Source: Vulcanimicrobiota bacterium (lineage in GTDB: Bacteria; Vulcanimicrobiota; Xenobia; Xenobiales; JADMJV01). Taken from it: a stretch of 64,000 nt of DNA. The DNA lies in assembly GCA_019637395.1 (NCBI GenBank), contig JAHBVR010000009.1:266412-330411 (forward strand). Direction: 5' to 3'. Positions within the stretch are counted from its first letter, which is position 1; each line of letters opens with the position of its first letter. The translations under genes and the position numbers were made by a program. The notes beneath the pieces were generated by a model. The model was given only the letters and a program-made list of their open reading frames with translations. It did no database searches and was not told the DNA's origin. Of this stretch, positions 1 to 64,000 are shown piece after piece.

Positions 1-1877
1 GGCTCTTTCCCGAGAAACGCGACGGGCTGTCCGTCTACCTGCCCGTCTACCAGGGCAATCCGCGCACGGAGAATCAACGGCGCGAAGACCTGGTGGGCAT
101 CATCGGCGGCTCCTTTTACGTGTCCGAGTTGACCCAGCGGCGTCTGCGCACCCTCCTGCCGGCCGGCATTGGCTATCAGATCACCGTGCGGGATGCCGCC
201 GCCTTTCCCGAGACCGAGGAGGACGGACAGGCGAGGGAGATGACCACTTCCTTCAATCTCACCTTTGCCGATCAGGACTGGCGCCTTCAATTCTGGGCCA
301 CCCCCGCCTTTGTGGCCGACGCCCGGAGCAGCCATCCCTGGCTGGTGGGCCTGATCGGCACGCTGCTCTCCTGCTTGACGGCGACTCTGACCTTGTTGGC
401 CGTGGATCGCCAGGCGGTGGTGGATCGCATGGTGATGGAACGCACCGCGGACCTGGCCATGCAGGCTCAGGAAGCCTCCCAATCCAGCCTGGCCAAGAGT
501 CGCTTCCTGGCGGTCATGAGCCATGAGATCCGCACACCGATGAACGGCGTGCTGGGACTGGGCCACTTGCTCCTGAATACGCCCCTGAACTCCCAACAGA
601 AAGACTATGTGGAAACTCTGCTGACCAGCGGCAATTCTCTGCTGCGCATTCTTAACGACGTACTCGACTTCAGCAAAATCGACTCCGATCGCCTGGAAGT
701 GGAAGAGCGCCCGGTCGATTTGATCGAGTTGATCGACGGCGTGCTGGATCTTTTCGCCAAGCCCGCCCAAGATCGGGGCCTGACCTTGGAACTGGTTCTG
801 ATCGGCGAGCGATTGCCGGCCTACACGGTGCTGACCGATCCTACCCGGTTGCGCCAGATTTTGCTGAATCTGGTGGGCAACGCCGTCAAGTTCAGCGAAA
901 ACTGCCGAGTCCAGGTCGAGTTGGAGCTACGCGAGCAGGACTGGCTCGTGCGCGTCCGCGACCAGGGTATCGGCATTCCTCCCGAGATTCTGGAGCGCCT
1001 CTTCGAGCCGTTTTCCCAGGCCGATTCTTCCATTGCCCGGCGTTTTGGCGGCACCGGCCTGGGCCTGACTATCAGCCGAGGGTTGATCGAGCGCATGGGC
1101 GGGAGATTGTGGGCTGAAAGCCAGCCCCAGCAGGGATCGGTTTTCACCCTGCTGCTGCCGCGCCGCGACTGTCAATGCCCGGGACAGCATTGGCTGCCTC
1201 TGGGAAGCCAGGTCTATCTGCGAGTCGAATTGACCAGCTCGGGCGAGGCCGCCCTGGCTCACTGGGTCAGCGAGCGGCTGGGAGCTTCGCAACCCATCCC
1301 GGACGCCCGCCTTATCGTTCTTTGCGAATTGAAGAACGCACCTGCCGACCAGGAAGTGCTGGTGATCGCCGACCAGGGTGAAGTGGTGCCCCCGCACTTA
1401 GTGGAATCGGTCATCGTGAGACCGCTGCGGGCCACCCGACTGGCGGCCATGCTGAGAACCTTGACCGGAGTGCCCGAAAGCGCCGTCCCGGAGCCCGGTC
1501 GCGCTCGCTTGAATATTTTGCTGGCTGAAGATAATCGCGTCAACCAGAAGGTGGCCCAGCGCCTCTTGAGCGAGATGGGCCACGAAGTGACCGTGGTGGG
1601 AGACGGTGTCCAGGCTGTGGCCACGGCTCAGGAGCGGAGTTTTGACTTGATTTTGATGGACATCCACATGCCGGAAATGGATGGACTTCAGGCCATCCAG
1701 ATCTTACGTGCCCAGGGATACAAACTCCCGATCGTGGCCCTCACTGCCCTGGCCAGTCTGGAGGACGAGCAGATGTGTCTGCGCGCCGGCGCGAGCGCGT
1801 TTCTGAGCAAACCGTTCGATCCGGCTCGGCTGGAGCAATTGCTACACCAAAGCGTGGGCACCGAGTTTTCTGGCTAA
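1..1877 (+). CDS. Hybrid sensor histidine kinase / response regulator (periplasmic sensor + TM + HisKA + HATPase_c + C-terminal receiver). 5'-partial: the reading frame is open to the window edge
   Basis: H-box SHEIRTPMNGVLGL, N/G-box LVGNAVKF, G2 GGTGLGLTIS, receiver NILLAEDNRVNQKVA..DLILMDIHMPEMDG. TM helix WLVGLIGTLLSCLTATLTLLAV follows an upstream sensor region. No stop between nt 3 and the GTG at 93 in the same frame. Confidence 0.85.
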   Translation, partial: LFPEKRDGLSVYLPVYQGNPRTENQRREDLVGIIGGSFYVSELTQRRLRTLLPAGIGYQITVRDAAAFPETEEDGQAREMTTSFNLTFADQDWRLQFWATPAFVADARSSHPWLVGLIGTLLSCLTATLTLLAVDRQAVVDRMVMERTADLAMQAQEASQSSLAKSRFLAVMSHEIRTPMNGVLGLGHLLLNTPLNSQQKDYVETLLTSGNSLLRILNDVLDFSKIDSDRLEVEERPVDLIELIDGVLDLFAKPAQDRGLTLELVLIGERLPAYTVLTDPTRLRQILLNLVGNAVKFSENCRVQVELELREQDWLVRVRDQGIGIPPEILERLFEPFSQADSSIARRFGGTGLGLTISRGLIERMGGRLWAESQPQQGSVFTLLLPRRDCQCPGQHWLPLGSQVYLRVELTSSGEAALAHWVSERLGASQPIPDARLIVLCELKNAPADQEVLVIADQGEVVPPHLVESVIVRPLRATRLAAMLRTLTGVPESAVPEPGRARLNILLAEDNRVNQKVAQRLLSEMGHEVTVVGDGVQAVATAQERSFDLILMDIHMPEMDGLQAIQILRAQGYKLPIVALTALASLEDEQMCLRAGASAFLSKPFDPARLEQLLHQSVGTEFSG

Positions 1878-1925
1878 GCTAAACACCAGCAGGATTATCA
1901 GGCTGACCTACAAAAAAGCCTGGCT

Positions 1926-2177
1926 ATGTTGGATAAAACTGAACTTTCCGCCTATCGAATGGCCTCGGCCATTGCCCGCCTCGCCTGGGTAAAAACCTAC
2001 GGGGAAGCCTATTGGACGCAAGACGACGGAGTCGGCACCGTCGAGGTACACTTTGGAGCCGCCGGCCCGACCTGTAAGTGTTGTGGTGAGCCTTTGGATA
2101 AACAAAAGTGGTTGCGTTTGATTCTGGGGGACTACGGGCCGGAGTTTCGCCGTCTGTTGCCGCCGCCCCCAAGGTGA
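1926..2177 (+). CDS. Hypothetical small protein with CKCCGEP Cys cluster
   Basis: ORF fills the 330-bp gap between the kinase and the next gene. No recognisable family, no clear SD. Confidence 0.3.
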   Translation: MLDKTELSAYRMASAIARLAWVKTYGEAYWTQDDGVGTVEVHFGAAGPTCKCCGEPLDKQKWLRLILGDYGPEFRRLLPPPPR

Positions 2178-2205
2178 TCCGGAAGGGACTCCAAAGTGCC
2201 GGTAG

Positions 2206-2721
2206 ATGACTCCCTGGATTACGCTGACTCTGGCCAGCATGCTCGGTTTGACGGCCGCCGGAAGCGACCCGGTCTGGCTGCATACTCCCTGGGCCGGCCT
2301 GGGTAGCGCTTTCCATGCGGCCCACCCCCTTTTTCTGGGCACGCTGGCTCTGGCCTTGATGCTGGCGGCCGTGCCGCTGGAATTGCGAGTGGGCCGGGGC
2401 GGCTTGCTGGCCAGCTGGTCCTTGCCGTTGCTGCTGCAGTTCTGGCTATGGGGTCGCGCCTGGCCGGAATTGGGCGCTCTCTCGCTGCTGGCCACGCTGC
2501 TGCTGGTTTCTGTGCGCCGCTCGGAACGACTGCCCTGGAAGGTCTGGGGGCCCTTGCTGGTGGCCGAGGCGCTGACTCTCTACGCTGTGCGTCCCTCCTG
2601 GCTGGCTCTGGCGCTGACGCTGGCGGTGGGATTGGCGGTGGGCCGCTGGGCGCGCAGCGAACCGGTGCAGATCCTGGGATGGGCGGGAGGCGGAGCCTTG
2701 ATGCTGGCATGGCTCAGTTAG
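2206..2721 (+). CDS. Hypothetical polytopic membrane protein
   Basis: 171 aa, Leu/Ala/Trp-rich hydrophobic segments throughout. Its stop overlaps the start of the aminotransferase gene. Confidence 0.45.
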   Translation: MTPWITLTLASMLGLTAAGSDPVWLHTPWAGLGSAFHAAHPLFLGTLALALMLAAVPLELRVGRGGLLASWSLPLLLQFWLWGRAWPELGALSLLATLLLVSVRRSERLPWKVWGPLLVAEALTLYAVRPSWLALALTLAVGLAVGRWARSEPVQILGWAGGGALMLAWLS

Positions 2722-3839
2722 GTTCGCGCCGGCTTTTTCCGCACCTGAAGGCGGCCAGTTACCTGAACCACGCCGGCGTATCGCCGCTTTCCACGCCCGT
2801 GGTGGAAGCCGTGCAAAAAAGTCTGGCGGCTCTGGCTGGGGAGGGGGTCGGCGCCGTGCCGGAGCTGTTGTCCATGCGCTTCCGCCTGCGCTGCAAGCTG
2901 AGTTGGATGCTGGGATGCGAGGCCGAGGATGTGGCTCTGACCACCGGCACATCCTGGGGAGTCCTGGCTATCGCCCAGAACTTTCCCTGGCGCCAGGGTG
3001 ATCGCATCGCCTGTGTTGAGGGTGAGTTTCCCACCAACGTGACCCCCTGGCAGGCGACCGGCCAGGAAGTCATTTTTCTCAAACCGGACTTCAGCGATCT
3101 GGAGATGCAACTAAAACGCGGGATTCGTTTGTTGGCCTTCAGCGCCGTCTCGTTTCAGACGGGCTGGCTCCACCCCTGGCGAGAAATCGCTCAGCTGGCT
3201 CACCAATACGAATGTGAGGTCTTCGTAGACGCCATCCAGGCGGTCGGAGTGCTACCTTTTTCGGTAGGAGAGCTTGACTATGTGGCGGGCGGCGCCCACA
3301 AATGGCTGATGGGGGCGGAGGGCTGCGGCTATCTCTACGTTTCTCCCCGGCGCCAAGCCCAACTGCACCGCCGCTGGGCGGGCTGGCTTAGCCATCAACA
3401 AGCCGTTGATTTCTTATTCGAAGGCCCGGGTCATTTACGCTATGACCGGAGCCTTCGGGAAGACCCCCAGTTCCTGGAAATCGGCAGCAGTTCGGCACTC
3501 TCCCAAGCCGCTCTTGAGGCCAGCCTGAACCTGGTGCAGTTTGTGGGAGTGGAGGGAATCTTTGCCCACGTCACTCGCTATCTGGATGAACTGGAAGCGC
3601 AATTGAGCTTTCCCGGTTGGTTCAGCTTGCGCCAGCCCGGACGAACCTCCGGGATTCTTTCTCTGAAGCCGCCGCCGGGCACCGACCTGGCCGCCTGGGA
3701 GAAAGCTCTGCGTCAGCGCGGCGTGCAAATCTCCACCCCCGACGGCTTGATCCGTCTGGCTCCGCATTGGCCCAATTCCCTGGAGGAAGTGCCGCTGGTG
3801 GTGGAAGCTTTTCAGGAAGTGCAAAGGAGCTTTTTATGA
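2709..3839 (+). CDS. PLP-dependent class V aminotransferase (cysteine desulfurase / isopenicillin-N epimerase-like)
   Basis: YLNHAGVSPL N-terminal motif, PLP-lysine motif GGAHKWLMG, about 376 aa if started at the in-frame ATG (MAQLGSRRLFPHL). The ORF track extends upstream to 2448, overlapping the previous gene. Confidence 0.8.
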   Translation: MAQLGSRRLFPHLKAASYLNHAGVSPLSTPVVEAVQKSLAALAGEGVGAVPELLSMRFRLRCKLSWMLGCEAEDVALTTGTSWGVLAIAQNFPWRQGDRIACVEGEFPTNVTPWQATGQEVIFLKPDFSDLEMQLKRGIRLLAFSAVSFQTGWLHPWREIAQLAHQYECEVFVDAIQAVGVLPFSVGELDYVAGGAHKWLMGAEGCGYLYVSPRRQAQLHRRWAGWLSHQQAVDFLFEGPGHLRYDRSLREDPQFLEIGSSSALSQAALEASLNLVQFVGVEGIFAHVTRYLDELEAQLSFPGWFSLRQPGRTSGILSLKPPPGTDLAAWEKALRQRGVQISTPDGLIRLAPHWPNSLEEVPLVVEAFQEVQRSFL

Positions 3840-4540
3840 GCTTGATCTACGCCGTCAGTCTGCGCGCTCTGAAGTCCCTGTTGCTGCCGTTCTGGGTGCC
3901 CATCTTGAAGGGGGTGGAGAACATCCCTGTCGACGGTCCTGTGATTCTGGTCTCCAACCATCCGACCGTGCTCGATGGCCTGGTCTTGGGCAGCGTGTTG
4001 CCGCGTAAGGTGCGCTTTCTGGTTTCTACGGAACCACTCAAAGTGCCGTTGGTGGGTTGGTGGCTGCGCGCCCTGGGTTTCATCCCGGTGGGCCGTGGCG
4101 AAGGGGCCATGGATCGCACCCTGGAGGCCTTGCGCCAGGGAGACTGTGTGGGCTTTTACCCGGAAGCGGACCCGACCCACAGTTACGAGCTGCAGCCCTT
4201 TCACAAAGGGGTGGCGCTGGTCGGGGAATGGACGCGCGCTCCGGTGGTCCCGGTGACGACGTATGGTAGCGAACAGCTCTGTTCTGCCGACTGCAAGTAT
4301 GTGAGTGGCGGCCACGTCTGGATTACTTTTGGAAAGCCCCTCTATTGGCAAGAGGGGGAAGCGACCGCCGACTTTTTGGAGCGCATGCGCGAAGCCATCC
4401 GTGTCCCGCTGCAAAATCCGCCCGCGCCTCGCCCTCGCCCGCGCCAACTGAGCCACTGGCTCTGCACCGCCCTGTGGACCCCCGTCAGTTGGGCCCTGCT
4501 CAAACTGGCCGACTTCGTGCGGCCGGGCGGTAAGCGCTAA
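3836..4540 (+). CDS. plsC: 1-acyl-sn-glycerol-3-phosphate acyltransferase-like (lysophospholipid acyltransferase, PlsC family)
   Basis: NHPTVLDG (HX4D-like) acyltransferase motif, FYPEADPT motif. ATG overlaps the upstream TGA (ATGA), indicating translational coupling with the aminotransferase. Confidence 0.75.
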   Translation: MSLIYAVSLRALKSLLLPFWVPILKGVENIPVDGPVILVSNHPTVLDGLVLGSVLPRKVRFLVSTEPLKVPLVGWWLRALGFIPVGRGEGAMDRTLEALRQGDCVGFYPEADPTHSYELQPFHKGVALVGEWTRAPVVPVTTYGSEQLCSADCKYVSGGHVWITFGKPLYWQEGEATADFLERMREAIRVPLQNPPAPRPRPRQLSHWLCTALWTPVSWALLKLADFVRPGGKR

Positions 4541-4784
4541 CTGTGGTGGCGCTAACTTTAAGCGGCCGGGTGCGACTTATTTTCCAGTGCGGAAGCCTGC
4601 GGTCCAGTTCTCGCATCACTTCCGCCAATCGCTCATTTCGAGGCGTATGGCTTCGGATAGACATTTCTTGCTCCAGCATGGCCACCTGGACTTGCTCGAA
4701 GGCCTTAGAAGTAATTTGACGCTGCGATGCCAACGTGTTCAGCAGGTGCTCAGCCTCCCGGTTCAGTCGTCCGTTGACATCCAT
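4500..4784 (-). CDS. Hypothetical small protein, last gene of a two-gene minus-strand unit
   Basis: 94-aa ORF with ATG directly downstream of the 4821..5540 gene. The 3' end overlaps plsC antisense, so the true stop is uncertain. Confidence 0.3.
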   Translation of the reverse strand: MDVNGRLNREAEHLLNTLASQRQITSKAFEQVQVAMLEQEMSIRSHTPRNERLAEVMRELDRRLPHWKISRTRPLKVSATTVSAYRPAARSRPV

Positions 4785-4820
4785 CTTGCAAGAAGATCCG
4801 CGAATGAAACAGTCGTCAAA

Positions 4821-5540
4821 CTAGCTCGGCTTGCCGGGCTTGATGACGAGCTTCAAATTGGTATGCTTGCCGCCCTGAGGAATGATGCGAATCACCTCGG
4901 TGGAGGCCTCGCCCAGCCCAGGCTTGCGGGCATGCACGATCAACTGGCGGGCCTTGCGGGTGGATTCGAACTCGACATCCACCAGGAAGTGACCGGGGCG
5001 GGGATGTTTCAGCTTGGTCCAATCATAGGTCTGCTGATAGGGAATCTCCGGCAAATCCACGGTAATTTGCACATCGCCCAGTGAACTGGAGCCGACTACT
5101 TCGACGGACCCCTCCACCTGCAACTTGAGAGCCGTCAAATTAGGCGTGGCCGGAGCCCGCGACGGGCCCGAGCCGGGATTGCGAGCACCGGGAGTGCGCC
5201 AGCCAGCCACCATCCACACCAGCCCCACCACGATAAGCACCGCCATGACAGCCCGAACCGTGTGCACCGGAAACAGATCCTGGAGGCGCTGCAGCAAACC
5301 GGGCCGGTAAGCGCGAGCCTCGGCCGGGCCCGTGTGATAACGGCTGGTGGCCGACTTGGTCTGCACCTTGATGGCCGGCTCGGGGGCTCCGTCCACCACC
5401 TCGCGCAGTTCGATGACCGTATAACCACGGCGATGGGCGATCTCGCGGGCGTCGGACAGGCTCTGAGCCTCCATGGTGCCGCGTCGAATCTTCCCCTCGG
5501 TATCGCTCACTTGAAAGTGAAAACGGGCCATCGCGCTCAT
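4821..5540 (-). CDS. Hypothetical single-pass membrane protein with N-terminal GspF/PilC-N-like domain
   Basis: N-terminus FHFQVSDTEGKIRRGTMEAQSLSDAREIAHRRGYTVIEL resembles the cytoplasmic N-domain repeat of T2SS-F/PilC, followed by TM AVMAVLIVVGLVWMVAGW and a C-terminal domain. Confidence 0.5.
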   Translation of the reverse strand: MSAMARFHFQVSDTEGKIRRGTMEAQSLSDAREIAHRRGYTVIELREVVDGAPEPAIKVQTKSATSRYHTGPAEARAYRPGLLQRLQDLFPVHTVRAVMAVLIVVGLVWMVAGWRTPGARNPGSGPSRAPATPNLTALKLQVEGSVEVVGSSSLGDVQITVDLPEIPYQQTYDWTKLKHPRPGHFLVDVEFESTRKARQLIVHARKPGLGEASTEVIRIIPQGGKHTNLKLVIKPGKPS

Positions 5541-5669
5541 AGATTAGGCGGGCGGCCAAAATTTCCTCGGCAGGATTCGTCTGGAGTGAGGGCGTACGAA
5601 CAGACGTTTCGCAGGAAAGCCTATATTAATTGAAAAATACTCAACACAACCCGTCAAAGGATTTCAATC

Positions 5670-8600
5670 TTGTTCCTTAAGCGACTGGAACTTTATGGCT
5701 TCAAAACTTTCTCGCAGAAGACCGAGATCGATTTTACGCGTGGTTTTTTAGCGGTCGTCGGCCCCAATGGAAGCGGCAAGAGCAACCTGACCGACGCCAT
5801 TCGCTTCTGCCTGGGGGAACACAGCGTCAAAGCCATGCGAGCCACCAAGCTGGAAGAACTGGTCTTCGCCGGCTCGCCCACCCGCAAAGGCGCACCCTAT
5901 GCGGAAGTCACCGCCATCTTTGACAATAGCGACCAGGTGCTGCCGCTGGACCTGGCCGAGGTGGCCATCACCCGCCGCCTGGACGCCGAAGGCGACAGCA
6001 AGTTCTTCATCAATCGCACCGCCTGCCGCCTGCGCGACATCCACGAAATGCTCATGGGCAGCGGCGTCGGTCCGGGCAGCTTCTCGGTGTTGGGCGGCAA
6101 AGAAGTGGATATGGTGCTCTCCACCGACCCCAAAGAACGCCGTAACATGCTGGAAGAAACGGCCGGCGTCAACCGCTACAAATTCCGCAAACGCGAAGCT
6201 TCCCGGCGGCTGGAGAAAACCGCCGCCAACCTGACCCGCCTCTACGACATCCTGCGCGAGCTGGAACTGCAACTGGAGGAAAGCGAAAAGCAACTGGAGC
6301 GTTACCGCAAATACCGAGAAGCCCAGGTCGAGCTGAAAGCGCTCGAGCTGGAGCTGGCCATCCAGGAATGGAGCCGCCTGCAGCAGTCGATCGAGGAACT
6401 GCGGGCCAAACTGGCCAAAGCCAGGGCTCAGGTGGCCGAACTCGAGGAACTCTCCGAGCAGGCCCGCCACGCCCTGGAGGCCGCTTCCTTGGAAAAACGC
6501 CGCCGCGACGCCGAACGCGAGCGCCTGCTGGGTGGCTGCGCCGAGTTGCGCGAAAAAACCAGCGTCACCCGCGCCAACCTGGATTCGCTGGTCAAGCGGC
6601 GCACCGAACTGGAACACTCCGCGCAGAACGCCGAAGCTCGGCTGGCTTCGGCCGAGCAGCGCATGCAAGACTGCGAAAAAGACCTGGAAGCGGTGCTGCT
6701 GGCCCTGCCCGAAGCCGGCGCGGAGCTCACGGCCGCGCGCGCCAAGCTGCAGCAGGCTCGGCAAGATCGCGAGCAACTGCCTTTGCAGGGTCACAGCCCC
6801 CATGCCCAACTGCGCCAACGCCTGGCCGCGGTGGAAAAAGAGCAGCACCAGGGATTGGGACGCCGCGAGACTTTGCGCGCCCGCCAGGAAGCCGACGACG
6901 AGCGTATTCTGGAACTGATCGAGCAGCGCGAAACCTCCCGCAAAGAGCTGCTGGAGGCCGCCAACGAGTCCGAGCTGGACAGCGAATTGGTGGAACAACT
7001 GCAAGAAGCCGGCACCCTCACGGCCCAGGTGGAAGCCGAGAAGAAGCAGCTAGAGCAGCAACTGCTGGAAGTGCAGCAGCAACATCGCGAACTCGAAAGA
7101 CAACGCCGTCCGCTGGTCAGCAAGCTGGCCGAACTGGAAGCCCTGCTGGATGACGGCAGCGGCCTGCCGCCGGCCGTGCGGGCCGTGCTGCAGTGGAAAG
7201 ATCCAGGCATGCTGGGCCTGCTGGGGCAACTGGTCAAAGTTCCCTCCGGTCTGGAGCAAGCTTTTGAAGCGGCCCTGGGCGGCCACGTCAACGACGTCAT
7301 CACCCGCGACCGGCGGGTGGCCTCCAACTTGATCGAACGCCTCAAGCAGGAACGCATCGGCCGCGTTACCTTCTGGCCGCTGGACCTGGAGCGCATGCCC
7401 CCGCCCCCGCCCCAGCTGCCCGACCGCCGCGGGGTGGTGGGCCTGGCCCTGGAATTGCTTGGCTATCCGCGCGAAATCGAGAGCGTGCTGGGGGAGATGC
7501 TGGGGCGCACCGTGATCATGGAAGATATGCCCACGGCGCTGCAGCTCTACGATCGCTGCCGCGGCCGCCGGCCGCATCTGGTCACGCGCCAGGGCGAATA
7601 TTTAAACCCTTCCGGCGCCCTCACCGGCGGCGCCGCCCGCCAGAATCAATCCGGCCTGCTCTCGCGCCGGCGCCTGCTGGACGAAGCCCGCCAGCAACTG
7701 CAAAAGCAGGAAATCGAATTGCAGCGCTGCCGCGACCGCGAAGAAAAGCTGCTGGCCGAGCGCACTCAGGCCGACCAGACGCTGCAGGCGGCGCGCGAGG
7801 CCTTCCGCTCGCTGAAGGCCGAACTGGCCGACCTGGAAGCCGAAGGCAAGCGCAAGAACCAGGATCGCGAACGCCTGCAGCGCGGCCTGGACAAAGCCGA
7901 AGAAGAACTCAAAATGCTGCAGCAGCGTTCGCAGGCCGCCGATCTGGAACTGGACGAGTTGGAAGAGTCGTTGGCCGGATGGGCTAGGGAAAAGGCCGAG
8001 CTGGAAAGTCAGTTGACCCAGTTTCAAGAGGAAGAAGCCCGCCTGCAGACGTTGCGCGAGGAGCTGCAGACCCGTCTGGGTGAATGCGAACTCGAATTCG
8101 AGCGGCGCCGTCAAGCCCACCAACAACTGGAAAGCGAGCAGGTGCGCGTGCTCCAGCGCAAAGAGGAGCTGGTGGCCGACCAATCTCAAGCCGAGAGCGA
8201 AGCTCAGCGCTGCCGCCAGCTTCTGGGGGGCATGCAGGCCGAAAATGACGGACTGCAGACCCTGCTGGAAAGCTTGCAGGCCGAGCTGGAAGAACGCCAG
8301 CAACAGCTTGAGCAACAGCGTCTGGAAAATCTGGAGCGCGAAGCCGCCTGGACAGCCCTGGCCGAACAGGTGCGCCAACTGGACGAGGACCTGCGCACCC
8401 GGCAGAACCAGCAGACCAAGGTGGAAATCGAACTGGCCGGACTGGAAGCTCGTCGCGAAGAAGCGCTGGAGCGCCTGGGGGACGTCCCCGAGGGCGAGGA
8501 AGTCAAGCCGGCCAACCCCATGACCCCGCTGGAGCTGGAAAAAGCCAAACAGCGCGCCAACCGCCTGCGCAATTTCCTGGAAAACTTCGGTTCGGTCAAT

Positions 8601-9233
8601 CTGGGCGCTCAAGAAGACCACGAACGCCTCCAGGAGCGCCATCTGGATCTCAAGTCACAGGTCGACGATCTGGAAGAAGGCGCCGCCAGTCTGCGCGCCA
8701 TCATGGCCGAACTGGACGCCATCACGGTGGTGCAGTTTAAGGAGACTTACGACAAAGTCAACGAGACCTTCGCCAAGGTTTTTGTCGATCTATTTCAGGG
8801 CGGCAACGCCCGCCTGGAACTGTGCAATCCGGACGATCTGCTCGATTCGGGCGTGGAAATCGTCGCCTGTCCACCGGGCAAACGCTTGCAAAATCTACAG
8901 TTGCTCTCCAGTGGCGAGCGCGCCCTCTCGGCCATGGCCTTCCTACTTTCGCTACTCACGGTCAAGCCCAGCCCGATCGTCATTCTGGACGAGCTGGATG
9001 CCCCTCTGGACGACTCCAACGTGGAGCGGGTGGCCAGCCGCCTGGGCAATTTCGCCAATTCTTCGCAGTTCCTGGTCATCACCCACAACCGCAAAACCAT
9101 GGAATTCGCCGACCGCCTCTACGGCGTAACCATGGAGGAGCCCGGCGTCAGCCGCATCCTCTCGGTCAAGCTTACCCAAGACGGGGAATACGCCCCCAGC
9201 GAAGCCCCGCTGAAAGAAGAAGCCCATGTCTAA
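5670..9233 (+). CDS. smc: Chromosome segregation protein SMC
   Basis: Walker A GPNGSGKSN, long coiled coils, hinge, C-terminal signature LSSGERALSAMAFLLSL and Walker B IVILDELDAPLD. TTG start. Confidence 0.95.
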   Translation: MFLKRLELYGFKTFSQKTEIDFTRGFLAVVGPNGSGKSNLTDAIRFCLGEHSVKAMRATKLEELVFAGSPTRKGAPYAEVTAIFDNSDQVLPLDLAEVAITRRLDAEGDSKFFINRTACRLRDIHEMLMGSGVGPGSFSVLGGKEVDMVLSTDPKERRNMLEETAGVNRYKFRKREASRRLEKTAANLTRLYDILRELELQLEESEKQLERYRKYREAQVELKALELELAIQEWSRLQQSIEELRAKLAKARAQVAELEELSEQARHALEAASLEKRRRDAERERLLGGCAELREKTSVTRANLDSLVKRRTELEHSAQNAEARLASAEQRMQDCEKDLEAVLLALPEAGAELTAARAKLQQARQDREQLPLQGHSPHAQLRQRLAAVEKEQHQGLGRRETLRARQEADDERILELIEQRETSRKELLEAANESELDSELVEQLQEAGTLTAQVEAEKKQLEQQLLEVQQQHRELERQRRPLVSKLAELEALLDDGSGLPPAVRAVLQWKDPGMLGLLGQLVKVPSGLEQAFEAALGGHVNDVITRDRRVASNLIERLKQERIGRVTFWPLDLERMPPPPPQLPDRRGVVGLALELLGYPREIESVLGEMLGRTVIMEDMPTALQLYDRCRGRRPHLVTRQGEYLNPSGALTGGAARQNQSGLLSRRRLLDEARQQLQKQEIELQRCRDREEKLLAERTQADQTLQAAREAFRSLKAELADLEAEGKRKNQDRERLQRGLDKAEEELKMLQQRSQAADLELDELEESLAGWAREKAELESQLTQFQEEEARLQTLREELQTRLGECELEFERRRQAHQQLESEQVRVLQRKEELVADQSQAESEAQRCRQLLGGMQAENDGLQTLLESLQAELEERQQQLEQQRLENLEREAAWTALAEQVRQLDEDLRTRQNQQTKVEIELAGLEARREEALERLGDVPEGEEVKPANPMTPLELEKAKQRANRLRNFLENFGSVNLGAQEDHERLQERHLDLKSQVDDLEEGAASLRAIMAELDAITVVQFKETYDKVNETFAKVFVDLFQGGNARLELCNPDDLLDSGVEIVACPPGKRLQNLQLLSSGERALSAMAFLLSLLTVKPSPIVILDELDAPLDDSNVERVASRLGNFANSSQFLVITHNRKTMEFADRLYGVTMEEPGVSRILSVKLTQDGEYAPSEAPLKEEAHV

Positions 9234-9921
9234 ACTGCTCTCGCTGCTCTCGCGCAAATTTGTCTTGATGGTCAGCCTGCCCAAAAACGATCCCAAGCTG
9301 GCGGTGGCCGCCGTGGAATCCGGCGCTCAATGCTTGAAGGTGCACATCAACTGCCACCATTTCGCCAGCGGCACCACTTTTCACGCCTGGAAAGAAGAGC
9401 GCAAAGCCATTCTTGAGGTGCTCTCGGCGGTGGATGTGCCGATCGGCATTGTGACCGGAGAAGAAACCCAACCGGATGCGGAAGACCTGGCCGACATCCA
9501 GAGCCAGCGCTTCGACTTTTGGGACCTGTTCGCCAAATTCACCCCCCCCGGACATCTGAAACTGTCCATGGGCCGGATGGTGGCGGTCGACAGCGGCTGG
9601 ACTCCCGACTTGATGAAAGCGCTGGAAGAAATCGGCATCCACATCATCGAGGGCTCGGTGATTCCTAAAACCGAATACCGCACTCCCCTCAACCTGGTCG
9701 ATCTGGCTACCTACCTGCGCCTGACCCGGGCCAGCAATATGCCGGTCCTGATTCCCACCCAGAAGGCGGTTCAGCCCCATGAGGTGGGGGCGCTGCAGAA
9801 AGTGGGCGCGGCCGGCCTGACCATCGGCGCGGTGGTGACCGGACTGGAGGAAGCCGGCCTGCGCGCGGCCACTCGGGCCTTCGCCGAGCACATCGAGGAC
9901 CTGCCCCCCAATCAGGGCTGA
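9226..9921 (+). CDS. Hypothetical protein (possible TIM-barrel-like fold). Overlaps smc stop and is coupled to the next gene
   Basis: 231-aa ORF, coding-like composition. 3' end abuts the start of the DUF4127-like gene. Confidence 0.45.
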   Translation: MSKLLSLLSRKFVLMVSLPKNDPKLAVAAVESGAQCLKVHINCHHFASGTTFHAWKEERKAILEVLSAVDVPIGIVTGEETQPDAEDLADIQSQRFDFWDLFAKFTPPGHLKLSMGRMVAVDSGWTPDLMKALEEIGIHIIEGSVIPKTEYRTPLNLVDLATYLRLTRASNMPVLIPTQKAVQPHEVGALQKVGAAGLTIGAVVTGLEEAGLRAATRAFAEHIEDLPPNQG

Positions 9922-11234
9922 TGCGAGACTGGCTTTTCATTCCCCTGGACGACCGGCCGTGCTGCCGCCAGTTCCCCCAGCGTTTGGCCAGCCTGGAACT
10001 GCCGCCCCGGGAACTGCTGGGCAACTTTCAAGAACCGGGTAACGGCGAGGCCCTGCTTGACTGGCTGGAAGAGCGTGCCAGCGGCGCTCCCGGCGCCATC
10101 GTTTCCATCGACATGCTGGTGTGGGGCGGCCTGGTGGCCAGTCGCCATCCCTCCGGCGATCTCAAGCGGGCTCTGGCCAGGCTGCAACGGCTGTGGGAAA
10201 TCCGCCAGCGCCACGACCTGAAGCTACTGGCCTTTCAGACCATCATGCGCAACGCCCCCACGCAGACCACCGCCGAGGAGGTGGAGTGGGCGGAAGCCAT
10301 CGTGGAGTTTTCCCAGGATCCCGACAACGAGGTGCTGCGCTCGGCCATTCCCTCCCAGGTGTTACACGACTACATGCGGGTGCGCCAGCGCAACCTGCGC
10401 ATCTATCGAGAATTGGCCCAGCATGCCTGGGAGTCGAACTATCTGGTTTTCGCTCTCGACGACAGCAAAACTTCCGGCTGGAATTTATTGGAACTCAACT
10501 CGCTGGGTGAGGTCAACTCCTTACCAGGCACCGACGAGACCGGCCTGCTGCTGGTCTGCCGGGCCCTGGCCCGCCGGCGCACCATTCAGGTCGATTGGTC
10601 GCACGCTGACTTGCCTCAGTTACAGGGACTTTATGAGGACCGGCCGGCCGGGGCGGTGCTCAAAGCCCAGATGCAGGCGGCCCAACTGGAGGAAGGCAGC
10701 TCCAATGACCAGCTCTGGCTCTACGGGCGCGAGAACCATCCCCAGATCGAAGCCCGCTCCCAACAATTCGCGGAAGTGGACGGAGCCTGGCTGGCTTACC
10801 TGGGAACAGCGCTGGCGGCCGGCGCCCGCATCGTGCTGGTGGACCTGACTTTCGCCAACGGGGGCGACTTGAGCCTGGGACAGGCTTTACGCAGCCGTGG
10901 TCTGTGGCCCAAACTGGCCGGCTATTCGGCCTGGAATACGCTGGGAAACCGTGTCGGCTGCGGACTGGCCACGCTGGCGCTGGACGCCACCCCGGAGTTC
11001 CTGGCCGAACGGCTGGCCGACGACTTGCTTTACCAGGCCGACTTCCGCTGGCGGGCCGCCCGGATGCTCGGCCATCCCGGTCTGACTCTGAGCGACCACG
11101 AGGCCAGGCGGGTGGAGCTGGAGATTTTTCCCGCCTTGCGCGAGCGAGTCAAGGCCTATCTGCCGGCCCATTGCGAATTTCGCCTGCCCTGGCAACGACT
11201 TTTCGAAGTGGAATGCGAGTCCAGATTCGAGTAA
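9921..11234 (+). CDS. DUF4127-like protein of unknown function
   Basis: N-terminal IPLDDRPC motif recalled as characteristic of the DUF4127 family. 437 aa. Confidence 0.5.
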   Translation: MRDWLFIPLDDRPCCRQFPQRLASLELPPRELLGNFQEPGNGEALLDWLEERASGAPGAIVSIDMLVWGGLVASRHPSGDLKRALARLQRLWEIRQRHDLKLLAFQTIMRNAPTQTTAEEVEWAEAIVEFSQDPDNEVLRSAIPSQVLHDYMRVRQRNLRIYRELAQHAWESNYLVFALDDSKTSGWNLLELNSLGEVNSLPGTDETGLLLVCRALARRRTIQVDWSHADLPQLQGLYEDRPAGAVLKAQMQAAQLEEGSSNDQLWLYGRENHPQIEARSQQFAEVDGAWLAYLGTALAAGARIVLVDLTFANGGDLSLGQALRSRGLWPKLAGYSAWNTLGNRVGCGLATLALDATPEFLAERLADDLLYQADFRWRAARMLGHPGLTLSDHEARRVELEIFPALRERVKAYLPAHCEFRLPWQRLFEVECESRFE

Positions 11235-11281
11235 TAATTAGACCAGGAAGTCGATTTTCCTGACCCGAACGACCGCGTTTC

Positions 11282-12043
11282 ATGTTTGACGCTTTCTTCA
11301 CCGCCAATGGACTGGCAACTTTGGCCACCCTGTCCGTGCTGGAAGTGATCCTGGGGATCGACAACCTGGTCTTCATCGCCATCCTGGTGGCCCGCCTGGA
11401 ACCGGCACGCCAACCGGCCGCCCGCCGCATCGGGTTGGGGCTGGCCATGATCACGCGCTGTCTGCTGCTGGCCACCATGTCCCACCTGGCTCACCTGACT
11501 CATCCCACAGGCCTGACCGTGCCCTTTAGCGGCCATCCCCTTTCTTTTCGGGACCTGGTGCTGCTGGGAGGCGGCTTCTTCCTGCTCTACAAAGCCACCA
11601 AAGAGATTCATGAAAAACTGGAAGAAGATGACGACGAGATGGAGCCGCCGGCCCACGCCAACTTTGTCAAAATCATCTTTCAAATCGTGGTGGTCGACAT
11701 CATCTTCTCCCTGGATTCGGTGGTTACGGCCGTGGGCATCGCCGACGAGCTGGAGATCATGATCGCGGCCGTGATCCTGGCCGTGATGGTGATGATCATT
11801 TTCTCCGGGCCCATCAGCAATTTCATCAATCGCCATCCTTCCATCAAGATGCTGGCGCTGAGCTTTCTCATCCTCATCGGCTGCATGCTGGTGGCCGAAG
11901 GCACCGGCCACCACATCAACAAAGGCTACATTTACTTCGCCATGTTCTTCTCGCTGACGGTGGAGTGGCTGAACCTTTCCACCAAGAAGAAGAAGAAGAA
12001 AGCCAGACTGGCTCTTAAGAAAGCCCAAGCTGAGAACGCTTGA
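11282..12043 (+). CDS. TerC/Alx-family integral membrane protein
   Basis: LEVILGIDNLVFIAILV signature. Lys-rich tail. Confidence 0.85.
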   Translation: MFDAFFTANGLATLATLSVLEVILGIDNLVFIAILVARLEPARQPAARRIGLGLAMITRCLLLATMSHLAHLTHPTGLTVPFSGHPLSFRDLVLLGGGFFLLYKATKEIHEKLEEDDDEMEPPAHANFVKIIFQIVVVDIIFSLDSVVTAVGIADELEIMIAAVILAVMVMIIFSGPISNFINRHPSIKMLALSFLILIGCMLVAEGTGHHINKGYIYFAMFFSLTVEWLNLSTKKKKKKARLALKKAQAENA

Positions 12044-12797
12044 GATCATTTAGAGCGGGGAAGCGGCCCCGGTAAGCCCGTAAATCCTCCAGGTCCAACG
12101 CCGCCGAAAGCTGCCCCGGATGCTCATCCAGTTGAGCCACCACTTTGCCATGCGGATCGATCAGACGAGACGAGCCGGGATAGTTGACTTGAGGATCGGC
12201 GCCGCAACGATTGACTCCCAGCACATAGGCCTGATTCTCGATGGCCCGGGCCATCAACAGCGCCTCCCAATGATGGACACGGGGCGCCGGCCAGTTGGCG
12301 ATAACCACGTACAGCTCGGCGCCTTGATAGGCCAGATGGCGAAAAGTCTCGGGAAAACGCAAGTCATAACAAACCAGCGGCGCCACCTTACAGCCGTTCC
12401 ATTGGAACAGGAAGAAATCGTCCCCGGCCTGGTAGTGCTCACTCTCGCCGCCGTACGAAAAAGGATGCTGCTTGGCGTAAGCGCCCAAGAGCCGGCCCGC
12501 CGGGTCGAAAACGAGAGCCATATTGCGGCCCAATTCACGCTCCCCCCACCAACTGGCCCCGCCGACAAAAAACACGCCGTATTCGCGGGCTAAACCGGCA
12601 AAGAACTCTGTGGTTTCTCCTTGCGGCTGCTCAGCCAGCCCCTCGCGGCGCATCGTGAAACCGATACAGGAGAGTTCGGGCAGGACTACCAGGTCTCCCG
12701 GTTGCGGGCGCAGTTGCCCCAGCAACGCTCTCAAATGGCTGAAGTTGGCCGGCTTATCTTCCCAGTGGATATTGTATTGCAAGGCGTGCAGGTTCAT
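12015..12797 (-). CDS. Carbon-nitrogen hydrolase (nitrilase superfamily, omega-amidase-like)
   Basis: E-K-C triad context: LVVLPEL (Glu), catalytic Cys in LVCYDLRFPE, 260 aa. Confidence 0.85.
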   Translation of the reverse strand: MNLHALQYNIHWEDKPANFSHLRALLGQLRPQPGDLVVLPELSCIGFTMRREGLAEQPQGETTEFFAGLAREYGVFFVGGASWWGERELGRNMALVFDPAGRLLGAYAKQHPFSYGGESEHYQAGDDFFLFQWNGCKVAPLVCYDLRFPETFRHLAYQGAELYVVIANWPAPRVHHWEALLMARAIENQAYVLGVNRCGADPQVNYPGSSRLIDPHGKVVAQLDEHPGQLSAALDLEDLRAYRGRFPALNDLKRSQLGLS

Positions 12798-12840
12798 GGC
12801 CGGTGGGTTCGCTCCGAGGCCTGCTTGACCTCGGAGAAAA

Positions 12841-12862
12841 TATAGTTTACATATAAACTATA
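12841..12862. promoter_or_regulatory. Palindromic operator TATAGTTTA-CATA-TAAACTATA upstream of marR
   Basis: Perfect 9-bp inverted repeat in an AT-rich divergent intergenic region. Confidence 0.45.
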
Positions 12863-13332
12863 TGCACGACTCGGATAGCCCAAGATTTTATCCGCTACCT
12901 GTGCACGAGGAGCCGGAGGCGGTGCGCCTGCGGACCTGGGTTCAACTGGCGCGCACCTTCTATCGTATCGAACAGTCGATTTCCGCCAGGTTGGCGGAAA
13001 AAGAGCTGACCATGGCTCAGTTTGACGTGCTGGCCACGCTGCGCTACAGCGAGGGCGTCACCCAAAAAGAGCTGGCCGAATTGCTGCTGGTGACCAAAGG
13101 CAATGTAGTGGGTTTGTTGGACCGCCTACAAAAACTGGACCTGGTGGAGCGGCGCGCCGACCCCGACGACGGCCGAGCCAATCGGATTCACTTAACCGCC
13201 CGAGGCCGCCGCAAGCTCGAATCCGTTCTGCCGGTCCACGATCGCCTGGTGTTACGCACCCTGGACTGTCTGGACCAGCAGGAGGTCGGTACCTTGCGCC
13301 GCCTTCTCAAGTCTCTCGAGCAAGCTCTATAA
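12862..13332 (+). CDS. MarR-family transcriptional regulator
   Basis: Winged-HTH region TQKELAELLLVTKGNVVGLLDRLQKLDLVERRADPDDGRANRIHLT. Confidence 0.85.
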   Translation: MHDSDSPRFYPLPVHEEPEAVRLRTWVQLARTFYRIEQSISARLAEKELTMAQFDVLATLRYSEGVTQKELAELLLVTKGNVVGLLDRLQKLDLVERRADPDDGRANRIHLTARGRRKLESVLPVHDRLVLRTLDCLDQQEVGTLRRLLKSLEQAL

Positions 13333-13348
13333 AATTTTTTGATCAATT

Positions 13349-13366
13349 AGTTTATATATAAACCAA
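13349..13366. promoter_or_regulatory. Second palindromic operator AGTTTATATATAAACC between marR and the esterase gene
   Basis: GTTTATATATAAAC is a perfect palindrome and shares the AGTTTA..TAAACT half-sites with the site upstream of marR. Confidence 0.4.
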
Positions 13367-13383
13367 ATCCAAGGAGAAACACC

Positions 13384-13977
13384 ATGAAAATCCTCCGAGC
13401 CGGCCCCGCATCGGCTCCCAACACCCTGATTTTGCTGCATGGCCGCGGCGCCACCGCCGAGAGCATCTTGCCGCTCTACCAGGAACTGACCCTGGGTCCC
13501 GAATGGCGGGCGCTGGCCCCCCAGGCCCCGGGAAACAGCTGGTATCCCCACAGTTTTCTGGCCCCGCTGGAAGAAAACCAGCCCTACCTGGAGCAATCCC
13601 TACAGACCGTCCACTCGGTGATTGGCGATCTGACTTCGGAGCGGGTGGCCATCCTCGGGTTCTCTCAAGGAGCCTGCCTGGCCCTCGAATACGCGGCCCG
13701 CCACCCGCGCCGCTATGCGGCGGTGCTCGCCCTGACCGGCGGCCTGATCAGGCTGCGGCAGCAGGGTGACCTGAAAGGCACGCCCTTCTTTCTGGGCAGC
13801 GGCGACCCCGATCCTCACGTCCCCTTCCGCCGGGTGGAGGAAAGCGCGCTATCACTGCGGGGCCTGGGAGCCCGGGTGGAGACGCGCCGCTATCCCGGCA
13901 TGCCCCACACCATCAACCACGATCAACTGAACCACTGCCGCGCGCTTCTGAGCGCGCCGAAAGGAACCCTGAAATGA
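13384..13977 (+). CDS. Phospholipase/carboxylesterase-family alpha/beta hydrolase
   Basis: Nucleophile elbow GFSQGA, LLHGRGA oxyanion region, 197 aa. RBS AAGGAGAAA before the ATG. Confidence 0.8.
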   Translation: MKILRAGPASAPNTLILLHGRGATAESILPLYQELTLGPEWRALAPQAPGNSWYPHSFLAPLEENQPYLEQSLQTVHSVIGDLTSERVAILGFSQGACLALEYAARHPRRYAAVLALTGGLIRLRQQGDLKGTPFFLGSGDPDPHVPFRRVEESALSLRGLGARVETRRYPGMPHTINHDQLNHCRALLSAPKGTLK

Positions 13978-14870
13978 AACCGACCCTCCCCGGACTCCAC
14001 CACGTCACCGCTATCACCGGTCACGCCCAAAAAAACCACGACTTCTACACCGAGACCCTGGGCTTGCGCATGGTCAAGCTGACCGTCAACTTTGACGACC
14101 CTTCCAGCTACCACCTCTACTACGGCGACGCCAGCGGCAGCCCGGGCACCATCATGACTTTCTTCGCCAGTGAAAACTCCTATCCGGGGCGCATCGGCGC
14201 GGGACAGGCCACCGTCACCAGCTTCGCGGTTCCGATCGGCTCGCTGAGCTATTGGAAAAACCGTTTAGAAAGTTCGGGATTTCCCGTGAAACAGTTGGAG
14301 GTATGGGGTAAGACCCGGCTGGAATTTCAGGACCCGGACGGCCTGCGCCTGGCCCTGGTCGAAGAGGGAGAAGGCGAAAGGGACATCCGGGGCTTCGCCG
14401 GCGTAACGCTGGCGCAATCCAACCCGGCCGCCAGCCACGCTCTGTTGACCGAAACGCTGGGCTTCCAGCTCGAGGAGAACACGGCCGAGCGCAAATTCTA
14501 TCGCAGCCAGACCTCCTGGCTGGAGTTGGCGTCCGACCCGGGTGCACCCGGGCGAATGGGTTCCGGCACGGTCCACCATATCGCCTGGCGCACTCCCGAC
14601 GACGCCAACCAGGCACTCTGGCTGGAAACCTTGGAGAGTCAGGGCTACCGAGTTTCACCGATCATGGATCGCAACTACTTCCATTCCATCTACTTCCGTG
14701 AGCCCGGCGGCGTTCTCTTCGAGATTGCCACCGATCCGCCGGGATTCACGGTCGACCAGCCTCTGGAAGAACTGGGTAAAAAACTGGTGCTGCCGGCCTG
14801 GCTGGAACCCAGCCGAGAGAAAATTCAGCGGTTTCTACCAAAACTTACGCTGCCTGTAGCCACTAAATAG
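13974..14870 (+). CDS. VOC-family ring-cleaving (extradiol-type) dioxygenase, two glyoxalase-like domains
   Basis: LHHVTAITGHAQKNHDFYTETLGLRMVK and second-domain VHHIAWRTPD. ATGA overlap with the esterase gene. Confidence 0.8.
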   Translation: MKPTLPGLHHVTAITGHAQKNHDFYTETLGLRMVKLTVNFDDPSSYHLYYGDASGSPGTIMTFFASENSYPGRIGAGQATVTSFAVPIGSLSYWKNRLESSGFPVKQLEVWGKTRLEFQDPDGLRLALVEEGEGERDIRGFAGVTLAQSNPAASHALLTETLGFQLEENTAERKFYRSQTSWLELASDPGAPGRMGSGTVHHIAWRTPDDANQALWLETLESQGYRVSPIMDRNYFHSIYFREPGGVLFEIATDPPGFTVDQPLEELGKKLVLPAWLEPSREKIQRFLPKLTLPVATK

Positions 14871-14906
14871 AGGCCGCCCGCAGCCTGGACCAGAATTCTC
14901 TGGTTC

Positions 14907-16169
14907 ATGCCGCGGTGGTTTCTTGTGTTTCTTCTAGTGGCCCCTGCCGGGCTTTCGGTTTCTGGCAAGGAGCCCTACGGCCTGGCGGTTGTGGACGAAG
15001 CTGGCCGCCTTGAGCGGGTGGCTCTGGAAAAGGCGGCCCGGCCGCTACTTCTCAGAGGTGCGGCCATGGCCATCGTGCTGGTGCGACGGGGCGGCCAGCC
15101 GGACGCGGTCAAGCAACTCAGTCAGCTCGGGCTGCTTCACGATCGGCAAATTTCCCCTTCCGGGCTTTATCTTTACGTCAGCCTGCAACCTCACTACAGC
15201 GAACTGCGCGCGGGAGCGCGCTTCAGCGCTGACCTGCCGGCCCGTCAACTGGAGAAAATCCGGAACCAGACGCTCAATCCCCAACTACGCGCGGAGCTCT
15301 ACCAGCAGGGCTTCGTGGACTCCCTTGGGGAATTGGAGCGGAGTCTTTCCCACAGTCTTTCGCTCAAGGATTGGCTGAAGGGAGCGACGCTCACCTTCAT
15401 AGCCTGCGGCACCCTTTATCTGGTGGGCTTTTGGGATTGGCTTTGGGCTACTCTCCCGGGGCGAGGCCTGTTCTGGCTGTGGTGCCTGACACCCATCGCG
15501 CGTGCCCGGCGGCGCCGGGAAAGGGAGCGAGCGCGCCTCGGGCAACTGCACCTGCTGCAAGGGCGAGCCGAGTCCCTGGAAAGGACGCAGCAGAACTCGC
15601 CGAGGTTGAATTCCGTCCAGCGCGCCGACCTGGCCTCGCTCCAGGAGCAAGTGAAGGCCGCCGCGCTCCTCGGCCTCTCGGAGTTAGCCGAACTTCGCGC
15701 TCGCCTGGAGGCCGAAAGCAGGCGCCTGGAACGGCTGCAACGCTGCCACACCTCCGGAAGCAACGAGCTACGCGAGGCTCAGCGGATATTTCAATCGATC
15801 CGGTCCACCCTGAAGTCCCGCAAAAAGACCCGGGCCTTGTTGCAGAGCCCGGAAGCACAGGCCCTGGAAGCCGAACTCAGACAAGAGTCCGACCTGCGTC
15901 AACACTACAGCGAAGCCGGCGCCAGCTTCGAAGAATTCGAGCAATCCGAGCTGCGCTGCAAAAATCTTCAGCAACGCGCGCGGGAGTTCGGGCAGATTCA
16001 CGGAGTGCTTCCGCGCGGCCCGCAAGTTCAAACGGGCTGGGCGACGGCCTCAGCCAGCAGCGAATCTCCCGGCTATCACGGCAGTTCGACTTCCCACTAC
16101 GACGACCGAAGCGGCAGCTACGACCCGCCCACCTCTTCGTCCGAGAGCTGGGCCGGCGGCGACTGGTGA
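14907..16169 (+). CDS. TPM-domain (YgcG-like) membrane protein with cytoplasmic coiled-coil and Ser/Gly-rich tail
   Basis: Signal-like N-terminus, TPM-like block IVLVRRGGQPD..LYLYVSLQPHYSELRAGARFS, TM LTFIACGTLYLVGFWDWLWATL, C-terminal SGSYDPPTSSSESWAGGDW. Confidence 0.5.
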   Translation: MPRWFLVFLLVAPAGLSVSGKEPYGLAVVDEAGRLERVALEKAARPLLLRGAAMAIVLVRRGGQPDAVKQLSQLGLLHDRQISPSGLYLYVSLQPHYSELRAGARFSADLPARQLEKIRNQTLNPQLRAELYQQGFVDSLGELERSLSHSLSLKDWLKGATLTFIACGTLYLVGFWDWLWATLPGRGLFWLWCLTPIARARRRRERERARLGQLHLLQGRAESLERTQQNSPRLNSVQRADLASLQEQVKAAALLGLSELAELRARLEAESRRLERLQRCHTSGSNELREAQRIFQSIRSTLKSRKKTRALLQSPEAQALEAELRQESDLRQHYSEAGASFEEFEQSELRCKNLQQRAREFGQIHGVLPRGPQVQTGWATASASSESPGYHGSSTSHYDDRSGSYDPPTSSSESWAGGDW

Positions 16170-16171
16170 AT

Positions 16172-17314
16172 CTACGATATCTGACCCAGGAATGAATAGA
16201 GGGGCAGAAAGATCGAGAGGATCACGGTGGCAACCAGACTGGCCACGCTGGCCAGCAGCAGGGGCTCCATGGCCGCGCTCATGGCGTCGACCGCGTAGTT
16301 CATTTCCAGGTCATAGTAGGCGCCGGCCCGTCCGAACATTTCGGGCATGCGCGAAGCCTGCTCGCCGGCCATCACCATGTGGGCCAACGAAGGCGGATAA
16401 ATATCCGGATTCATGGCCATATGGTCGGAGACCGGCTCGCCCTCGGTAATGGTTTTCTCCATGAACGGCGCATCTTGAATGAATTCCGGATTGCCACTGG
16501 CGCCGGCCGCCATGCGCAGGGTGCGGGCCAGGTCCATACCGGATGCCAGCATCGCTTCCACCGAGCAGCAGTAACGGGCGCAGGCACCCTTCTGAAGCAT
16601 CGATCCGATCAAGGGAATTCGGCGCAAAAATCGCCAGGTGGCCACCTGCCCATTGGGAGTTTTCAAGAACTCGCGTCCGGCCGTCAACACCACTCCGATG
16701 GTACCGACCAGCAGCAACCAGAATCCCGGCTGGCGCACGGCTTCGGTAATGAACATGATGATGCGCGTAATCAGCGGCAGAGGCACGTTCATGTCTTTGA
16801 AAATGGTGAGAAAGCTGGGCAGCACCGTGTAAAACATGAACAAGGTCAACACCACCGCCAGAATGAGCACGAAACAGGGATACGACATGGCCGACTTGAG
16901 ACGTTCGCGCAGACGATTATCGCGCTCCAACCAATCCGACAGACGTTCCAGTGAAGTATCCAGTTCACCCGTACGTTCGCCGATCTGAACCAGTGTCGAA
17001 TAGATCTTGGTAAAAATCCTGGGATAGAAGGTCATCTGGTAGGAAAGCACGTGACCTTGCGATACCTTCTCGGCCAGATCGCGGATCACTTCCCCGAAGT
17101 TGGGATACTCTTCCTGATGAGACAGGGTTTCCAGCGCCTGCACGATGGGCACGGCGTTGCGCAGCATCGTCGCCAATTGCCGGCTGAAGATGCACAGAGC
17201 CTGAGGGGGGACAGTGACTTTGGCTCGCCAGTCGCCAGGCGCCCCCGGTGCAGTACTCGGCGTAGGTGCGGCCATTGCCAGGAGATTTGATGTCAGGTTC
17301 ATTTGTCCTGGCAA
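16172..17314 (-). CDS. Type II secretion / type IV pilus platform protein (GspF/PilC family)
   Basis: Two T2SS-F repeats, FSRQLATMLRNAVPIVQAL and a second repeat, with 3 TM segments. N-terminal cytoplasmic lead shorter than usual. No adjacent secretion ATPase. Confidence 0.85.
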   Translation of the reverse strand: MPGQMNLTSNLLAMAAPTPSTAPGAPGDWRAKVTVPPQALCIFSRQLATMLRNAVPIVQALETLSHQEEYPNFGEVIRDLAEKVSQGHVLSYQMTFYPRIFTKIYSTLVQIGERTGELDTSLERLSDWLERDNRLRERLKSAMSYPCFVLILAVVLTLFMFYTVLPSFLTIFKDMNVPLPLITRIIMFITEAVRQPGFWLLLVGTIGVVLTAGREFLKTPNGQVATWRFLRRIPLIGSMLQKGACARYCCSVEAMLASGMDLARTLRMAAGASGNPEFIQDAPFMEKTITEGEPVSDHMAMNPDIYPPSLAHMVMAGEQASRMPEMFGRAGAYYDLEMNYAVDAMSAAMEPLLLASVASLVATVILSIFLPLYSFLGQIS

Positions 17315-17399
17315 ATGGCTGGATTATCCCACTCCAGGACTCCTTGTGGAGGGCGAGAAGTGCAGTGGGAAAGCTATCAAGTATGAGGAGTCTGTCAGG

Positions 17400-20300
17400 A
17401 TGTGCGGTATCGCAGGTCTGGTTTATGAATACAATTCAAGCACCCCGGCCAAGGATTGGCCGGCACTGGAAGAAGCCCTGCAGCGCCTGCGCAACCACAC
17501 TCCCGACTGGAATCAACCCGATCCCGTCTTGCCACTGTTGGATTCGGTGGAAGAGCAGTTGCGCGACATCCGCGAATGGCCTATTCTCAGCCAGCTCTGG
17601 TCCAACCCCGGCCGCCAAGAGCAACTGAATCAAGCAGCCATCGGTCTCGATTTCTGGGATCAGCAGCTGCAGAAAGCCACCACCTCCTCCGATCTCTCCA
17701 TTGCCCTGCTGGAAACCTGGAACGCCATCAGCGTGCGCGTGCGCGATATCGGCTGGACCCTCCAGCAAGACGCTCTGGGCGGTCTGCGGCGCTGCGCCGC
17801 TTTGCTGCCGCACGCCTGGCGGGACAATCCGAAAGCTTGTTTTGAAGCCTGGAAACTGACGGTTACGCTGGAGAACATCGGCCGCATGGAAGTGCGCGGT
17901 CGTGACTCGCTGGGGTTTTCGGTCATGGTTTCGTTTCCCGAGCGCGCCTCGCTGGGCGTCTGGCGTGACAAACTGAACGAAACCCAACAGCATTTGCTCC
18001 ATCAACGCCTGCAGGGAGTGGATCTGGTCGACCAGGCCATCGTGCTTGACGAGGCCAGCGTGATTTTTGTCTACAAAGTGGCCCAAGAAGTGGGCGCGCT
18101 GGGCGATAATGTAGCCCAGATCACTTCGCAAATGAAGAGGGACGAACTGCTCTGGCTGGCGCTGGCTCCGGAAACCTCCCGGGTCAACGTCTTCTCGCAC
18201 ACCCGCTGGGCTTCCAACGGAATCATCAGCGAGCCCAACTGCCATCCTATTTCCGAGCTGACTCTGAAGCAGAACGGCAAAACCAGTGGCGCGCCCTCGC
18301 CCCATCGCATCATGGTCTGCTTGAACGGCGATGTCGACAACTACCAGGAGCTGTGCGCCCGCATCACCTCCGAAACAGGCCGCACCATTCCCGCCAAAAT
18401 CACTACCGACACCAAGATCATCCCGGTACTGGTCGACTACAACTTCCAAAAATGCAAAGACATGCGCGAGGCCTTCATCAAGACGGTCCAGCACTGCGAA
18501 GGCTCGATCGCGGTCATCATGCACAACAGCCTGGAGCCGAAACGAATTTACCTGGCTCTGCGCGGCTCCGGCCAGGCCCTTTTCGTGGGATTGTGCCGTT
18601 ATGGCTATGTCTTTGCTTCCGAACTTTATGGCGTGGTCGAACAAACGCAGCGCTTTTTCCGCGTGGACGGCACCACCGAGCGCGTGCCCGGCAAGCCCGA
18701 CAGCGCCGGCCAGGTGGTGGTGCTCGAATCCAACGGCGCCGGCGAGATGGAGGCCGTGGAACTGTGGTCCTTCGACGGTGAGCGGCTGCCCTGCGACCAG
18801 GTGAAAATTCATCAGGCCGAGATCACCACCCGCGATATCAACCGCGGCTCCTTCTCCCATTATCTGCTCAAGGAGATCAACGAAGCTCCCGAGTCGATTC
18901 GCAAGACGCTGCGCGGCAAGTTCCAGCTGGACGCCGAGGCACGCCAGGCGCGCATGAACCTGGATTCCAAAGTCATTCCCGACGAAGCCCTGGAACGTCT
19001 GCGCCAGGGCCAAATTCGCCGGTTGCTCTTTATCGGCCAGGGCACGGCCGCCGTGGCCGGCCAGGCGGTGGCCGCCATCGCCTCCCGCGTGCTCGGTTCC
19101 AAGCTGGCCGTGCAGGCCATGAAAGCCACCGAACTGTCCGGCTACTCCATGGATCAAAAGCTGGACGATGCCCTCATCATCGCTATTTCCCAGTCCGGCA
19201 CCACCACCGACACCAACCGCACCGTGGACATGGCCAAAGCGCACGGGGCCACTGTCATGGCTATCGTCAACCGGCGCAATTCCGACCTGGTCTACAAGGT
19301 AGACGGCGTGCTCTATACCAGCGACGGCCGCGACATCGAGATGTCGGTGGCTTCCACCAAGGCTTTCTACAGTCAGGTGGTGGCCGGCTATCTGGTAACT
19401 TACCATCTGGCCAGCCTGCTCGGGCTGATGGAGCAGCAAGAGCTTTACCGCGAGCTGTCGGAGCTGATGCGCCTGCCCGACCTCATGAAAGCGGTGCTGG
19501 CTGACCCGGGGCGCATCCGCGAATTTGCCGAGCACTGGGCGCCCGTGCGCCGCGACTGGGCCATCGTGGGCAGCGGTCCCACTCGCGCCGCCGCCGATGA
19601 GATCCGCATCAAATTGAGCGAACTCTGCTACAAGTCGATCGCCACCGACTACATCGAGGACAAAAAGCACATTGATCTGTCGTCTGAGCCGCTTACGCTG
19701 GTGTGCGCCGCCGGTCTGCCGCTGGTGGCTCTGAAAGATGCGGTCAAGGAAGTGGCCATCTTCAAGGCCCATAAATCGGTGCCCATCGTGATTACCACCG
19801 AAGGATTTACGGCCTTCGAACCCTATGCCGCCGGCGTGCTCTACGTGCCCAAGAGCTCGGAAGCAGCTTCGGTGCTGCTCAACACACTGGTGGGCCATTT
19901 GTGGGGCTACTTCTGCGCCGGCGCCATCGATCGCGGCGCGGAACAGCTCCGCCACGCCCGCGCTCTGGCCGTGCAGGTCTTGACCGAGAGCGATAAAATC
20001 GAGCTTTCCCCCAGCCTGCTACGCCAGGTGCGCGACCTGGGGCGCCGTTTTCAAGACGAACTCTGGCGCGGCCGCTTCAACAGCAGCCTGTCGCTGGAGG
20101 TCGGCAGCAAACTGGGCGGGCTCTTCCAGTACTTCACCGGTGCCAGTTCGCTGCGCCAGTTCGCGGCCGAGTTCCAGGCGCCGCCTACCGCCGGCGGCGT
20201 GGCCGAGGTGCTCGTGCAATCGCTGTCGCAGGCCATCGCCGAGCTGAGCCGGCCCATCGACGCCATCAAACATCAGGCCAAGACGGTCACGGTGGGCATC

Positions 20301-20918
20301 TCCCGCCTCGAGGAAAGCTACGACGGCCCGCTCTTTGACGCTCTGCGCCAGCTCTCCATCGAACCCGATTCGGTGCCTTATGCCGATCTGGTCACCCTGC
20401 GAGTGGTCAGCCAGGCCGTGCGGGAGGTCTCGGGCATCACCTGCTACCAGGTGGATGGGCTGGGCACCATGGGCGAGGTAACGGCCGCCTCCACCGTCAA
20501 GGTGATTGCCAAGCTGGGACGAGCCGCCCAAATGCGCAGCCGCGCCGACAAGTCGCACGTGCTGGTGGGCACCAAGGAATGGTGCGTGCGTCGCGGCTCC
20601 ACCTACATCGGGCGCGGCCGCAAGGACCAATGCCCGATCATGATCGTACCCAGCGCTCCGCGCGGACAGGTCGAACGGCTGGCCCTGCTGCATCTGGATT
20701 TGCACGATCAACTGGCCATCGACCACAAGGTTTCGCTGTTGCGCGACCTGTCGGGTCGCTACGAGGACGTCAAAAGCCAGGTGCTGGAAACCGACGCGGA
20801 ATGGACGGACGCGGTTTTGGAGGGCATCTCCGCGGCCGATCTGATTTTGCTGCCCGTCGAACAACTTACCGAGCGCGTGCTGGCCTATTTTACCAAGGGC
20901 CAGGAAGCCAGAGTATGA
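17400..20918 (+). CDS. Giant GlmS-like glutamine amidotransferase (class II Ntn) with two SIS domains plus large insertion and C-terminal extension
   Basis: Start MCGIAGL (Cys2 nucleophile) with RBS GAGGAG 8 nt upstream. GATase-2 motifs RGRDSLGF and HTRWASNG. SIS motifs LFIGQGTA..SQSGTTTDT and WAIVGSGPTRAAADE. 1172 aa against about 610 for canonical GlmS. Confidence 0.8.
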   Translation: MCGIAGLVYEYNSSTPAKDWPALEEALQRLRNHTPDWNQPDPVLPLLDSVEEQLRDIREWPILSQLWSNPGRQEQLNQAAIGLDFWDQQLQKATTSSDLSIALLETWNAISVRVRDIGWTLQQDALGGLRRCAALLPHAWRDNPKACFEAWKLTVTLENIGRMEVRGRDSLGFSVMVSFPERASLGVWRDKLNETQQHLLHQRLQGVDLVDQAIVLDEASVIFVYKVAQEVGALGDNVAQITSQMKRDELLWLALAPETSRVNVFSHTRWASNGIISEPNCHPISELTLKQNGKTSGAPSPHRIMVCLNGDVDNYQELCARITSETGRTIPAKITTDTKIIPVLVDYNFQKCKDMREAFIKTVQHCEGSIAVIMHNSLEPKRIYLALRGSGQALFVGLCRYGYVFASELYGVVEQTQRFFRVDGTTERVPGKPDSAGQVVVLESNGAGEMEAVELWSFDGERLPCDQVKIHQAEITTRDINRGSFSHYLLKEINEAPESIRKTLRGKFQLDAEARQARMNLDSKVIPDEALERLRQGQIRRLLFIGQGTAAVAGQAVAAIASRVLGSKLAVQAMKATELSGYSMDQKLDDALIIAISQSGTTTDTNRTVDMAKAHGATVMAIVNRRNSDLVYKVDGVLYTSDGRDIEMSVASTKAFYSQVVAGYLVTYHLASLLGLMEQQELYRELSELMRLPDLMKAVLADPGRIREFAEHWAPVRRDWAIVGSGPTRAAADEIRIKLSELCYKSIATDYIEDKKHIDLSSEPLTLVCAAGLPLVALKDAVKEVAIFKAHKSVPIVITTEGFTAFEPYAAGVLYVPKSSEAASVLLNTLVGHLWGYFCAGAIDRGAEQLRHARALAVQVLTESDKIELSPSLLRQVRDLGRRFQDELWRGRFNSSLSLEVGSKLGGLFQYFTGASSLRQFAAEFQAPPTAGGVAEVLVQSLSQAIAELSRPIDAIKHQAKTVTVGISRLEESYDGPLFDALRQLSIEPDSVPYADLVTLRVVSQAVREVSGITCYQVDGLGTMGEVTAASTVKVIAKLGRAAQMRSRADKSHVLVGTKEWCVRRGSTYIGRGRKDQCPIMIVPSAPRGQVERLALLHLDLHDQLAIDHKVSLLRDLSGRYEDVKSQVLETDAEWTDAVLEGISAADLILLPVEQLTERVLAYFTKGQEARV

Positions 20919-20927
20919 CCCTGACTG

Positions 20928-20957
20928 TTGACAATCTCGGGTTGTACTCAGTATAGT
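20928..20957 (+). promoter_or_regulatory. Sigma70-like promoter for rpmH-rnpA operon (TTGACA-N18-TATAGT)
   Basis: Consensus -35 and near-consensus -10 about 25 nt upstream of the rpmH RBS GGAGGAA. Confidence 0.45.
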
Positions 20958-20980
20958 GTCCGCTCAGCCGGAGGAACAAG

Positions 20981-21115
20981 ATGAAACGCACTTATCAACC
21001 CAAAAAGAAGACTCGCAAAACCGAGCACGGATTCTTCAAACGGATGAGCACTCCGGGCGGCCGTAAGGTTCTGTCCCGCCGCCGGGCCAAGGGACGGGTA
21101 CGTCTCACCTATTAA
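20981..21115 (+). CDS. rpmH: 50S ribosomal protein L34
   Basis: Hand translation [44 protein letters not shown]. Below the ORF-track length cut-off. RBS GGAGGAA. Confidence 0.9.
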
Positions 21116-21118
21116 AAG

Positions 21119-21481
21119 GTGGGCTCGCTTGAAACCCTGAGAAGAAACTGGGAGTTTCAGCAAGTATTTCGCGTCGGGAAGTCAGTTCCAGGGCGCGAAA
21201 TTGTTTTGTACGGCTTGCGCACCAAGCGCAAACTGGCTCGCTTCGGTTTCTCCATCAGCAAGAAGGTCGGCTGTGCCGTCGTGCGCAACCGTGTGCGTCG
21301 GCGCCTGCGGGAAATCTGCCGCCTGCACCTGCCCGATCTGAAAGCCGGCTGGGACCTGGTGATGGTGGTGCGCAGCGAGGCAGCCGAACGCGATTTCCGA
21401 GCCTTGCAGGTGGCTTTTCAGCAACAAGCTCAGCGGTTAGGATGTTGGAGTGAGCAAACCCAGCCTGCCGGCACGCTTTAG
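21119..21481 (+). CDS. rnpA: RNase P protein component
   Basis: Basic RnpA-like sequence [29 protein letters not shown] start 3 nt after the rpmH stop. Confidence 0.85.
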
Positions 21482-21674
21482 TCTGTTTTTTATCCGCTGC
21501 TACCAGTCGACCGCGCCCTTTCGGCCCGCCATGTGCCGCTTCACTCCCTCATGCTCCGAATATACCAGGCAGGCGATCGAAAAATATGGACTGATCAAGG
21601 GGGGATGGCTGGGCACGAAGCGAATCTGCCGATGTCAACCATTCTATCCCGGGGGACACGACCCCGTTCCGTAA
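21450..21674 (+). CDS. yidD: Membrane protein insertion efficiency factor YidD
   Basis: [22 protein letters not shown] motifs. Confidence 0.85.
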
Positions 21675-21680
21675 GCATTC

Positions 21681-22397
21681 ATGGATATCATCGCACCAAT
21701 CGCAAAATTTATGTCAGGCCTGCTTGAGGCCATCAATCACTTCACGGGCAACTACGGTTTGACCCTGGTGGTCTTCGCTGCCATCATCAAACTGGTGCTG
21801 TATAAGCCCACGCTGCAGATGTACCGGTCTCAAAAGGACATGGAAGTCATCAAGCCCAAAATGGAGGCACTGAAAAAGCAGCACGCCGACGACCCCAAGA
21901 AGCTAAATGAAGAAATCATGAAAATGTACAGCGAAGCCGGAGTCAATCCTCTGGCCGGCTGTCTACCTCTGCTGGTGCAGATGCCCATCATTTTCGGCAT
22001 CCTGCGCGCCATCAGCAGCAATCCCGATACCTACCGGAGCGCTTACTTTCTGTGGATTCATCCGGGCACTCTGCAGGGTATGTTTCCCAGCTATTTTGCC
22101 TCCAGCCTGGCCGACGCCGACCTGGCCATGGTGCTTTTCTACGGCTTTATGATGCTGCTTTCGCAAAAATTCACCCCCAGCCAGGGCGACCCGCAGCAGA
22201 AGGCCATCGGCCTGTATATGAGCATCTTCTTCACCTACATGATGTGGTCGATGAAATGGCCCTGCGCCCTGATTCTCTACTGGAGTTCTTTCCAGTTCTT
22301 CAGCGTGCTGCAGCAGGTGTGGATCCTCAAAACACTGGCGCTACCTGGGTCCGCCAAAGTGGAAGTCATCAAACCGCCCAGTCCAGCTAAAGCTTGA
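21681..22397 (+). CDS. yidC: Membrane protein insertase YidC, short form without large periplasmic domain
   Basis: 60-kDa inner-membrane insertase core with 5 TM segments, PLAGCLPLLVQMPIIFG, 238 aa. Confidence 0.85.
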   Translation: MDIIAPIAKFMSGLLEAINHFTGNYGLTLVVFAAIIKLVLYKPTLQMYRSQKDMEVIKPKMEALKKQHADDPKKLNEEIMKMYSEAGVNPLAGCLPLLVQMPIIFGILRAISSNPDTYRSAYFLWIHPGTLQGMFPSYFASSLADADLAMVLFYGFMMLLSQKFTPSQGDPQQKAIGLYMSIFFTYMMWSMKWPCALILYWSSFQFFSVLQQVWILKTLALPGSAKVEVIKPPSPAKA

Positions 22398-22420
22398 AAC
22401 CAAAAAGGGAGGTCGTCACG

Positions 22421-22981
22421 TTGAGAAATTTCTCGTCGGACGCACAATATGCCGAGGATGTGGCCGAGGAAGAAAAACCCGCTCGCTCCTCGGGCAGCAA
22501 ATCCGCTTCGGCGGACGATAACTATGACGAAGAGGATGATCCGATAGCCGATCTGCTCTTCGACATTATGGATCTGATGGGAATCGAAGCGGAAATCGAG
22601 TTCGAAGAACGCGACGACCACATTCGCTACCATATCGAGGGCCCCGAGCTGGGAGTGTTGATCGGGCGCCACGGGCAGACGCTGGAAGCGCTCCAGTTTC
22701 TGGTCGGCGTGATCAACGCCCGGCGCAGCCTGGTGGACTATCGCGTGGTGATCGACGTGGAGGGCTACCGGGAGCGCCGCGAAAAGCAACTGCGCGACCT
22801 GGCCCGCCGTTCGGCTCTCAAGGCCAACCGCGAAGGCCGCAAAATCGTGCTCTCCCCCATGCCTCCCGGTGACCGCCGCGTCATCCACCTGACCCTGGCC
22901 GGTGACACCAGCGTCAAGACCTACTCTGAGGGAGAAGAGCCCGACCGTTGCGTGGTAATTTCTCCAGGAGATCAAGAATAG
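22421..22981 (+). CDS. jag: Jag/KhpB RNA-binding protein (KH + R3H domains)
   Basis: C-terminal R3H LSPMPPGDRRVIHLTLAGDTSVKTYSEG. Start taken as TTG 7 nt after RBS AAGGGAGG; the ORF track begins at 22394. Confidence 0.75.
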   Translation: MRNFSSDAQYAEDVAEEEKPARSSGSKSASADDNYDEEDDPIADLLFDIMDLMGIEAEIEFEERDDHIRYHIEGPELGVLIGRHGQTLEALQFLVGVINARRSLVDYRVVIDVEGYRERREKQLRDLARRSALKANREGRKIVLSPMPPGDRRVIHLTLAGDTSVKTYSEGEEPDRCVVISPGDQE

Positions 22982-24327
22982 AGCCCACTGATACCATCGT
23001 GGCTGTCGCCACTCCTCCCGGTGAGGGAGGGGTGGCGATTGTGCGTTTGAGCGGTCCGCTGGCGCCGGTCATCCTCAAACGTCTGCATGGCCGCGCGCGC
23101 GCGCGCTGGGAATCGCACAAGCTCTACTATGGACCCATTGTCCAGGCGGATGGACAGGTGCTGGACCAGGGGCTGGTCACCTGGATGAAGGCTCCTCGTT
23201 CTTACACCGGCGAGGAAGTGGCCGAACTCCATTTACACGGAGGCCAGGCACTGGCTCAACTGGTCGTGCAGAACTGCCTGATCCACGGAGCCCGTCTGGC
23301 CGAACCGGGCGAATTCACCCTGCGTGCCTTTTTGAATGGCAAACTGGACTTGACCCAGGCCGAAGCGGTGCAACAGTTGATCCACAGTCGCAGCCAGCTG
23401 GCCGCTCAGTTGGCCAGCCGCAACCTGACCGGCTATTTTTCCAACCAGGTGGACGCGGTGCGCAAAGACCTGTTGCACTGGCTCTCTTTGCTGGAAGCCG
23501 AAATCGATTTTGGCGATGAAGTGCCGGGTCTGCCCCTGGAACAGTCTTTGCTGCGCTGGGGCCGAGCTTTTGAGACGGTGGATCGGCTGCTGCAGCAGGG
23601 ACAGTCCGGCAAGATCCTGGCCGACGGCTTGCGCACGGTGATCCTGGGTGCTCCTAATGCCGGCAAGTCCACCCTGATGAACCTGCTCTTGGGTCGCTCA
23701 CGGGCTCTGGTCACCGATATTGCCGGGACGACGCGCGATACCCTGGAAGAACCACTGATTGTGGCCGGCATTTCGCTGCTGCTGGTAGATACGGCCGGCC
23801 TGCGCCGGGATAGTCAAGATAGGGTCGAACAACTGGGCATCGAGCGCTCGCGGCAGGAAGCCGAACAAGCCGACCTGATCCTGTGGGTCGTCGACGGCAG
23901 TCAGGACCAACCCCCGGATGCCGAGTTTTATCAAATCGTCTTTGACCGCCCGCATTTACTCCTTTTGAATAAACGAGACCTGGGTCTGGCCCCCTGGACA
24001 GCCGATGACCAGGGAAGGCCTATCGGTCTACCGATATCCTTGCTGGAAGGCACCGGTTCGCTACTGCATCAGGTGGAGCAATTGGTGCGCGAACTGGTAG
24101 GCGAACAGACCGACGTCATGCGCCTGACGCACCGGCAATGGGAAACCCTGCTGCGCGCCCGTGAGTCTTTGCAGCGTTTAGGAGAGGCCCTGGAAGCCGG
24201 GATGTCGGCCGAATTTCTGGCTCTCGATCTGCGCGCCGCCGTGCAGGCCCTCGGCCAAATTCAAGGCCTGGACGTAGGCGAAGAGATCCTCGACCGGATT
24301 TTCTCGACTTTCTGCCTGGGCAAGTGA
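22948..24327 (+). CDS. mnmE: tRNA modification GTPase MnmE
   Basis: DTIVAVATPPGEGGVAIVRLSG, G1 GAPNAGKST, G2 TTRD, G3 DTAG, C-terminal CLGK. TTG start overlaps the jag stop. Confidence 0.9.
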   Translation: MRGNFSRRSRIEPTDTIVAVATPPGEGGVAIVRLSGPLAPVILKRLHGRARARWESHKLYYGPIVQADGQVLDQGLVTWMKAPRSYTGEEVAELHLHGGQALAQLVVQNCLIHGARLAEPGEFTLRAFLNGKLDLTQAEAVQQLIHSRSQLAAQLASRNLTGYFSNQVDAVRKDLLHWLSLLEAEIDFGDEVPGLPLEQSLLRWGRAFETVDRLLQQGQSGKILADGLRTVILGAPNAGKSTLMNLLLGRSRALVTDIAGTTRDTLEEPLIVAGISLLLVDTAGLRRDSQDRVEQLGIERSRQEAEQADLILWVVDGSQDQPPDAEFYQIVFDRPHLLLLNKRDLGLAPWTADDQGRPIGLPISLLEGTGSLLHQVEQLVRELVGEQTDVMRLTHRQWETLLRARESLQRLGEALEAGMSAEFLALDLRAAVQALGQIQGLDVGEEILDRIFSTFCLGK

Positions 24328-24339
24328 TAATATCGCCGA

Positions 24340-26208
24340 ATGGAAATCAAGACCGACGTTCTGGTCGTGGGAGCCGGCCACGCCGGCTGTGAAGCCGCTC
24401 TGGCGGCAGCTCGCATGGGTTGTCGCGTCACCGTTTTGACGGCCAGCCTGCAGCAGGTGGCTCGCATGCCCTGCAATCCCTCCATCGGCGGACCCGCCAA
24501 AGCCCATCTGGTCAAGGAGGTAGACGCGCTGGGTGGGGCCATGGGTCGAGCCATCGACGAAACCCACATTCACATTCGTATGCTCAACACCAGCAAAGGT
24601 CCGGCCGTGCAAGCTCTGCGAGCTCAGGCCGACCGACCCCGCTACTCCGAACGGGTGAAACTGGAAGTGGTTTCCCACCCCAACATCCAGATTCATCAGG
24701 ACCTGATTCAGGAACTGCACCTGCACAGGGGTGAAATCATGGGCGCCAGCGGAGCTTCCGGCACTCTCTACCGGGCCGGAGCCACCGTGCTGACCACCGG
24801 CACTTTTCTGGGTGGCCTGATCCATATGGGAGAGACCTCTTTTGCCGCCGGCCGGAGTGGAGAACCGCCGGCTCTGGCCCTTTCGCATTCGTTGCGAGCC
24901 TGCGGCCTGGAACTGGGCCGCCTCAAGACCGGCACGACGCCGCGGCTGCACCGCGACACTATCAACTGGCAGGCCATGGAGGAGCAGACTCCGACCGAGA
25001 CCCCGCTGGCCTTCTCGGAAATGTCGCCGCTGCAATTGCCGCCCAGGCAGCTCAGTTGCTATTTGACGCGCACCAGCCTGGCCACCAAGCAAGTCATCCT
25101 GGCCAACCTGCATCGCAGTCCGATGTACATCGGCCTGATCGAAGGCACCGGGCCGCGCTACTGCCCTTCCATCGAAGACAAGATGGTGCGTTTTGGCGAC
25201 AAGGATACTCATCAGATCTTTGTAGAGCCCGAAGGGTTTGATGTACCCGAGGTTTATCTCCAAGGAGTATCCACCAGCCTGCCGCTGGACGTACAGTGGG
25301 AGATTGTGCACAGCATCCCGGGCCTGGAAAACGCCACCATTCTACGCCCCGGCTACGCGGTCGAGTACGACTTCGTGCATCCCACTCAGTTGCAGCACAG
25401 TTTGGAGGTGACCCGCCTGCGGCGCCTTTTCCTGGCCGGGCAGATCAACGGCACCTCGGGTTACGAGGAAGCCGCCGCCCAGGGCATCCTGGCCGGCATC
25501 AACGCCGCCCGCCGCGCCTCGGGCGCCGAAACCATCGAATTGGGACGCGAACAAGCTTACCTGGGCGTGCTCATCGACGACCTGGTCAGCCGCGGAACCA
25601 GCGAGCCCTATCGAATGCACACTTCGCGCGCGGAATACCGGCTACTGTTGCGTCAGGACAATGCCGACGAGCGCTTGACCGAGTTGGGCCACCGCTGGGG
25701 TTGCGTGGGCACCGCTCAATATCAAACTTTCTGCGAAAAACAGGGCGTCAGTCAGCGAGAATACGAACGGTTACAAACCACTCGCCTCAAGCCGGCCGAT
25801 GCCGAAAAGGCCAGTGAGGCCTTCAAAACTCCGGTCAAGCCGGGCTGCAGCCTCTACGAACTGCTCAAGCGCCCCCACATCGAGTTGGCGCAAATCCGCC
25901 GCTTCGAAGGCCTCGAGGAGTTGCCCCAGCGCATCCTGGAGCGGGTGGAAATCCGCGTCAAATACGATGGCTATATGAAACGGCAGGACGACGAAGTGGC
26001 CCGGGCACGACGCATGGAAGACCGGGAGCTTCCGCCAGATTTGGAGTATACCGGATTGCGCACGCTGTCGTCGGAGGCGCGCGAGAAACTTTCCCGCCAG
26101 CGCCCGCGCACACTGGGTCAGGCATCCCGCATTCCCGGCGTCACTCCCTCGGATATCGCCACCTTGTTAGTGCACTTGAAACAGGCCCGTCCATGCAAAA
26201 CACTCTAG
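24340..26208 (+). CDS. mnmG: tRNA uridine 5-carboxymethylaminomethyl modification enzyme MnmG (GidA)
   Basis: FAD motif DVLVVGAGHAGCEAALAAARMG, 622 aa. Confidence 0.95.
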   Translation: MEIKTDVLVVGAGHAGCEAALAAARMGCRVTVLTASLQQVARMPCNPSIGGPAKAHLVKEVDALGGAMGRAIDETHIHIRMLNTSKGPAVQALRAQADRPRYSERVKLEVVSHPNIQIHQDLIQELHLHRGEIMGASGASGTLYRAGATVLTTGTFLGGLIHMGETSFAAGRSGEPPALALSHSLRACGLELGRLKTGTTPRLHRDTINWQAMEEQTPTETPLAFSEMSPLQLPPRQLSCYLTRTSLATKQVILANLHRSPMYIGLIEGTGPRYCPSIEDKMVRFGDKDTHQIFVEPEGFDVPEVYLQGVSTSLPLDVQWEIVHSIPGLENATILRPGYAVEYDFVHPTQLQHSLEVTRLRRLFLAGQINGTSGYEEAAAQGILAGINAARRASGAETIELGREQAYLGVLIDDLVSRGTSEPYRMHTSRAEYRLLLRQDNADERLTELGHRWGCVGTAQYQTFCEKQGVSQREYERLQTTRLKPADAEKASEAFKTPVKPGCSLYELLKRPHIELAQIRRFEGLEELPQRILERVEIRVKYDGYMKRQDDEVARARRMEDRELPPDLEYTGLRTLSSEAREKLSRQRPRTLGQASRIPGVTPSDIATLLVHLKQARPCKTL

Positions 26209-26858
26209 CGCCGGAAAAGCAGGCACTGCTGCAACAGTATGTGGAGCTTCTTTTGCAGGAAGGTGACCGGCTCGGATTGACGGCCTTTCGTACTCCTGAG
26301 CCCATCTGGAGCGAGCTGATCACCGATTCCGCCTCGGCTGCGGAGAAGCTGCCCGAAGGAGGAAAAATCGTCGACCTGGGCAGCGGTGGCGGTTGCCCGG
26401 GCGTGGTATTGCAAGTTCTACGCCCGGACACCAAGTTCTATCTGCTGGAGTCCAATGGCCGTAAAGCCGGGTTTCTGCGTAGCGTGGTAGAGAAACTCCG
26501 TCTTCCCTCGGAGGTTTTACAAGAACGCTCGGAAACGGTGGCCCATCAACCCGAATACCGCGCCCAGTTCGATATGGTTGTGGCCAAAGCTGTGGCCAGC
26601 CTACCCGTGCTTATCGAGTTGGCGCTACCTCTCTTGAAAGTGAAGGGCAAACTTCTCGCCTACAAGGGACCTCAGGCGCAGCAAGAAGTGGACGAGTCGG
26701 CGGTAGCTTTAAAGAACCTGCATGGCAGGACGCTGGCCGTGGAGCCCTATCACCTGGGCGAAAAAAGCTACTGCCACGTGATTGTAGAGAAAGCCTCGTC
26801 CACTTCCAAAGACTGGCCGCGCCGCCCGGGCATTCCGGCCAAACAACCCCTGAAGTAA
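26193..26858 (+). CDS. rsmG: 16S rRNA (guanine527-N7)-methyltransferase RsmG (GidB)
   Basis: SAM motif VDLGSGGGCPGVVL, 221 aa, overlaps the mnmG stop. Confidence 0.85.
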   Translation: MQNTLAPEKQALLQQYVELLLQEGDRLGLTAFRTPEPIWSELITDSASAAEKLPEGGKIVDLGSGGGCPGVVLQVLRPDTKFYLLESNGRKAGFLRSVVEKLRLPSEVLQERSETVAHQPEYRAQFDMVVAKAVASLPVLIELALPLLKVKGKLLAYKGPQAQQEVDESAVALKNLHGRTLAVEPYHLGEKSYCHVIVEKASSTSKDWPRRPGIPAKQPLK

Positions 26859-27127
26859 GCACGGAAGCGAATTGACGGCTCGTGCCCATCGAAACCCACC
26901 CAAGATGACGCCCTCAACAGGATGCTCGCGCGAGGATTGATCCGCCCCCCCGAGCCAAATATCAGCTATGCCAGGCCACGGGCACATTGTTCCGAGCACG
27001 TCTGGCCGGACCGGGATGATCGTCTTTGAAGTTCTGGGATTCTTCGGCTCTACGCCGTAGTGCTCGTCGAGCCCAGAACTCCGGAGGCCCTCCAAATTCG
27101 CAGCCTGGACCCTGAGTTGGCGGTCTG

Positions 27128-27560
27128 ATGGGCTCGGAGATCGAATGCCGGACGGCCATTGTCCGCAAGCGCCGCGAGAGAGTGCTCGACCAGGCCTCGC
27201 TCAGGCTGGCTCTACAAGGCCTGAGTCAGCTTCTGCGTACGTGTTCTGAAGTGCTGCCATCGACGGAGATCAAAAGGATAGCCGGCCGAATTGGTGACCG
27301 CCACCCTCTCCACGCAGCCGCCGCTCGATTTTGTTGCTTTGACTTAAGGTTGCGGGATGCCGCGCGAGCAGACGGTTTCGGTTGGTCCCCGCCCAAGTCT
27401 AAAGCGCGATCTTGCCCTTTACGTGCTCAACGAAATTTATTGGCGTGATAAGCGCGGACACGAGACCGATCTGGTTTTGCCGTCTCGCCACGGCCGGCTG
27501 ATCACCATCGAATGTCAATGGGCGTTCCGTCGTCAGTATCCCGAGGGAGCCAACCGGGTG
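27128..27560 (+). pseudogene. Decayed C-terminal fragment of an AAA_14/DUF4143-type ATPase gene (frameshifted, N-terminally truncated)
   Basis: Frame +2 IKRIAGR..RFCCFDLRL resembles the DUF4143 middle region. Frame +3 YWRDKRGHETDLVL..ITIECQW resembles the restriction-endonuclease-like C-terminus (YYWR..EVDFVL..IEVK). Stops in all frames near 27335-27350. No room for the N-terminal ATPase domain. Confidence 0.4.
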
Positions 27561-27648
27561 GTTGCCAGTGACGTCGACACCTCCTACCACCGGCAATTCG
27601 ACGAGCTAACCGTGGAGTTTCTCGGATTGAAGGACCTGGTGGAAAGCT

Positions 27649-30600
27649 TTAAACGGACCCGCCCGTCTTCAGCAGGTCCACCACATATTTGCCCAGCAGT
27701 TTGGTCTGGGTGGTGGAGATTTCCGCGAACTTGGCGCTGTGGGTCCAACCGATGCCGGCCTCATCGTGACGGGAGCTGATCACTTCGCAGTTGAGTTCGA
27801 GCTTGTCGTGATTGCCCAACGGACCCATATGCAACGTGAAGCGGGTGGTCGGACTCAACGGTCGGTCCACGGCCAGCAAAGCGCCGCCCAAGCCGATGTC
27901 GAGGGCGGTACCAGGGTGGCGCTCTTTGGTCTTGAGGTCAATTTCGATCGGCAGGTTGGCGGCCGCGCGCGTATATTTGCGCTGGTTGAAGACTTTCGAC
28001 TGCATGCCAATTTTGTTGAGAACAGTGATGACCCAGGATTTGCCCAACACCTCAGGTGATTCCTCGAACTGCAGACCGATGTCGAACTTACCCTCTTCAT
28101 CGCGGCTGGGACGCAACCATACAATACGGGCCGTTACGGGATCTTTGACGCGAGCTTCGGGCAGTGGATTGGAAACCTGAATCAACTGACCGCGCTGAAA
28201 GTTGCTGGCAGGCCCTTGCAGCTTGCCGCCGCCGAGGCTGATGTCGACCAGCTTCACGCTGACAGGACGGCCTTCCAGGTAGGCGCTGGTGTCGTAACTG
28301 CAAGCCAGACGAACGAGGCGGCGACGTTCCTGGGCACTCGCTCCTCCATCAAAGGAAGGCGCGGTGGCGACCGCTGCTTCCACCGCACCAGGAGGAGGCG
28401 CCGCCACCGCCTCCTCGGCAGCCACTTCTTCAATGGCCGCCTCCAGGCTGGTTTCAGACGAGGGTTGGCTGACTGGCGCTTCTTCAGTAGGAGCGACGGG
28501 CGCGGCGGTGGGCTCCGCCAGCGGTTCATCCAACCAGGAGGCGGTGGTCGGCCCGGCATCTCCGAAGAAGTCACCGCCTACGTCCATGCTCTCACCCGAG
28601 CCGACCAACAGGTCCTCGCCACTGGCGGCAGGGCTATCGATGACGGCCAGCGGCTCACTGGAAGCGAAGAAATCCTCTTCCCCCGAGACGATGGGTTGCC
28701 CTTCGAAGAGGTCGTCGGGCCCGGGCAGCTCCGCGCTGACGAATTCTGTTACCGGCTCCTCAAAGACGGGTTCCGTCACCTGCTGGTCGGGCCCCTCAAA
28801 CAAGTTCGCGGGACCGGCCAGTTCCCCGGAAACCTCGACCGCGATCGGCTCTTCCACTTCGGCCGGAGCTTCAACCGCGATCGGCTCTTCCACCTCGACC
28901 GGAGCTTCAAACGCGATCGGTTCTTCCACCTCGACCGGCGCTTCGACCGCGATCGGCTCTTCCACCTCGGCCGGAACTCCAACCGCGATCGGTTCTTCCA
29001 CCTCGGCCGGCGCTTCGACCGCGATCGGCTCTTCCACCTCGGCCGGAGCTTCAACCGTGATCGGCTCCTCCACCTCGATCGGCGCTTCGACCGCGATCGG
29101 CTCTTCCACCTCGACCGGAGCTTCGACCGCGATCGGCTCCTCCACCTCGGCAGGCGCTTCGACGGCGATCGGCTCTTCCACCTCGGCCGGAACTTCGACC
29201 GCGATCGGCTCTTCCACCTCGGCCGGAGGCTCGACCGCGATCGACTCCTCTACCTCGATCGGCGCTTCGACCGCGATCGGTTCTTCCACCTCGGCAGGAG
29301 GCTCGATCAGGATCGGCTCCTCCAGCTCAACCGGAGCCTCGGGCGCATCAACCTGCAGCGGCTCATCGATGACAACTTCTGTCATCTCGGCTTCAGGTTC
29401 GAGCAGGTCCAGATCGTCGTCGAGCGCCAGCTCGTCAAAGTCGAGATGATCCAGGTCGACGTCGGCCAGCTCACCCAGGTCGAGTTCGTCTTCGCTTACC
29501 TCGAGATCGAATGCCCCCACTTCCAGCTCATCGAGTTCCTCCAGAGCACCGAGATCGTAGTCCACCTGCGCATCCAGGAAAGGCTCCAAACCCTCTGAGT
29601 CGTCGATATCATACGCACGATCGGCCTCTGCATCAGCTACTGCCGGGGCCAACTCCAGGTCGTCTTCCAACTCGAGGTCGAGATCATCCAGGAAGGGAGC
29701 ACCCAGCTCCTCGTCCACCAGCTCGGCCTCGTCCTCGTCGAACAAGAGATTGGCGTCCAGCTCATCTAGAGCGAGCAAATCATCGCCTTCCAGGTCGAGG
29801 TTGTCATAGTCAAACTCGCCGAGCTCATCCAGGTCCAGATCGCCGACATCGAGGTCGCCAAGCTCGAACTCCTCCCCGCTGAGGTCAAGGTCGTCGAGGA
29901 GGTCGTCCTGCAGGAGCAACTCATCATCTTCGGGGATGGCCGGAAGATCCTCAGCGGTGATGTCCTGAGGTTCAAATAAGGGAGCACGGGCGGCCGGTTT
30001 TTCGGCTCGCGACAGCCAGGCCAGCGGAGCGGGCTTGGGCTGGCCGGCGGGGGACCTCCTGGTCGGCGTCTCCCCTGAACTCAAGCTGAACGGCTGGGGC
30101 TTGGGACGCCTTGGCCGGCGAACCGGAGGGCTATCGCCTCCCAGGCGCAACTCGGTGGCCGGTGGATGCGTGCGAGCCTTGCGCTCCACGCGCACCGACA
30201 GCCAGCTCGGGGTCTCGGCCGAGCCGGCGGGTTTTCTGAGTTCGAAATCAGGGGAGGAGCGTTCGCTCTCGACCGGCCGCGAGTAATAGTAGGGGACATC
30301 GTCTTCAAAGTCCTGGTCGCGATAGAGCGGACCCCGGGCGCGCACCGGCTGGTAGTCTTCGCGGGTGAACTCTTCCCGAGAACGATGGAACTTGGAAAAA
30401 TGTTGGGTTATCCGGGTGCGCGGATCGGCCGTTCGCTCAAAAGATTCTTCACTATCCGAGCGGCGGCGGCGTTCCCGGTAGATACCCGGGACATCCACGG
30501 CGGCGGAGATTTGTCCGAGCAGTCGGGCCCGTTCTTGCTCGGCTTCCCAAATCAGTTGCTCGGTGAGGCGAACCGAGCGTCCGTCCTGGCGGCGAACCTC

Positions 30601-30834
30601 CAGTTCACGCTTGAGGCTGTGGAGAATTTCTTCAACGTCCGCCAGACTCTCGCGTAAGTTCTGGAGACGGAGCAAGGCCAGCCGATCGGCGGCGTAGTTG
30701 ACCATGTCCTGCAGCCCGCTGGTCTCGCGACTGCGCCGGGCCAGTGGCGGCAAGTCAGGATCAACCGCTCCCTCAAAAGAGGAAGCAGCCTGCCGCAGCC
30801 TGCCGGGTAGGTCTGATCCTTGATACTCCGCCAT
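27649..30834 (-). CDS. Large acidic repeat protein with C-terminal tandem PilZ (c-di-GMP receptor-like) domains
   Basis: 1061 aa: coiled-coil N-domain, Pro/Arg-rich linker, about 200-aa D/E/L-rich low-complexity region, 14 copies of PAEVEEPIAVEA, then two PilZ motifs (RRRLVRL..DISLGGGKLQ and QRKYTRA..DIGLGGALLAV). Confidence 0.8.
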   Translation of the reverse strand: MAEYQGSDLPGRLRQAASSFEGAVDPDLPPLARRSRETSGLQDMVNYAADRLALLRLQNLRESLADVEEILHSLKRELEVRRQDGRSVRLTEQLIWEAEQERARLLGQISAAVDVPGIYRERRRRSDSEESFERTADPRTRITQHFSKFHRSREEFTREDYQPVRARGPLYRDQDFEDDVPYYYSRPVESERSSPDFELRKPAGSAETPSWLSVRVERKARTHPPATELRLGGDSPPVRRPRRPKPQPFSLSSGETPTRRSPAGQPKPAPLAWLSRAEKPAARAPLFEPQDITAEDLPAIPEDDELLLQDDLLDDLDLSGEEFELGDLDVGDLDLDELGEFDYDNLDLEGDDLLALDELDANLLFDEDEAELVDEELGAPFLDDLDLELEDDLELAPAVADAEADRAYDIDDSEGLEPFLDAQVDYDLGALEELDELEVGAFDLEVSEDELDLGELADVDLDHLDFDELALDDDLDLLEPEAEMTEVVIDEPLQVDAPEAPVELEEPILIEPPAEVEEPIAVEAPIEVEESIAVEPPAEVEEPIAVEVPAEVEEPIAVEAPAEVEEPIAVEAPVEVEEPIAVEAPIEVEEPITVEAPAEVEEPIAVEAPAEVEEPIAVGVPAEVEEPIAVEAPVEVEEPIAFEAPVEVEEPIAVEAPAEVEEPIAVEVSGELAGPANLFEGPDQQVTEPVFEEPVTEFVSAELPGPDDLFEGQPIVSGEEDFFASSEPLAVIDSPAASGEDLLVGSGESMDVGGDFFGDAGPTTASWLDEPLAEPTAAPVAPTEEAPVSQPSSETSLEAAIEEVAAEEAVAAPPPGAVEAAVATAPSFDGGASAQERRRLVRLACSYDTSAYLEGRPVSVKLVDISLGGGKLQGPASNFQRGQLIQVSNPLPEARVKDPVTARIVWLRPSRDEEGKFDIGLQFEESPEVLGKSWVITVLNKIGMQSKVFNQRKYTRAAANLPIEIDLKTKERHPGTALDIGLGGALLAVDRPLSPTTRFTLHMGPLGNHDKLELNCEVISSRHDEAGIGWTHSAKFAEISTTQTKLLGKYVVDLLKTGGSV
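28838..29345. repeat. 36-bp tandem repeat, about 14 copies (codes for the 12-aa PAEVEEPIAVEA units)
   Basis: Plus-strand unit ggctcttccacctcggccggagcttcgaccgcgatc reiterated with point variants. Confidence 0.85.
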
Positions 30835-30975
30835 ACGAGATGTGCGGCAACGCTACGCCATAAAAAGCAAACACCCTGGTGTTTCCAGGGGTCTCGCTAC
30901 CGCCGATATGTGACTCCAGTTCCCTTGGTGCGACCGTTCAGGATCGTCTCTCCCGAACTCTGTCAAGCTGACCTG

Positions 30976-31518
30976 CTAGGCCGAATCCAGGTCGCTAAAT
31001 TCGTTGACCACCTCACGAACTTTTCTGGGCCTGGCGGCTTCCCGGTCACGCCGGGGGGGGACTTCTCGGGAGACCTGCTCAGCCCTGCGTGGAGGCCGCT
31101 CACCGCTATAAAAACGCTCGGCACTGCCCCAACCACGCCCGCGCTCGCGACTGCGGCGACTCTCTTCCTCAGCGCGCACGGCGGCGTCGATAATGTGGTG
31201 CAGGCGCACCCGCTCCGACTCCGCCAGGCGAATGAAATTCTGAATCAGACCAAGAGGGCGTCCTTCATCGGTACGCCGCGTCTCATCATCGCGCAGGCCC
31301 CGCACGATGGCCTCCACGTCTTCCAGCGCCTCTTGTAGAGCTTCCAAGCGGAGAGTGGCCAGACGGTCTTGGGCCAGGCCCAACAACTCCTCCAACCGGG
31401 TCTCTTCCTCCACGCGAGCGTGGTAGGAATTATTATTTTCCGCTTCGAGAAAAAGCTCTTCCAACGCCTCGGCTTCAGCACGCAGGCGGGACGCTAGTTC
31501 GAAGGAGGACTCACGCAT
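30976..31518 (-). CDS. Hypothetical coiled-coil protein, paralog of the N-terminal domain of the tandem-PilZ protein
   Basis: LATLRLEALQEALEDVEAIVRGLRDDETRRTDEGRPLGLIQNFIRLAESERVRLHHIIDAAV aligns with LALLRLQNLRESLADVEEILHSLKRELEVRRQDGRSVRLTEQLIWEAEQERARLLGQISAAV in the downstream protein. Confidence 0.6.
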   Translation of the reverse strand: MRESSFELASRLRAEAEALEELFLEAENNNSYHARVEEETRLEELLGLAQDRLATLRLEALQEALEDVEAIVRGLRDDETRRTDEGRPLGLIQNFIRLAESERVRLHHIIDAAVRAEEESRRSRERGRGWGSAERFYSGERPPRRAEQVSREVPPRRDREAARPRKVREVVNEFSDLDSA

Positions 31519-31672
31519 TCCCTCGCTACCTTCTTACCTTGTCAGTCAGGACATGCCGCTGCCTCTGTTGGCTGCGGATGTCCGGCTATGATACGATGGC
31601 CCCCTGGAGGAACCTTCCATCCAGAACAAAATTTCGCATCCCAAACCCCTCAGGAGGGCTCGTTAAGAACAA

Positions 31673-31942
31673 ATGTCCCATCAACCCAACATCGAAATCT
31701 ATACCTGGCAGACCTGCCCTTATTGCCGCAGAGCGAAAGCCCTGCTTGACTCCAAAGGAGTCAGTTACCATGAGATCTCGGTCGACGGCGATGAAGCGGC
31801 CCGCGACGCCATGGCGCAGCGCACCGGTGGCAAGCGCTCCGTTCCTCAAATCTTTATCAACGGCCAACATATCGGTGGCTGCGACGACCTTCACGCTCTC
31901 GACGCCCGTGGAGGCCTCGATCCACTGCTGAAAGCCACCTGA
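31673..31942 (+). CDS. grxC: Glutaredoxin 3
   Basis: CPYC active site. Near-colinear with E. coli Grx3 (VPQIFINGQHIGGCDDLHALDARGGLDPLL). Confidence 0.85.
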   Translation: MSHQPNIEIYTWQTCPYCRRAKALLDSKGVSYHEISVDGDEAARDAMAQRTGGKRSVPQIFINGQHIGGCDDLHALDARGGLDPLLKAT

Positions 31943-31945
31943 GCG

Positions 31946-32371
31946 ATGCTGGGCGCCGCCGCTTTGTTCTTCGGATTACAGTTGCTGGCGCCCATCGTGG
32001 GCACCCTGCTGGCCTACGGGCATTGTTACCATCAGCGCCTGCAGGGAGTATCCGGTCAATACCTGGAAGGCACCCTGGCCAGGTGGGGATTCCTCACCTC
32101 GGCCGGCCTGAGCGTTCTCTTTTTCTGGTTCTGGCCCGAGGGGACCAACAACTGGACGCAGATGCCGGGGCTATCCTGGATCGCCAGGCTAACCCTGATC
32201 GATCCACCCCAATCCGACAGCAGCTACCCTCTGGTCAAGATGCTGGTTTCCCTATCGATAGGCCTTCTTGCCGGTCTGGCGGCGCGCATCCATGCCTTTG
32301 GCCTGACGCGCCGTCTGGTGCGCGAAGTTCCCCGCTTCTACCGAAATGAGGACGCCGTAGGTAAGCGCTGA
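31946..32371 (+). CDS. Hypothetical membrane protein
   Basis: 141 aa, 3-4 hydrophobic helices, directly follows grxC. Confidence 0.4.
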   Translation: MLGAAALFFGLQLLAPIVGTLLAYGHCYHQRLQGVSGQYLEGTLARWGFLTSAGLSVLFFWFWPEGTNNWTQMPGLSWIARLTLIDPPQSDSSYPLVKMLVSLSIGLLAGLAARIHAFGLTRRLVREVPRFYRNEDAVGKR

Positions 32372-32392
32372 GTCCAGGCGAAGGGGGGAACT

Positions 32393-34264
32393 ATGAGTCA
32401 GGTATCCCTTTTCCGAAAATGGCGCTCCAAAGCTTTTTCCGACCTGGTCGGACAGGAGGCAGTGGTCAAGACCCTGCGCAACGTACTGGCCGGCGGTTCT
32501 CCCGCCCGGGCCTATCTCTTTTGCGGTCCGCGCGGCACGGGTAAAACCAGCACCGCCCGTATTTTTGCCAAAGCGCTGTGCTGCGAAAACGGCCCCGCCC
32601 TGGAACCCTGTAATCACTGTTCCACCTGCCGGGAAATCGCCCAGGGCAACTGCATGGACGTCTTTGAAATCGACGCTGCCTCCAACACGCAGGTCGAGAA
32701 AATCCGCGATTTCATCGTGGACAAAGTGCACTTCGCTCCGGCCAAAGCCCGTTTCAAGGTCTATATCATCGACGAGGTGCACAAACTCTCCACCTCCTCC
32801 TTCAACGCCCTGCTCAAGACGCTGGAAGAACCTCCAGCCCACGTCGTCTTCGTGCTGGCCACCACTCATCCCCATGAATTGCTGCCGACCATCCTCTCCC
32901 GCTGCCAGCGCTACGATTTCCGGGCCTTTTCTCTGACCGAGGTAGAAGCCCACCTGCAGCACATCGCCGTCGAAGAAAAACTCGAACTCGACCCGCTGGC
33001 CCGCCAACTGCTGGCCCGGGCCGCCCAGGGTTCCATGCGCGACGCTCTGGTACTGCTCGAGCAGGCGCAGCACTACAGCGGCGGTGCCGTGCAGCCGGCC
33101 GACGTCGTGCAAATGCTGGGACTGCTGCCTCAGGATACGCTGGGGCGCTGGGTCGAGGCCCTGCGCCAGGGGGACGCGGCCCTCTTGCTGGGAGCAGTGG
33201 AGGATATGCATAGGGGCGGGCAGGATTTCGTGCGCGCTGTCGATCTCTGGGTCGACCACTTGCGGCTGATCATGCTCTCCAAAGTGGGGGCTCACGAAGC
33301 TGGTTTGAGCGAACTGCACGAAGCCTACCGCACGGCTTTGCAAAGCCAGGCGCAAAATTTGACCATGAGCCAGATTCTCAACTGGCTGCGCGCCGCCGTC
33401 GACCTGCAACAGGCCATTCGCGACGGGCAACCCCCACGCATCGCCCTGGAACTATGCCTGGTGGCCCTGTGCGCACCACCTGCTCCCGTGTCCGCAATCG
33501 CGCCCGGCGCAGCCGCCCCTGCCCCCGTAGTGGCCACTCCCGCGCTGGAAGCACTCACCCTTCAGGTGCAGGACCTGCAAGAAAAAGTAAAATCTCTGCT
33601 GACCGCTGCGCGCCCGCGTGGGGAACAGCCGCTTCCCGCGGAAAAGCAACCGGCCGAGCCGCCACGCCCGGCTGCCCGCCGGGAAACTCCACCGCCCACC
33701 CGGGCGCCGGTTGCACCGGCCGCTGAGGTTGATTTCTTAGGACCCCCGCGAGAGGAAGAACGCATTCCACCAGCCCGTTCCGCTGACGCGCCCAGCGACG
33801 ATGACTTTCTGGGTCCCCCGGCCGAAGAAAGACAGGCTCCCCCGCCCCGGCGCGAATCCCCCCGGGCGGCCCAGCGGCCTCCGGCCGAGTTGCCCAACGG
33901 GGGCAAAGCCATCACCCAGGCCCGCGATTTCTGGCCGCATTTGATCCAGAGTCTGAAAGCTCGCGACGGGCGGCTGCAGGCCATGATGAAAGACGCCCAA
34001 CTGCGTGAGTTTCAACCGGATCGCCTGGTCATCTCGTTGTCCTCGACTCTGAAGTTCCACTACGAATACATATCCCGTCAGGTCCGCCTGCTCGAAGAGG
34101 TAAGTAGCGGACTTATGCAAAGCAAGGTGCGCATTGAAGTAGTGGTGGACGGAGCGCAACAGGCGCCCGTCCAAGAACAAGAACACGAGACCCTGGTCAA
34201 GAAAGCCTCCGGCTTGTTCGGAGGTCGCATCTTGGATGCGGCGAATGACACCCAGTCGGATTAG
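32393..34264 (+). CDS. dnaX: DNA polymerase III subunits gamma/tau
   Basis: Walker A GPRGTGKTS, Zn module CNHCSTC, DExx IIDEVHKLS, Pro-rich tau linker. Confidence 0.9.
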   Translation: MSQVSLFRKWRSKAFSDLVGQEAVVKTLRNVLAGGSPARAYLFCGPRGTGKTSTARIFAKALCCENGPALEPCNHCSTCREIAQGNCMDVFEIDAASNTQVEKIRDFIVDKVHFAPAKARFKVYIIDEVHKLSTSSFNALLKTLEEPPAHVVFVLATTHPHELLPTILSRCQRYDFRAFSLTEVEAHLQHIAVEEKLELDPLARQLLARAAQGSMRDALVLLEQAQHYSGGAVQPADVVQMLGLLPQDTLGRWVEALRQGDAALLLGAVEDMHRGGQDFVRAVDLWVDHLRLIMLSKVGAHEAGLSELHEAYRTALQSQAQNLTMSQILNWLRAAVDLQQAIRDGQPPRIALELCLVALCAPPAPVSAIAPGAAAPAPVVATPALEALTLQVQDLQEKVKSLLTAARPRGEQPLPAEKQPAEPPRPAARRETPPPTRAPVAPAAEVDFLGPPREEERIPPARSADAPSDDDFLGPPAEERQAPPPRRESPRAAQRPPAELPNGGKAITQARDFWPHLIQSLKARDGRLQAMMKDAQLREFQPDRLVISLSSTLKFHYEYISRQVRLLEEVSSGLMQSKVRIEVVVDGAQQAPVQEQEHETLVKKASGLFGGRILDAANDTQSD

Positions 34265-34278
34265 GAGCAGCAGAGCCA

Positions 34279-34662
34279 ATGAGCGATACCCCGAAAATCT
34301 TAGTGGTGGACGACGATGAGCACATCCTTCGCTCACTCAGTCAGTATTTAGAGCTGGAAGACTTCAACGTAGTCAGTGCCTCGAGTGGTCCCGAAGCTCT
34401 CGCGCTCTTCGCCCAAGAAAAACCCGATTTGCTGGTTCTTGACGTGATGATGCCCGGCATGGACGGCTTCCAGGTCTTGGAAACATTACGCAAGGACCCC
34501 GAAACCGCCGGCGTGCCCGTGCTCATGCTGACGGCCCGCGACCAGCACAACGATATTCTCAAAGGCTACCAGATGGGAGCCACCTCCTATCTGGTCAAAC
34601 CCTTCAACTTGGACGAACTCGTGGAAGCCATTCGCGAGGTCTTCGCCAGCAAATCCAGTTAA
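34279..34662 (+). CDS. Single-domain response regulator (CheY-like receiver)
   Basis: ILVVDDDE, phospho-acceptor DLLVLDVMMPGMDG, LMLTAR, K in LVKPF. 127 aa. Confidence 0.85.
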   Translation: MSDTPKILVVDDDEHILRSLSQYLELEDFNVVSASSGPEALALFAQEKPDLLVLDVMMPGMDGFQVLETLRKDPETAGVPVLMLTARDQHNDILKGYQMGATSYLVKPFNLDELVEAIREVFASKSS

Positions 34663-34677
34663 TTTCAAGGAGCTGTC

Positions 34678-34998
34678 ATGCAACGTGAACTGATGCGTAA
34701 AATGCAGAAGATGCAGGAGAAGCTTACCGCTTCGATGGGTCAGATGCAGGAAGAGCTCGAGACCGTAACGGTTGAAGGCACGGCCGGCCAGGGGATGGTG
34801 AAAGCCACCGTCAACGGCCATGGCATGCTGATGTCGATCAAGATCGATCCTAAGGCGGTCGATCCTGAAGACGTGGACATGCTCGAAGACCTGGTCCTGA
34901 CCGCGGTCAAAGACGCCATCGAAAAATCCAAGTCGCTCTCCGGGGACAAGATGTCCAAACTGACCGCGGGCTTGCCGATTCCACCCGGATTCTTCTAG
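34678..34998 (+). CDS. ybaB: Nucleoid-associated protein YbaB/EbfC
   Basis: MQKMQEKL..VEGTAGQGMVKATVNGHGMLMSIKIDP..KLTAGLPIPPGF. RBS AAGGAG. Confidence 0.9.
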   Translation: MQRELMRKMQKMQEKLTASMGQMQEELETVTVEGTAGQGMVKATVNGHGMLMSIKIDPKAVDPEDVDMLEDLVLTAVKDAIEKSKSLSGDKMSKLTAGLPIPPGFF

Positions 34999-35004
34999 GT
35001 CTCG

Positions 35005-35616
35005 TTGGACTACCCCGAAGCTCTGGAAGAGTTGGTCGAGTCGCTGCAGCAGTTACCGACCATCGGACCCAAGTCAGCACAACGTTTAGCCTTCTGGCTT
35101 CTGGAAACCGCGGAGCCGAAGGCTTTGCGTTTATCTGAAGCCATTCGTAGCGCTCGCAACCAGATTCGCCCCTGCCGGCGCTGCTTCAATTATAGCGACC
35201 GGGAACTCTGCCAAATTTGCGCCGACCCTCAACGCAAGACGGGGGTGGTATGCGTGGTGGTCCAACCCAAAGACATTGTGGCCCTTGAAAAGACCCGAGA
35301 ATATCGGGGGGGCTACCACGTTTTGGGTGGGCTACTCTCCCCCTTGGACGGTATCGGGCCCGACCAGGTTCGCATCCACGAACTGCTGGAGCGAGTACGC
35401 GAAGAAGCCATAGACGAAGTCATTCTGGCTCTGGACACGACGGTGGGGGGTGAGGCGACCTGCCTCTACCTGTCCCGTCAACTCGGCCCCGAAACTTCGG
35501 TCACCAGGCTGGCCCAGGGACTGCCGGCGGGTGGCAACCTGGATTACACCGATGAAGTCACTCTGGGGCGGGCCTTGCGTGGCCGGCGCCGGGTGGAAGA
35601 TCTGAGCCCACAGTAA
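35005..35616 (+). CDS. recR: Recombination protein RecR
   Basis: HhH LPTIGPKSAQRLAF, C4 zinc finger CRRC..CQIC, Toprim domain. TTG start. Confidence 0.9.
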   Translation: MDYPEALEELVESLQQLPTIGPKSAQRLAFWLLETAEPKALRLSEAIRSARNQIRPCRRCFNYSDRELCQICADPQRKTGVVCVVVQPKDIVALEKTREYRGGYHVLGGLLSPLDGIGPDQVRIHELLERVREEAIDEVILALDTTVGGEATCLYLSRQLGPETSVTRLAQGLPAGGNLDYTDEVTLGRALRGRRRVEDLSPQ

Positions 35617-35628
35617 GGAAGGCATGAA

Positions 35629-36645
35629 ATGCGCGTCTTTGTAACGGGAGCCACGGGTTTTATCGGAAGAGAGATCGTCCGCCACCTGCAGCAGGCGGGA
35701 CACGATGTCTTCGCCCTGTGCCGCAACCCCGACGATTTGTACGTCAGCAACGTGCAAAAGGTACAGGGTGATATCCTCCAACCTCATACCTTTGAAGCCC
35801 AACTGCGCGAAGCCGAAGCCTGCGTTCACTGCGTCGGCATTCTGCGCGCCTTTCCAGAGAAAGGCATCACTTTTGAAAAACTGCATTATCAGGCCACCCT
35901 CAACCTGGTGCGAGCCTGCGGCAAAGTGGGCGCGCAACGCTTCATCCACATCAGCGCCAACGGCGTGGAGAAGCATCCCACCACCGAGTATATGCGTTCC
36001 AAAGCCAAGTCTGAACAGGCGGTCCGCTCTTCTAGCCTGGATTGGACGATTCTGCGACCCTCGGTCGTTTACGGCGGCAACCCCAACAAAGAAAACTTCG
36101 TCAAAATGCTGCGCGACAATCTTTCCAAGACCAGCCTGTTTCCCTATTTTGGCAAGGGCGAGTATTGCCTGGCGCCCATCTCCACCTGGGAACTGGCCGA
36201 AACCGTGCGCCGCTGCCTGGAGAATCGCGACAGCGTGGGCAAAGTCTACCATCTGGGTGGCGACGAGGTCTATACCTATAAGGCGCTGCTACACTTGATT
36301 TGCGAGGCGGGCGGCTACAAAACGAAGCTTTTCTCCTTGCCTCCGGTGCTGATGAGCACGGCCGCCGGCCTGCTGGGCGGCTTCAAATGGTTTCCCATGA
36401 CCACCGATATGTTGCGCATGCTGACGAGCGGCAATGACATGCCCGCCAACGCTCAGACGCAAAAGGTGCTGGAGGTTCCCAGCGTCAGCTTCCGAGGCTG
36501 GCTCCATCACGGGTTGATGGAACCGGCCGGAGCGGCCGCCTTGACCGAAAAATCCGCAGCCCGCGTCACCACTCAATTGCAGCCCGACGACGCCCCCGCC
36601 GTCAACGCTACCCAACCGCTCAACTCAGAGGACGCCCCAGCATAG
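35629..36645 (+). CDS. NAD(P)-binding atypical SDR (NmrA/epimerase-dehydratase-like)
   Basis: VFVTGATGFIGREIV Rossmann motif, 338 aa. Confidence 0.8.
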   Translation: MRVFVTGATGFIGREIVRHLQQAGHDVFALCRNPDDLYVSNVQKVQGDILQPHTFEAQLREAEACVHCVGILRAFPEKGITFEKLHYQATLNLVRACGKVGAQRFIHISANGVEKHPTTEYMRSKAKSEQAVRSSSLDWTILRPSVVYGGNPNKENFVKMLRDNLSKTSLFPYFGKGEYCLAPISTWELAETVRRCLENRDSVGKVYHLGGDEVYTYKALLHLICEAGGYKTKLFSLPPVLMSTAAGLLGGFKWFPMTTDMLRMLTSGNDMPANAQTQKVLEVPSVSFRGWLHHGLMEPAGAAALTEKSAARVTTQLQPDDAPAVNATQPLNSEDAPA

Positions 36646-38221
36646 CCTCCCCACTGTCCCGAGCACTGCGGTGCAGGCCTTCCAGGACCGCCTCGGCGCC
36701 CTGCAGCTCGTCCAACCGATCCAGTTGCTCCAGGCATTCCAGCCAGATCGACTGCTGCTCGCCTTTGCGCGCATAGGCGGCGGCCGAAGCGAAAGATTGG
36801 GCCGCTCCCTCGAGCTCGCCCCGGGCCAGGCACAAATAGCCGCGCTCGCGTAGCGCCTCACAGCGCAGAGCCGCATCTTTGGGAACCTCGTTGAGCACCT
36901 CGATGGCCAGCATCAAATTACGATTGCATTCGTACAGTCTTCCACGCAAACGCTCAAGGCGGGCGGTCAGGATATAGATCTGAGCGGAATCGGCCGGACC
37001 GGTTCCCTGGCCCAGCATCCAGCCGGCCGCCTGCAAATCCTGACCGGCCTCCTCCAGCAAATTGCGCTCGATCAAGGTACGACTGCGCTCGACCCGAGCC
37101 CGCAGCACGGGATTGCGTTCCCCCAACTGCAAGAACCGCTCCAGACTTTCCGAGAAGAGTTGGCAGGCCTGCTGATTGTCACCCTGAGCTCGATAGGATA
37201 AGCCCAGACTGCTCAAAGCATAGGCCAGAGCGCGGTAGTTGCCAAAGCGCCGGCACATTTCCACGTCCAGTTGGTGAAAGCGAATGGCCCGCGGATAGTC
37301 CCCCAATTTCATACACAGGTTGCCCAGACGGCCGTAGACGACGGCCAGCTCCGACTCGGCTCCCAGGCGGCGGCTCAGCCGCTCGGCTTTGTAAGTGAAG
37401 TGCAGCGCCTCGGTAATCTTGCCCAGGTCGCTGCAAACCTGACCCAGGCCTTCGTAAGCTTTGGCCACGCCGATCCACATCTGCAAATGCCAGTAGGCGC
37501 GCAAAGCTTGTTCAAGGAACTCGAGAGCCCGTTGCGGCTCCCCCTGCTCCTGGTGGAGGAGTCCCAACAAACGGCAGGCCTCGGCCTGGCAACGATCGGG
37601 TCGAGAACGCGGCCGTTCCATCACGTGCAGCCAGGCTTCCTCGGCCTGGTCGAAGCGGTGCAGGCGGAAAAGCACCCGGCCTCGCTCGATGTCGCTTTCG
37701 TCGTCTCCGAGCTGGGGCAGCATGCGTAAAGCTTCCCGCAATTCCCCGGCCCGCACCAACAGGCGCGCTTTCTCCAGTTGCCAGGCGCGCGCGAACTGCC
37801 CCTCCGGGTCCCATTGCCGGGACAGCAGCAAGGCCTGCTGAGCCTGCTCCTGCTCGCCATACATACCATGAATCTGGGCCGAAAGAATCAGGGCGCGAAC
37901 CAACAACGGCTTGAGGGTGATGGAGGTACGCCGGCACAGCAACCCGTCCAACTCATGGGAAGCCTGATCCCAACGCTGTAACTGTACCAACAACTCGGAA
38001 CGCCACAGGCGAATGGCTGCTTTCTGATCGGCCAGACAGGGGTCGTCGGCGGCTTCCTCTTCGAGCCGATCCAGCCAGGCTCCGCCTAGCTCGAGAGCCC
38101 GGCCATAATCAAAACGCGAAAGGCTGTCTTCAATCGTCTCCAGGAAATGCCGGCATAGCTCTACGGCTCGAGCTTGCGTCAGGTAGATTGCGACCAACTT
38201 TTCTAAACTTGCAGGTTGCAA
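36620..38221 (-). CDS. TPR-repeat protein
   Basis: Reiterated TPR-like helix pairs (LGNLCMKLGDYPRAIRFHQ, LAYALSSLGLSYRAQGD and others). No HTH or enzymatic domain recognised. Confidence 0.65.
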   Translation of the reverse strand: MQPASLEKLVAIYLTQARAVELCRHFLETIEDSLSRFDYGRALELGGAWLDRLEEEAADDPCLADQKAAIRLWRSELLVQLQRWDQASHELDGLLCRRTSITLKPLLVRALILSAQIHGMYGEQEQAQQALLLSRQWDPEGQFARAWQLEKARLLVRAGELREALRMLPQLGDDESDIERGRVLFRLHRFDQAEEAWLHVMERPRSRPDRCQAEACRLLGLLHQEQGEPQRALEFLEQALRAYWHLQMWIGVAKAYEGLGQVCSDLGKITEALHFTYKAERLSRRLGAESELAVVYGRLGNLCMKLGDYPRAIRFHQLDVEMCRRFGNYRALAYALSSLGLSYRAQGDNQQACQLFSESLERFLQLGERNPVLRARVERSRTLIERNLLEEAGQDLQAAGWMLGQGTGPADSAQIYILTARLERLRGRLYECNRNLMLAIEVLNEVPKDAALRCEALRERGYLCLARGELEGAAQSFASAAAYARKGEQQSIWLECLEQLDRLDELQGAEAVLEGLHRSARDSGEAMLGRPLS

Positions 38222-38239
38222 TAGAGCTCAAGAAAAATC

Positions 38240-39169
38240 ATGATAAGAGGGAACTCTTTTGAGGAGCTTGACGACTCCTCCTTTGAAGGAAGTAAGCCTG
38301 ATTTGAGCATGGTCATGTTGCAAAGAGAATGGAGCCTCCAGATGGCCCGCAAGGAACCGGGCCGGTCCGGAGGCTACCCTGGTTTGTTCTGGGCGGCCAT
38401 CGCCCTGAGCTTGCCGCTGCTTCACCATGCCCTGGCCTCGTATCGACTGGATTTCTTGCCTGAACGGCGCGGCTCGTTTGAACTGGCTGGATTCTGGCTG
38501 ATCGGACTTACCTGTTTGCGCGCCTGCATCAGCTGCGCCGCCAGTATGGCCGAAGAAGTCCAGCACCATTCGATCCAGTTGGTACGCCAGCTTCCTCGCT
38601 CGGGCGGCCTGGCCGGCCTGCTCCTCACGAAAATCGCCGTTGCCTCCATACCCCTGCTCATGGAGTGGGGACTGTTCGCAGGTCTGGCCGGTTTGCTCTG
38701 GTTGTTGGGAGTGCCGGTGCAGGACTGGAACTCCGGGCGTTTTCTGGCGGTCGGCCTCACCTCAATGCTCTTTTTCTCCTCGTTGGGTTTGTGGATTGGC
38801 GCGCGTCTGGCCGAACCCGAACGGGCCGTCAACAACGCCCGCGTGGCCGTAGTTATGACACTGGTGGGCTGGGCGATGCTCGAGAGTGTCCTCAAGGGCC
38901 CCACTTTGCTGATCGCCGCCCTCATCTGGATTGGCTTCATGTTTCGCTCCAGCCCGCGCGTCACTTCCGCCTTCCAGGGCGGAGTCATCAGCGCCGTGGT
39001 GGTCCTGCTGCTACCGCAGGCCTATATGCTGGGTGACCTGCGTCTGGCCCAGATGAGCCCTCTGATGGCTGCTTCGAACCCGGATTTGACGCGCGATGAC
39101 TGCATTCTCTACTGCGTCGGCACCGTAGCCATCTTACTGCTGAACCTTCGCCAGTTGAGGAAGCTATAG
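38240..39169 (+). CDS. Hypothetical polytopic membrane protein
   Basis: 309 aa, multiple hydrophobic helices. Immediately followed by the next ORF. Confidence 0.45.
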   Translation: MIRGNSFEELDDSSFEGSKPDLSMVMLQREWSLQMARKEPGRSGGYPGLFWAAIALSLPLLHHALASYRLDFLPERRGSFELAGFWLIGLTCLRACISCAASMAEEVQHHSIQLVRQLPRSGGLAGLLLTKIAVASIPLLMEWGLFAGLAGLLWLLGVPVQDWNSGRFLAVGLTSMLFFSSLGLWIGARLAEPERAVNNARVAVVMTLVGWAMLESVLKGPTLLIAALIWIGFMFRSSPRVTSAFQGGVISAVVVLLLPQAYMLGDLRLAQMSPLMAASNPDLTRDDCILYCVGTVAILLLNLRQLRKL

Positions 39170-39988
39170 GTGGCCCTGGGGCCGCAGTTGCCCGAGTCCC
39201 CCCATCGCGGCGAACGGCGCCTGCTGGATCGGGCCATGTTTTTGGGCGACATCGGGCGTACCGGCAAATCCTCGGAAACCAACCTCAAGGAGGCTGGCAA
39301 CCGTGACCCTTTCAAGATGTTTCTTGAAAAAGAGGTAAACCAGGAAGACGAATTGGTCGAAAAAAAGGCCGAAGGTGACGTGACGGAGGCGGCTGTCGAG
39401 AGCGAGGCCGGTTCAGCCGCCAGCCAGGAAGTCAAGGACGACCAGGTAGAGAACCGCAAGGACGCCGATCGCCAGGCGCTTGAGGGCGGGGCCGAGCAGG
39501 CCGAGCGCGCCACCGCCTCCAACCACGGCTTGTGGCGCGGCCCGCAACTCAATATGGGAGCTGCCATGGTGAGCGTACCCCAGCAATTGCAGGCGCAGCA
39601 GCTGGAGAAGCAGGGACGCGCCCAGAAGCAGCGTGATACCGGCGACAGAGAAAAACTGGAAGAAGGCAAGCAGCGCGTGGACGACGCTCTCTTGCAAGCT
39701 CTGCGTCAGTCGGGACTGGCCCACCCGGTCACCGGCTTCGCCGATCCTCGCCTGCAAGGCGGCCGGCCCCAACTCGGTCCGGAGTGGGCCGTCAAAAACC
39801 AGGTTTACCGCTGGGAGTCCTCGCCCGGTCATCGCCAGGTGCTGCGCTGGGGTGACAAAGAGAGCCTGCTGGAGACCACCGCCGCCGGTCAACGCCAGGT
39901 CATTCAGAAGCTGGGTGAGCAATTCTGGTCGCAAACCACCCTCTGGGACAGCGACACCGGCTTTGACATTTCTAACGACAGCCGCTGA
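39170..39988 (+). CDS. Hypothetical charged/low-complexity protein
   Basis: GTG directly after the upstream TAG. Glu/Gln-rich. No family recognised. Confidence 0.35.
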   Translation: MALGPQLPESPHRGERRLLDRAMFLGDIGRTGKSSETNLKEAGNRDPFKMFLEKEVNQEDELVEKKAEGDVTEAAVESEAGSAASQEVKDDQVENRKDADRQALEGGAEQAERATASNHGLWRGPQLNMGAAMVSVPQQLQAQQLEKQGRAQKQRDTGDREKLEEGKQRVDDALLQALRQSGLAHPVTGFADPRLQGGRPQLGPEWAVKNQVYRWESSPGHRQVLRWGDKESLLETTAAGQRQVIQKLGEQFWSQTTLWDSDTGFDISNDSR

Positions 39989-40025
39989 CCTTGCCAGAGT
40001 GGACCAAGCTCGATAAACTAAGTTC

Positions 40026-40262
40026 ATGAGAATCATTAACGTCCACGAAGCCAAGACACATCTTTCCAAGCTACTAGAGGACGTAAAAGCCGGCGAGGAG
40101 ATCGTGCTGGCCAAAATGGGAAAACCCTATGCCAGGTTGGTGCCCATAGACCAGCCCAAGCCGGTAAGGCTGGGATTTTTAAGCGGTTCGGTCGGTGACG
40201 ATATTCTCCAACCCATGTCGGATGAAGAGTTGGCAGACTGGGAAGGGCCGATCCACCCTTGA
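40026..40262 (+). CDS. vapB: Type II antitoxin (Phd/YefM-type, VapB-like)
   Basis: IINVHEAKTHLSKLLEDVKAGEEIVLAKMGKPYARLVP. 4-nt overlap with the downstream PIN gene. Confidence 0.75.
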   Translation: MRIINVHEAKTHLSKLLEDVKAGEEIVLAKMGKPYARLVPIDQPKPVRLGFLSGSVGDDILQPMSDEELADWEGPIHP

Positions 40263-40648
40263 TACGCCTTCTTCTGGATACCCATGCGCTGCTCTGGGCC
40301 TGGACGGAGCCTGCAAAATTGTCGGAGACCGCCCGCGCATTGATTCAAGAACCTTCGAATACTCGTTGGGTCTCGCCCGTGACCGGTTTTGAGATCTCCC
40401 AGAAGTATCGATTGGGAAAGCTGCAGGTGGAGCCTGGCCTGGTCAGCAACTACACCGACCATCTGCGCACTTTCCAGGCAGAAGAACTCCCCCTCCTGTC
40501 AAAACACGCTCTGTATGCCGGTGGGCTTCCAGGCGAACATAGAGACCCGTTCGACCGTCTTCTGGCCGCCCAGAGTTTGTTAGAAGGTGTTCCCTTGCTG
40601 ACCGCCGACCCGGCCTTCCTCGGCTTTGGAGTCCAGACGATTTGGTAA
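40259..40648 (+). CDS. vapC: PIN-domain toxin VapC
   Basis: LLDTHALLW (Asp1), DPFDRLLAAQ, C-terminal Asp in LLTADP. Confidence 0.85.
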   Translation: MIRLLLDTHALLWAWTEPAKLSETARALIQEPSNTRWVSPVTGFEISQKYRLGKLQVEPGLVSNYTDHLRTFQAEELPLLSKHALYAGGLPGEHRDPFDRLLAAQSLLEGVPLLTADPAFLGFGVQTIW

Positions 40649-40738
40649 TGCGAAACCTCTGACATTGCAATTGCACAGCCGGCCGCCTGAGCGAAGAGCA
40701 ACTGGCCGCCTGGTTCAGGCAGCGCCTTCCAGGCTCTC

Positions 40739-42322
40739 TCACTTGCTGACGACCTCGACATGTTGACCCTGAATCCAGGAAACCTCGAGTCGGACCGGCA
40801 CAGATAGTTCTTTCTGCAATCGATCCCGCCACTGCTTCCAAAGCCCGGCGCGCGGTCTGGTGGGCATCTGCAGGCTGACGACGAGCGAAAGTTCGCTTCC
40901 GCTCAGGCTGGCCCGAGCTTCGACCAGCCAGACCTCAGGTAGCTTTTCTACCTGTTCGTGCAGCCACTTTAACGCTCGCGCCTCCAGTTTCTGACGGAGT
41001 AACTCAGCCTCGCCAACCACTTTCTCGGGCGCAAATTGCAGGGGTCCGTCTTCGGTGTAATCATAGATTACGGTGGTGCGAACGGTGAGCTTCAATTGAT
41101 ACTGCCTCTGGCCGCGCTGGCTCAGGAATTGTTGGGTTGTCTGTTGCAGTTTTCCGACCAGTTCGCTTTCGAAGACATAGGGGCTGCGCAAACTCACCAG
41201 CAATTCCGCGGCTGGCGGCTCCAGACGCAGGCTGCGGAAATTGACCAGTTCCACTTGAGAAAACTGTTTTATCGCCTCCTGAAGAGCCCATTCGGCATCC
41301 GTTCGGAATACGTCTTCAGCGCTCGGCTCGGCTCGCAGCGGGGCAAAAAGCCTGCCCTCCGGCGCCACATAGCTGGACAAAGCCGTACCCACGCGCAGGT
41401 CGATGGTTTCCGGCAACCGCCTTTGCAGCAGGTCGCGCAGGGACTGGACAAAACCCACGGTCAGTTCCTCAGGAGCGCGCACCAGCAAGTCGATTTGCAG
41501 CCGCTGAGCCTGCAGCCTGAGACGGGTCGACTCCAGCCGCGCACCGGGAAGATTGGCCAGGGCCTGATTAACGACTTCCCGGGTCACCCGTTGCGCGTAG
41601 CGTTCCTGCATCAATTGCCGCAATTGGCGCTCCAAAAACCAGGCCGTTCCTCCCAACAGCAGCAGGTTTAAGGCCAGCGCCCGCACCAAGGAAGGATTGC
41701 GCCGCAGCTCGGCCCATTGGGAGAGGCCGGCCAGGGTAAAGACCACGGCGCTGGCCAACTGAATGGCCACAAAGTTAGCCAAGAACAACATGACGGCGCC
41801 GAAGGCTTCACTATAGAGACCGCCGCCCAGGCAAAGGCCAGCGGTGCACAAGGGAGGAACCAGAGTCACCGCGATGGCCACGCCGGCCACGCTCTCCGAG
41901 ACACGTTTGTCCACCGAGGCATAGGCGCCTGCCAGCCCGGCGGCAAACCCAATAGCCATATCCAGCAGAGTTGGCCGGAAGTTGGCCGCGATCTGCTGTT
42001 GCGAGTAATCCAGTTGCTCAGGACCAAAGAACCTGGCCAGCAACAGGCCGGTGACCAGACAAATCAGCGTTCCCACTCCTTCGCTTAAGAGAGAGCGGCG
42101 AAATCGTCTCATTTCCCCGCGTACCAATCCCAACGAAATCCCCAGGATGGGACCGGTCAAAGGAGCCATGGTGGCCGCTCCGATCACGGTCGCCGGAGAG
42201 TTTGCCAGCAACCCGAAAGTGCACACAGCCGCGGACAAAACCATCAAAGCCCCATAAGCGCGATGGAAGGCCGCCATGGAGTCGATTTTCTTGAGAATGA
42301 CCTGCTCTGGCAGACGCATCAA
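40739..42322 (-). CDS. Membrane protein with N-terminal multi-TM domain and large C-terminal soluble domain (possibly DUF389/TIGR00341-like)
   Basis: 527 aa. Hydrophobic first roughly 230 aa, then an Arg/Leu/Gln-rich soluble region. Confidence 0.55.
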   Translation of the reverse strand: MMRLPEQVILKKIDSMAAFHRAYGALMVLSAAVCTFGLLANSPATVIGAATMAPLTGPILGISLGLVRGEMRRFRRSLLSEGVGTLICLVTGLLLARFFGPEQLDYSQQQIAANFRPTLLDMAIGFAAGLAGAYASVDKRVSESVAGVAIAVTLVPPLCTAGLCLGGGLYSEAFGAVMLFLANFVAIQLASAVVFTLAGLSQWAELRRNPSLVRALALNLLLLGGTAWFLERQLRQLMQERYAQRVTREVVNQALANLPGARLESTRLRLQAQRLQIDLLVRAPEELTVGFVQSLRDLLQRRLPETIDLRVGTALSSYVAPEGRLFAPLRAEPSAEDVFRTDAEWALQEAIKQFSQVELVNFRSLRLEPPAAELLVSLRSPYVFESELVGKLQQTTQQFLSQRGQRQYQLKLTVRTTVIYDYTEDGPLQFAPEKVVGEAELLRQKLEARALKWLHEQVEKLPEVWLVEARASLSGSELSLVVSLQMPTRPRAGLWKQWRDRLQKELSVPVRLEVSWIQGQHVEVVSK

Positions 42323-42333
42323 GCCTGGTTCGT

Positions 42334-43152
42334 CTAGGCCCGACCTGACTCCGTCAGAGCGATGAGCACTTCCATGAGTTCCTCCAACTGATCCTGGTTC
42401 CGGTAGTAAAGCTCAATCTTGCCCTTGTCCTTGCTGGACGGGCGTATTTTCACCACCGCGTTCAGTTGCTGGCCCAGTTGTTGCTGAATGTGCTCCCAGT
42501 CGGGAGTCAAACTCTTGCCTTTGCGCGCCGGCTTCTGCTCGTGCAGTTTGCGAATGAAATCCTCGGTCGCGCGCACCGACAGTTGCCGCTCGCGGATCTC
42601 GTGCCAGGCGCGCAACTGGTTACGCTCCCCTTCCAGCGAGAGTACGGCCCGGGCATGGCCGGCGCTCAGAACGCCGGCTTCCAAGTCTGCCAGAATGGAA
42701 GGGGGCAGGCTGAGCAGGCGGATGGCGTTGGCTACGGCCGGCCGGCTGCAGCCCAGGCGCCGGGCCAGTTCGTCCTGGGTCAGCTTGTGCTCGCGCAGCA
42801 AGAATTGAAAGGCGCGGGCTTCCTCGACCGGGTTCAGATCCTGGCGCTGCAGGTTCTCGATCAAGGCCACTTCCAACAGATTCTGCGGTGCGAACTCCTG
42901 GATCAAGGCCGGGATCTCTTCCAGGCCGGCCAATCGCGAAGCGCGCCAACGGCGCTCGCCCACCACCAGGCGGTAGCCTTCGGGCTCGCGAGTGACCACC
43001 ACCGGCTGCACCACGCCGTGCAATTGAATGGAGTCGGCCAGTTCCTGCAGGCGCTCCTGGTCGAAGCGCCGGCGCGGCTGCAAAGGGTTGGCGCGAATCT
43101 GGCGGATGGGTAAAACGGCAAAACCGTTCTCGGGAGACTTGGGCTTACTCAT
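42334..43152 (-). CDS. parB: Chromosome partitioning protein ParB/Spo0J
   Basis: ParB box II GERRWRA, HTH TQDELARRLGCSRPAVANAIRLL, N-terminal LPIRQIRANPLQPRR, C-terminal dimerisation domain. Confidence 0.9.
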   Translation of the reverse strand: MSKPKSPENGFAVLPIRQIRANPLQPRRRFDQERLQELADSIQLHGVVQPVVVTREPEGYRLVVGERRWRASRLAGLEEIPALIQEFAPQNLLEVALIENLQRQDLNPVEEARAFQFLLREHKLTQDELARRLGCSRPAVANAIRLLSLPPSILADLEAGVLSAGHARAVLSLEGERNQLRAWHEIRERQLSVRATEDFIRKLHEQKPARKGKSLTPDWEHIQQQLGQQLNAVVKIRPSSKDKGKIELYYRNQDQLEELMEVLIALTESGRA

Positions 43153-43167
43153 GTTTCACGTGAAACA
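43152..43167. other. parS centromere-like site, perfect consensus TGTTTCACGTGAAACA
   Basis: 16-bp palindrome read directly, abutting or overlapping the parB start codon. Confidence 0.8.
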
Positions 43168-43611
43168 TTGGCTTTCGTTTTTCAGATTTCCTTCGGCTTG
43201 ACCCCTTATACTCCAGCCATGGAGATCTCGCTCCCCGGGCGCCAGACGGCGGCCACCGCCAAGGATGCCTACAAGCACTATAAAAGCCTGGACAACACCC
43301 CCCAGGATCGCGATCCGCGCGACCATTTTATCGAATTTACCCAGGAAGGCCAGAACGTTGAGGTCGCTCTCACGCCCTCGGGATTTCTGGCCCGCCAGAC
43401 CCAGGCGGAGCAGGTCACCATCACCCGGGCCGAGGTGCCTCGCTGGATAGGCAAGGCTCAAGTCGAGGTGGTGTGCCGCACTACCCAGGGGGCCTACAGT
43501 GGATTTTTAGGCGGGGTAGACATCACTCCCGACAACGAGGGACAAGAACGCGCCCGGCAGGTCTTTTATCAGTGGCAGAAGCCTCTGCAGAAGCCTGGCT
43601 GCGGTGGCTGA
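43168..43611 (+). CDS. Hypothetical protein (likely start at MEISLPGRQ, about 43219)
   Basis: Coding-like composition. Divergent from parB. No family recognised. Confidence 0.4.
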   Translation: MAFVFQISFGLTPYTPAMEISLPGRQTAATAKDAYKHYKSLDNTPQDRDPRDHFIEFTQEGQNVEVALTPSGFLARQTQAEQVTITRAEVPRWIGKAQVEVVCRTTQGAYSGFLGGVDITPDNEGQERARQVFYQWQKPLQKPGCGG

Positions 43612-43644
43612 CCCTGACCCACAAACTCCGCCGGTCGGCGGGGC

Positions 43645-44238
43645 CTAAGCGACAGCCCTCTCGAAGGCCGGGCGGGTGCACACTCGCTTGAAGTAAGCGC
43701 GCACGTGCTCAAATCCCTCGAGCAAATTCATCATCTGGGCCCAGCCCAGAATCGAACCGAAAATCACATCCACCATGGAGAAGCGCTCCCCCAGCAGATA
43801 CGAGCGGCTGGCCAGGTGGTCGTCGGCAATGCCCAGAGCGCGGTCAAAACCCTCTTTGGCTCTGGTAGCGCGCTCGGCCGAGCGTTCCTCCTCGGGTAAG
43901 CGCACGGTGTGCAGAAAGATCTCCAGCAAATGTGGTTCCAGGGCAGCTCCTACAAAAAAGGCCCACTGGTAGTATTGGTGGCGTTCCTCGGCAGTCGGCG
44001 CCAGCCCGGCCCGGGGAAAGCGGTCGGCCAGGTAGAGAGCAATAGCCGAAGCCTCCGTCACCACTTGATCGCCATCCACCAGCGTGGGAATTTGTCCCAG
44101 CGGATTGGCCTTTTGCAGCTCCGAGTTGTTCAGATCATCAGGAAACTTGAGACGAATCAGCTCGTGCGCAGCAGCCACTTCTTCCAAGGCCCAGCGCGAG
44201 GACACCGCCCGGGTTTGGGGGGCGTAAAAGAGTTTCAC
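43645..44238 (-). CDS. Glutathione S-transferase
   Basis: N-terminal thioredoxin-like MKLFYAPQTRAVSSRWALEE..IPTL, C-terminal GST helices. Confidence 0.85.
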   Translation of the reverse strand: MKLFYAPQTRAVSSRWALEEVAAAHELIRLKFPDDLNNSELQKANPLGQIPTLVDGDQVVTEASAIALYLADRFPRAGLAPTAEERHQYYQWAFFVGAALEPHLLEIFLHTVRLPEEERSAERATRAKEGFDRALGIADDHLASRSYLLGERFSMVDVIFGSILGWAQMMNLLEGFEHVRAYFKRVCTRPAFERAVA

Positions 44239-44935
44239 GACCTGGCCACCTCCACTTCGTGGGCTATCTGATAGGCGGGGCGGGCCTTGAGCTTTCCGAT
44301 GTAGCCACGCAAGCCGGGAAAATCCCCCAGCAGTCCCTGCATATCCGCCCAGTCCAGAGCGGAACCCACCAGCACGTCGGCGGCCGTGAAGCGCTCCTCG
44401 GCAATAAAGGAGCGGTTGGCCAGGTGATCGCTGATAATCTGGAGACGCGCCTGCAATAAGTTTTTGGCCTGCTCGACGCGTTCAGGCTTGCGTTGCTCCT
44501 CCGGTAGAAAGCGAGTGTGCAGAAAGATCTCCAGCAGTTGATGCTCCAGCGTGTTGTAGATGTAGAAGCAAAAGCGGTAATAATCCCCCGTTTGTCTAGA
44601 GCCGGAGCCAGAGTCCCCGGCTTGTAACGGTCGGCCAGGTACAGGCAAATAGCCCCGGACTCGCAAATCACCCGATCCCCATCCTGCAGGACCGGGATCT
44701 GGGTGAGCGGGTTCAGCTTGCGAAACTCCGGCTGGCGCTGGTCGCCGGCACGCAAATCCATGGGTACGATTTCGTAATCCAGGCCCAGTTCTTCCAACAC
44801 CCAACGAGGCCGGGTTGCTCGGGACTGTTTTGAGTAATACAGCTTCATCATAGGTTCCGCCACTTTGAAAAAAATCCCAGACTCCCTGTAGGACTTAAGT
44901 CCGTTCGGAGCCTGGCCATTTGGCCAGGTCAACAC
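44235..44935 (-). pseudogene. Glutathione S-transferase paralog disrupted by a +1 frameshift in a G5 homopolymer
   Basis: N-terminal half in ORF 44264..44935 (MKLYYSKQSRATRPRWVLEE..ADRYKPGTLAP), C-terminal half in ORF 44235..44804 (YYRFCFYIYNTLEHQLLEIFLHT..). Frames join if one G is removed from aaacgggggatt near 44600. Confidence 0.7.
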
Positions 44936-44988
44936 TTCTCAAACACTTTACTAACGTTGGCAGCAACAGTTAAGCGTATGCTTGACTA

Positions 44989-47349
44989 ATGAATCAGATC
45001 CAACCCCTCCTAGTCATCCGCAACTCGGTCCTGTTTCCTCACATGGTGACTCCCATCACCGCGTCACGGGGCCGCTCCATCGCGGCCGTCGAGGCGGCTC
45101 TCGAGGGTGATCGCTCGCTGATCGTCGTGACGCAGCGCGATCTCTCGGTGGAAGAGCCGACTCAGGACGACCTCTACACAATCGGCACACGCGTGACCAT
45201 TCAAAAGGCCACCCGCGGTCAGAACGGCTTCCAGGTCGTGCTCCAGGGGGTGGAACGAGTCCGTCTGGTCAAGCTGGAGCCCGGCAAACCCTATCTGCAG
45301 GCCCGCTTTCAGGTTCTTCCCATTCAGGAAGACCGTAGCGCCGTGGTCGAGGCTCTGCATCGCAGCGTGCTTGATCTTTCCGCTCAACTGCTGACCCTGA
45401 TGGGCCAGACGCAACGCCAGGGCGCCAAAGCCGTGCTGGATCAACTGACCTCTCAACTGACCGACCCGATGCAGTTGGCCTACTTCATCGCCGGCTTCAT
45501 GAAGCTGGAACTCGAGAAAGAGCAACAAGTGCTGGAAGCCTCCAGCCGCATGGAGGCTCTTGAGCTGATCCACAAGTTTTTGGCCCACGAGTTGGAAGTC
45601 CAGCAAGTGCGCCAGCGCCTCCATAGCCAGGTTCAAAACGAGATGGGCAAGGAGCAGAAGGACTACTTGCTGCGCCAACAGTTGCGCGCCATCCAGAACG
45701 AGCTGGGCGAAGACGACAGCGATCGGGCTGAACTGCAAATCCTGCGCGAAAAGCTGGACCAGGCGGAACTTCCGGAAGAGGCCCGCAAGGAAGCCGACCG
45801 GGAGCTGAAACGCCTGGAACGACTCAATCCCTCTTCCCCAGACCATTCGCTGACGCGCGGCTATCTGGAGCTGCTCTCGGAGCTGCCCTGGAACAAGACC
45901 ACCGAGGACAACCACGACTTGAAGCGTGCCCGCGGCATACTTGAGGAAGACCACTTCGGACTCAAGACGGTCAAAGAACGCATTCTCGAGCACCTGGCCA
46001 TCATGAAGCTGAACGCTGGCGCCAAGGCGCCCATCGTTCTGCTGGTGGGGCCGCCTGGTGTGGGCAAAACTTCGCTGGGCCAGAGCATCGCTCGAGCCCT
46101 GGATCGAAAGTTCGAGCGCCTTTCCCTGGGCGGTCTGCACGACGAAGCTGAACTGCGCGGCCATCGCCGCACCTACATCGGAGCCTTACCGGGCCGTCTG
46201 ATTCAGGGCCTGCGCCGGGCCGGCGTGAAGAACCCCGTCTTGATGCTGGACGAAGTCGACAAACTGGGCAACAGCTACCGCGGCGACCCCGCCTCGGCCT
46301 TACTCGAGGTGATCGATCCGGCCCAAAACGACAAATTCCGCGACAACTACCTGGACCTGCCTTTTGACCTGTCCAAAGTGCTCTTCATCCTGACCGCCAA
46401 CACCACCGATTCGATCCCGCGACCCCTGCTCGACCGCATGGAAGTGATTCGTCTTAGCGGCTACAGCGAGGAAGAAAAGCATCAGATTGCCCGCCGTTAC
46501 CTGCTGCCGCGCGTCATCAAAGAGGCGGGTCTATCCGAAGATTCGCTGAGCTTGAGCGACGAGACTCTGGCGCATATCATTTCACGCTACACCCGGGAAG
46601 CCGGTGTGCGCGAACTGGAACGAGTGCTGGGCAAGCTGGTGCGCAAACTGGCCTTGCGCTTCGCCGAAGCTGAAGGGCCGAGCGCCATCGAGCTTTCCAC
46701 TGCGGAAGCAGTAGAACTGCTGGGTGCCGAGCGTTTCTTGCCCGAGTCGGCTCGCACGGAAAAACACCCGGGCGTGGCCACCGGCCTGGCCTGGACCGAG
46801 GTGGGCGGCGACGTGCTCTACGTGGAGTCGATCAGCCTGCCTTCGGGCAAGGGGCTGACCTTGACCGGTCAGCTGGGCGACGTCATGAAAGAGTCGGCCC
46901 AGGCGGCCCAGAGCTACGTGCTTTCCAAGGCACGCAGCTTCGGGTTGCCCGACAAGTTGCCGCGCACCGAGGGCGTGCATATTCATGTGCCCGCCGGCGC
47001 CATCCCCAAAGACGGACCTTCCGCCGGCGTCACCATGGCGGTGTCGTTGCTGAGCGCCTACACCGGCATCGCCGCCCGCAAGGATCTGGCCATGACCGGA
47101 GAGATCACCTTGACGGGACTGGTTCTGCCGGTGGGCGGAATCAAGGAGAAGGTGCTGGCCGCTCGGCGCGCCGGCATCAAAACCGTGATTTTACCCAAGG
47201 AGAATGAGCGCGATCTGAAGGAGCTTCCCGATAACGTGAGGGCTGAGATGACCTTTTATCCGGTTGGCCATCTCGACGAAGTTTTCGCGGTAGCGCTGCC
47301 CGACCTGGAAAAGCGCGGGCTGAGCGTAGTGGATATGCGGGCCTCGTAA
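44989..47349 (+). CDS. lon: ATP-dependent Lon protease
   Basis: Walker A GPPGVGKTS, catalytic Ser DGPSAGVT, catalytic Lys GGIKEKVLAARRAGIKTVILP, 786 aa. Confidence 0.95.
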   Translation: MNQIQPLLVIRNSVLFPHMVTPITASRGRSIAAVEAALEGDRSLIVVTQRDLSVEEPTQDDLYTIGTRVTIQKATRGQNGFQVVLQGVERVRLVKLEPGKPYLQARFQVLPIQEDRSAVVEALHRSVLDLSAQLLTLMGQTQRQGAKAVLDQLTSQLTDPMQLAYFIAGFMKLELEKEQQVLEASSRMEALELIHKFLAHELEVQQVRQRLHSQVQNEMGKEQKDYLLRQQLRAIQNELGEDDSDRAELQILREKLDQAELPEEARKEADRELKRLERLNPSSPDHSLTRGYLELLSELPWNKTTEDNHDLKRARGILEEDHFGLKTVKERILEHLAIMKLNAGAKAPIVLLVGPPGVGKTSLGQSIARALDRKFERLSLGGLHDEAELRGHRRTYIGALPGRLIQGLRRAGVKNPVLMLDEVDKLGNSYRGDPASALLEVIDPAQNDKFRDNYLDLPFDLSKVLFILTANTTDSIPRPLLDRMEVIRLSGYSEEEKHQIARRYLLPRVIKEAGLSEDSLSLSDETLAHIISRYTREAGVRELERVLGKLVRKLALRFAEAEGPSAIELSTAEAVELLGAERFLPESARTEKHPGVATGLAWTEVGGDVLYVESISLPSGKGLTLTGQLGDVMKESAQAAQSYVLSKARSFGLPDKLPRTEGVHIHVPAGAIPKDGPSAGVTMAVSLLSAYTGIAARKDLAMTGEITLTGLVLPVGGIKEKVLAARRAGIKTVILPKENERDLKELPDNVRAEMTFYPVGHLDEVFAVALPDLEKRGLSVVDMRAS

Positions 47350-47576
47350 ACTGGCGAGGCGGCCGGTTCGATAACCGGCCGCCTCTTTTTTATGAGATGG
47401 CATACAGGCAGGCCAGCGAGACCAGGAAGTAGACGGCGAACAAAACATAGTCGCGTTCTTCCCAAAAGAGCTCTTCGGCTTCGCTCAAATCCAGAGTTTG
47501 CTTTGTCATGAACCCAGCCTACTGGCTCGGGCTGAAGCTCAAGCCCGAATCGAACTGAACCTTTTCTGAAGCCGGT

Positions 47577-49223
47577 TCAGCGGGATACGACGAAGCCTTG
47601 CACGCGCAAGGCTTCGCCGCATTCCGGATCAGCCGCCAAAACCGCTTTCGCGAGTTGGGCCGCTTCCTGCATGCGGCCCTGGGCGGCCAGCGTGTAAGCC
47701 AGTCCGGAAGCCGCTGAAATGTCGTAGGGTTCGACCTTGAGCGCTCTTTGAAAGAGTTGGCTAGCCCAATCGAAGCGGCGCATGCTCAGGGCGTTGCGGG
47801 CCAGACGCTGCCAGCGAAAAGACTCGCGCCAGGCAGCCTCGGGCTGGAAGCGAAAGATGACTCCGTTCGGACTGCGCGAAACTTCTTGATAAAGCCAGCC
47901 ACGCCGCTGCAGGTGCCTCAGCAACGCCTGGCTATCGGCTTCCTGCAGGCGCTCCACCACCAGTAAAGTCACCTGGCTGTCGCAGATATCCTGCAACCAG
48001 ATCCACTCACGCTCGACGGCCTGCATCTGCTGCACCGAATTCATGGGCAGGTCAGTCCACAACCACCAGCTCTGATCGCGAGCCGAGAGCACCGTTTCGG
48101 ACGTCTGAGTGCGCAGCAGCGCCAGCAGGCCAGCATCTTTGGCGACCGGGATGGCCTGCCAGCCGTCCAGGGCGCTACCCACCAGGTTGACCAGCACCAG
48201 GCTCCAGAAAGCCACCCGGATCAGAGGCCGGCGCACCGCGCCTAACTGAAACCACAAGCCCAATTGCAAAAAAGGCAAGAAAGGCAGCAACAACCGGGGA
48301 TGCGTGAAGGGCCACCCCAACAGCATTCCCACGCCGGCCAGCACCCAGCCCAGCAGCAGCGGACGAGCGCGCATCCCCCACAAGCCGCACAGGCCGAGTG
48401 TGAAGGGAACCAGCCCTGACCAGAGGGGAAGCCAGTCGGGAAGCCAGCGAAAACCAGTCACCATGAGCAGGCCCGCCGTGCAGGGAAAATACTGCAGGTT
48501 CTCACGGAAGGTGAGCCATGGGTGACTCAGGGCCGCATCGGCCTGGTTGTCGTAGCCGGTCAAGACGGTGCGCAGCAGACAGGGCCCGGCCGTCAGCGCG
48601 AATCCCAACAAAAGCGGTGGAAGCATCTGGAAGCAGCGCCAGCGCCACCTCCAGATGGCCTGCAGCACCATCACAGCCAGCAGAAAAACGGCCACCACTC
48701 GAACGATGGTGAGAATCCCCAGGGCCATTCCAAAGTAAAAGAAGCGTCGAAAGGTCGGCTGCTCGACCCGAACCAGTTGGTCCCAAAACCACAGACAGGC
48801 GAAGAAACCGATCAGAAAAGGCTGCTCCGACATGATCTGAGTGGTATGGAAAAGCCAGAAGGGATTGAAGAGAGCCAGCAGAGGGGCCCAGCGCCAGACG
48901 CCGGGCAGTTCCTCGGCCAGACGCCGAGCGTAGGCCATCATGGCCCAGGCGGCCAACCCCGCAAAAACCAGACCCTGCAAGCGGCAAACGTCGTAGTTAT
49001 GCGGCCAGATCCACTGCAAAGGCAGCAGTAGCAAGGGGTAGCCGGGAGGAAAGCGCTGGTGCGGGGGATGCCCCACGAAGGCCAGGTCCAGATAGGGCTG
49101 GCCCTGACTCAGCGAGCGTGCCAGGGCCAGGTAGGAAGTGTCGTCGTTAGTGTCGCCGGGAGTGTAGGTATTCCAAGAGCCCAAGGCCAGCAGCCAAAAG
49201 AGCAGCGGCCAAAAGCGCAGCAC
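47577..49223 (-). CDS. GT39/ArnT-PMT-like polytopic glycosyltransferase-family membrane protein with C-terminal TPR repeats
   Basis: About 11 TM segments, DDTSYLALARSL loop motif near the N-terminus, C-terminal TPR (AYTLAAQGRMQEAAQLAKAVLAADPE). Confidence 0.45.
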   Translation of the reverse strand: MLRFWPLLFWLLALGSWNTYTPGDTNDDTSYLALARSLSQGQPYLDLAFVGHPPHQRFPPGYPLLLLPLQWIWPHNYDVCRLQGLVFAGLAAWAMMAYARRLAEELPGVWRWAPLLALFNPFWLFHTTQIMSEQPFLIGFFACLWFWDQLVRVEQPTFRRFFYFGMALGILTIVRVVAVFLLAVMVLQAIWRWRWRCFQMLPPLLLGFALTAGPCLLRTVLTGYDNQADAALSHPWLTFRENLQYFPCTAGLLMVTGFRWLPDWLPLWSGLVPFTLGLCGLWGMRARPLLLGWVLAGVGMLLGWPFTHPRLLLPFLPFLQLGLWFQLGAVRRPLIRVAFWSLVLVNLVGSALDGWQAIPVAKDAGLLALLRTQTSETVLSARDQSWWLWTDLPMNSVQQMQAVEREWIWLQDICDSQVTLLVVERLQEADSQALLRHLQRRGWLYQEVSRSPNGVIFRFQPEAAWRESFRWQRLARNALSMRRFDWASQLFQRALKVEPYDISAASGLAYTLAAQGRMQEAAQLAKAVLAADPECGEALRVQGFVVSR

Positions 49224-51059
49224 CTAGACCAGGCCGAGCACTTCTACATCGGCAAAGTTGTCCATGACGCGCCGGCTGCGCGCCTGCTTCAAGCACTCCA
49301 GCGCGCGGGCCAGCGGCACCGTCTGCTGTTCCTTGACGCAGTAGCGCCTCCAGGTCACTTCTTGCTGTTCCTGCTCACGTTCACCCACGATAAAGATGTT
49401 GGGCGTTTTGGAGGTGGCGGCGTTGCGGATCTTCTTGTTGAATGAATCGCTGCCCAGATCGGCCTCGGCCCGGAAGCCCAATTTGAAGAGCTCCTGAGCT
49501 ACCTTTTGGGCGTAGTCCCCGAAGTTCTCGACATGAACCGGCACCACCACTACCTGGCGGGGAGCCATCCAGGTGGGGAAAGCCCCTTTGAAATGCTCGA
49601 TCAGGAAGGCCAGGAAGCGTTCGTGGGTTCCCAGCGGGGCGCGATGGATGCAGTAAGGAACGTGTTCCTGTCCGTCGGTTCCCACGTAGGTCAGGTTAAA
49701 GCGGGCCGGTACGGCAAAATCCAACTGATTGGTGGAGGCGGTTTCCTCGCGGCCCACCACGTTGCGCACCTGGAAGTCCACTTTGGGCCCGTAGAAGGCG
49801 GCTTCGTCCTCGCCAATCTGATAGTCAATGCCAATCTCGTCGAGAATGCCCTTGATGACGGCTTCCGATTTGATCCAGTCTTCCGGCATGTTGACGTATT
49901 TGTCTCCCAGCCGCTCGGGGGTGTGGGTGGACAGGCGCATCCAGAAATGGGAGAGACGGAACATTTCGTAGTAGCGCTTGTGCAGGTCGAGCACTTTGGT
50001 GAATTCGTCCTTGAGCTGTTCGGGGGTGCAGTAGATGTGGGCGTCGTTCATGCACATGCCGCGCACCCGCAGCAGACCGGCCAGCGAGCCGGAACCCTCG
50101 TAACGATAGACCTGCCCATACTCGGCCAGGCGAATCGGCATCTCACGGTAAGAGCGCGGCCGGTTGCCGAAAATCAGGTGGTGAAACGGGCAGTTCATGG
50201 GCTTGAGGTAATATTCGCGGTTCTCGTCGACGACCATGGCCGGGAACATGCCTTCTTTATAGTGGGCCAGGTGGCCCGAGGTTTCAAAGAGCTTACCGTC
50301 GGTCACATGAGGCGTGGCCACCCGCTGGTAGCCATCGGCGAATTCCCACTCCTTGGCCAGATTCTCGAGCTCATCGCGCAGCACGGTGCCGTTGGGCATC
50401 CACAAGGGCAAGCCGGGTCCGACATGATCGGAGATCATAAAGATCTCCAGCTCTTTGCCCAACTTGCGGTGGTCGTATTTTTTAGCTTCCTCGCGCAGGC
50501 GCACGAACTCTTTGAGTTCGGCCTTGGTGTCGAAGGCCAGGCCGTAGATGCGGGTCAACTGTTCGCGCTTCTCATCGCCGCGCCAGTAGGCTCCGGCCAG
50601 GCTATCGAGTTGGAAACAGTCGGCGGGAATCTGGCCGGTATGTTCCACATGCGGTCCGGCGCACATGTCCTCGAAAGGACCATTACGGTAGAAGCTGAGG
50701 CTTTCGCCACGCGAAGCCAGGTCCTGGCAATATTCCGCTTTCAGATTCTCGCCCTGCTCGTTGAGCATAGCCACCGCCTCGGCGGCCGTCATTTCGCGGC
50801 GTTCGAAAGGCTGCTTCTCGTTGATGATCTTGCGCATCTCTTTTTCGATAGCGCCAAAATCCTCATCGCTGATCGGCTCGGCAAAGTGGAAATCGTAATA
50901 AAACCCGTTTTCCACCGGTGGGCCGAAGCCCAACCTGGTGCCGGGCCGCACTTTCTGCACCGCCTGCGCCAAAATGTGGGCCAGCGAGTGACGCCGCTTG
51001 TAGAGCGGGTCGTTCTCCTTGCCCTCAAAATCCAGCCCCGCATACGCCTTCTTGGCCAT
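49224..51059 (-). CDS. thrS: Threonine--tRNA ligase, short form lacking N-terminal TGS domain
   Basis: RRHSLAHIL, FYYDF, class II motifs, RDHRKLGKELEIF, 611 aa. Confidence 0.9.
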   Translation of the reverse strand: MAKKAYAGLDFEGKENDPLYKRRHSLAHILAQAVQKVRPGTRLGFGPPVENGFYYDFHFAEPISDEDFGAIEKEMRKIINEKQPFERREMTAAEAVAMLNEQGENLKAEYCQDLASRGESLSFYRNGPFEDMCAGPHVEHTGQIPADCFQLDSLAGAYWRGDEKREQLTRIYGLAFDTKAELKEFVRLREEAKKYDHRKLGKELEIFMISDHVGPGLPLWMPNGTVLRDELENLAKEWEFADGYQRVATPHVTDGKLFETSGHLAHYKEGMFPAMVVDENREYYLKPMNCPFHHLIFGNRPRSYREMPIRLAEYGQVYRYEGSGSLAGLLRVRGMCMNDAHIYCTPEQLKDEFTKVLDLHKRYYEMFRLSHFWMRLSTHTPERLGDKYVNMPEDWIKSEAVIKGILDEIGIDYQIGEDEAAFYGPKVDFQVRNVVGREETASTNQLDFAVPARFNLTYVGTDGQEHVPYCIHRAPLGTHERFLAFLIEHFKGAFPTWMAPRQVVVVPVHVENFGDYAQKVAQELFKLGFRAEADLGSDSFNKKIRNAATSKTPNIFIVGEREQEQQEVTWRRYCVKEQQTVPLARALECLKQARSRRVMDNFADVEVLGLV

Positions 51060-51061
51060 GA

Positions 51062-51373
51062 TTAGTCCTCTTCGATTGGTTGATTGAGCTTGTAGTAGCG
51101 GTCCGAGTCCATCATGGATGGATAGTGGACCAGCGCCATATTGATCAACACTTCATACTCCAGCAGAATTTTCGTCAAGGAGGCGTGCTGCTCGTCGTTC
51201 AGCTGGGGTTCGAGTTTCTCGAGCATGCCGATGATACAGTTCTCCTGCTCCAGGATCTCGGCCGCCGTGATCTGCCCGTCGGCGATGTAGCGCTGCCAAC
51301 GAGGATGCCCTTCGATAAAGTCGTCGCGCAACAGGTCGATGCCCTGCCCGTCAAACCAAGGATCTCTAGCCAT
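51062..51373 (-). CDS. Hypothetical 103-aa protein immediately upstream of thrS
   Basis: ORF ends 3 nt before the thrS start. Acidic. No family recognised. Confidence 0.4.
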   Translation of the reverse strand: MARDPWFDGQGIDLLRDDFIEGHPRWQRYIADGQITAAEILEQENCIIGMLEKLEPQLNDEQHASLTKILLEYEVLINMALVHYPSMMDSDRYYKLNQPIEED

Positions 51374-52070
51374 GAGAACTTCCCTCCTTCACAGAGGGGG
51401 GGAAGTTCTGCGCCAGGGAAGGAGGGCCTGCCTGCAGCCGAAAGTCATGCGAGTGAGACCCACGCTGCGCATCACCTTGATGGCCCTGCTGGCAGCCTTG
51501 TCAGGAGCTCTTGGACTGGTGACGCCCACCATCGCCGGTAGCCGCCTGCTCAAGTTCAATGGCTTCCCCATCGTACTTTCCGGCTTCTTGCTGGGGCCTA
51601 TCGGTGGTTTCTGGTGCGGTGCCCTGGCGGACATCGTGGCTTTTATGCTCAAACCCGGCGGCGCCTACAACCCGTTTTTTACAGTGACTTCGGGCCTTAC
51701 CGGCATGATGCCGGTTCTACTCTATCAGGAGCTGGCGCCGCGACGAGAGGGCAAGCTGCTGCTCGATCCTTGGATGTTACTGGTGTCTATAGGTCTGGCA
51801 CAGGTTGGGATCAAGGTTCTCCTGGTGTCGCCTATGCTTGCAGTCTGGTCCGGGCTGCCGGTAAAGGCTCTGGCGCTTCACGCAACTGTGGAGCAGGTCG
51901 TTCACACTCCCCTTTATGCTTACGCGGTCTGGGTGGTGGTGCGGCGCGTCGTGCTTCGAAGTCGGCCTGAGTCCCAGGCCAGCGCTCTACCCTGGGTAGA
52001 CGAGCTGAAACAAATGCCAGAACTTCAATTCGATCCGGGGATAAGCCCCACGGGATCCCAGGAGTTATGA
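51339..52070 (+). CDS. Polytopic membrane protein, possibly ECF-transporter S-component-like (probable start near 51447, MRVRPTL)
   Basis: Small about-200-aa five-to-six-helix membrane protein with Gly-rich helices (FPIVLSGFLLGPIGGFWCGALADIVAF). Confidence 0.45.
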   Translation: MPCPSNQGSLAMRTSLLHRGGEVLRQGRRACLQPKVMRVRPTLRITLMALLAALSGALGLVTPTIAGSRLLKFNGFPIVLSGFLLGPIGGFWCGALADIVAFMLKPGGAYNPFFTVTSGLTGMMPVLLYQELAPRREGKLLLDPWMLLVSIGLAQVGIKVLLVSPMLAVWSGLPVKALALHATVEQVVHTPLYAYAVWVVVRRVVLRSRPESQASALPWVDELKQMPELQFDPGISPTGSQEL

Positions 52071-52075
52071 TTCCC
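51783..52075. repeat. Copy 1 of about 295-bp segmental duplication (3' end of the membrane-protein gene)
   Basis: About 80% identical to 52196..52494 (e.g. tctataggtctggcacaggttgggatcaaggttctcctggtgtcgcc vs tctatagatctgggacaggcggggctaagggttcctctggtgtcgcc). Confidence 0.8.
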
Positions 52076-52195
52076 TACTTGAGGGGTGTAGGGTGGCTGG
52101 CTCCGGGTCAGATTGGACAAACTGACCGTAGTATAGGTAACTCCCATCGCTTTCTCCCTGATGAATTCAAGACGAGCATATCACGGCGCACCCCG

Positions 52196-52494
52196 CGCGA
52201 TCTATAGATCTGGGACAGGCGGGGCTAAGGGTTCCTCTGGTGTCGCCTTGGCTTGCAGTCTGATGCGGGCTCCCGGTAGAGGCTTGGGCGCTTCCCGCAG
52301 TTGTGGAGCAGGCCGCTCATACTCCTCCCTGTCCTCTCTGGGCTTACGCGGTCTGGGTGGTGCTGCGGCGCGTCGCGCTTCGAGCTCGGCCGGAGTCTCG
52401 CGCAAGCGCTCTACGCTGGGCAGACGACGTAAACCAAAAGCCAGAGCCTCCAGACGATCCAGGGATAAGCCCTTCAGACCCCCGGGAGTGGTAA
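52196..52494. repeat. Copy 2 of the segmental duplication. Encodes a C-terminal gene fragment on the + strand and overlaps the 3' tail of the URO-D-like gene on the - strand
   Basis: Plus-strand ORF 52303..52494 translates to HTPPCPLWAYAVWVVLRRVALRARPESRASAL, paralogous to the C-terminus of the 51339..52070 protein. Confidence 0.8.
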
Positions 52495-53347
52495 GGACCA
52501 GGGGACGGGTGGTGATCTCTCCCAGGTGCTGGCGCAGACTGCCGCGCAGCCAGGCGGGAGAAGCCTCGCTCCAGCCCTCGGGGTCCAGACCGCCCCAAAC
52601 AAAGCCGGACCAGCGCATGGCGCCGCGAGCCAGGTTGGGGCCGGCCGCCACCGGCCAGCCCAGGCCCTGGCAGGGCAGCTTGAGCTCTTCCCAAAAGATC
52701 CGCCGTCCCAGGAACTGGACCACGCTCCAGGCCGGTTTGCAGCCCTCGATCAAGCTGAGCAGCGAGGCCAACAGCTTCTCTTTATAGACGGCCGGCTCCA
52801 TGAACTCGTGGCTGGCGGCCGTCTCTTCCAAGATGATGCCCTGCACGCCCGCTTCCACCGCCAGTTTGATGAAGCTGGCCAGCGACCTGGCCAGATTCTC
52901 GATGGCCTGCTGGAAAAAGCCGCCGCCCTCGCGCAAAGCTTCCAGAGTGAGCTTATGCCCGGCCAGTTTTTGCAGTTGCAGAAACGGGCTGGGCACCACC
53001 GCCACCACCGGGCGCTTGCCAAAGTAAGCCCGGCAGGTGGTGCGAATGGCGTCCTGCTGCTGACTCCAGGCTCCGTGGCGGCCGTGCACCGGCCCGATCT
53101 TGGCCAGATCCGAGGGGCGATCCAGGGAGACGTTGGAATCCAGCGTATAACCAAAACAAGCAGGCACAACCACGACATCCGTCTCAGTGCGTTCCACAAA
53201 GGCCTGCACCGCCTGAGCCAGCACGTCGCCGCCCAGAAGTTCCAGATCGTAACTGGGATAGAGACAGAAAGCCGGCCGGTCGACCGGCTCCCCCTTGAGA
53301 ACTCGCTCGATTCGATCCAGTGGTTTTAAATTGGGGACTCTGTCCAC
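52202..53347 (-). CDS. Uroporphyrinogen-decarboxylase (URO-D/MtaA) family protein with Pro/Arg-rich C-terminal tail
   Basis: N-terminal LKGEPVDRPAF and TIM-barrel-like body. The last roughly 95 aa are low-complexity and encoded antisense to duplication copy 2. Confidence 0.45.
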   Translation of the reverse strand: MDRVPNLKPLDRIERVLKGEPVDRPAFCLYPSYDLELLGGDVLAQAVQAFVERTETDVVVVPACFGYTLDSNVSLDRPSDLAKIGPVHGRHGAWSQQQDAIRTTCRAYFGKRPVVAVVPSPFLQLQKLAGHKLTLEALREGGGFFQQAIENLARSLASFIKLAVEAGVQGIILEETAASHEFMEPAVYKEKLLASLLSLIEGCKPAWSVVQFLGRRIFWEELKLPCQGLGWPVAAGPNLARGAMRWSGFVWGGLDPEGWSEASPAWLRGSLRQHLGEITTRPLVLTTPGGLKGLSLDRLEALAFGLRRLPSVERLRETPAELEARRAAAPPRPRKPREDREEYERPAPQLREAPKPLPGARIRLQAKATPEEPLAPPVPDL

Positions 53348-53348
53348 C

Positions 53349-54689
53349 TTAGCCGGCTCCGTGGCACTTCTTGAACTTTTTGCCGCTACCGCAAGGGCAG
53401 GGCTCGTTGCGGCCCAGTTTCTGGCTCAGGTATGGGTTGGTGCAGTCCAGCGACTGCTTGAAAGCCGGGTTGTTAGGCTCTTTGCTCACGGCCCGGCGGA
53501 AGGCGTGGCCGGCGGCCTGAGCATCGCCGTTGACCTTGAAGAGCCAGCCCAGCACGGCATAAGGATAACCCTGCTCTTTGTCCAGCTCGATGGCTTTCTG
53601 AGCCAGTTGCTGAGCTTCTTCCTTGTGGCCGCGCAGGTGGGCCACAATGGCGCTATTCAAGAAAGTGACGCCCAACTTGTGGCCATCCTCGGCCACCACG
53701 AAGCGGCCGACTTCTTTCGCTTCCGGGGGCAGCGCACAGACCAGCACCGCCTTGCCCACGGGATACTGCGCAAAACAGGCGGCCGCTTTATCCAGATACT
53801 CCTGGGCCGAATCCAACTGGTTATCGAGGATGTCGATGACCCCCAGGTTCAGGTAGAGCAGGCCGATATTGTCGTCTTCGACCTTACGGGCCTGGCAGTC
53901 TTCCACGCCCTTTTTCAGATTCTGGCGGGCCGGTTCCAGTTGCTCTTCCATCAACTGCAGGAAACCCAGGTTGTTGAAGACCAGGAAGTGGTTGGCGTCA
54001 TTCTGAGCCAGATGGGCTTCGTAGTCGGCGATGGCGGCGGCCCGGCCTTTGTGCCGGTAGATGAGCAAGGACAGGTTGGTGACGCAGGTGGCCACTCCTT
54101 CGGTGTCACCCTGTTCGGAGAACATCTTGCGAGCGGTCGCGAAGTCCTGGGCCGCCTGGGTGGTGTGGCCAAGATCGATGCGCACCCCGCCCAGGTTACG
54201 GAAGCCACGGGCGATACCGGCCTGATCTTCCAATCTGCTGTAGAGCTTATGAGCGCGCTCATAGAGCGCCTCGCCCTGGCGGAATTCGCCGCGCTGGTGA
54301 TGAGCACCGCCCAATTCTTCGAGGTTGCGGGCCTGCGCGCCCAAATCGCCGGCGCCTTCGGCCAGGCGCAAACTACGGCTCAGAAAATTGATGGCTTCAG
54401 CCGGCTTCTCCAGGCCGTTGAGGCAGACGCCCATCTGATAGAGCATTTCCTCCTGCTCACCCGGAGTGGCCTCCCCCGATTCGGCCCGGATGGCCTGGAG
54501 CATGTCCCAGGCGCCGCGGAAATCTTTCTGCATGATGTGAGCCTTGGAGGCCTGAAGTTTTTCGCCCAGGGGGGAGAGGGTCGCTTGCTCGGACATTGGT
54601 CTATTCCTATCTCGTAATGCTCCTCGCGTTTTGCCCAAACCATGCGGGATTAAACGTCCCCAGGGGAGCTTTCGCCGGGGCGCGAACAC
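53349..54689 (-). CDS. TPR-repeat protein with C-terminal SEC-C zinc-binding motif
   Basis: Multiple TPRs. C-terminus NEPCPCGSGKKFKKCHG. Confidence 0.7.
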   Translation of the reverse strand: MFAPRRKLPWGRLIPHGLGKTRGALRDRNRPMSEQATLSPLGEKLQASKAHIMQKDFRGAWDMLQAIRAESGEATPGEQEEMLYQMGVCLNGLEKPAEAINFLSRSLRLAEGAGDLGAQARNLEELGGAHHQRGEFRQGEALYERAHKLYSRLEDQAGIARGFRNLGGVRIDLGHTTQAAQDFATARKMFSEQGDTEGVATCVTNLSLLIYRHKGRAAAIADYEAHLAQNDANHFLVFNNLGFLQLMEEQLEPARQNLKKGVEDCQARKVEDDNIGLLYLNLGVIDILDNQLDSAQEYLDKAAACFAQYPVGKAVLVCALPPEAKEVGRFVVAEDGHKLGVTFLNSAIVAHLRGHKEEAQQLAQKAIELDKEQGYPYAVLGWLFKVNGDAQAAGHAFRRAVSKEPNNPAFKQSLDCTNPYLSQKLGRNEPCPCGSGKKFKKCHGAG

Positions 54690-54695
54690 TACAGG

Positions 54696-55574
54696 ATGCT
54701 GAAGAAACTGTTCCTACTGCTGGCCCTGACCGGCCTGGCCCTGGCGCGGCCCACCCAGAGTCCGCGCGGCTTGTGCACTTTTGACGTGCCCAGCAACCTG
54801 GTACCCCACGGGGGAATGACCTGGGGCAACTATCCGGGCATCCAGCTGGACATGCGCGAAGAATATTCCGACAGCGAAGACATGAAGCCGTTTATCCTGA
54901 GCGTGGCCCCCACCACCCCCAACGGCAAAAAACAGGCCGAAGACGTGGAGGTGGACGGAGCCCGCGGCCAGTTGATCACGCGTATCGAGAACAACACCAA
55001 CACCTACATTCACCTGGTGGTGCGCAAAGGCAAGTACAACTTCGGTTGGACCATGGCCGCCAACACCGTCTCCAAGGACGAAGCCTCCGAACTCTTTCGC
55101 AACTTACGCGAATCCATCAAGTTCACCCCCGATTTGATGACGGCCGGCGGCGAGGCCCGTGAGGTGCGCGATCCCAGCGGCCAGTTGATCGTCAAGATCC
55201 CCGGAGGCTATGGCGGCGGCGGGCGCAAGTTCAGCAACGGCCAGGTGATGATCATCATGAACACGCTCAAAGAGGCCAAACCCGAAACCTCGCGCGAGTG
55301 GGTAGCCAACTACATTCCCACCGGCTACGTCTCTTACCAGCGCCGCCACAACGTGGAGGTCGGCGGCAAACAGGTCGACATCATCCTGGCCGAAAGCGAA
55401 GGCAAGGATCCCAACAACAAGATGGAAGCCCAGATGGTGCTGCTGACCCAGGGCAAGACGGCGGTGGTGCTCACTTTCGCCGGCCCGGCCCGGCTGCGCC
55501 AGCAGATCAGCCTGGTGCGCGAGACGGTGGTCAGTCAATCCCAGTGGGCAGGGAGTGTGAAAAAGGACGACTAG
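54696..55574 (+). CDS. Secreted/lipoprotein-like hypothetical protein
   Basis: Signal peptide MLKKLFLLLALTGLALA. 292 aa. Confidence 0.5.
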   Translation: MLKKLFLLLALTGLALARPTQSPRGLCTFDVPSNLVPHGGMTWGNYPGIQLDMREEYSDSEDMKPFILSVAPTTPNGKKQAEDVEVDGARGQLITRIENNTNTYIHLVVRKGKYNFGWTMAANTVSKDEASELFRNLRESIKFTPDLMTAGGEAREVRDPSGQLIVKIPGGYGGGGRKFSNGQVMIIMNTLKEAKPETSREWVANYIPTGYVSYQRRHNVEVGGKQVDIILAESEGKDPNNKMEAQMVLLTQGKTAVVLTFAGPARLRQQISLVRETVVSQSQWAGSVKKDD

Positions 55575-55613
55575 GGGAAAGACCCACTTATCCCAGATAA
55601 CTAGGAGTCCTCG

Positions 55614-57680
55614 ATGTCCACGGCCGCCCCTTCGAAAAAGCTTCCCAAAGAGCTGAACGCTGAAAAACTGCAGCAAGCCTACCGGCTCATGTTGACTTCG
55701 CGCCGCATCGACGACCGCGAAGTGCAGATGAAGCGCCAGAACAAGATCTTCTTTCAGATCAGCGGGGCCGGACACGAGGCCGTGCTGGTGGCCGCCGGCT
55801 ACCACCTCAAGGCCGGTCAGGACTGGTTCTTCCCCTACTATCGCGACCGGGCCCTGTGTCTGACTCTGGGAATGACTCCTCTGGAGATGCTGCTCTCGGC
55901 TGTGGGCGCGGCCGCCGATCCCAACTCGGGCGGCCGTCAGATGCCCTCTCACTGGGGCCACAAGGATCTGAATATCGTGTCCACTTCCAGCCCCACCGGC
56001 ACTCAGTTCCTGCAGGCGGTCGGCTGCGCCGAGGCCAGCCAGTTCAAGAATATCCCCGATGACGTCACCTTCGTCAGCAGCGGGGACGGCACCACCAGCC
56101 AGGGGGAGTTTTTTGAAGCCCTCAACTCCGCCTGCACCCTCAAAGCCCCGGTGCTGTTTCTGATCGAGGACAACGGCTACGCCATCTCGGTGCCGGTGGA
56201 GGTGCAAACGGCCGGCGGCAGCATCTCCCGGCTGGTGGGCGACTGGCCCAACCTGTACCATGCCCAGTGCGACGGCTGTGATTTCTTGGAAAGCTATGAG
56301 ACCCTGGGTAAGGCCATCGCCTACATCCGCGCACGCAAGGGTCCGGCCCTGGTCCATGCCAAGGTGGTGCGCCCCTACTCGCACTCCCTTTCCGACGACG
56401 AGACCGCCTATAAAACCCCTGCCGAACGGGAGGAAGAAGCTCAGCGCGACCCGATCCTGCGTATGGAGCAGTGGTTGCTGGCCCAGGGAGTAACCCGGTC
56501 CCAGATCGAGAAAATCCAGGCGGAAGTAGACGCGGAAGTAAAAAAGGCCGCCGAAGACGCCGAAGCTTCACCTCAACCCGGCACTGACACGGTCTACCAC
56601 CACGTCTACTCCAGCGAAGTCAAACCGGACTTCAGCACCAGCCCCAATTTCCAGGGGGACCCCACCACCATGGTGGACCTGATCAATTCCTGCCTGCGCG
56701 ACGAGCTGGAGCGCAACCCCGACATCCGGATCTTTGGGGAAGATGTGGCGGACGCCAGCCGCGCCGAAGCACTCGAGCATTGCAAAGGCAAAGGCGGCGT
56801 CTTCAAGGTGACCCACGGCCTGCAGAGCAAATTCGGCGGGCAGCGCGTCTTCAACAGTCCGCTGGCCGAAGCCAACATCATCGGACGGGCCATCGGCATG
56901 GCCCTGCGCGGCCTCAAGCCGGTGCCGGAAATCCAATTTTTCGACTACATCTGGCCGGCCTTCATGCAGTTGCGCAACGAGCTGGCCACCATGCGCTGGC
57001 GCTCCAACGGCGCCTTCAAGGCTCCCCTGGTAGTGCGCGTGCCCATCGGCGGCTATCTGAAAGGCGGCGCTCCTTATCACTCGCAATGCGGCGAGGTGCT
57101 TTTCACCCATACTCCGGGCGTGCACGTGGTCTTTCCCAGCAACGCCGAGGATGCGGCCGGCCTGTTGCGCACGGCCATCCGCTGTGATGATCCGGTGCTT
57201 TTTCTCGAACACAAGCACCTCTACCGGCAGACCTACAACAAAGGCCGCTATCCGGGCAACGACTACTGCATTCCCTTCGGCAAGGCCAACCTGGTCCGCG
57301 AAGGCAAGCACCTGACCATCGTAACCTACGGTGCCCTGGTACAACGCAGCCTGGTGGCCGCCAAGGAAGCCGCTCAAAAAGGCATCGAGGTGGAGATCCT
57401 CGACCTGCGCACCCTCAATCCCTATGACTGGGATGCCATCGCCGCTTCCGTCAAAAAGACGAGCAAGGTGATCGTAGCCCACGAAGACTGCCTGTCCTGG
57501 GGCTACGGCGCGGAAATCGCCGCCCGCATCAGCGACGAACTCTTCGAATACCTGGACGGACCCGTCAAACGCATTGGTGCCACGGATACTTTCGTAGCTT
57601 ACGCTCCCAACGTGGAGGACGTCCAACTGCCCCAGGTCGAAACGGTATCCAAAGCCATCCACGATCTCATCCGCTATTAA
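55614..57680 (+). CDS. TPP-dependent 2-oxoacid dehydrogenase E1 component, fused alpha-beta subunits
   Basis: Alpha-half TPP motif [17 protein letters not shown]. Beta-half transketolase-like pyrimidine-binding and C-terminal domains. 688 aa. Confidence 0.85.
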
Positions 57681-57686
57681 CCCGGC

Positions 57687-58073
57687 CTACCAAATTCTCT
57701 TGACCCCGTAGGCGTCAAAGATCGGATCTCGCGAAATCAACCTCAATTGGTGATGCTGGCATTGGGAAACCAGAAGCCGGTCAAAAGGGTCGCCGTGGTG
57801 AGGGGACAGGTTCTCGACCCCCAGGCAGTCCTGCAGGCTGATGGGCAACGGCAAAAACTGGTATTTCTCGGTGGCCTCCCGGAAGAGTTCGGCCGTTCCA
57901 ACTTTGAGACGAAGCTTTCCCAGGGCAACCTTGATGGCCATCTCCCAGGCCGAGGCCAGGCTGAAATAGACTTCGTGAGCACCGTCTTTCAGGATATCCA
58001 GGGCTGCGGGACTCAGGCGGGAGCCGCCATCATAGCACCAGATCAAGGTATGGGTGTCGAGAAGCAGCCTCAT
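57687..58073 (-). CDS. vapC: PIN-domain toxin VapC (second copy)
   Basis: LLDTHTLIW, GDPFDRLLVSQ. Confidence 0.85.
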   Translation of the reverse strand: MRLLLDTHTLIWCYDGGSRLSPAALDILKDGAHEVYFSLASAWEMAIKVALGKLRLKVGTAELFREATEKYQFLPLPISLQDCLGVENLSPHHGDPFDRLLVSQCQHHQLRLISRDPIFDAYGVKRIW

Positions 58074-58298
58074 TTATTGGTATTCTTTGAAGTCTTCCAG
58101 AGGTGCGTCGAAGTCGTCGGCCATGTACAGGACAGATCCGGGCCTACCCAAGGAACGGGTGCGCCGGGGTTCCTGGTGGACGACAAGCCGCACGACAGGC
58201 GTTCGCCCCCGGGCGATGATCACTTCCTCCCCCGCCAACACTTCCTGGATCAAACGTGATAGATGCGTTTTGGCTTCATGGATCGTGACAGTTTTCAT
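58074..58298 (-). CDS. vapB: Phd/YefM-type antitoxin (second copy)
   Basis: VTIHEAKTHLSRLIQEVLAGEEVIIARGRTPVVRLV. Abuts the vapC start. Confidence 0.75.
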   Translation of the reverse strand: MKTVTIHEAKTHLSRLIQEVLAGEEVIIARGRTPVVRLVVHQEPRRTRSLGRPGSVLYMADDFDAPLEDFKEYQ

Positions 58299-58439
58299 TC
58301 TTTCAGCTTATCAGACTAAGTCGCTTAGTCAAGACTTTCACCAGGGAGCCCTGGTTGTTACCAATCTTTTTCAAAGTTATTTCAGTTGTACTTCGTATCC
58401 TGGTTGCAGAATCTCTAAAGCAAGGGGCAAGGAATCGAG

Positions 58440-60752
58440 ATGAGCAGCTTTCGTGTAGGTGGAGTACCCCTCGACGCGCAGAAAATCAACAAAGCCTTCC
58501 TGGAAAAGATGATCGCCAACGTTGACAAAGCGCAGCCTACCGAAGGCAAAGAGCTGGCCTCTCAAGCTTTGACCGAAATCTTCGAGAAGGGCGAGATGTC
58601 GCCCGGCGGTCTGGAAGGGCTGCAAGCTTACGGCAAAGCCGTAAGCAAGGAATGGAAAGCCGACAAGGACGCCATTTGGGCCGCCAAGCAGGCCGCTCCG
58701 GTAGATAACGCCACCATCGAAGCGCGCCGCACCAATCTCAACAGCAACGCCCCGTTCTTAGGCCAGTACAATACCCTGATCGACAACCTCAGAGAGCAGA
58801 CCGCCAAGGCGGCTGTGCAGGCGATGGCCGGCTCCAGCTTTGGTCCCACCAACTTGGTGGCCGGCTACGCAGCCTGGCTCAACGGCCCGAAATGGGACAA
58901 CAGCGCCAACAAAAAGACCACCGAACTGGTGAATACTTACAAAGAATACCTGACCGAAAATTCGCCCATGACCACTCGGGGCAACACCGTGCAGCAAGTG
59001 CACCGGGCCGAGCTGTGGAAGACCCTGACCGGCCTGACGCGCGAAGCCGCCGAAGGCGGCAAGGCCGGCAAGCCTCAGGAAATCACCGCTCAGTATTACG
59101 AATTGACCTCTCCTGAACTGGTCGGCAATCTGGCCGAAGCCGCCAGAGCGGGCAGCAAACTGCGGCTCAACCTGGACGCCGGCCGACTTTCCTATCCGGC
59201 CACCGATCCGCTCACCAACACGGAGTATTTCCAGGTCGACGAGATCGCTAAAAAGATGCGCACGGTGGTCCAGTTCACCGAAATCGAAGGCGCCGACGTG
59301 GCCGTCTCCCTGTTCCCTTCCAAAGGTGAACTGGGCAGCGCCGAAGACCTGATGCACCGCAAAGTTTTGCGGGTGGGCGAGAAAGTTCTCATGAGCGGAA
59401 TGAACGGCAACGTCAGTTCCGGCGAGAACGTGGACGCCGGCTACGTGATCGAGGGCCCGGCCGCCCGCGCCTTCACCCAGAACGTGGCTCGTGACATCGC
59501 CACCTCGGCGGGCGCCGATGGCGAAGCCATCTGGGGCAAGAAGCAGTTCGAGAAGTTCGACAAGAGCGACCTGAGAGTAAGCAGCTCCGGCCTGGTCGCC
59601 TTGCTGGACAGCCTGAACGGGCCCAGCCCGGCCGGCAGCAAATCGGCCCATCCCAAGTCCGTCGAAGACCTGGAAAAGCTGGCCAAACAGGCCGGAGTCG
59701 AGCTGGCCTCGGTGGTCGAAGTGCCGGCGGACGGATTCGACTCGCTGCTCAACAGCGAGGGTGTGGTCAGCCTCAGCCAGGAAGGCAAGAAACTGCTGAA
59801 AGGCCTGATGGAGCGCGGAGTTGCCGCCACTCAGACGGCCAAGAACCTCGAGCGCCTCAGCGACGTCGGTCTGCCCGAAGGCAAGGCCAACGGCAAGACG
59901 GTGGTCGACATCGCCGACCAGCCGGCCGAACGCGAGACGCTGGTGCTCAACGCCATCAACCAGGCCAAGGAGTTCATCTACATGCCCGGCTTCGTGGTCA
60001 CCCGGGCCGTGGCCGCCGCCATTGTGGCCAAGCAAGAGCAGGCCATCCAGGATGGCAAGCCGCTCGACATCAAAGTGGTGGCCGACTCGGGAATCTACCC
60101 GTTCGGCGGCACGCCCAACAGCTTTGGCGTGGATTACCTGGAAGATCACGGCATCTCGGTGCGTTGGGCCAAGCTGCAACGGACCGGTTCCCACGACCGC
60201 AAGGTTCACGCCAAGCAGATCCTGACGGATCAAGGCGAAATCGCCGGTTCCACCAATTTCTCGGCCAAGGGCATGCGGGAAAATTGGGAAACTTCGGCTT
60301 ACGTCCACTTCGAGGAAAAAGACGCCCAGGCCCAGGCCCTGAAAGCTCAGTCCAAGGCTCAATTCGAAGACCTGTGGGAAAATAACAGCTACGCGCTTTC
60401 CGTAACCGACTTGGCCCGTTTGTATTCAAGAAATGAGCAGGCCGAAGGCCATGAGCATTTCGTGGACAGCGCCCGGGCGGGAGCCACCCGCGAGGTGCTC
60501 ACCGCCATCGAGAACTACGAAGTAGAAACCGGCGCGCTGATGGGGAGATTGCACGAAGAGCGCCGCGAGGTGGCCGACAAGAAGGCTTCCTTCATCCAGC
60601 AGGGCTATTCCGACGGAGATGCTATGTTGATGGCCGCCGATGCAGTGGTAGGGAAAGACGAACTGTCCAAACTGACCTCCGCGCTGCCCTCCAGCATCGA
60701 GCTGGAGCGCCTCCACTCCAAGGTGGAGCGCTGGAAAGCCAAGGGGGAATAG
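58440..60752 (+). CDS. Phospholipase D superfamily protein with two HKD motifs and extra N- and C-terminal regions
   Basis: Motif 1 HRKVLRVGEKVLMSGMNGN (degenerate). Motif 2 HAKQILTDQGEIAGSTNFS (perfect HxKx4Dx6GSxN). 770 aa, no signal peptide or TM. Confidence 0.75.
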   Translation: MSSFRVGGVPLDAQKINKAFLEKMIANVDKAQPTEGKELASQALTEIFEKGEMSPGGLEGLQAYGKAVSKEWKADKDAIWAAKQAAPVDNATIEARRTNLNSNAPFLGQYNTLIDNLREQTAKAAVQAMAGSSFGPTNLVAGYAAWLNGPKWDNSANKKTTELVNTYKEYLTENSPMTTRGNTVQQVHRAELWKTLTGLTREAAEGGKAGKPQEITAQYYELTSPELVGNLAEAARAGSKLRLNLDAGRLSYPATDPLTNTEYFQVDEIAKKMRTVVQFTEIEGADVAVSLFPSKGELGSAEDLMHRKVLRVGEKVLMSGMNGNVSSGENVDAGYVIEGPAARAFTQNVARDIATSAGADGEAIWGKKQFEKFDKSDLRVSSSGLVALLDSLNGPSPAGSKSAHPKSVEDLEKLAKQAGVELASVVEVPADGFDSLLNSEGVVSLSQEGKKLLKGLMERGVAATQTAKNLERLSDVGLPEGKANGKTVVDIADQPAERETLVLNAINQAKEFIYMPGFVVTRAVAAAIVAKQEQAIQDGKPLDIKVVADSGIYPFGGTPNSFGVDYLEDHGISVRWAKLQRTGSHDRKVHAKQILTDQGEIAGSTNFSAKGMRENWETSAYVHFEEKDAQAQALKAQSKAQFEDLWENNSYALSVTDLARLYSRNEQAEGHEHFVDSARAGATREVLTAIENYEVETGALMGRLHEERREVADKKASFIQQGYSDGDAMLMAADAVVGKDELSKLTSALPSSIELERLHSKVERWKAKGE

Positions 60753-60816
60753 CCATTCATGTCTTTTTCAGGAGGTCCGTCTACACTGTAGTCACTCGGG
60801 AAGGACATTTGAGACT

Positions 60817-61983
60817 ATGAATTCGGTCAGCAATCGCAACATTCTCCGCCAGGAATTCAAAAAAGAACTCCAGGGCTACTATCAGCTCAACGGCCAAAAG
60901 AATGGCTCGCCCATCGAAGGAACCATCTATCCTCCCGATATCACTCCCAACGACCAGGTGGCCTTAGAGAAACGGGTTGATGAGCTCTCCAGCTTCCTGG
61001 CCAGCAAAGAGGGGATCAATTTCCGGCCCACACCCGAGTTCGGCAAAGGCCGCGTCGAAGACCGCGCCCAGGTGGCTGCCAGCGCTTCGGGCTGGGTCAA
61101 GGCCTCGAGCCGGGTGGCCCTGCAGACGGCCACCAGCATGATTGGCAACCCCGCCATCCAGGCCATGGTCAACGAGGGTCTCAAGGGCTGCGAAGCGGAA
61201 TTCTTTACCGCCCCCTCCTCCAAGTCCGGAATGTTCCATCCCGCCGATGAGATCAACGAGGGCGGACTGGCCCTGCACACCGCGCGCGTGGTGCAGATGG
61301 GCGAGCATCTGGGCGAGTTTTTCGGCCTGAACGCCAGCGAGAAGGACAACCTGCGGGCCGGCCTGGTACTCCACGATTCGGTCAAAGGCGGCGACCCCTG
61401 GGCGGGTTACTCCAACGAGCACGGCGAGCTGGCCGGCCAGTTCATTGCCAGCCTGAACGGTCCGGCCGACGCCAAAGCCGTGGCGGCGCAGATTGCCACC
61501 AATCACATGGCCCTGTGGCGCCAGAAGAACGACGGCACTCCCAACCCGGCCGTGCCCGACAACAAAATGGACATGATTGCCTCCCTCTCCGACTACCTGG
61601 CCGCGCGCGACAACATCTACGTCGACGTGCCCGGCGTCGACAAGTCCATCGCGCCGATTTCCACCCCGGAAGACCGCATGAAGCCTCAAGTCTACAGCGG
61701 CACCACCAAGAACCGCTCCAAAGAGTTCCCGCGCGGCATGGAGATCACCATGGACAAAGAAGATCTCCACGTCGTCATCAACGGCAAGACCTACACCGGC
61801 AAGATCAACGACCCGGAAATCAAGGATGGATACTTAAGCTACGGTGGCTTTGAGGGCAAAGAGCTCGAAGGCATGTCCGTGAAAGCCAACTTCTGGCTGC
61901 TGACCGGCGCCAAAGGCGGCAAGGTCGTGTTGGGTAAAGGCGCCGAAACCGCCGAATACTTCGTGCGCCCGCCTCAAGCGTAG
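60817..61983 (+). CDS. HD-domain (metal-dependent phosphohydrolase-like) protein
   Basis: LALHTARV ... LVLHDSVKGG (H...HD motif pair). 388 aa. Follows the PLD gene on the same strand. Confidence 0.6.
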   Translation: MNSVSNRNILRQEFKKELQGYYQLNGQKNGSPIEGTIYPPDITPNDQVALEKRVDELSSFLASKEGINFRPTPEFGKGRVEDRAQVAASASGWVKASSRVALQTATSMIGNPAIQAMVNEGLKGCEAEFFTAPSSKSGMFHPADEINEGGLALHTARVVQMGEHLGEFFGLNASEKDNLRAGLVLHDSVKGGDPWAGYSNEHGELAGQFIASLNGPADAKAVAAQIATNHMALWRQKNDGTPNPAVPDNKMDMIASLSDYLAARDNIYVDVPGVDKSIAPISTPEDRMKPQVYSGTTKNRSKEFPRGMEITMDKEDLHVVINGKTYTGKINDPEIKDGYLSYGGFEGKELEGMSVKANFWLLTGAKGGKVVLGKGAETAEYFVRPPQA

Positions 61984-63187
61984 CTTCAGCTTAGAATAAG
62001 CTCTTGCGCTCGCCTGCTCTCCGCCGGTCAGGTCTGATAGGAACGAGCCACGCCCAGCTCCGCCCTTAGTGATCAATCCAAGCAAATGGTGCCAACTTCG
62101 GCCGCTAAGCCTGCAGGAAAGTCTCGATGTCACCGTCCCGATAGGCGCAAAGGTTCGGAGTGGCACCTCGATGAAATCCGCAACTTGCTTCTCACTGAGG
62201 ACTCGTTGAGAAGCCCGCGCAGATGGACCCAGATCCGCACCATCCATGTCGGAAAGCTCCTGTGGTCCTTGTGACAACTCTAGATCTATCGGCAGAGGGG
62301 GCTTCCGGCGGGGCCCACCGAGAAGGGCGTAGCTCGAATTCGTTCGCCCGGGCCGGCCACAGGCTTCGTCTCGCTGCACACTGTGCGGACACCACGCGGA
62401 CCGTGGATCTCGAAGACGTCTCTCCAGGAAGCGTTGAGCGTGGCCCCCTCCACAGCGGATGAAAGGTCAACTCGATCACTACCCCAAGGATCATTGATAG
62501 CGGGCTCGTCGCCAGCGCTCAAGTGGCTTGGCTTGTTGGCTTGAGTTCTGCTCCAGTCGGTTTGGCGGACGCCGTTCGAGATGGTGTTCATTTTCGAGTC
62601 TCCCATATCCAAAATCTGCTCTTTGCATCTCGCCGGGCCAGGATGAACAGTCCGCCGATTTGCGATTCCAGGTACCCTTGGATACCGTTTGGCCGCTGTT
62701 TGCGGTCCGTTGAGTAGAGATTACCCACTCGAGGTGATGAGAAGATGATAAGAGCCAAGGTTTTGTGAACGGATTGTGAACTTGTCCTGTGCTTTCTGCG
62801 ATGCAGGGTGTCTGGCCGCAGTAGCGTCCCGGCGCGCCAAACGATATCGTCGAGCTTGAATTCGGCCGGTTCGCCGGTTCGCCAAGCCGCATGGCCAGTG
62901 TGAAACGGCAGAGTATGATAGCAACTGTTACTCGATGCTGAAGAAGTCCAAGCCCTACCGGCCGTAAGAGCTGGCTCAGGACCTGCTCAGAAATCGGCCA
63001 AGCGAAAAGCGGGTCTGCTTAGCCGTGTCCAAATTTGAAGTAAGTCTCAATGAAAGAACCAGAAATTGACTCTTGACAAAGGCGGTAAAGAACTCGGCCA
63101 GCTTTAGCTCTCCGTCTGGCTGACGGTCCAGTGATGGCCACTTTGGCGCGATAACGTGCCGCAGTGGTCATCTCAACCAATAGATCG

Positions 63188-63811
63188 TTAGCCTTGTTCT
63201 GCCTTATTCCGCCAAAATGAGGCGCGCTCAGGGTCACTAGGCAAACCAGAAGCACCAGCCTCATACAAATCGGCAAGAACGCCTGCTGTCTCAACTGAAA
63301 CTTCCGGATTAGTTCCTGACGCAGCTTTTTCGAGCCATCCAATTCCCTCAGGAGTATGAACGGGCCCGCCCTCGCCTCTTAGAAGCATCAAGCCAAGATT
63401 ATACTGAGCGGTCTGTTCGTTCTGTTCAGCCGCCAAGAAATACCATCTACGGCTTTGCTCGAGGTCTTGACCCAGACCATCCGAGTTGGTCGCCAGAAGA
63501 GTCGCCATCTCAAGCTGTGCAGATGATTCACCCGCCTCTGCATGCTCCTGAAGAAGGCGTCTGGACAGATTAAGACCCTCGTCGATTTCAGCAACAAGTT
63601 GCACGGCTTCAAGGTGGCCAGCAGTGGCTGCCTTTCGGAGCCAGTCTACTGCCTTCTTGTAAGCTGGGCCGTGTTGACGATACCAACGATAGCCAAGGAT
63701 AAACTGCGCTTCCCTGTCACCTTGTCTAGCTTCTCTGTCAACATTGGTCCAGATATCGCCCTTGATTCGTTCACCTTGATCAATCCGTTGTTTCAGAAGA
63801 GAAAATTCCAT
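63188..63811 (-). CDS. Sel1-like repeat (SLR) protein
   Basis: Repeated AQYNLGLMLLRGEG..D...A..W..KAA-type Sel1 units. Markedly lower GC than neighbouring genes. Confidence 0.7.
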   Translation of the reverse strand: MEFSLLKQRIDQGERIKGDIWTNVDREARQGDREAQFILGYRWYRQHGPAYKKAVDWLRKAATAGHLEAVQLVAEIDEGLNLSRRLLQEHAEAGESSAQLEMATLLATNSDGLGQDLEQSRRWYFLAAEQNEQTAQYNLGLMLLRGEGGPVHTPEGIGWLEKAASGTNPEVSVETAGVLADLYEAGASGLPSDPERASFWRNKAEQG

Positions 63812-63870
63812 TGCTTCCTATCCGATCGCAAACCAACGCTACCCTGTACAAGCGCATTGGCAGTGTCTGG

Positions 63871-63897
63871 TATAAACATACCCATTAGGCATGTTTA
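63871..63897. promoter_or_regulatory. Inverted repeat ATAAACAT-N11-ATGTTTAT upstream of the Sel1-repeat gene
   Basis: Perfect 8-bp arms read directly, about 60-85 nt upstream of the minus-strand start. Confidence 0.3.
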
Positions 63898-64000
63898 TTG
63901 CTCTTTTTGAAGCCTGACAAAGTTCAAACCAATGCATAGAGCGCTCTCTAACACGGCATTGCGCAAAATCGGCTACACCAGCGTGCTGGACAGCATTGAA

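Follow-up and report, generated by a model that had tools for sequence, protein, structure and literature searches.

Introduction

GlmS (glutamine–fructose-6-phosphate aminotransferase) catalyzes the committed and usually essential step of amino-sugar synthesis for the cell wall and LPS and is an antibiotic target. Control of the enzyme is diverse in bacteria and includes the glmS ribozyme, the GlmY/GlmZ sRNAs, GlmR, and EIIA-Ntr. B. subtilis PurF and glutamate synthase GltB are Ntn amidotransferases that bear propeptides, and we know of no propeptide reported for GlmS. In canonical GlmS, the C-terminal tail becomes ordered only upon Fru6P binding (PMC10087520). GFAT owes its greater length relative to bacterial GlmS to regulatory inserts within the glutaminase domain, and it is subject to allosteric feedback by UDP-GlcNAc (PMC10087520). 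In Salmonella, EIIA-Ntr inhibits GlmS in trans and itself acts below PtsP, a nitrogen sensor that contains a GAF domain (PMC5024086).

The gene described here lies in a 64-kb window (the whole stretch of DNA that was analysed, 64,000 nucleotides). Its product shares with bacterial GlmS (E. coli; PDB 1jxa, 2j6h, 4amv; TIGR01135) the Ntn cysteine, the glutamine-binding residues, two SIS subdomains, equivalents of K485/E488/H504, a tail motif likened to that around Lys603, and, in the model, the way the two catalytic domains are placed relative to each other; in several lineages, the gene is also linked to glmM/glmU-like genes. In contrast to bacterial GlmS, it is about twice as long, has a core that is only ~20–27% identical, reaches about half of the model cutoffs, has an Ala in place of S303, and has no glmS ribozyme in the window. 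It also adds a 134-aa helical insertion, a bundle of ~100 aa ahead of the tail, and a 200-aa domain behind a tail that has become internal. This long form, probably a GlmS variant, already bears the name GlmS by similarity in some databases, and our literature search found no paper describing the large architecture.

Results

The open reading frame spans 17214..20918 (+) in the window. The ATG at 17400, which opens the sequence MCGIAGL and is preceded by a GAGGAG, is the biological start. The gene, the modules of its product, and its immediate surroundings have the following coordinates.

17385..17390, +, Shine-Dalgarno-like GAGGAG, 9 nt 5' of the ATG, read from the sequence
17400..20918, +, gene for the probable long-form GlmS (1172 aa and a stop codon), product identical to MBX3169061.1
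17400..17426, +, residues 1–9, Met and Cys2 nucleophile strand MCGIAGLVY of the Ntn glutaminase domain (Cys in 39 of 40 aligned members)
17427..17828, +, residues 10–143, all-helical insertion (AF2 model; length constant in members)
17829..18809, +, residues 144–470, glutaminase core (helix alpha1, RGRDS, HTRWAS, N309-G310, D337)
18861..19934, +, residues 488–845, two SIS subdomains forming the isomerase domain (HMMER/hhalign to E. coli GlmS, invariance, Foldseek)
19947..20243, +, residues 850–948, helical bundle following the final SIS2 helix and preceding the putative catalytic tail (AF2 secondary structure)
20244..20306, +, residues 949–969, putative catalytic C-tail motif LSRPIDAIKHQAKTVTVGISR (K961 likened to E. 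coli Lys603; identity across the family)
20328..20912, +, residues 977–1171, C-terminal alpha/beta domain, weakly GAF-like (stand-alone AF2, Foldseek; family-specific)
20610–20651, +, residues 1071–1084, block GRGRKDQCPIMIVP in the C-terminal domain (invariant G1071, G1073, D1076, P1084)
20928..20957, +, sigma-70-type promoter TTGACA-18-TATAGT for rpmH (11/12 consensus matches)
20981..21115, +, rpmH, ribosomal protein L34, 44 aa (translated; a neighbour only)

The exact match, MBX3169061.1, is a "SIS domain-containing protein" from a Candidatus Eremiobacteraeota MAG (Eremiobacterota/Xenobia). NCBI PGAP gives no other name because the protein reaches only about half of the cutoff scores of the curated GlmS models (209.9 versus 418 for TIGR01135, 225.4 versus 381 for NF001484). 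Distant members of the family likewise score under these cutoffs, and IMG and UniProt already label the long form GlmS by similarity. The curated models align with residues 264–844. Mapping of domains by HMM, a check proposed in the initial annotation, placed Pfam matches to GATase_6/7 at residues 265–409 and to SIS at residues 540–665.

Homologs of 1150–1260 aa align end to end with the 1172-aa protein. More than 120 full-length homologs were found with 39%–94% identity, and full-length homologs occur in at least 598 GTDB species-representative genomes. Carriers include Eremiobacterota, many sulfate-reducing Desulfobacterales, Syntrophales, some Planctomycetota, and Acidimicrobiia, as well as cultured strains such as Desulfobacula toluolica Tol2, and the distribution is patchy across phyla. 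Every module of the long form is under purifying selection. The initial annotation counted it as grounds for refutation if the large form proved to be simply the standard GlmS of its lineage, and this is largely the case: it is the standard conserved form there and in at least 598 species, and two databases name it GlmS. Members of the Desulfobacterales/Syntrophales branch have 37–59 residues ahead of the nucleophile Cys, with no Met adjacent to it, which implies processing to expose the Cys.

Residue invariance was scored over 40 diverse family members. On the glutaminase side, R168, D169, H267, R269, W270, N309, G310, and D337 are invariant (40/40), and C2 was found in 39, the sole exception having a mis-called start. 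The glutaminase core contains RGRDS (R168, D169, S170) and HTRWAS (H267–S272). The invariant R168, D169, S170, H267, R269, W270, N309, G310, and D337 align to the glutamine-site positions of the E. coli enzyme (the R73/T76 region HTRWAT, N98-G99, D123, and R26-G-Y-D-S). On the isomerase side, the residues invariant in all 40 are Q598, S599, T602, S652, T653, K654, K738, E741, H757, and K961. The SIS phosphate loop (S597-Q598-S599-G600-T602) and the VASTK at 650–654 have S347-Q348-S349-T352 and the VASTK strand as E. coli counterparts, with Q598, S599, G600, T602, and A651–K654 invariant. K738, E741, and H757 align by HMMER and hhalign to K485, E488, and H504 of E. coli, the catalytic residues of the isomerase. 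The hallmark motifs named in the initial annotation (Cys2, RGRDS, HTRWAS, two SIS domains) are present throughout these members, apart from the one missing Cys. E. coli Ser303, beside the phosphate site, corresponds to an invariant Ala (A550) in the long form; all other Fru6P/GlcN6P-contacting and catalytic residues are invariant.

Alignment by hhalign matched E. coli GlmS 68–591 with residues 263–842 of the query (probability 99.9%). Both domains of the full-length AF2 model (pLDDT 87.6, pTM 0.74) can be superposed on those of E. coli GlmS and human GFAT-1 (Foldseek, E ~1e-28, TMt 0.63–0.69), and its SIS region superposes on GlmS/GFAT isomerase domains with a TMt of ~0.87 and an rmsd of 2.6–3.0 Å.

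The tail, RPxDxIxHQAKTVTVG, has the highest mean identity across the family of all segments (93%). K961, invariant in HQAK(T)VTVG, is the motif counterpart of E. coli Lys603 in ...PRNLAKSVTVE. It lies internally, ~100 residues beyond SIS2, and neither the HMMER nor the hhalign local alignment reaches it; its proposed equivalence to Lys603 is based on the motif, its place in the order of the domains, and the disorder predicted for it in the model. Residues 956–971 are the sole low-pLDDT segment of the model, which is consistent with a mobile lid. The disordered tail in the model resembles the C-tail of GlmS (PMC10087520).

Structure prediction of the extra regions, also proposed earlier, gave a helical insertion, a helical bundle, and an alpha/beta C-terminal domain (AF2). 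The insertion of about 150 aa noted between the Cys and RGRDS strands is real, occupies residues ~10–143, and is all-helical. Extra residues do follow SIS2, as had also been noted, but they number ~325 rather than ~250, and the region is not a simple extension: it consists of the ~100-aa helical bundle, the putative catalytic tail, and the 200-aa alpha/beta domain. The Lys-bearing tail had been missed. The conserved-looking block GRGRKDQCPIMIVP that had been pointed out lies in the alpha/beta domain.

The N-terminal insertion has five helices, two of them 27–35 residues in length, with AF2 pLDDT mostly 85–95. Its length is 148–172 aa in all 40 members. Its sequence is weakly conserved (26% mean identity, crude dN/dS ~0.4), with a conserved face ExWN...RD..W (E105, N108, D116, W119). 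The helical bundle (residues 850–948) is 103–120 aa in length in all members and has a crude dN/dS of ~0.08. Pfam and PDB sequence searches produced no match for the insertion, the bundle, or the C-terminal domain. The stand-alone AF2 model of the C-terminal domain has a pLDDT of 94.5 and a pTM of 0.88, and G1012, Y1016, G1040, S1047, R1048, G1057, K1059, G1071, G1073, D1076, P1084, and E1130 are invariant. Its best Foldseek matches are GAF and GAF-like domains, at weak values (E 6e-3 to 8e-2, TM 0.3–0.47), and the C-terminal domains of 29 members matched no GAF sequence profile at E <= 1. We provisionally describe its fold as weakly GAF-like.

Among 1.84 billion representatives, the C-terminal domain is confined to the C-terminus of the long-form family. 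Short matches that might have indicated other architectures are contig-edge fragments, and two proteins considered as a different architecture (P0181 and P0189) have the same architecture plus an additional tail. With lengths fixed in all members and a C-terminal domain found nowhere else, the added modules look like integral, constant parts of the protein.

The window contains core housekeeping genes only. No second GlmS, GlmM, or GlmU was found in the 64 kb by tblastn, and the lone ~610-aa open reading frame (49224–51059, minus strand), considered as a canonical glmS, encodes ThrS. No glmS ribozyme or other RNA element matched Rfam at the gathering threshold across the window, no sigma-70-like promoter was detected on the + strand in the 85-nt gap upstream of the gene, and a search for a defence-system role gave no PADLOC match. 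The gene lies directly upstream of rpmH on the same strand, as previously described, an adjacency that is not conserved in relatives; rpmH is followed by rnpA, yidC, jag, mnmE, and mnmG. A functional link to rpmH was rejected, since a near-consensus promoter of its own precedes rpmH and even a 75%-identical relative lacks the adjacency. The rpmH promoter lies outside the glmS unit and marks its downstream boundary.

We compared 88 family loci. GlmM is encoded within 10 kb of the gene in 12 of them, from at least three clades. At one locus (L004), the order is the long-form gene, a GlmU-like LbH protein, GlmM (588 bits versus a cutoff of 447), and a NagB-like protein; at another (L008), it is GlmU-like, the long-form gene, and GlmM (543 bits). 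In Acidimicrobiia, the order is rplM-rpsI-glmM (518 bits)-[long-form gene]-acpS-nnr-alr. This block resembles the actinobacterial arrangement with glmS near glmM, as in M. tuberculosis (glmS, Rv3436c; glmM, Rv3441c) (PMC9366312). The D. toluolica gene comes after one for a PBP transpeptidase. Most loci, including the window, have no hexosamine-pathway neighbour. The only recurrent neighbours among the 88 loci are glmM, GlmU-like, and NagB-like genes; no second GlmS-like gene occurs within 10 kb on either side. Neither a specialised or biosynthetic cluster nor a glycosyltransferase is conserved around the gene in the window or the 88 related loci.

Discussion

We consider it likely that the gene encodes a long-form housekeeping GlmS (EC 2.6.1.16) that performs the first step of UDP-GlcNAc synthesis and whose added modules would allosterically control the catalytic tail. 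The architecture, the conserved residues, the fold, the spread across taxa, and the gene context are what we observe. The modules are probably regulatory; their regulatory role and ligand, like the enzyme activity and sole-GlmS status of the gene, are what we infer. Cys2 would hydrolyse glutamine, and the ammonia would be channelled to the isomerase site of the SIS domains, where K738, E741, H757, and the tail residue K961 would turn Fru6P into GlcN6P. The family-specific modules appear to be grafted onto mechanically sensitive points of this core, the helical domain directly behind the nucleophile strand and the bundle and putative GAF-like domain on either side of the mobile tail. A small anionic metabolite may bind the C-terminal domain via the invariant S1047, R1048, K1059, and D1076, candidates being GlcN6P, UDP-GlcNAc, and signals of nitrogen status such as glutamine and 2-oxoglutarate. 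The bound metabolite would set whether the tail closes over the sugar site and would thereby control enzyme activity. Such a built-in module would replace the RNA-based or trans-acting protein regulation of canonical bacterial GlmS. We tentatively extend this to a fuller proposal, possible at best, in which carriers have no GlmS other than the long form, the GAF-like sensor and the two helical modules grip the C-tail and the nucleophile strand as a cis-acting allosteric switch gated by a metabolite (pathway product or nitrogen status) in place of ribozyme, sRNA, or GlmR-type control, and the Desulfobacterales enzyme is also activated by propeptide removal.

The best overall structural matches of the long form are eukaryotic GFAT-1 and GFAT-2 (PDB 6r4e and related; E ~1e-28). 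Insertions in GFAT are short loops (~680 aa in total) at other positions than those of the long form, and GFAT binds UDP-GlcNAc at the isomerase domain itself and has neither a helical bundle nor a C-terminal sensor-like domain. For the C-terminal domain, Foldseek ranked GAF sensors (the PtsP/EI-Ntr GAF, PDB 3ci6 and 3trc; 3e0y) and the GAF-like fRMsr (4mmn) highest. The domain has the same general alpha/beta sandwich, an antiparallel sheet with flanking helices, but no Pfam GAF sequence similarity, and the structural matches stay at TM 0.3–0.47 and E >1e-3. PtsP/EIIA-Ntr control of GlmS in Salmonella is a conceptual parallel to this domain.

A true GlmS could also carry the modules as architecture, an oligomerisation or stabilising scaffold that sets a dimer or hexamer state or shields the ammonia channel, and no small molecule would then control the enzyme. 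Two of the three modules are simple bundles of helices that match no recognisable family of ligand-binding domains, the N-terminal insertion combines variable sequence with constant length in a manner typical of scaffolds, the GAF-like assignment is weak, and canonical GlmS already has inactive hexamer/active dimer equilibria (PMC10087520). However, the invariant S1047, R1048, K1059, D1076, and E1130 and the glycines of the C-terminal domain are more pocket-like than interface-like, the best structural matches of this domain are sensor domains, and the modules flank precisely the mobile catalytic tail that is known to switch GlmS on and off. We regard a purely architectural role as rather unlikely.

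The initial annotation had left a choice between a true GlmS with regulatory appendages and an amidotransferase that acts on a different sugar phosphate, for example in making the cell envelope or secondary metabolites. The invariant catalytic inventory, the superposition on GlmS/GFAT, the glmM/GlmU-like links in distant lineages, and the Acidimicrobiia block fit the former; the latter is disfavoured by the lack of a specialised cluster in the window and the 88 loci. A specialised paralog beside a canonical glmS, acting on another ketose phosphate or feeding a dedicated pool of amino sugars into an envelope polymer or a natural product, would agree with scores under the curated cutoffs, the Ala at the Ser303 position, and a patchy spread that could reflect an accessory gene. 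It is nonetheless improbable, given that the substrate-contacting and catalytic residues are otherwise invariant, that the only recurrent neighbours are glmM, GlmU-like, and NagB-like genes, with no conserved glycosyltransferase or biosynthetic cluster and pure housekeeping content in the window, that the Acidimicrobiia gene adjoins glmM in a block like the canonical actinobacterial one, and that flanks of 10 kb at the 88 loci hold no other GlmS-like gene. There is virtually no chance that the large size comes from a frameshift, misassembly, or fused reading frames, a concern raised earlier that the conservation data have settled against: many independent contigs, as well as complete genomes, encode the full-length protein in identical or near-identical form, at least 598 species carry the full length, the reading frame is unbroken with all modules under purifying selection, and the single-chain AF2 model is confident.

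For the housekeeping long-form GlmS that we favour, the finding of a conserved double-length enzyme in no fewer than 598 species suggests that a large part of bacterial diversity, and one of environmental importance, uses a different solution, which is built into the protein. The three added modules, with no Pfam family or solved relative, would be new domain definitions. Since the curated models miss the long form, metabolic reconstructions of carrier MAGs may wrongly report a missing glmS. Likeness to the propeptide-bearing PurF and GltB is limited to the Desulfobacterales/Syntrophales branch; the protein in the window starts with Met-Cys.

Gene model and distribution of the long-form GlmS

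The gene for the long-form GlmS lies within an uninterrupted open reading frame and is followed closely by a promoter:

17214..20918, + strand: uninterrupted open reading frame (direct sequence reading)
17400, + strand: internal ATG start codon of the long glmS (MCGIAGL...), with GAGGAG ahead of it at 17385-17390
20928-20957, + strand: near-consensus sigma-70 promoter of rpmH, TTGACA-18-TATAGT, 11/12 matches (promoter scan)

Homologs of about 1150-1260 aa align with the 1172-aa product from end to end, and the ATG at 17400 is therefore the real start. An identical sequence is deposited as MBX3169061.1/MCW5866499.1, [quoted passage not shown]. A protein search identified >120 full-length homologs with identities of 39-94%, and a scan of species-representative genomes yielded at least 598 confirmed loci. 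Carriers among the loci listed include Xenobia/Eremiobacterota/UBP9, Syntrophales, Desulfomonilia, Planctomycetota, Acidimicrobiia, a very large set of Desulfobacterales, and one locus each from Riflebacteria and Bacteriovoracaceae. Cultured carriers were recovered in a second protein search: Desulfobacula toluolica Tol2 (complete genome), D. phenolica, Desulfocicer vacuolatum DSM 3385, Desulfospira joergensenii, Desulfobacter curvatus, and D. vibrioformis. The Tol2 protein has the accession CCK79486.1/K0NEJ8, and chromosome OY771474.1 is another carrier. Compared to a 75%-identical relative, crude dN/dS values range from 0.08 to 0.41, with synonymous change exceeding non-synonymous change in every region. 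The full-length homologs, the number of loci, the cultured strains, and dN/dS rule out an artefact as the source of the large size.

Domain architecture and catalytic residues

The initial annotation outlined a large GlmS-like protein, correctly according to Pfam, curated GlmS models, and PDB searches. Pfam places GATase_6/7 at residues 265-409 and a single SIS domain at 540-665, and among PDB sequences E. coli GlmS matches best (E 7.5e-23). The curated GlmS models span residues 264-844, with scores of 209.9 bits (cutoff 418) and 225.4 bits (cutoff 381). An AF2 model of the full-length protein, with an input alignment of 40 sequences, was confident (pLDDT 87.6, pTM 0.74) and has the following layout:

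Residues 3-9: nucleophile strand
Residues 10-143: N-insertion, five helices
Residues 144-470: glutaminase core
Residues 488-845: two SIS subdomains
Residues 850-948: helical bundle, prolonging the elongated last SIS2 helix
Residues 956-971: sole low-confidence segment
Residues 977-1171: separate alpha/beta domain (C-domain)

Across both catalytic domains, the model superposed on human GFAT-1 and E. coli GlmS (E ~1e-28, TMt 0.63-0.69), and comparison with isolated isomerase domains gave a TMt of ~0.87 and an rmsd of 2.6-3.0 A.

Residues were mapped by aligning the protein with E. coli GlmS in HMMER and hhalign and by counting alignment columns over 40 members. Invariant positions (40/40) are R168 and D169 of the RGYDS motif; H267, R269, and W270 of HTRWAT; N309, G310, and D337; Q598, S599, and T602 of the phosphate loop; A651, S652, T653, and K654; K738 and E741 (E. 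coli K485 and E488); and H757 (E. coli H504). The nucleophile Cys occurs in 39 members, the lone exception having a mis-called start. Roles of aligned residues, such as W270 as the channel Trp, are presumed from the E. coli enzyme. Only one position departs consistently: where E. coli has S303, the long-form family has an invariant Ala (A550).

Residues 949-969, LSRPIDAIKHQAKTVTVGISR, are similar to E. coli ...DQPRNLAKSVTVE and probably form the catalytic C-tail. Family-wide identity of this segment is 93%, compared to 65% for the SIS domains, and its K961 is invariant among the 40 aligned members. It overlaps the disordered stretch of the AF2 model, in agreement with canonical GlmS, whose C-tail, ordered only once Fru6P has bound, closes off the isomerase site (PMC10087520). 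Because the C-tail lies inside the supposed extension, the helical bundle is an insertion before it and the C-domain an addition after it. The insertion initially annotated in the glutaminase domain stands, but the plain C-terminal extension, in which the C-tail had been missed, does not.

Three additional modules

All three modules are nearly constant in length among the 40 aligned members (N-insertion, 148-172 aa; helical bundle, 103-120 aa; C-domain, 195-205 aa), and none had a match in Pfam or PDB sequence searches. A C-domain profile search over 1.84 billion representatives returned 424 proteins, in which the domain is always at the C-terminus of ~1130-1280-aa proteins or their contig-edge fragments, except for two proteins (P0181 and P0189) that have the same architecture plus a further tail. 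The C-domain is therefore specific to the long-form GlmS family. In those two proteins, low-GC members that represent a sub-branch of the family, the tail is ~290 aa, coiled-coil-rich, and without a Pfam match. Invariant C-domain residues are S1047, R1048, K1059, D1076, E1130, and six glycines, a pattern that looks like a putative pocket for an anionic ligand. A GAF-like fold is only weakly called for this domain.

Genomic neighborhood

In the window, the long glmS is flanked by a divergent pilC-like gene on one side and rpmH-rnpA-yidC-jag-mnmE-mnmG on the other, amid genes for SMC, DnaX, Lon, and ThrS; this context is uninformative on function. The rpmH promoter lies 10 nt past the stop codon of the long glmS, with 24 nt separating it from rpmH; transcription of rpmH-rnpA is therefore independent of the upstream gene. 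Adjacency to rpmH on the same strand, as initially annotated, is real, but a functional meaning was rejected because rpmH has its own promoter and relatives lack the arrangement. A 611-aa ORF considered as a canonical glmS proved to be ThrS, and no glmS ribozyme was found in the 64-kb window.

Some distant family members, in contrast to the window, are informative on function. In L004, a lineage from an anaerobic digester (40% identity), the genes run gltB-gltD-glnA-carA-long glmS-GlmU-like LbH-GlmM-NagB-like-carB-pyrG (GlmM, 588 bits vs a cutoff of 447), and at locus L008 it is GlmU-like-long glmS-GlmM (GlmM, 543 bits). Using tblastn, GlmM was identified within 10 kb in 12 of 88 loci from at least three clades, and no second GlmS-like gene was found within 10 kb either side of any of the 88. 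Three Acidimicrobiia MAGs share rpoA-rplQ...rplM-rpsI-glmM (518 bits)-long glmS-acpS-nnr-CBS-alr. Actinobacterial glmS lies a few genes from rplM-rpsI-glmM, and the long form thus appears to occupy the expected canonical glmS position in Acidimicrobiia. The M. tuberculosis genes are Rv3436c (glmS) and Rv3441c (glmM) (PMC9366312). The D. toluolica Tol2 gene is part of a housekeeping block, placed after a PBP transpeptidase gene.

Several neighboring features were also recorded. The L004 cluster (L004:113-22602), a nitrogen "supercluster" that includes a GAF-sigma54 activator upstream of gltB, unites glutamine synthesis with four glutamine-consuming amidotransferases. Three window genes encode little-characterized proteins:

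9921-11234, + strand: full-length DUF4127 protein (283 bits), adjoining SMC
14907-16169, + strand: 420-aa ORF two genes upstream of the long glmS; its N-terminus resembles a signal peptide, a membrane segment lies in the middle, and a long coiled region is rich in Arg, Glu, and Gln; unmatched in Pfam and NCBIfam
27649-30834, - strand: 1061-aa protein recognizable only by two PilZ (c-di-GMP-binding) domains near residues 836-927; ~800 other residues match no recognized family

A relative (L006) likewise encodes a PilZ protein, immediately upstream of its long glmS.

Predicted function and regulation

Given the intact active sites and gene context, the long form is most likely a genuine GlcN6P synthase, and its residues and fold predict that it works like GlmS. 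It differs from GlmS in scoring below the curated cutoffs and in lacking the canonical two-domain architecture, and is filed as a divergent long-form subfamily, apart from canonical GlmS. The name GlmS is already applied to it by similarity in IMG and UniProt, and the assignment is therefore not new; NCBI PGAP gives only "SIS domain-containing protein". A literature search found no paper describing a large-GlmS architecture, and the architecture, phyletic breadth, and three unclassified modules appear undescribed so far.

With Fru6P bound, GlmS shows about 100-fold higher glutaminase activity and an ordered C-tail (PMC10087520). In GlmS, movement of the C-tail and of the glutaminase elements beside Cys1 links sugar binding to the activation of the glutaminase, and the long form carries large modules at exactly these points: the helical N-insertion emerges right behind the nucleophile strand, and the helical bundle and the GAF-like domain tether the predicted C-tail at either end. 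The simplest reading is that the modules may act as a cis-acting allosteric device, in which the C-domain, on binding a ligand, would shift or free the C-tail and thereby switch the enzyme. We regard this regulatory role as tentative, with somewhat less than even chances; its main rival, that the modules are purely architectural or serve oligomerization, seems unlikely. Precedents in spirit for regulation of the long form are Salmonella GlmS, on which EIIA-Ntr acts in trans as an inhibitor, downstream of PtsP, a nitrogen sensor with a GAF domain (PMC5024086), and eukaryotic GFAT, feedback-inhibited by UDP-GlcNAc (PMC10087520).

A putative propeptide in one branch

The window protein starts with Met-Cys and has no propeptide. 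Members of a Desulfobacterales, Syntrophales, and Desulfomonilia branch carry 37-59 residues ahead of the nucleophile Cys, without an adjacent Met and with a conserved "[IL][IVL][VLF]FP" motif (example junction, ...ENSIIVFPDKPNTVS|CGISAF):

L089:10001-10160: pre-Cys segment, D. toluolica Tol2 (FO203503.1)

Because an Ntn amidotransferase requires a free N-terminal Cys, these preceding residues imply a putative cleaved propeptide; to our knowledge, none is on record for GlmS. The segment is also present in ten further homologs (P0101, P0104, P0109, P0114, P0115, P0119, P0120, P0280, P0345, and P0393).

Follow-up and report, generated by a model that had tools for sequence, protein, structure and literature searches.

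A putative c-di-GMP receptor carrying a long polyanionic region, and its small paralog, in Candidatus Xenobia

Introduction

PopZ, the polar organiser of Caulobacter, is a cytoplasmic protein that joins a helical oligomerisation domain to a Pro/Glu-rich acidic disordered linker. HubP has coiled-coil regions through which it dimerises, a large cytosolic domain of acidic repeats to which partners dock, and a protein-binding region at its C-terminus (PMC8789113). Among c-di-GMP receptors, tandems of two canonical PilZ domains are known, with the C-terminal helix serving as a common output surface, so that such a PilZ-PilZ module is in itself not new; no function is known for the examples Bll4394/Blr5568 and SMc00999 (bioRxiv 10.1101/814665). 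An extra Arg ahead of the RxxxR motif goes with dimeric c-di-GMP binding (bioRxiv 10.1101/2020.02.11.943704).

Here we analyse a pair of genes in which a tandem PilZ module is joined to a helical N-terminal domain (N-domain) and a polyanion, a combination that has no previous description.

Results

In the window, a stretch of 64,000 nucleotides from a Vulcanimicrobiota bacterium, we recovered both genes called in an earlier reading of the sequence alone (hereafter the sequence-only reading) as open reading frames (ORFs) on the minus strand. The small gene (30976..31518) encodes 180 aa, with an acidic core of three helices, a tail that is basic and disordered, and an acidic tip at the C-terminus. 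The large gene (27649..30834) encodes 1061 aa plus a stop and comprises, in order, the N-domain, a basic linker, the polyanion with its short motifs, and the PilZ-PilZ module. The same architecture is present in homologs P0001-P0011, P0112 and P0113 and in the large ORFs of loci L001, L003 and L004. The NCBI annotation of an identical large protein begins at Met27; the longer start is supported because residues 1-26 are conserved both in homologs and in the small paralog. Kyte-Doolittle means over 19 aa of the large protein peak at only 0.95, so we find no hydrophobic segment that could span a membrane, and a cytoplasmic location is the best reading of the sequence.

A gene with so much low-complexity sequence could be an antisense ORF or a mis-assembled repeat. 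Long plus-strand ORFs (28216-29598 and 28364-29449) indeed run opposite the large gene through the repeat, short-read metagenome-assembled genomes are prone to collapse and gaps in repeat arrays, L004 has an N-gap inside the large gene, and assembly errors could underlie differences in repeat copy number. However, the plus-strand ORFs do not extend beyond the repeats and read as Ser/Arg-rich nonsense, the minus-strand frame encodes a conserved N-domain and two PilZ domains that are significant in Pfam, and independent assemblies yield full-length homologs down to 40% identity. For the whole gene we therefore regard an artefact as effectively ruled out, its probability being close to nil, and confine the uncertainty to the exact number of repeats.

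At the C-terminus, the profile search proposed in the sequence-only reading returned two PilZ domains. The whole large protein matched Pfam PilZ (PF07238) over two stretches (E=2.2e-22, 79.7 bits), and each half alone passed the Pfam cut-off of 22.5 bits. PilZ-1 (aa 828-945; 28000..28353, minus strand) scored 48.3 bits (E=1.4e-12) and has an RRxxxR motif (ERRRLVR) and DISLGG; PilZ-2 (aa 946-1061; 27652..27999, minus strand) scored 41.3 bits (E=2e-10), has a QRxxxR motif (QRKYTR) and DIGLGG, and ends in a conserved C-terminal helix, TKLLGKYVVDLLK. Across 13 aligned homologs with about 40-99% identity, RxxxR is invariant in both domains. The second motif, [D/N]hSxxG, is present in PilZ-1 as DISLGG, or DVSLGG in one member, whereas PilZ-2 reads D[IL]GLGG, with Gly in place of Ser, in 13 out of 13. 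The earlier assignment of RxxxR and DxSxGG to both domains was thus right for both RxxxR motifs and for PilZ-1 but not for the second motif of PilZ-2. Because this Ser is replaced in every member, PilZ-2 might not bind c-di-GMP, and we treat it as a PilZ-fold domain with uncertain ligand binding.

An AF2 model of the C-terminal module (pLDDT 80.8) contains two six-stranded beta-barrels, each followed by a C-terminal alpha-helix (107-118 and 214-230). Its best fold matches in the PDB are the c-di-GMP receptors PlzA, MrkH, MotI, YcgR and PlzD (Foldseek E 1e-8 to 1e-5), and the single-domain structures BcsA, Alg44 and MapZ match with target-normalised TM-scores of 0.64-0.76. The Myxococcus-type PilZ paralog family TIGR02266 (NCBIfam) matched PilZ-2 only, at 29.7 bits against a curated cut-off of 68.7, and was rejected. 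Judged from these profiles, motifs and folds, the large protein is a genuine PilZ-type, and hence putative c-di-GMP, receptor carried on a long polyanionic region.

The N-domain of the large protein (aa 1-125; 30460..30834, minus strand) is a helical module paralogous to the small protein, as had been proposed. BLASTP aligned the small protein to residues 37-113 of the large one with 47% identity over 78 aa (E=1e-11), and searching 1.84 billion proteins with a profile of the small-protein family recovered large proteins at E=7e-13 to 1e-9. In an alignment and neighbour-joining tree, small and large N-domains formed two separate clades, which indicates that they derive from an old duplication. 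The small protein is much more conserved than its paralogous domain in the large protein; its 85 homologs, at 55-92% identity, are all unnamed. We found no Pfam family for the small protein in scans of 18 small-family members at E<=10, and none of the 18 matched DUF327, so that the JGI label DUF327/YaaR on homolog P0064 was rejected. The N-domain had no match in Pfam, NCBIfam, PHROGs, PADLOC or PDB sequences and was matched by just 16 clusters worldwide; as the architecture likewise had no match in these resources, the earlier view that this is an undescribed family holds. In the AF2 model of the small paralog (pLDDT 77.6 overall and >90 over residues 40-125), helices span residues 5-29, 32-85 and 90-130, and the predicted N-domain fold is helical; a fold search returned generic helical hairpins only, with no functional clue. 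The three-helix core covers residues 1-125, and the C-terminal tip is EFSDLDSA. Median charges in small-paralog homologs are -11 for the core and +8 for the tail, which is net positive in 76 of 81. The two paralogs thus carry tails of opposite charge, basic in the small and acidic in the large protein. The three findings that the sequence-only reading had said would count against it, namely no PilZ profile match, an antisense artefact and N-domains that do not align, were all looked for, and none materialised.

Between the N-domain and the PilZ module, composition bore out the Pro/Arg-rich linker and the extreme acidic low-complexity region that had been described. The linker (aa 126-290; 29965..30459, minus strand; pI 9.7) contains 24 Pro and 24 Arg and, among P0003-P0009, short conserved aromatic motifs (VPGIYRERRRR, PYYYSRP and SWLSVRVERK). 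The polyanion (residues 291-825, 535 aa) has a net charge of about -176, with one basic residue and about 250 carboxylate side chains per molecule. Its first part, a D/E/L-rich region of DLDLELEDDLEL type (aa 291-495; 29350..29964, minus strand), consists of 42% acidic and 35% hydrophobic residues and has no clear helical or strand periodicity; aa 291-515 have a net charge of about -92. The 14 tandem repeats noticed earlier were recovered by TRF as 14.1 copies of a 36-bp unit (28835..29341, minus strand; 84% matches, no indels), which encodes the 12-aa repeat IAVEAPAEVEEP or PAEVEEPIAVEA. This repeat is P/E/V-rich, with a proline every 6 residues and alternating acidic and hydrophobic residues. 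With prolines so regularly placed, an extended, non-globular spacer of polyproline-II-like form is expected.

Repeat number varies among relatives: P0001 and P0002 differ by 5 units and P0004 and P0005 by 4, and these indels are the sole differences within each pair. Repeat units are unrelated between lineages, the acidic repeats having been replaced wholesale with charge and length retained. Across the family the polyanionic low-complexity segment spans 350-900 aa, with a net charge of -134 to -446 in 15 out of 15 members. Selection therefore appears to act on charge and length rather than on sequence, and we infer an intrinsically disordered polyanion that serves as a spacer or docking surface.

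Its composition also admits other functions. The acidic region could mimic nucleic acid or polyphosphate and sequester basic proteins, much as eukaryotic acidic histone chaperones do, with the PilZ pair gating capture and release through c-di-GMP; targets could be nucleoid-associated proteins, ribosomal proteins or the basic tail of the small paralog. An extreme charge that is conserved while the sequence is not, the near-absence of Lys and Arg, the conserved basic tail of the partner, the Arg-rich segment beside the polyanion and, in the window, a housekeeping neighbourhood of origin-proximal type (dnaX, ybaB, recR and SMC) would all suit such a decoy or chaperone. We nevertheless consider this function unlikely. 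Characterised DNA-mimic proteins are small, folded, ordered acidic arrays, unlike a 500-aa Leu/Pro-rich low-complexity region; the roughly one-third of hydrophobic residues fits docking, or fuzzy binding like that of activation domains, equally well; and other lineages do not share the housekeeping context. The carboxylates might alternatively bind Ca2+, Mg2+ or metal ions with high capacity and low affinity, making a calsequestrin-like store under c-di-GMP control, and the alternating 12-aa repeat could become ordered upon cation binding. However, PilZ receptors have no known link to ion buffering, no transporter is conserved in the neighbourhood across the loci compared, and both the N-domain/paralog pair and the conserved FxGP motifs would be left unexplained; we rate this function as very improbable.

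These motifs, four short linear sequences of the type [DE][DE][LF]FxGP (ANLFEGP, DDLFEGQ, EDFFASS and GDFFGDA), lie at aa 676-762 (28549..28809, minus strand). A regular expression found 1-4 copies in 15 out of 15 family members, whichever type of acidic repeat they carry; inspection by eye added near-matches, up to five in L003.

The gene pair is conserved across the class Candidatus Xenobia of the Vulcanimicrobiota (Eremiobacterota), an uncultured lineage. Full-length relatives of the large protein measure 907-1374 aa, and matches of 348-400 aa are fragments from assembly gaps. Family-wide constants are the N-domain, the PilZ tandem with an RxxxR motif in each domain, and the [DE][DE][LF]FxGP motifs. 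The proposed survey of relatives thus yielded both a class-wide distribution and variation in repeat number. No neighbour of the module is more constant than a divergently oriented glutaredoxin gene (grx; 31673..31942, plus strand; Pfam Glutaredoxin E=2.6e-25), which lies immediately upstream of the small gene in 13 out of 13 matching loci (tblastn), even where the large gene is not adjacent; the order grx-small-large occurs in 10 of 14 loci. The large gene occurs without the small gene in L005, where it adjoins rplM-rpsI, and the small gene stands alone in L012 and L013; because either can occur alone, the partnership may not be obligate.

The sequence-only reading had also pointed out that the pair sits after rsmG, where parAB normally lies. 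This hint did not survive comparison. The pair is convergent with rsmG on the opposite strand rather than co-oriented, rsmG adjacency is confined to the sub-lineage of this window, and in other lineages the pair adjoins alaS/grx or a ClpB-like AAA gene; the position is lineage-specific and uninformative. This bears on a role as a polar or positional landmark or condensate hub, in which coiled-coil self-assembly would localise the protein and the acidic repeats would recruit clients, such as ParA/MinD-type ATPases, in a c-di-GMP-dependent manner. The layout is formally similar to that of HubP, the conserved short motifs could serve as client-binding sites, and, with tails of opposite charge, the acidic large protein could phase-separate together with its basic-tailed paralog. 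However, we found no periplasmic LysM domain, transmembrane helix or FimV C-terminal/TPR domain (Pfam, Kyte-Doolittle), so that membership of the HubP/FimV family was rejected, and no PopZ-family Pfam match in the large protein; there is consequently no evident way to read the pole. No ParA-type Walker A gene occurs within the 64-kb window. Taking these points together, we hold a landmark or hub to be quite unlikely.

The 141-nt spacer between the two genes contains a hairpin, CCCCTGG-aaaca-CCAGGG, followed by a U-rich tract (30864..30890, minus strand), about 30 nt upstream of the large-gene ATG. L006 and L007 carry it almost base for base, despite large proteins (P0006 and P0008, respectively) that are just about 55-62% identical. 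Folding of the whole spacer gives a z-score of only -1.68, and terminator-like sites in the region are no more numerous than expected by chance. The hairpin may be a terminator/attenuator or a 5'-UTR element.

Discussion

We tentatively favour, at somewhat less than even chances, the reading that this locus is a lineage-specific cytoplasmic c-di-GMP effector module of Candidatus Xenobia that acts as a scaffold or tether. The paralogous helical hairpins would form homo- or hetero-oligomers and thereby hold the large protein in place, pairing with the basic-tailed small paralog being probable, and the polyanion would serve as a disordered spacer, tether or docking surface. PilZ-1 would bind c-di-GMP, probably as an intercalated dimer given its RRxxxR form; PilZ-2 may also bind it, as a monomer given its QRxxxR form, possibly weakened by DxGxxG. 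By analogy with YcgR, PlzA and MrkH, the two barrels and their C-terminal helices would change orientation once the ligand is bound, and so switch the binding of a putative partner or of the FxGP motifs close by; the overall result would be a scaffold or tether under second-messenger control. The scaffold, the polyphosphate or DNA mimic and the polar landmark suggested in the sequence-only reading stand as hypotheses.

Known systems resemble parts of this arrangement. The repeat IAVEAPAEVEEP shares its P/E/V-rich composition, and composition only, with the TonB EP/KP region, the central acidic repeats of MamJ and titin PEVK. PopZ is likewise cytoplasmic, with a helical oligomerisation domain and an acidic disordered part, but it has about 180 aa and no nucleotide sensor, and the acidic region here is 5-10 times longer. 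HubP/FimV share the succession of coiled-coil oligomerisation region, very long stretch of acidic repeats and interaction module at the C-terminus, a likeness of layout without homology; PilZ is absent from HubP and present here.

YcgR, MotI/DgrA, PlzD, PlzA and MrkH, the best structural matches to the C-terminal model, are only 8-16% identical to it in sequence. They likely share its working principle, in which c-di-GMP at the inter-domain linker would re-orient two barrels. In these receptors, however, neither the binding motifs nor the C-terminal helix survive in the N-terminal barrel (PilZN or xPilZ). By contrast, the first barrel here keeps RxxxR, DxSxxG and its helix, and Pfam gives PF07238 only, with no PilZN/YcgR_N; we therefore rejected a YcgR-like (PilZN-PilZ) assignment. 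The known partners of YcgR-type receptors (flagellar motor, DNA) find no support here, and in this part of the window there are neither GGDEF or EAL genes nor motility genes.

In architecture, the module also resembles the canonical PilZ-PilZ proteins of Bradyrhizobium (Bll4394/Blr5568) and Sinorhizobium (SMc00999), which likewise have two canonical barrels in tandem, each with a C-terminal helix and RxxxR (Galperin & Chou, bioRxiv 10.1101/814665). Those proteins are stand-alone, about 230 aa long (about 200-280 aa for the class) and mainly alphaproteobacterial. Here, the module is C-terminal with 827 residues ahead of it, the protein (900-1400 aa) also contains an orphan N-domain and a polyanion, and PilZ-2 carries DxGxxG.

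A gene pair on the minus strand

Two open reading frames (ORFs) lie on the minus strand, a large gene at 27649-30834 (1061 aa) and a small gene at 30976-31518 (180 aa), and match the pair given in the sequence-only reading. NCBI annotates an identical protein (P0001) with Met27 as its first residue, 27 codons too late. Three homologs (P0003, P0006 and P0009) keep residues 1-26, a stretch that also lines up with helix 1 of the small paralog; on these alignments, the ATG at 30834, not Met27, is therefore the more likely start. Two plus-strand ORFs that run across the repeat array (28216-29598, 460 aa; 28364-29449, 361 aa) encode Ser/Arg/Thr-rich low-complexity sequence and are not genes but by-products of the repeats in a GC-rich genome. 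That the pair itself is an artefact is scarcely credible. None (0 of 3) of the outcomes named beforehand as telling against it, namely no PilZ match above threshold, an antisense artefact and N-domains that cannot be aligned, was found.

In public assemblies, N-gaps or contig ends within the acidic repeats often break up the large gene (related locus L004, 4508-9047; proteins P0100-P0103, P0108 and P0109), which yields spurious 'PilZ proteins' of 350-400 aa as well as N-terminal fragments of 140-260 aa. When the C-terminal fragment was used to search for homologs, only 8 proteins were recovered. Those of 348-400 aa resembled short variants but were rejected as such, being fragments that result from assembly gaps in the repeats. 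In practical terms, such repeat-rich genes are systematically fragmented or mis-started in MAG annotations.

The small protein as a paralog of the N-domain

The proposed paralogy between the small protein and the N-domain held: the small protein aligned with large-protein residues 37-113 at 47% identity over 78 aa (E=1e-11), and residues 1-115 align in full with it. When a profile of the small family was run against 1.84 billion representative proteins, large members were recovered at E=7e-13, 9e-10 and 1e-9; the paralogy is therefore significant at database scale. In a neighbor-joining tree, the small proteins and the large N-domains formed two separate clades, with shorter branches in the small clade, indicating that the duplication is older than the diversification sampled here.

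The AF2 model of the small paralog (mean pLDDT 77.6, above 90 for residues 40-125) consisted of helices at residues 5-29, 32-85 and 90-130, followed by a disordered tail. Neither the N-domain nor the small protein gave a match above noise in searches of Pfam, NCBIfam, PHROGs and PADLOC or in a profile search of PDB sequences. By sequence, the N-domain is an orphan domain. A JGI label of YaaR/DUF327 on one homolog of the small protein was not reproduced, and we rejected that assignment. In the small protein, the core is acidic (median net charge -11), as is the tip in most cases; the tail before the last 12 residues is basic (median +8) and net positive in 76 of 81 homologs. This old paralog thus carries a tail opposite in charge to the acidic centre of the large protein. 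Both the small protein and the modular large protein are predicted to be cytoplasmic, because neither has a hydrophobic segment.

Distribution of the family

Full-length relatives of the large protein (907-1374 aa, 40-100% identity) came from MAGs of Candidatus Eremiobacteraeota / Vulcanimicrobiota, and their sole label was 'PilZ domain-containing protein'; more full-length copies were read from three related loci (L001, L003 and L004). The small protein had 85 relatives at 55-92% identity, none of them named, and exhaustive HMMER searching of the entire library with its family profile recovered no more than 16 clusters. Scanning a single genome for each GTDB species yielded nine loci, whose informative titles were Ca. 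Xenobia, Ca. Eremiobacteraeota and Vulcanimicrobiota, Xenobia being a class within Vulcanimicrobiota. The family is lineage-restricted, and the two-gene module is conserved throughout one class of a phylum with hardly any cultured members. Three MAG contigs labeled 'uncultured Burkholderiales' (L008, L011 and L015) and one labeled Selenomonadaceae (L009) carry the grx-small-large module, which is specific to Xenobia, at 59-89% identity; these labels are probably binning or classification errors. Literature searches on PilZ with Eremiobacterota, on acidic or disordered PilZ proteins and on PilZ scaffolds found no account of this architecture. Within the libraries and literature searched, neither the N-domain family nor the architecture as a whole has been described.

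Genomic context

In the window, the pair (minus strand) lies between yidC-jag-mnmE-mnmG-rsmG and a run of grx, a small membrane protein gene, dnaX, a stand-alone receiver gene, ybaB and recR, all on the plus strand. The same order was found in L006. Elsewhere, the pair comes after HD-GYP-alaS-grx (L001 and L004) or a ClpB-like AAA gene (L003); the large gene stands alone after rplM-rpsI in L005, and the small gene stands alone in L012 and L013. The one constant neighbor is the glutaredoxin gene grx (31673-31942, plus strand), which is divergent from the small gene in 13 out of 13 loci, even with the large gene elsewhere, and the shared grx/small promoter region suggests co-regulation.

The pair had been noted to occupy the position that parAB normally takes after rsmG. 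This position turned out to be incidental: adjacency to rsmG is lineage-specific and no ParA-type Walker A motif was found in the 64-kb window, and we rejected a link to parAB on both grounds. By motif, the 64-kb window also has no c-di-GMP enzymes, and no GGDEF motif. In L001 (4262-6679) and L004 (1-107), grx-small-large is directly preceded by an HD/HD_5 gene (HD-GYP type, a possible c-di-GMP phosphodiesterase) and then alaS; these two distant lineages are the only ones with the HD-GYP-type gene upstream of the module, and it is absent from the window.

Several neighboring features were recorded. A TPR_12/TPR_MalT-like protein (36620-38221, minus strand, 533 aa) has a full-length ortholog in L005 (15450-17120; 34% identity, E=5e-85), where the large PilZ gene is 3.3 kb away and the neighborhood otherwise differs; no such gene was found near the pair in L001, L003 and L004. 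This protein might recognize the FxGP motifs of the large protein as its partner, or could reflect mere residual synteny. In the window, 790 bp (26859-27648) separate rsmG from the large gene's 3' end, against only 25 bp in L006. Within these 790 bp, a remnant ORF (27357-27779, plus strand) weakly matches the C-terminal end of DUF4143, below the cut-off (E=4.7e-4), and is probably a decayed AAA-ATPase gene. Between dnaX and ybaB-recR, an unusual site for a CheY-like protein, the stand-alone response-regulator receiver gene (34279-34662, plus strand, 127 aa; Pfam E=3e-34) is conserved, with 90-95% identity, across L006-L008. Upstream of the rpmH-rnpA-yidD-yidC cluster, a GlmS-like protein with GATase_6/7 and SIS domains (17214-20918, plus strand) reaches 1234 aa, about twice the usual GlmS length, and occurs in L006 too (1172 aa).

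The spacer between the small and large genes (30835-30975, 141 nt) holds a 2-codon upstream ORF (ATG GCG TAG) and a minus-strand hairpin, CCCCTGG-aaaca-CCAGGG followed by a U-tract (30864-30890), about 30 nt upstream of the large-gene start codon. The hairpin is almost invariant in L006 and L007, where the large proteins are only about 55-62% identical, and some 90 nt around it are almost identical there, more conserved than the flanking proteins. The hairpin was statistically unremarkable, distant lineages did not show it in this form, and no Rfam family matched in the window. One possibility is an attenuator controlling the small:large ratio; another is a 5'-UTR element.

The centre of the large protein

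The Pro/Arg-rich linker and the extreme acidic region had both been read correctly: residues 126-290 contain 24 Pro and 24 Arg (pI 9.7), and residues 291-825 have a net charge of about -176 with a single basic residue. The 14 tandem repeats were likewise recovered by Tandem Repeats Finder, as a 36-bp unit in 14.1 copies (28835-29341; 84% matches, 0 indels). At the protein level, the unit is IAVEAPAEVEEP, which equals the previously read PAEVEEPIAVEA in a different register. P0001 and P0002 are identical except for a five-repeat indel, as are P0004 and P0005 except for a four-repeat indel, reflecting either real polymorphism or assembly collapse.

All 15 members examined have a polyanionic segment (355-902 residues, net charge -134 to -446). 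The acidic repeat units are unrelated between lineages: PPAEVEEP[IM]VEEAIELA (17-18 aa) in P0006, EPEVIEEPVIEAL in P0010, a DLEDEELDEA-type unit in L004, ELALEDEELDLEDEE in L001 and EELAEELELEE in L003. Thus, charge and length look conserved and the sequence does not, a pattern characteristic of disordered spacers or docking regions. Nature here provides an example of a disordered region whose charge and length are kept while its sequence is wholly turned over, useful for studying disordered-region evolution. Such a polyanion might instead serve as a decoy or chaperone for basic proteins, which we regard as unlikely, or as a cation buffer, which we regard as very improbable.

Between the polyanion and the first PilZ domain, every member keeps the motif [DE][DE][LF]FxGP, in one to four copies when matched by regular expression and as many as five on visual inspection. 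Beta-clamp-binding motifs, whose consensus is QL[SD]LF, were considered because dnaX is nearby. We rejected this assignment, since the FxGP motifs lack the Gln/Leu positions and are kept where dnaX is not a neighbor.

The C-terminal PilZ-PilZ module

The predicted PilZ domains were confirmed at the C-terminus by Pfam PF07238 (E=2.2e-22, two stretches); scanned alone, residues 828-945 (PilZ-1) and 946-1061 (PilZ-2) scored 48.3 and 41.3 bits, respectively, with a gathering cut-off of 22.5. The AF2 model (pLDDT 80.8) showed two beta-barrels, each followed by an alpha-helix, with confidence dropping precisely at both RxxxR loops, which is what PilZ without ligand should show. The closest PDB structures were PlzA, MrkH, MotI, YcgR and PlzD; BcsA, Alg44 and MapZ matched over a single domain, with TM-scores of 0.64-0.76, normalized by target length.

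Across 13 aligned homologs, ERR[RK]LVRL and D[IV]SLGG are invariant in PilZ-1, as are NQRK[YF]TRA and D[IL]GLGGAL in PilZ-2. PilZ-1 therefore has the RRxxxR form, which is associated with binding of intercalated dimeric c-di-GMP (bioRxiv 10.1101/2020.02.11.943704). Of the two RxxxR..DxSxGG motifs that had been claimed, RxxxR is intact in both domains; PilZ-2 departs from the pattern in having QRxxxR and a Ser-to-Gly change in [D/N]hSxxG. The module is a PilZ family member of the canonical PilZ-PilZ layout class, with putative c-di-GMP binding. It offers a test of whether ligand is bound by both domains of a PilZ-PilZ tandem, and of what the natural Ser-to-Gly variant does to binding.

Possible function

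We tentatively read the large protein as a scaffold or tether controlled by c-di-GMP, a reading to which we give a little less than an even chance. The helical modules would oligomerize, possibly as small-large hetero-oligomers, and the polyanion would act as a disordered tether or docking surface. As other receptors with two barrels do, the module would re-orient both barrels and their helices on binding c-di-GMP, and thereby would switch binding of some target or of the FxGP motifs next to it. No c-di-GMP effectors are more widespread than PilZ receptors, with known outputs for only about a dozen (bioRxiv 10.1101/2020.02.11.943704); through this protein, c-di-GMP signaling might prove to have a further kind of output, such as tethering, sequestration or control of assembly.

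A bolder version, distinctly improbable in our estimate, is that the paralogs form a c-di-GMP-gated electrostatic assembly. Co-oligomerizing hairpins with tails of about +8 and about -180 would build a charge-patterned cytoplasmic hub or condensate in Xenobia, the FxGP motifs would recruit clients, and c-di-GMP occupancy of PilZ-PilZ would set the hub state. If true, this would be a soluble positional organizer under second-messenger control, without a homolog among known bacterial landmark proteins. The architecture is clean, conserved and unusual, comes from an uncultured lineage and is amenable to straightforward biochemistry.

Comparison with known systems

A positional hub or condensate like HubP or PopZ is a doubtful alternative to the scaffold or tether; the large protein falls outside HubP/FimV, having no LysM, transmembrane helix or FimV domain. 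It also lacks the PilZN of the YcgR-like class, and for TIGR02266 it scored 29.7 bits against a cut-off of 68.7, placing it outside both. Canonical PilZ-PilZ tandems in which both domains retain helix and motifs are known from Bll4394, Blr5568 and SMc00999, which are small stand-alone proteins whose function is not known (bioRxiv 10.1101/814665). By contrast, the large protein joins a double canonical PilZ sensor to an orphan, putative oligomerization domain by way of a polyanionic segment that ranks among the longest seen in bacterial cytoplasmic proteins.

Follow-up and report, generated by a model that had tools for sequence, protein, structure and literature searches.

A ParB-parS centromere of the Eremiobacterota that probably lost ParA, with parS in contact with the parB start codon

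The 64-kb stretch of DNA analysed here (hereafter the window) encodes a ParB protein on its minus strand, with a perfect parS site overlapping the parB start codon and no parA gene. I consider it probable that this module is an Eremiobacterota (Vulcanimicrobiota) ParB-parS centromere that has lost ParA, with an origin by parA deletion and fusion of the remaining parts, a role in SMC loading, and possibly a feedback on parB itself.

The parB gene (42334–43152, minus strand, with its ATG at 43150–43152) was delimited from its open reading frame, Pfam matches and comparison of N-termini. It encodes 272 amino acids, and the NCBI call MBX3169085.1 is the identical 272-residue product. Pfam identifies ParB_N (8.8e-32), HTH_ParB (4.3e-33) and ParB_C (5.5e-12), and the protein possesses a GERRWRAS CTP-binding box, an ENLQRQDLNP box, an HTH domain and a C-terminal dimerisation domain. 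Its GERRxRA arginine patch (VVGERRWRASRLAG) lines up with structures of Spo0J and ParB, and among solved structures its closest relative is Thermus thermophilus Spo0J (1vz0, E = 2e-55), where residue 10 of the query corresponds to residue 22 of the chain. As judged from this domain content, the parB product is a canonical chromosomal ParB/Spo0J. The N-terminus is different. In ParB proteins, a basic N-terminal LG(R/K)GL peptide contacts and activates ParA; this peptide (LG(R/K)GL, or ALGRGLSALL) is absent from the window ParB, which begins with MSKPKSPENGFAVLP and has a proline-rich N-terminal tail. The short tail MSKPKSPEN retains lysines K3 and K5, so that some leftover contact with a ParA-like ATPase is possible.

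A pattern search across the window found the perfect 16-bp parS consensus, TGTTTCACGTGAAACA, only once, at 43152–43167 (no strand is assigned to it). By arithmetic, a perfect 16-mer is expected by chance about 3e-5 times per 64 kb on both strands, and in shuffled windows the expected number of sites with at most three mismatches to parS is 0.11. The symmetry is wider than the parS core, as the site lies within an 18-bp palindrome (ATGTTTCACGTGAAACAT, 43151–43168). The initial annotation had described parS as overlapping the parB ATG, and this is correct: parS position 16, at 43152, is the A of the minus-strand ATG, giving an overlap of a single base, and relative to the parB open reading frame the site runs from -15 to +1. 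Read in the parB frame (ACG TGA AAC ATG), parS contains an in-frame TGA, which makes a start farther upstream impossible, and there is no Shine-Dalgarno sequence between parS and the ATG. A cognate parS (of the TGTTNCACGTGAAACA type) is located on the same replicon as parB, at 43152–43167, and these coordinates are presumed to mark the ParB loading site, that is, the centromere.

I next consider the missing partner. A tblastn search of all 64 kb, using B. subtilis Soj and two ParAs from the same phylum, found no ParA, the best match having E = 0.28. The rsmG (gidB) gene (26193–26858, plus strand; Pfam GidB 7.2e-42), which is the last of the rpmH-rnpA-yidC-jag-mnmE-mnmG-rsmG cluster, ends 16.3 kb from the start of parB, and the slot after it holds no parAB; in L023, which belongs to the same phylum but is only distantly related and has a canonical layout, parAB is found there and the rsmG-parA-parB order is intact. 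The initial annotation is thus borne out, for the 64-kb window, in its description of a parB without a nearby parA, some 16 kb away from rsmG and with the canonical gene order broken. It had also placed a pseudogene remnant and a PilZ island downstream of rsmG. A PilZ protein (1061 amino acids) is indeed present, but the remnant is a weak fragment of a DUF4143 C-terminus (27357–27779) located before it, and is not parA. Queries with same-phylum ParAs revealed no similarity to ParA in the interval 26858–27649. I considered a parA relic in this region and rejected it, as Soj matched only 12 residues (27209–27244), the same-phylum ParAs matched nothing, and the only domain signal was that of DUF4143. 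L023 carries a gene encoding 1235 amino acids, between which and the window PilZ protein no similarity was detected.

Relatives from the same phylum show the ancestral layout. Where parA is present, the order is parS, a spacer of 25–55 nt containing a Shine-Dalgarno sequence, parA and then parB, with parS located 41 nt (L020), 54 nt (L023) or 25 nt (L058) upstream of parA. In these loci (L020/L021, L023, L058 and the P0026 contig) parA is directly upstream of a parB of the long form, whose product begins with MKKRALGRGLSALL, the ParA-activating tail. Nearly all ParB clusters with at most 67% identity to the window ParB carry MKKRALGRGLSALL at residue 5; all 25 clusters with at least 71% identity are of a short form, without the ALGRGL motif and with an NPxQPR box at residue 11–34. 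In a neighbour-joining tree built from the core region, the short-form ParBs form a single clade. Twelve short-form loci were compared, namely the window (64 kb), L001, L002, L003, L018/L019, L022, L024, L041, L054, L055, L056 and L059, with flanks of up to 10 kb read for the relatives. In none of the 12 is there a parA within the 8–64 kb searched around parB.

The contact between parS and the parB start recurs in this clade. In 10 of the 12 loci parS overlaps, abuts or lies within 5 nt of the start codon, and in nine it is located between -1 and +5 nt of the start: the overlap is of 1 nt in L001, L002, L041, L024 and L059, as in the window, parS abuts the start in L003 and L054 (a spacer of 0 nt), and the spacer is 5 nt in L055. 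In L056 the called parB start lies inside parS. This recurrence in a parA-less clade indicates that the contact is inherited and not accidental. The 45 nt upstream and the first ∼10 codons of parB are too diverged to be aligned across the clade, and the contact is kept nonetheless. It is not universal, as no parS was found within 10 kb of parB in L018/L019 and L022, the two most basal short-form lineages, and a ParA-less ParB therefore does not require the juxtaposition. In L057, which belongs to a separate lineage, parA is likewise missing, parS is found 23 nt upstream of parB and the tail has decayed (MKKRAAHGFSDIL); this is an independent replicate of parA loss.

The retained K3 and K5 suggest a different possibility, in which parB is not truly an orphan and a parA or a ParA-like ATPase (of the CpsD type) encoded elsewhere cooperates with it, keeping the system ParABS-like. 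The 64 kb are the visible part of the genome, and in Streptococcus pneumoniae ParB does work with the ParA-like CpsD (PMC7022226). I nonetheless regard this as quite improbable. The ALGRGLSALL tail is lost throughout the clade, and in L057 and P0028, precisely the loci that lack parA, it has decayed independently. To this is added the lack of ParA around parB in all 12 short-form loci. None of the best 120 ParA homologues was traced to a contig carrying a short-form ParB, although this is a low-power check. The same holds for a comparison of accessions, in which none of the few available, from 10 of these homologues, is near those of the window ParB. The P0018 contig (12,192 nt), which was read whole, was not found to contain parA.

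The tree also bears on whether this is the partition ParB at all. It could be a diverged paralogue (Noc-like, KorB-like, or derived from a plasmid or prophage), with the true partition locus elsewhere: Noc and KorB are among its structural relatives, and in other phyla ParB paralogues with a short N-terminus, probably noc, are found beside parAB with parS just upstream (L029, L040, L042). However, the best structural scores are those of Spo0J/ParB (2e-55), with Noc at 5e-46 and KorB at 5.5e-11. The window ParB is 59–65% identical to ParBs linked to parA in the same phylum, the tree nests it among these, and the adjacent site is a parS consensus. Furthermore, the short-form locus is syntenic with the core genes dnaX, ybaB and recR across the clade, and there is no second parAB in the slot beside rsmG. 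A paralogue is therefore very improbable indeed. Noc recognises the Noc binding site, is targeted to the membrane by an N-terminal helix and has its gene beside parAB; as a specific identity for the window protein it was rejected, given the adjacent consensus parS, the higher scores of Spo0J/ParB structures and the lack of parAB nearby.

Returning to a ParB-parS centromere that lost ParA, the simplest reading of the layout is that deletion of parA, together with loss of the parB 5' end, would have fused the parS-bearing operon leader to parB. In this scenario parA was deleted and, with or after that event, the first ∼20–30 codons of parB would have been lost; the parS-bearing leader of the old operon would then have been joined to parB, with a new ATG built from the T flanking parS and the next base, G. 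The genes upstream of parB in L022 and L054 (citrate synthase and His_Phos_1) are the same as in the parA-bearing P0026 contig, which points to a loss of parA in place, and GAAACATCCTC occurs both in the leader of parA in L058 and at the start of parB in L056. Taken together the loci form a series, from an intact parS-parA-parB, to loci where parA is gone and the tail is decaying (L057, P0028), to loci whose tail has been deleted and whose parS is joined to the start codon. This series supports the view that the N-terminal peptide of ParB exists for ParA.

Such an origin raises the question of whether the contact matters for expression. It is possible, although I consider it rather unlikely, that parS is a working ParB loading site whose contact with the start codon is a mere scar of the parA deletion, with parB expression unaffected. 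parS is already in the parAB leader of the parA-bearing L020, L023 and L058, so that its ancestral position upstream of the par operon explains its present place first by history, and selection for regulation is unnecessary. The in-frame TGA forces the open reading frame to begin directly after parS whether the contact is selected or not, making passive retention possible. The spacing is not rigid either (0 nt in L003 and L054, 5 nt in L055, 23 nt in L057), and L018 and L022 manage without parS at parB. In B. subtilis, parS-bound ParB leaves the expression of adjacent genes unchanged (PMC7022226). On the other hand, the juxtaposition is kept in 10 of 12 loci whose surrounding sequence can no longer be aligned, and it is difficult to see how expression would stay unaffected when a 16-bp site bound by protein spans -15 to +1 and leaves no room for a Shine-Dalgarno sequence. 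In addition, Pseudomonas aeruginosa ParB represses the genes downstream of the intergenic sites parS3 and parS4 (PMC7022226).

The surroundings of the site are compact. The initial annotation correctly gave the upstream neighbour of parB as a divergent hypothetical gene and not parA/soj; it is located at 43219–43611 on the plus strand, and alignments show that its 130-residue product has conserved GFLARQ and GAYSGFLGG motifs. The protein has no Pfam match, its AlphaFold model is unusable (pLDDT 47), and only 14 homologues were found among 5.8 billion proteins. The gene adjoins parB in L001–L003 and L024, and is near parB in L055 and L056; on the basis of these occurrences it is a clade-restricted neighbour of parS-parB. 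The 66-bp divergent intergenic region (43153–43218, no strand assigned) holds parS and a block, CCGAAGGAAATCTGAAAAA, conserved in L001–L003. Judging from this arrangement, the promoters of both genes must lie within or just upstream of the 66-bp region. No match to the sigma-70 consensus was found in 42200–43700, and inspection by eye of the -10-like hexamers around parS did not pick out a parB promoter. For the divergent gene, a TATACT is located at 43209–43214, 4 nt upstream of its ATG, implying a leader of little or no length; no Shine-Dalgarno sequence precedes this gene, and parS is 41 bp from this likely -10 element.

From this geometry, autorepression of parB transcription by ParB is plausible but hypothetical. 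ParB bound to parS may obstruct RNA polymerase during or shortly after initiation, which would result in a negative feedback on parB and possibly on the divergent gene; this is the least certain step of the proposed mechanism. ParB clamps leave parS by sliding, and chromosomal type Ia ParBs are generally not known to autoregulate. The initial annotation had also proposed that ParB controls parB translation by binding the initiation region, which is unlikely, since ParB binds double-stranded DNA. As RNA, the palindrome is predicted to form a hairpin of 7 bp in which the A and U of the AUG are paired, and an effect at the RNA level, if any, would come from this hairpin, independently of ParB.

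A parallel is found in the P. aeruginosa parS3 and parS4 sites (upstream of PA0011 and PA0013) and in the autoregulation of plasmid ParB/KorB, where the operator is likewise in the 5' region of a gene, and the window geometry fits promoter occlusion or an RNA polymerase roadblock, as with these sites and KorB. Unlike parS3 and parS4, the putative target here is parB itself, and the site touches the start codon. A second parallel is provided by Caulobacter crescentus, where, according to a 2026 preprint, a 5' mRNA structure controls ParB abundance post-transcriptionally and enhances ParB levels (PMC13371061). Both have a structured element at the parB 5' end, which in the window is the predicted 7-bp palindrome hairpin, provided that the transcript spans the palindrome; the Caulobacter structure differs in that it is not parS and in that it raises ParB levels. 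The preprint still calls the control of chromosomal ParB levels unresolved (PMC13371061). With its one parS at the start of parB, the locus would make it simple to ask whether a chromosomal ParB of the CTP-clamp kind controls the gene that encodes it.

The most far-reaching form of this idea is that the joining of parS to the start codon was selected as a means of setting ParB dosage and is no scar; the same 18-bp palindrome would be at once the main ParB loading site of the chromosome, an operator throttling parB and the divergent gene, and an mRNA hairpin pairing the AUG. I find this doubtful, and give it a small probability. Were it true, the making of ParB would depend directly on how far the centromere is occupied, in a lineage whose chromosome is segregated with no ParA. 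Going further still, the conserved 130-residue protein of the divergent gene, which has this control region in common with parB, may be a new partner of ParB that takes the place of ParA.

As for function, the window encodes a likely client of ParB-parS when ParA is absent, by analogy with known systems: an SMC protein of 1187 amino acids (5670–9233, plus strand; Pfam SMC_N 1.8e-65, SMC_hinge 3.8e-24). The most probable role of the system is that of a ParB-parS centromere that loads SMC independently of ParA. CTP-bound ParB dimers would load at 43152–43167, close as clamps and slide along the flanking DNA; with neither ParA nor a ParA-activating tail, the complex would mainly recruit SMC and organise the chromosome, and would not support ParA-powered segregation. 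The rpmH-to-rsmG cluster is 16–22 kb from parS-parB. The window shows neither a GC-skew switch nor a cluster of DnaA boxes, placing oriC outside the 64 kb, so that proximity of parS to the origin is only suggested by this cluster.

The closest precedent, by analogy, is the ParA-less ParB-parS system of S. pneumoniae, where an orphan parB is accompanied by four parS sites and deletion of parB reduces SMC loading near the origin (PMC7022226). Both systems have a chromosomal ParB, a consensus-type parS, no adjacent parA and an encoded SMC, and the role expected by comparison is organisation of the origin region and SMC loading rather than ParA-driven transport. Unlike in S. pneumoniae, the host is an uncultured member of the Eremiobacterota, the one parS found in the 64 kb is joined to the start codon of parB, and the loss of parA can be traced through relatives possessing parS-parA-parB, with the absence of parA here having the scope of the 64-kb window. 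With canonical ParABS systems (Soj-Spo0J in T. thermophilus and B. subtilis, and parAB in L020, L023 and L058) the window shares ParB_N with GERRxRA, the HTH, ParB_C and a 16-bp parS, and, as in the parAB operons of the same phylum, the par transcription unit has parS at its 5' end. It differs from them in having no local parA, a ParB without ALGRGLSALL, and a parB away from rsmG. Outside the Firmicutes, then, there would be a further phylum in which ParB-parS is kept in the absence of ParA. Orphan parB genes, parS sites near par operons and local repression by ParB are all already known, and the window locus is a modest variation on the known ParB-parS system.

Finally, metagenomes were scanned for a parS located 40–70 nt upstream of an NPxQPR box, which gave 29 matches. 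Apart from L041, most are long ParBs with an intragenic parS in the linker (reading VSRET if in frame) or a probable noc beside parAB. An arrangement of the same type as in the window was found in one of the 29, L041, and is therefore not widespread.

The 64-kb window holds a single perfect copy of the parS 16-mer, TGTTTCACGTGAAACA, at 43152–43167, where chance would supply about 3e-5 perfect copies per 64 kb. It lies at the start of parB, a minus-strand ORF (42334–43152) whose 272-aa product possesses ParB_N (8.8e-32), HTH_ParB (4.3e-33) and ParB_C (5.5e-12) domains, and is deposited with the same 272 residues as MBX3169085.1 and MCW5866523.1 from a ‘Candidatus Eremiobacteraeota bacterium’ MAG. 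The minus strand reads ...CCAA TGTTTCACGTGAAACA TG AGT AAG..., so that the final A of parS is also the A of the parB ATG, and symmetry around the site takes in 18 bp (ATGTTTCACGTGAAACAT). Read in frame with parB, the palindrome gives ACG TGA AAC ATG, and this in-frame TGA makes an ORF start further upstream impossible. The interval between parS and the ATG leaves no room for a Shine-Dalgarno sequence. At up to three mismatches, two parS-like sites are found in the window, against 0.11 expected in shuffled sequence. The second, GATTTCCCGTGAAACA at 14278–14293 inside a glyoxalase-family gene, has three mismatches and a perfect right half-site, and may be a chance occurrence or a weak half-site.

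The closest solved structures are T. thermophilus Spo0J (1vz0, 2e-55), M. xanthus ParB and B. subtilis Spo0J, with Spo0J/ParB ranked above Noc and far above KorB. This ranking, the 59–65% identity with the phylum's parA-linked ParBs, the adjacent consensus parS and the conserved synteny with core genes all contradict the reading of this protein as a Noc-like, KorB-like or mobile-element paralogue; judged by its sequence, it is a standard ParB.

The initial annotation had described an orphan parB with no parA nearby, and rightly so: tblastn with B. subtilis Soj and two same-phylum ParAs found no ParA in the window (best E = 0.28). It had also described the rsmG-parA-parB order as broken. Beyond smc (5670–9233), a protein of 1234 aa that combines glutamine amidotransferase and SIS domains (17214–20918, plus strand) lies directly upstream of rpmH (start 20981), which is followed by rnpA (21119–21481), yidC (21681–22397), jag (22394–22981), mnmE (22948–24327), mnmG (24340–26208) and rsmG (26193–26858). 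The site just upstream of rpmH is a frequent place for dnaA and oriC; dnaA is absent throughout the 64 kb, and no oriC was found in the window, which has no DnaA-box cluster and a weakly negative GC skew all along. After rsmG, ∼790 bp (26858–27649) hold no convincing gene. An ORF starting inside this stretch (27357–27779) gives as its sole signal a weak match to the DUF4143 C-terminus (E = 4.7e-4, below the Pfam cut-off), and 26858–27779 shows no ParA similarity, though parAB occupies this slot in L023, a relative with the textbook order jag-mnmE-mnmG-rsmG-parA-parB. The order is indeed broken, and what was initially annotated as a pseudogene remnant shows this weak DUF4143 match only. The next gene (27649–30834, minus strand) encodes a 1061-aa protein with two C-terminal PilZ domains and a long, strongly acidic region with many tandem copies of a ∼12-residue unit (PAEVEEPIAVEA); a PilZ protein lies at the equivalent position in the short-form relative L018.

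Further on are dnaX (32393–34264), a response regulator (34279–34662), ybaB (34678–34998), recR (35005–35616), an epimerase (35629–36645), a TPR protein (36620–38221, minus strand) and two hypothetical proteins (38240–39988), of which the first shows no more than a sub-threshold ABC-2 membrane match. Between these and parB lie a Phd/YefM-PIN toxin-antitoxin pair (40026–40648; antitoxin 40026–40262, toxin 40259–40648) and a 527-aa DUF389 membrane protein (40739–42322, minus strand) that starts 11 nt past the parB stop. Since parB leads directly to two conserved hypothetical genes in the related loci L001–L003, L018 and L024, the block at 40026–42322 looks like an insertion. On the other side of parB are a divergent 130-aa gene (43219–43611, plus strand), two GST genes (43645–44935) and lon (44989–47349).

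The closest genomes are Vulcanimicrobiota/Eremiobacterota MAGs. Among related ParB clusters, all 25 of at least 71% identity have a short N-terminus lacking the ALGRGL motif of the ParA-activating tail, with the NPxQPR box at residue 11–34. Nearly all clusters at 52–67% identity start with MKKRALGRGLSALL and have the box at residue 36–56, and a few possess decayed tail motifs (P0028, PLARGLDFA; P0034, KKRAAHGFSDIL; also P0041 and P0055). In a neighbour-joining tree built on the core region the short forms make up one clade nested among the long forms; P0028 and P0025 branch first. A parA directly precedes the long-form parB in L020/L021, L023, L058 and the P0026 contig, and no ParA was found in the short-form loci L001, L002, L003, L018/L019, L022, L024, L041, L054, L055, L056 and L059. 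The short-form loci share with the window the two conserved hypotheticals, TPR, epimerase, ytxH, recR, ybaB, response regulator and dnaX. L022, L054 and the parA-bearing P0026 contig have upstream genes in common (cNMP-binding Lactamase_B protein, citrate synthase, His_Phos_1), which indicates an in-situ loss of parA. The window covers only 64 kb of the genome, but loss of the ParB tail makes a parA encoded elsewhere unlikely. Two low-power comparisons gave no link: none of the best 120 ParA homologues lies on a contig equal in length to one of the large short-ParB contigs (331, 388, 165 and 122 kb), and the few NCBI accessions for 10 of those homologues are not near those of the window ParB. 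In one case a ParA homologue and a short ParB both came from contigs of 12,192 nt, and the short-ParB contig, read whole, has no parA.

An independent lineage that groups with the long forms, L057 (region 5964–8230), also lacks parA, the slot being taken by two unrelated genes, one coding for a secreted-looking protein of 259 aa and the other for a protein with hexapeptide repeats. Its parS (AGTTTCACGTGAAGCA) precedes parB by 23 nt, a stretch that contains a Shine-Dalgarno sequence, and its ParB retains a full-length tail decayed to MKKRAAHGFSDIL. It looks like an intermediate stage, and suggests that parA loss is recurrent in the phylum.

DNA was available for three parA-bearing loci, and in each parS lies upstream of the parA ATG, by 25 nt in L058 (CGTTTCACGTGAAACA), 41 nt in L020 (TGTTTCACGTGAAACT) and 54 nt in L023 (perfect). 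This last site (5177–5192 of L023) is one of two perfect copies there; the other (1884–1899) is between mnmE and mnmG, abutting the mnmG ribosome-binding site (TGTTTCACGTGAAACATGGGAGG). Contact of parS with the parB start, as initially annotated, is real and conserved in relatives: the one-base ATG overlap recurs in L001, L002, L041, L024 and L059, parS abuts the ATG in L003 and L054 and lies 5 nt upstream in L055, and in L056 the called GTG start is within parS. No parS occurs within 10 kb of parB in the two basal short-form lineages, L018/L019 and L022. In the left arm the outermost 1–3 bases differ (AGTTTC..., ATTTTC..., GGATTC...) and the core TTCACGTGAAACA is invariant, while the 45 nt upstream and the first ∼10 parB codons have diverged past recognition between sub-lineages. 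The L058 parA leader and the L056 parB start have GAAACATCCTC in common. A conserved GAAGG(N3-4)TTTC-like block, with no match to the sigma-70 -35/-10 consensus, lies 20–27 nt upstream of parS in parA-linked and parA-less loci alike (window 43176–43194, CCGAAGGAAATCTGAAAAA; L001–L003, L024, L058, L023). The most economical history from these sequences is an ancestral parS-parA-parB operon in which deletion of parA would have put parS beside parB; the useless tail would then have decayed or been deleted until parB began at the first start codon past parS, its new ATG probably coming from the extended palindrome, whose ...ACA|T flank was joined by a G.

A metagenome-wide scan for parS 40–70 nt upstream of an NPxQPR box yielded 29 loci, only one of which, L041 (ParB 91% identical to that of the window), is of the window's type. 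Most others are long ParBs with parA adjacent, in which an intragenic parS falls within the linker joining the GLGRGL tail to the NPxQPR box and encodes ...VSRET... where read in frame; L033, L036–L039, L043, L045, L047, L050 and L053, each with a consensus site and an adjacent parA, belong to other phyla. A few are probable noc genes beside parAB, with parS upstream. The start-codon fusion therefore appears restricted to the Eremiobacterota clade, and its novelty is that of a variant within known ParB-parS systems rather than an unprecedented system.

ParB proteins load at parS in the CTP-bound state and then spread as closed clamps by sliding along the neighbouring DNA, and the window ParB is predicted to do the same. 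With both the tail and the adjacent parA lost across the clade, the complex has probably ceased to drive a ParA gradient. The well-documented role left to a ParB without ParA is to load SMC and organise the region around the origin. S. pneumoniae lacks parA, possesses an orphan parB with four parS sites, and without ParB loads less SMC near the origin (PMC7022226); the likeness is to the parA-less parB here, with smc encoded in the same window. The reading that fits best is a ParA-less ParB-parS(-SMC) module that arose when a parS-parA-parB operon lost its parA.

Spanning -15 to +1 of parB and 41 bp from the TATACT of the divergent gene, parS is well placed to disturb transcription of either gene or both. 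P. aeruginosa ParB represses PA0011 and PA0013 via intergenic parS3 and parS4, and B. subtilis Spo0J has no effect on genes neighbouring its parS sites (PMC7022226). With precedents on both sides and no parB promoter located, autorepression, one form of the autoregulation proposed initially, would be a reasonable consequence, inferred with moderate strength. It is possible, if rather doubtful, that the contact is a scar with no regulatory role, as the varying parS-parB spacing, the basal lineages without parS at parB and the in-frame TGA would allow. The initial annotation had also offered translational control by ParB, which is unlikely because ParB binds duplex DNA. A transcript with the whole palindrome would form a 7-bp hairpin pairing the A and U of the AUG, a cis effect that would be independent of ParB; in Caulobacter, a 2026 preprint reports, mRNA structure at the parB 5′ end sets ParB abundance (PMC13371061).

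A search of 5.8 billion proteins yields just 14 homologues of the divergent 130-aa protein, whose GFLARQ and GAYSGFLGG motifs are invariant; Pfam gives no match for it, and its AlphaFold model (pLDDT 47) is unusable. Its gene adjoins parS-parB in L001–L003 and L024, with a 147-aa paralogue in L055 and L056, and the TATACT 4 nt upstream of its ATG implies little or no leader.
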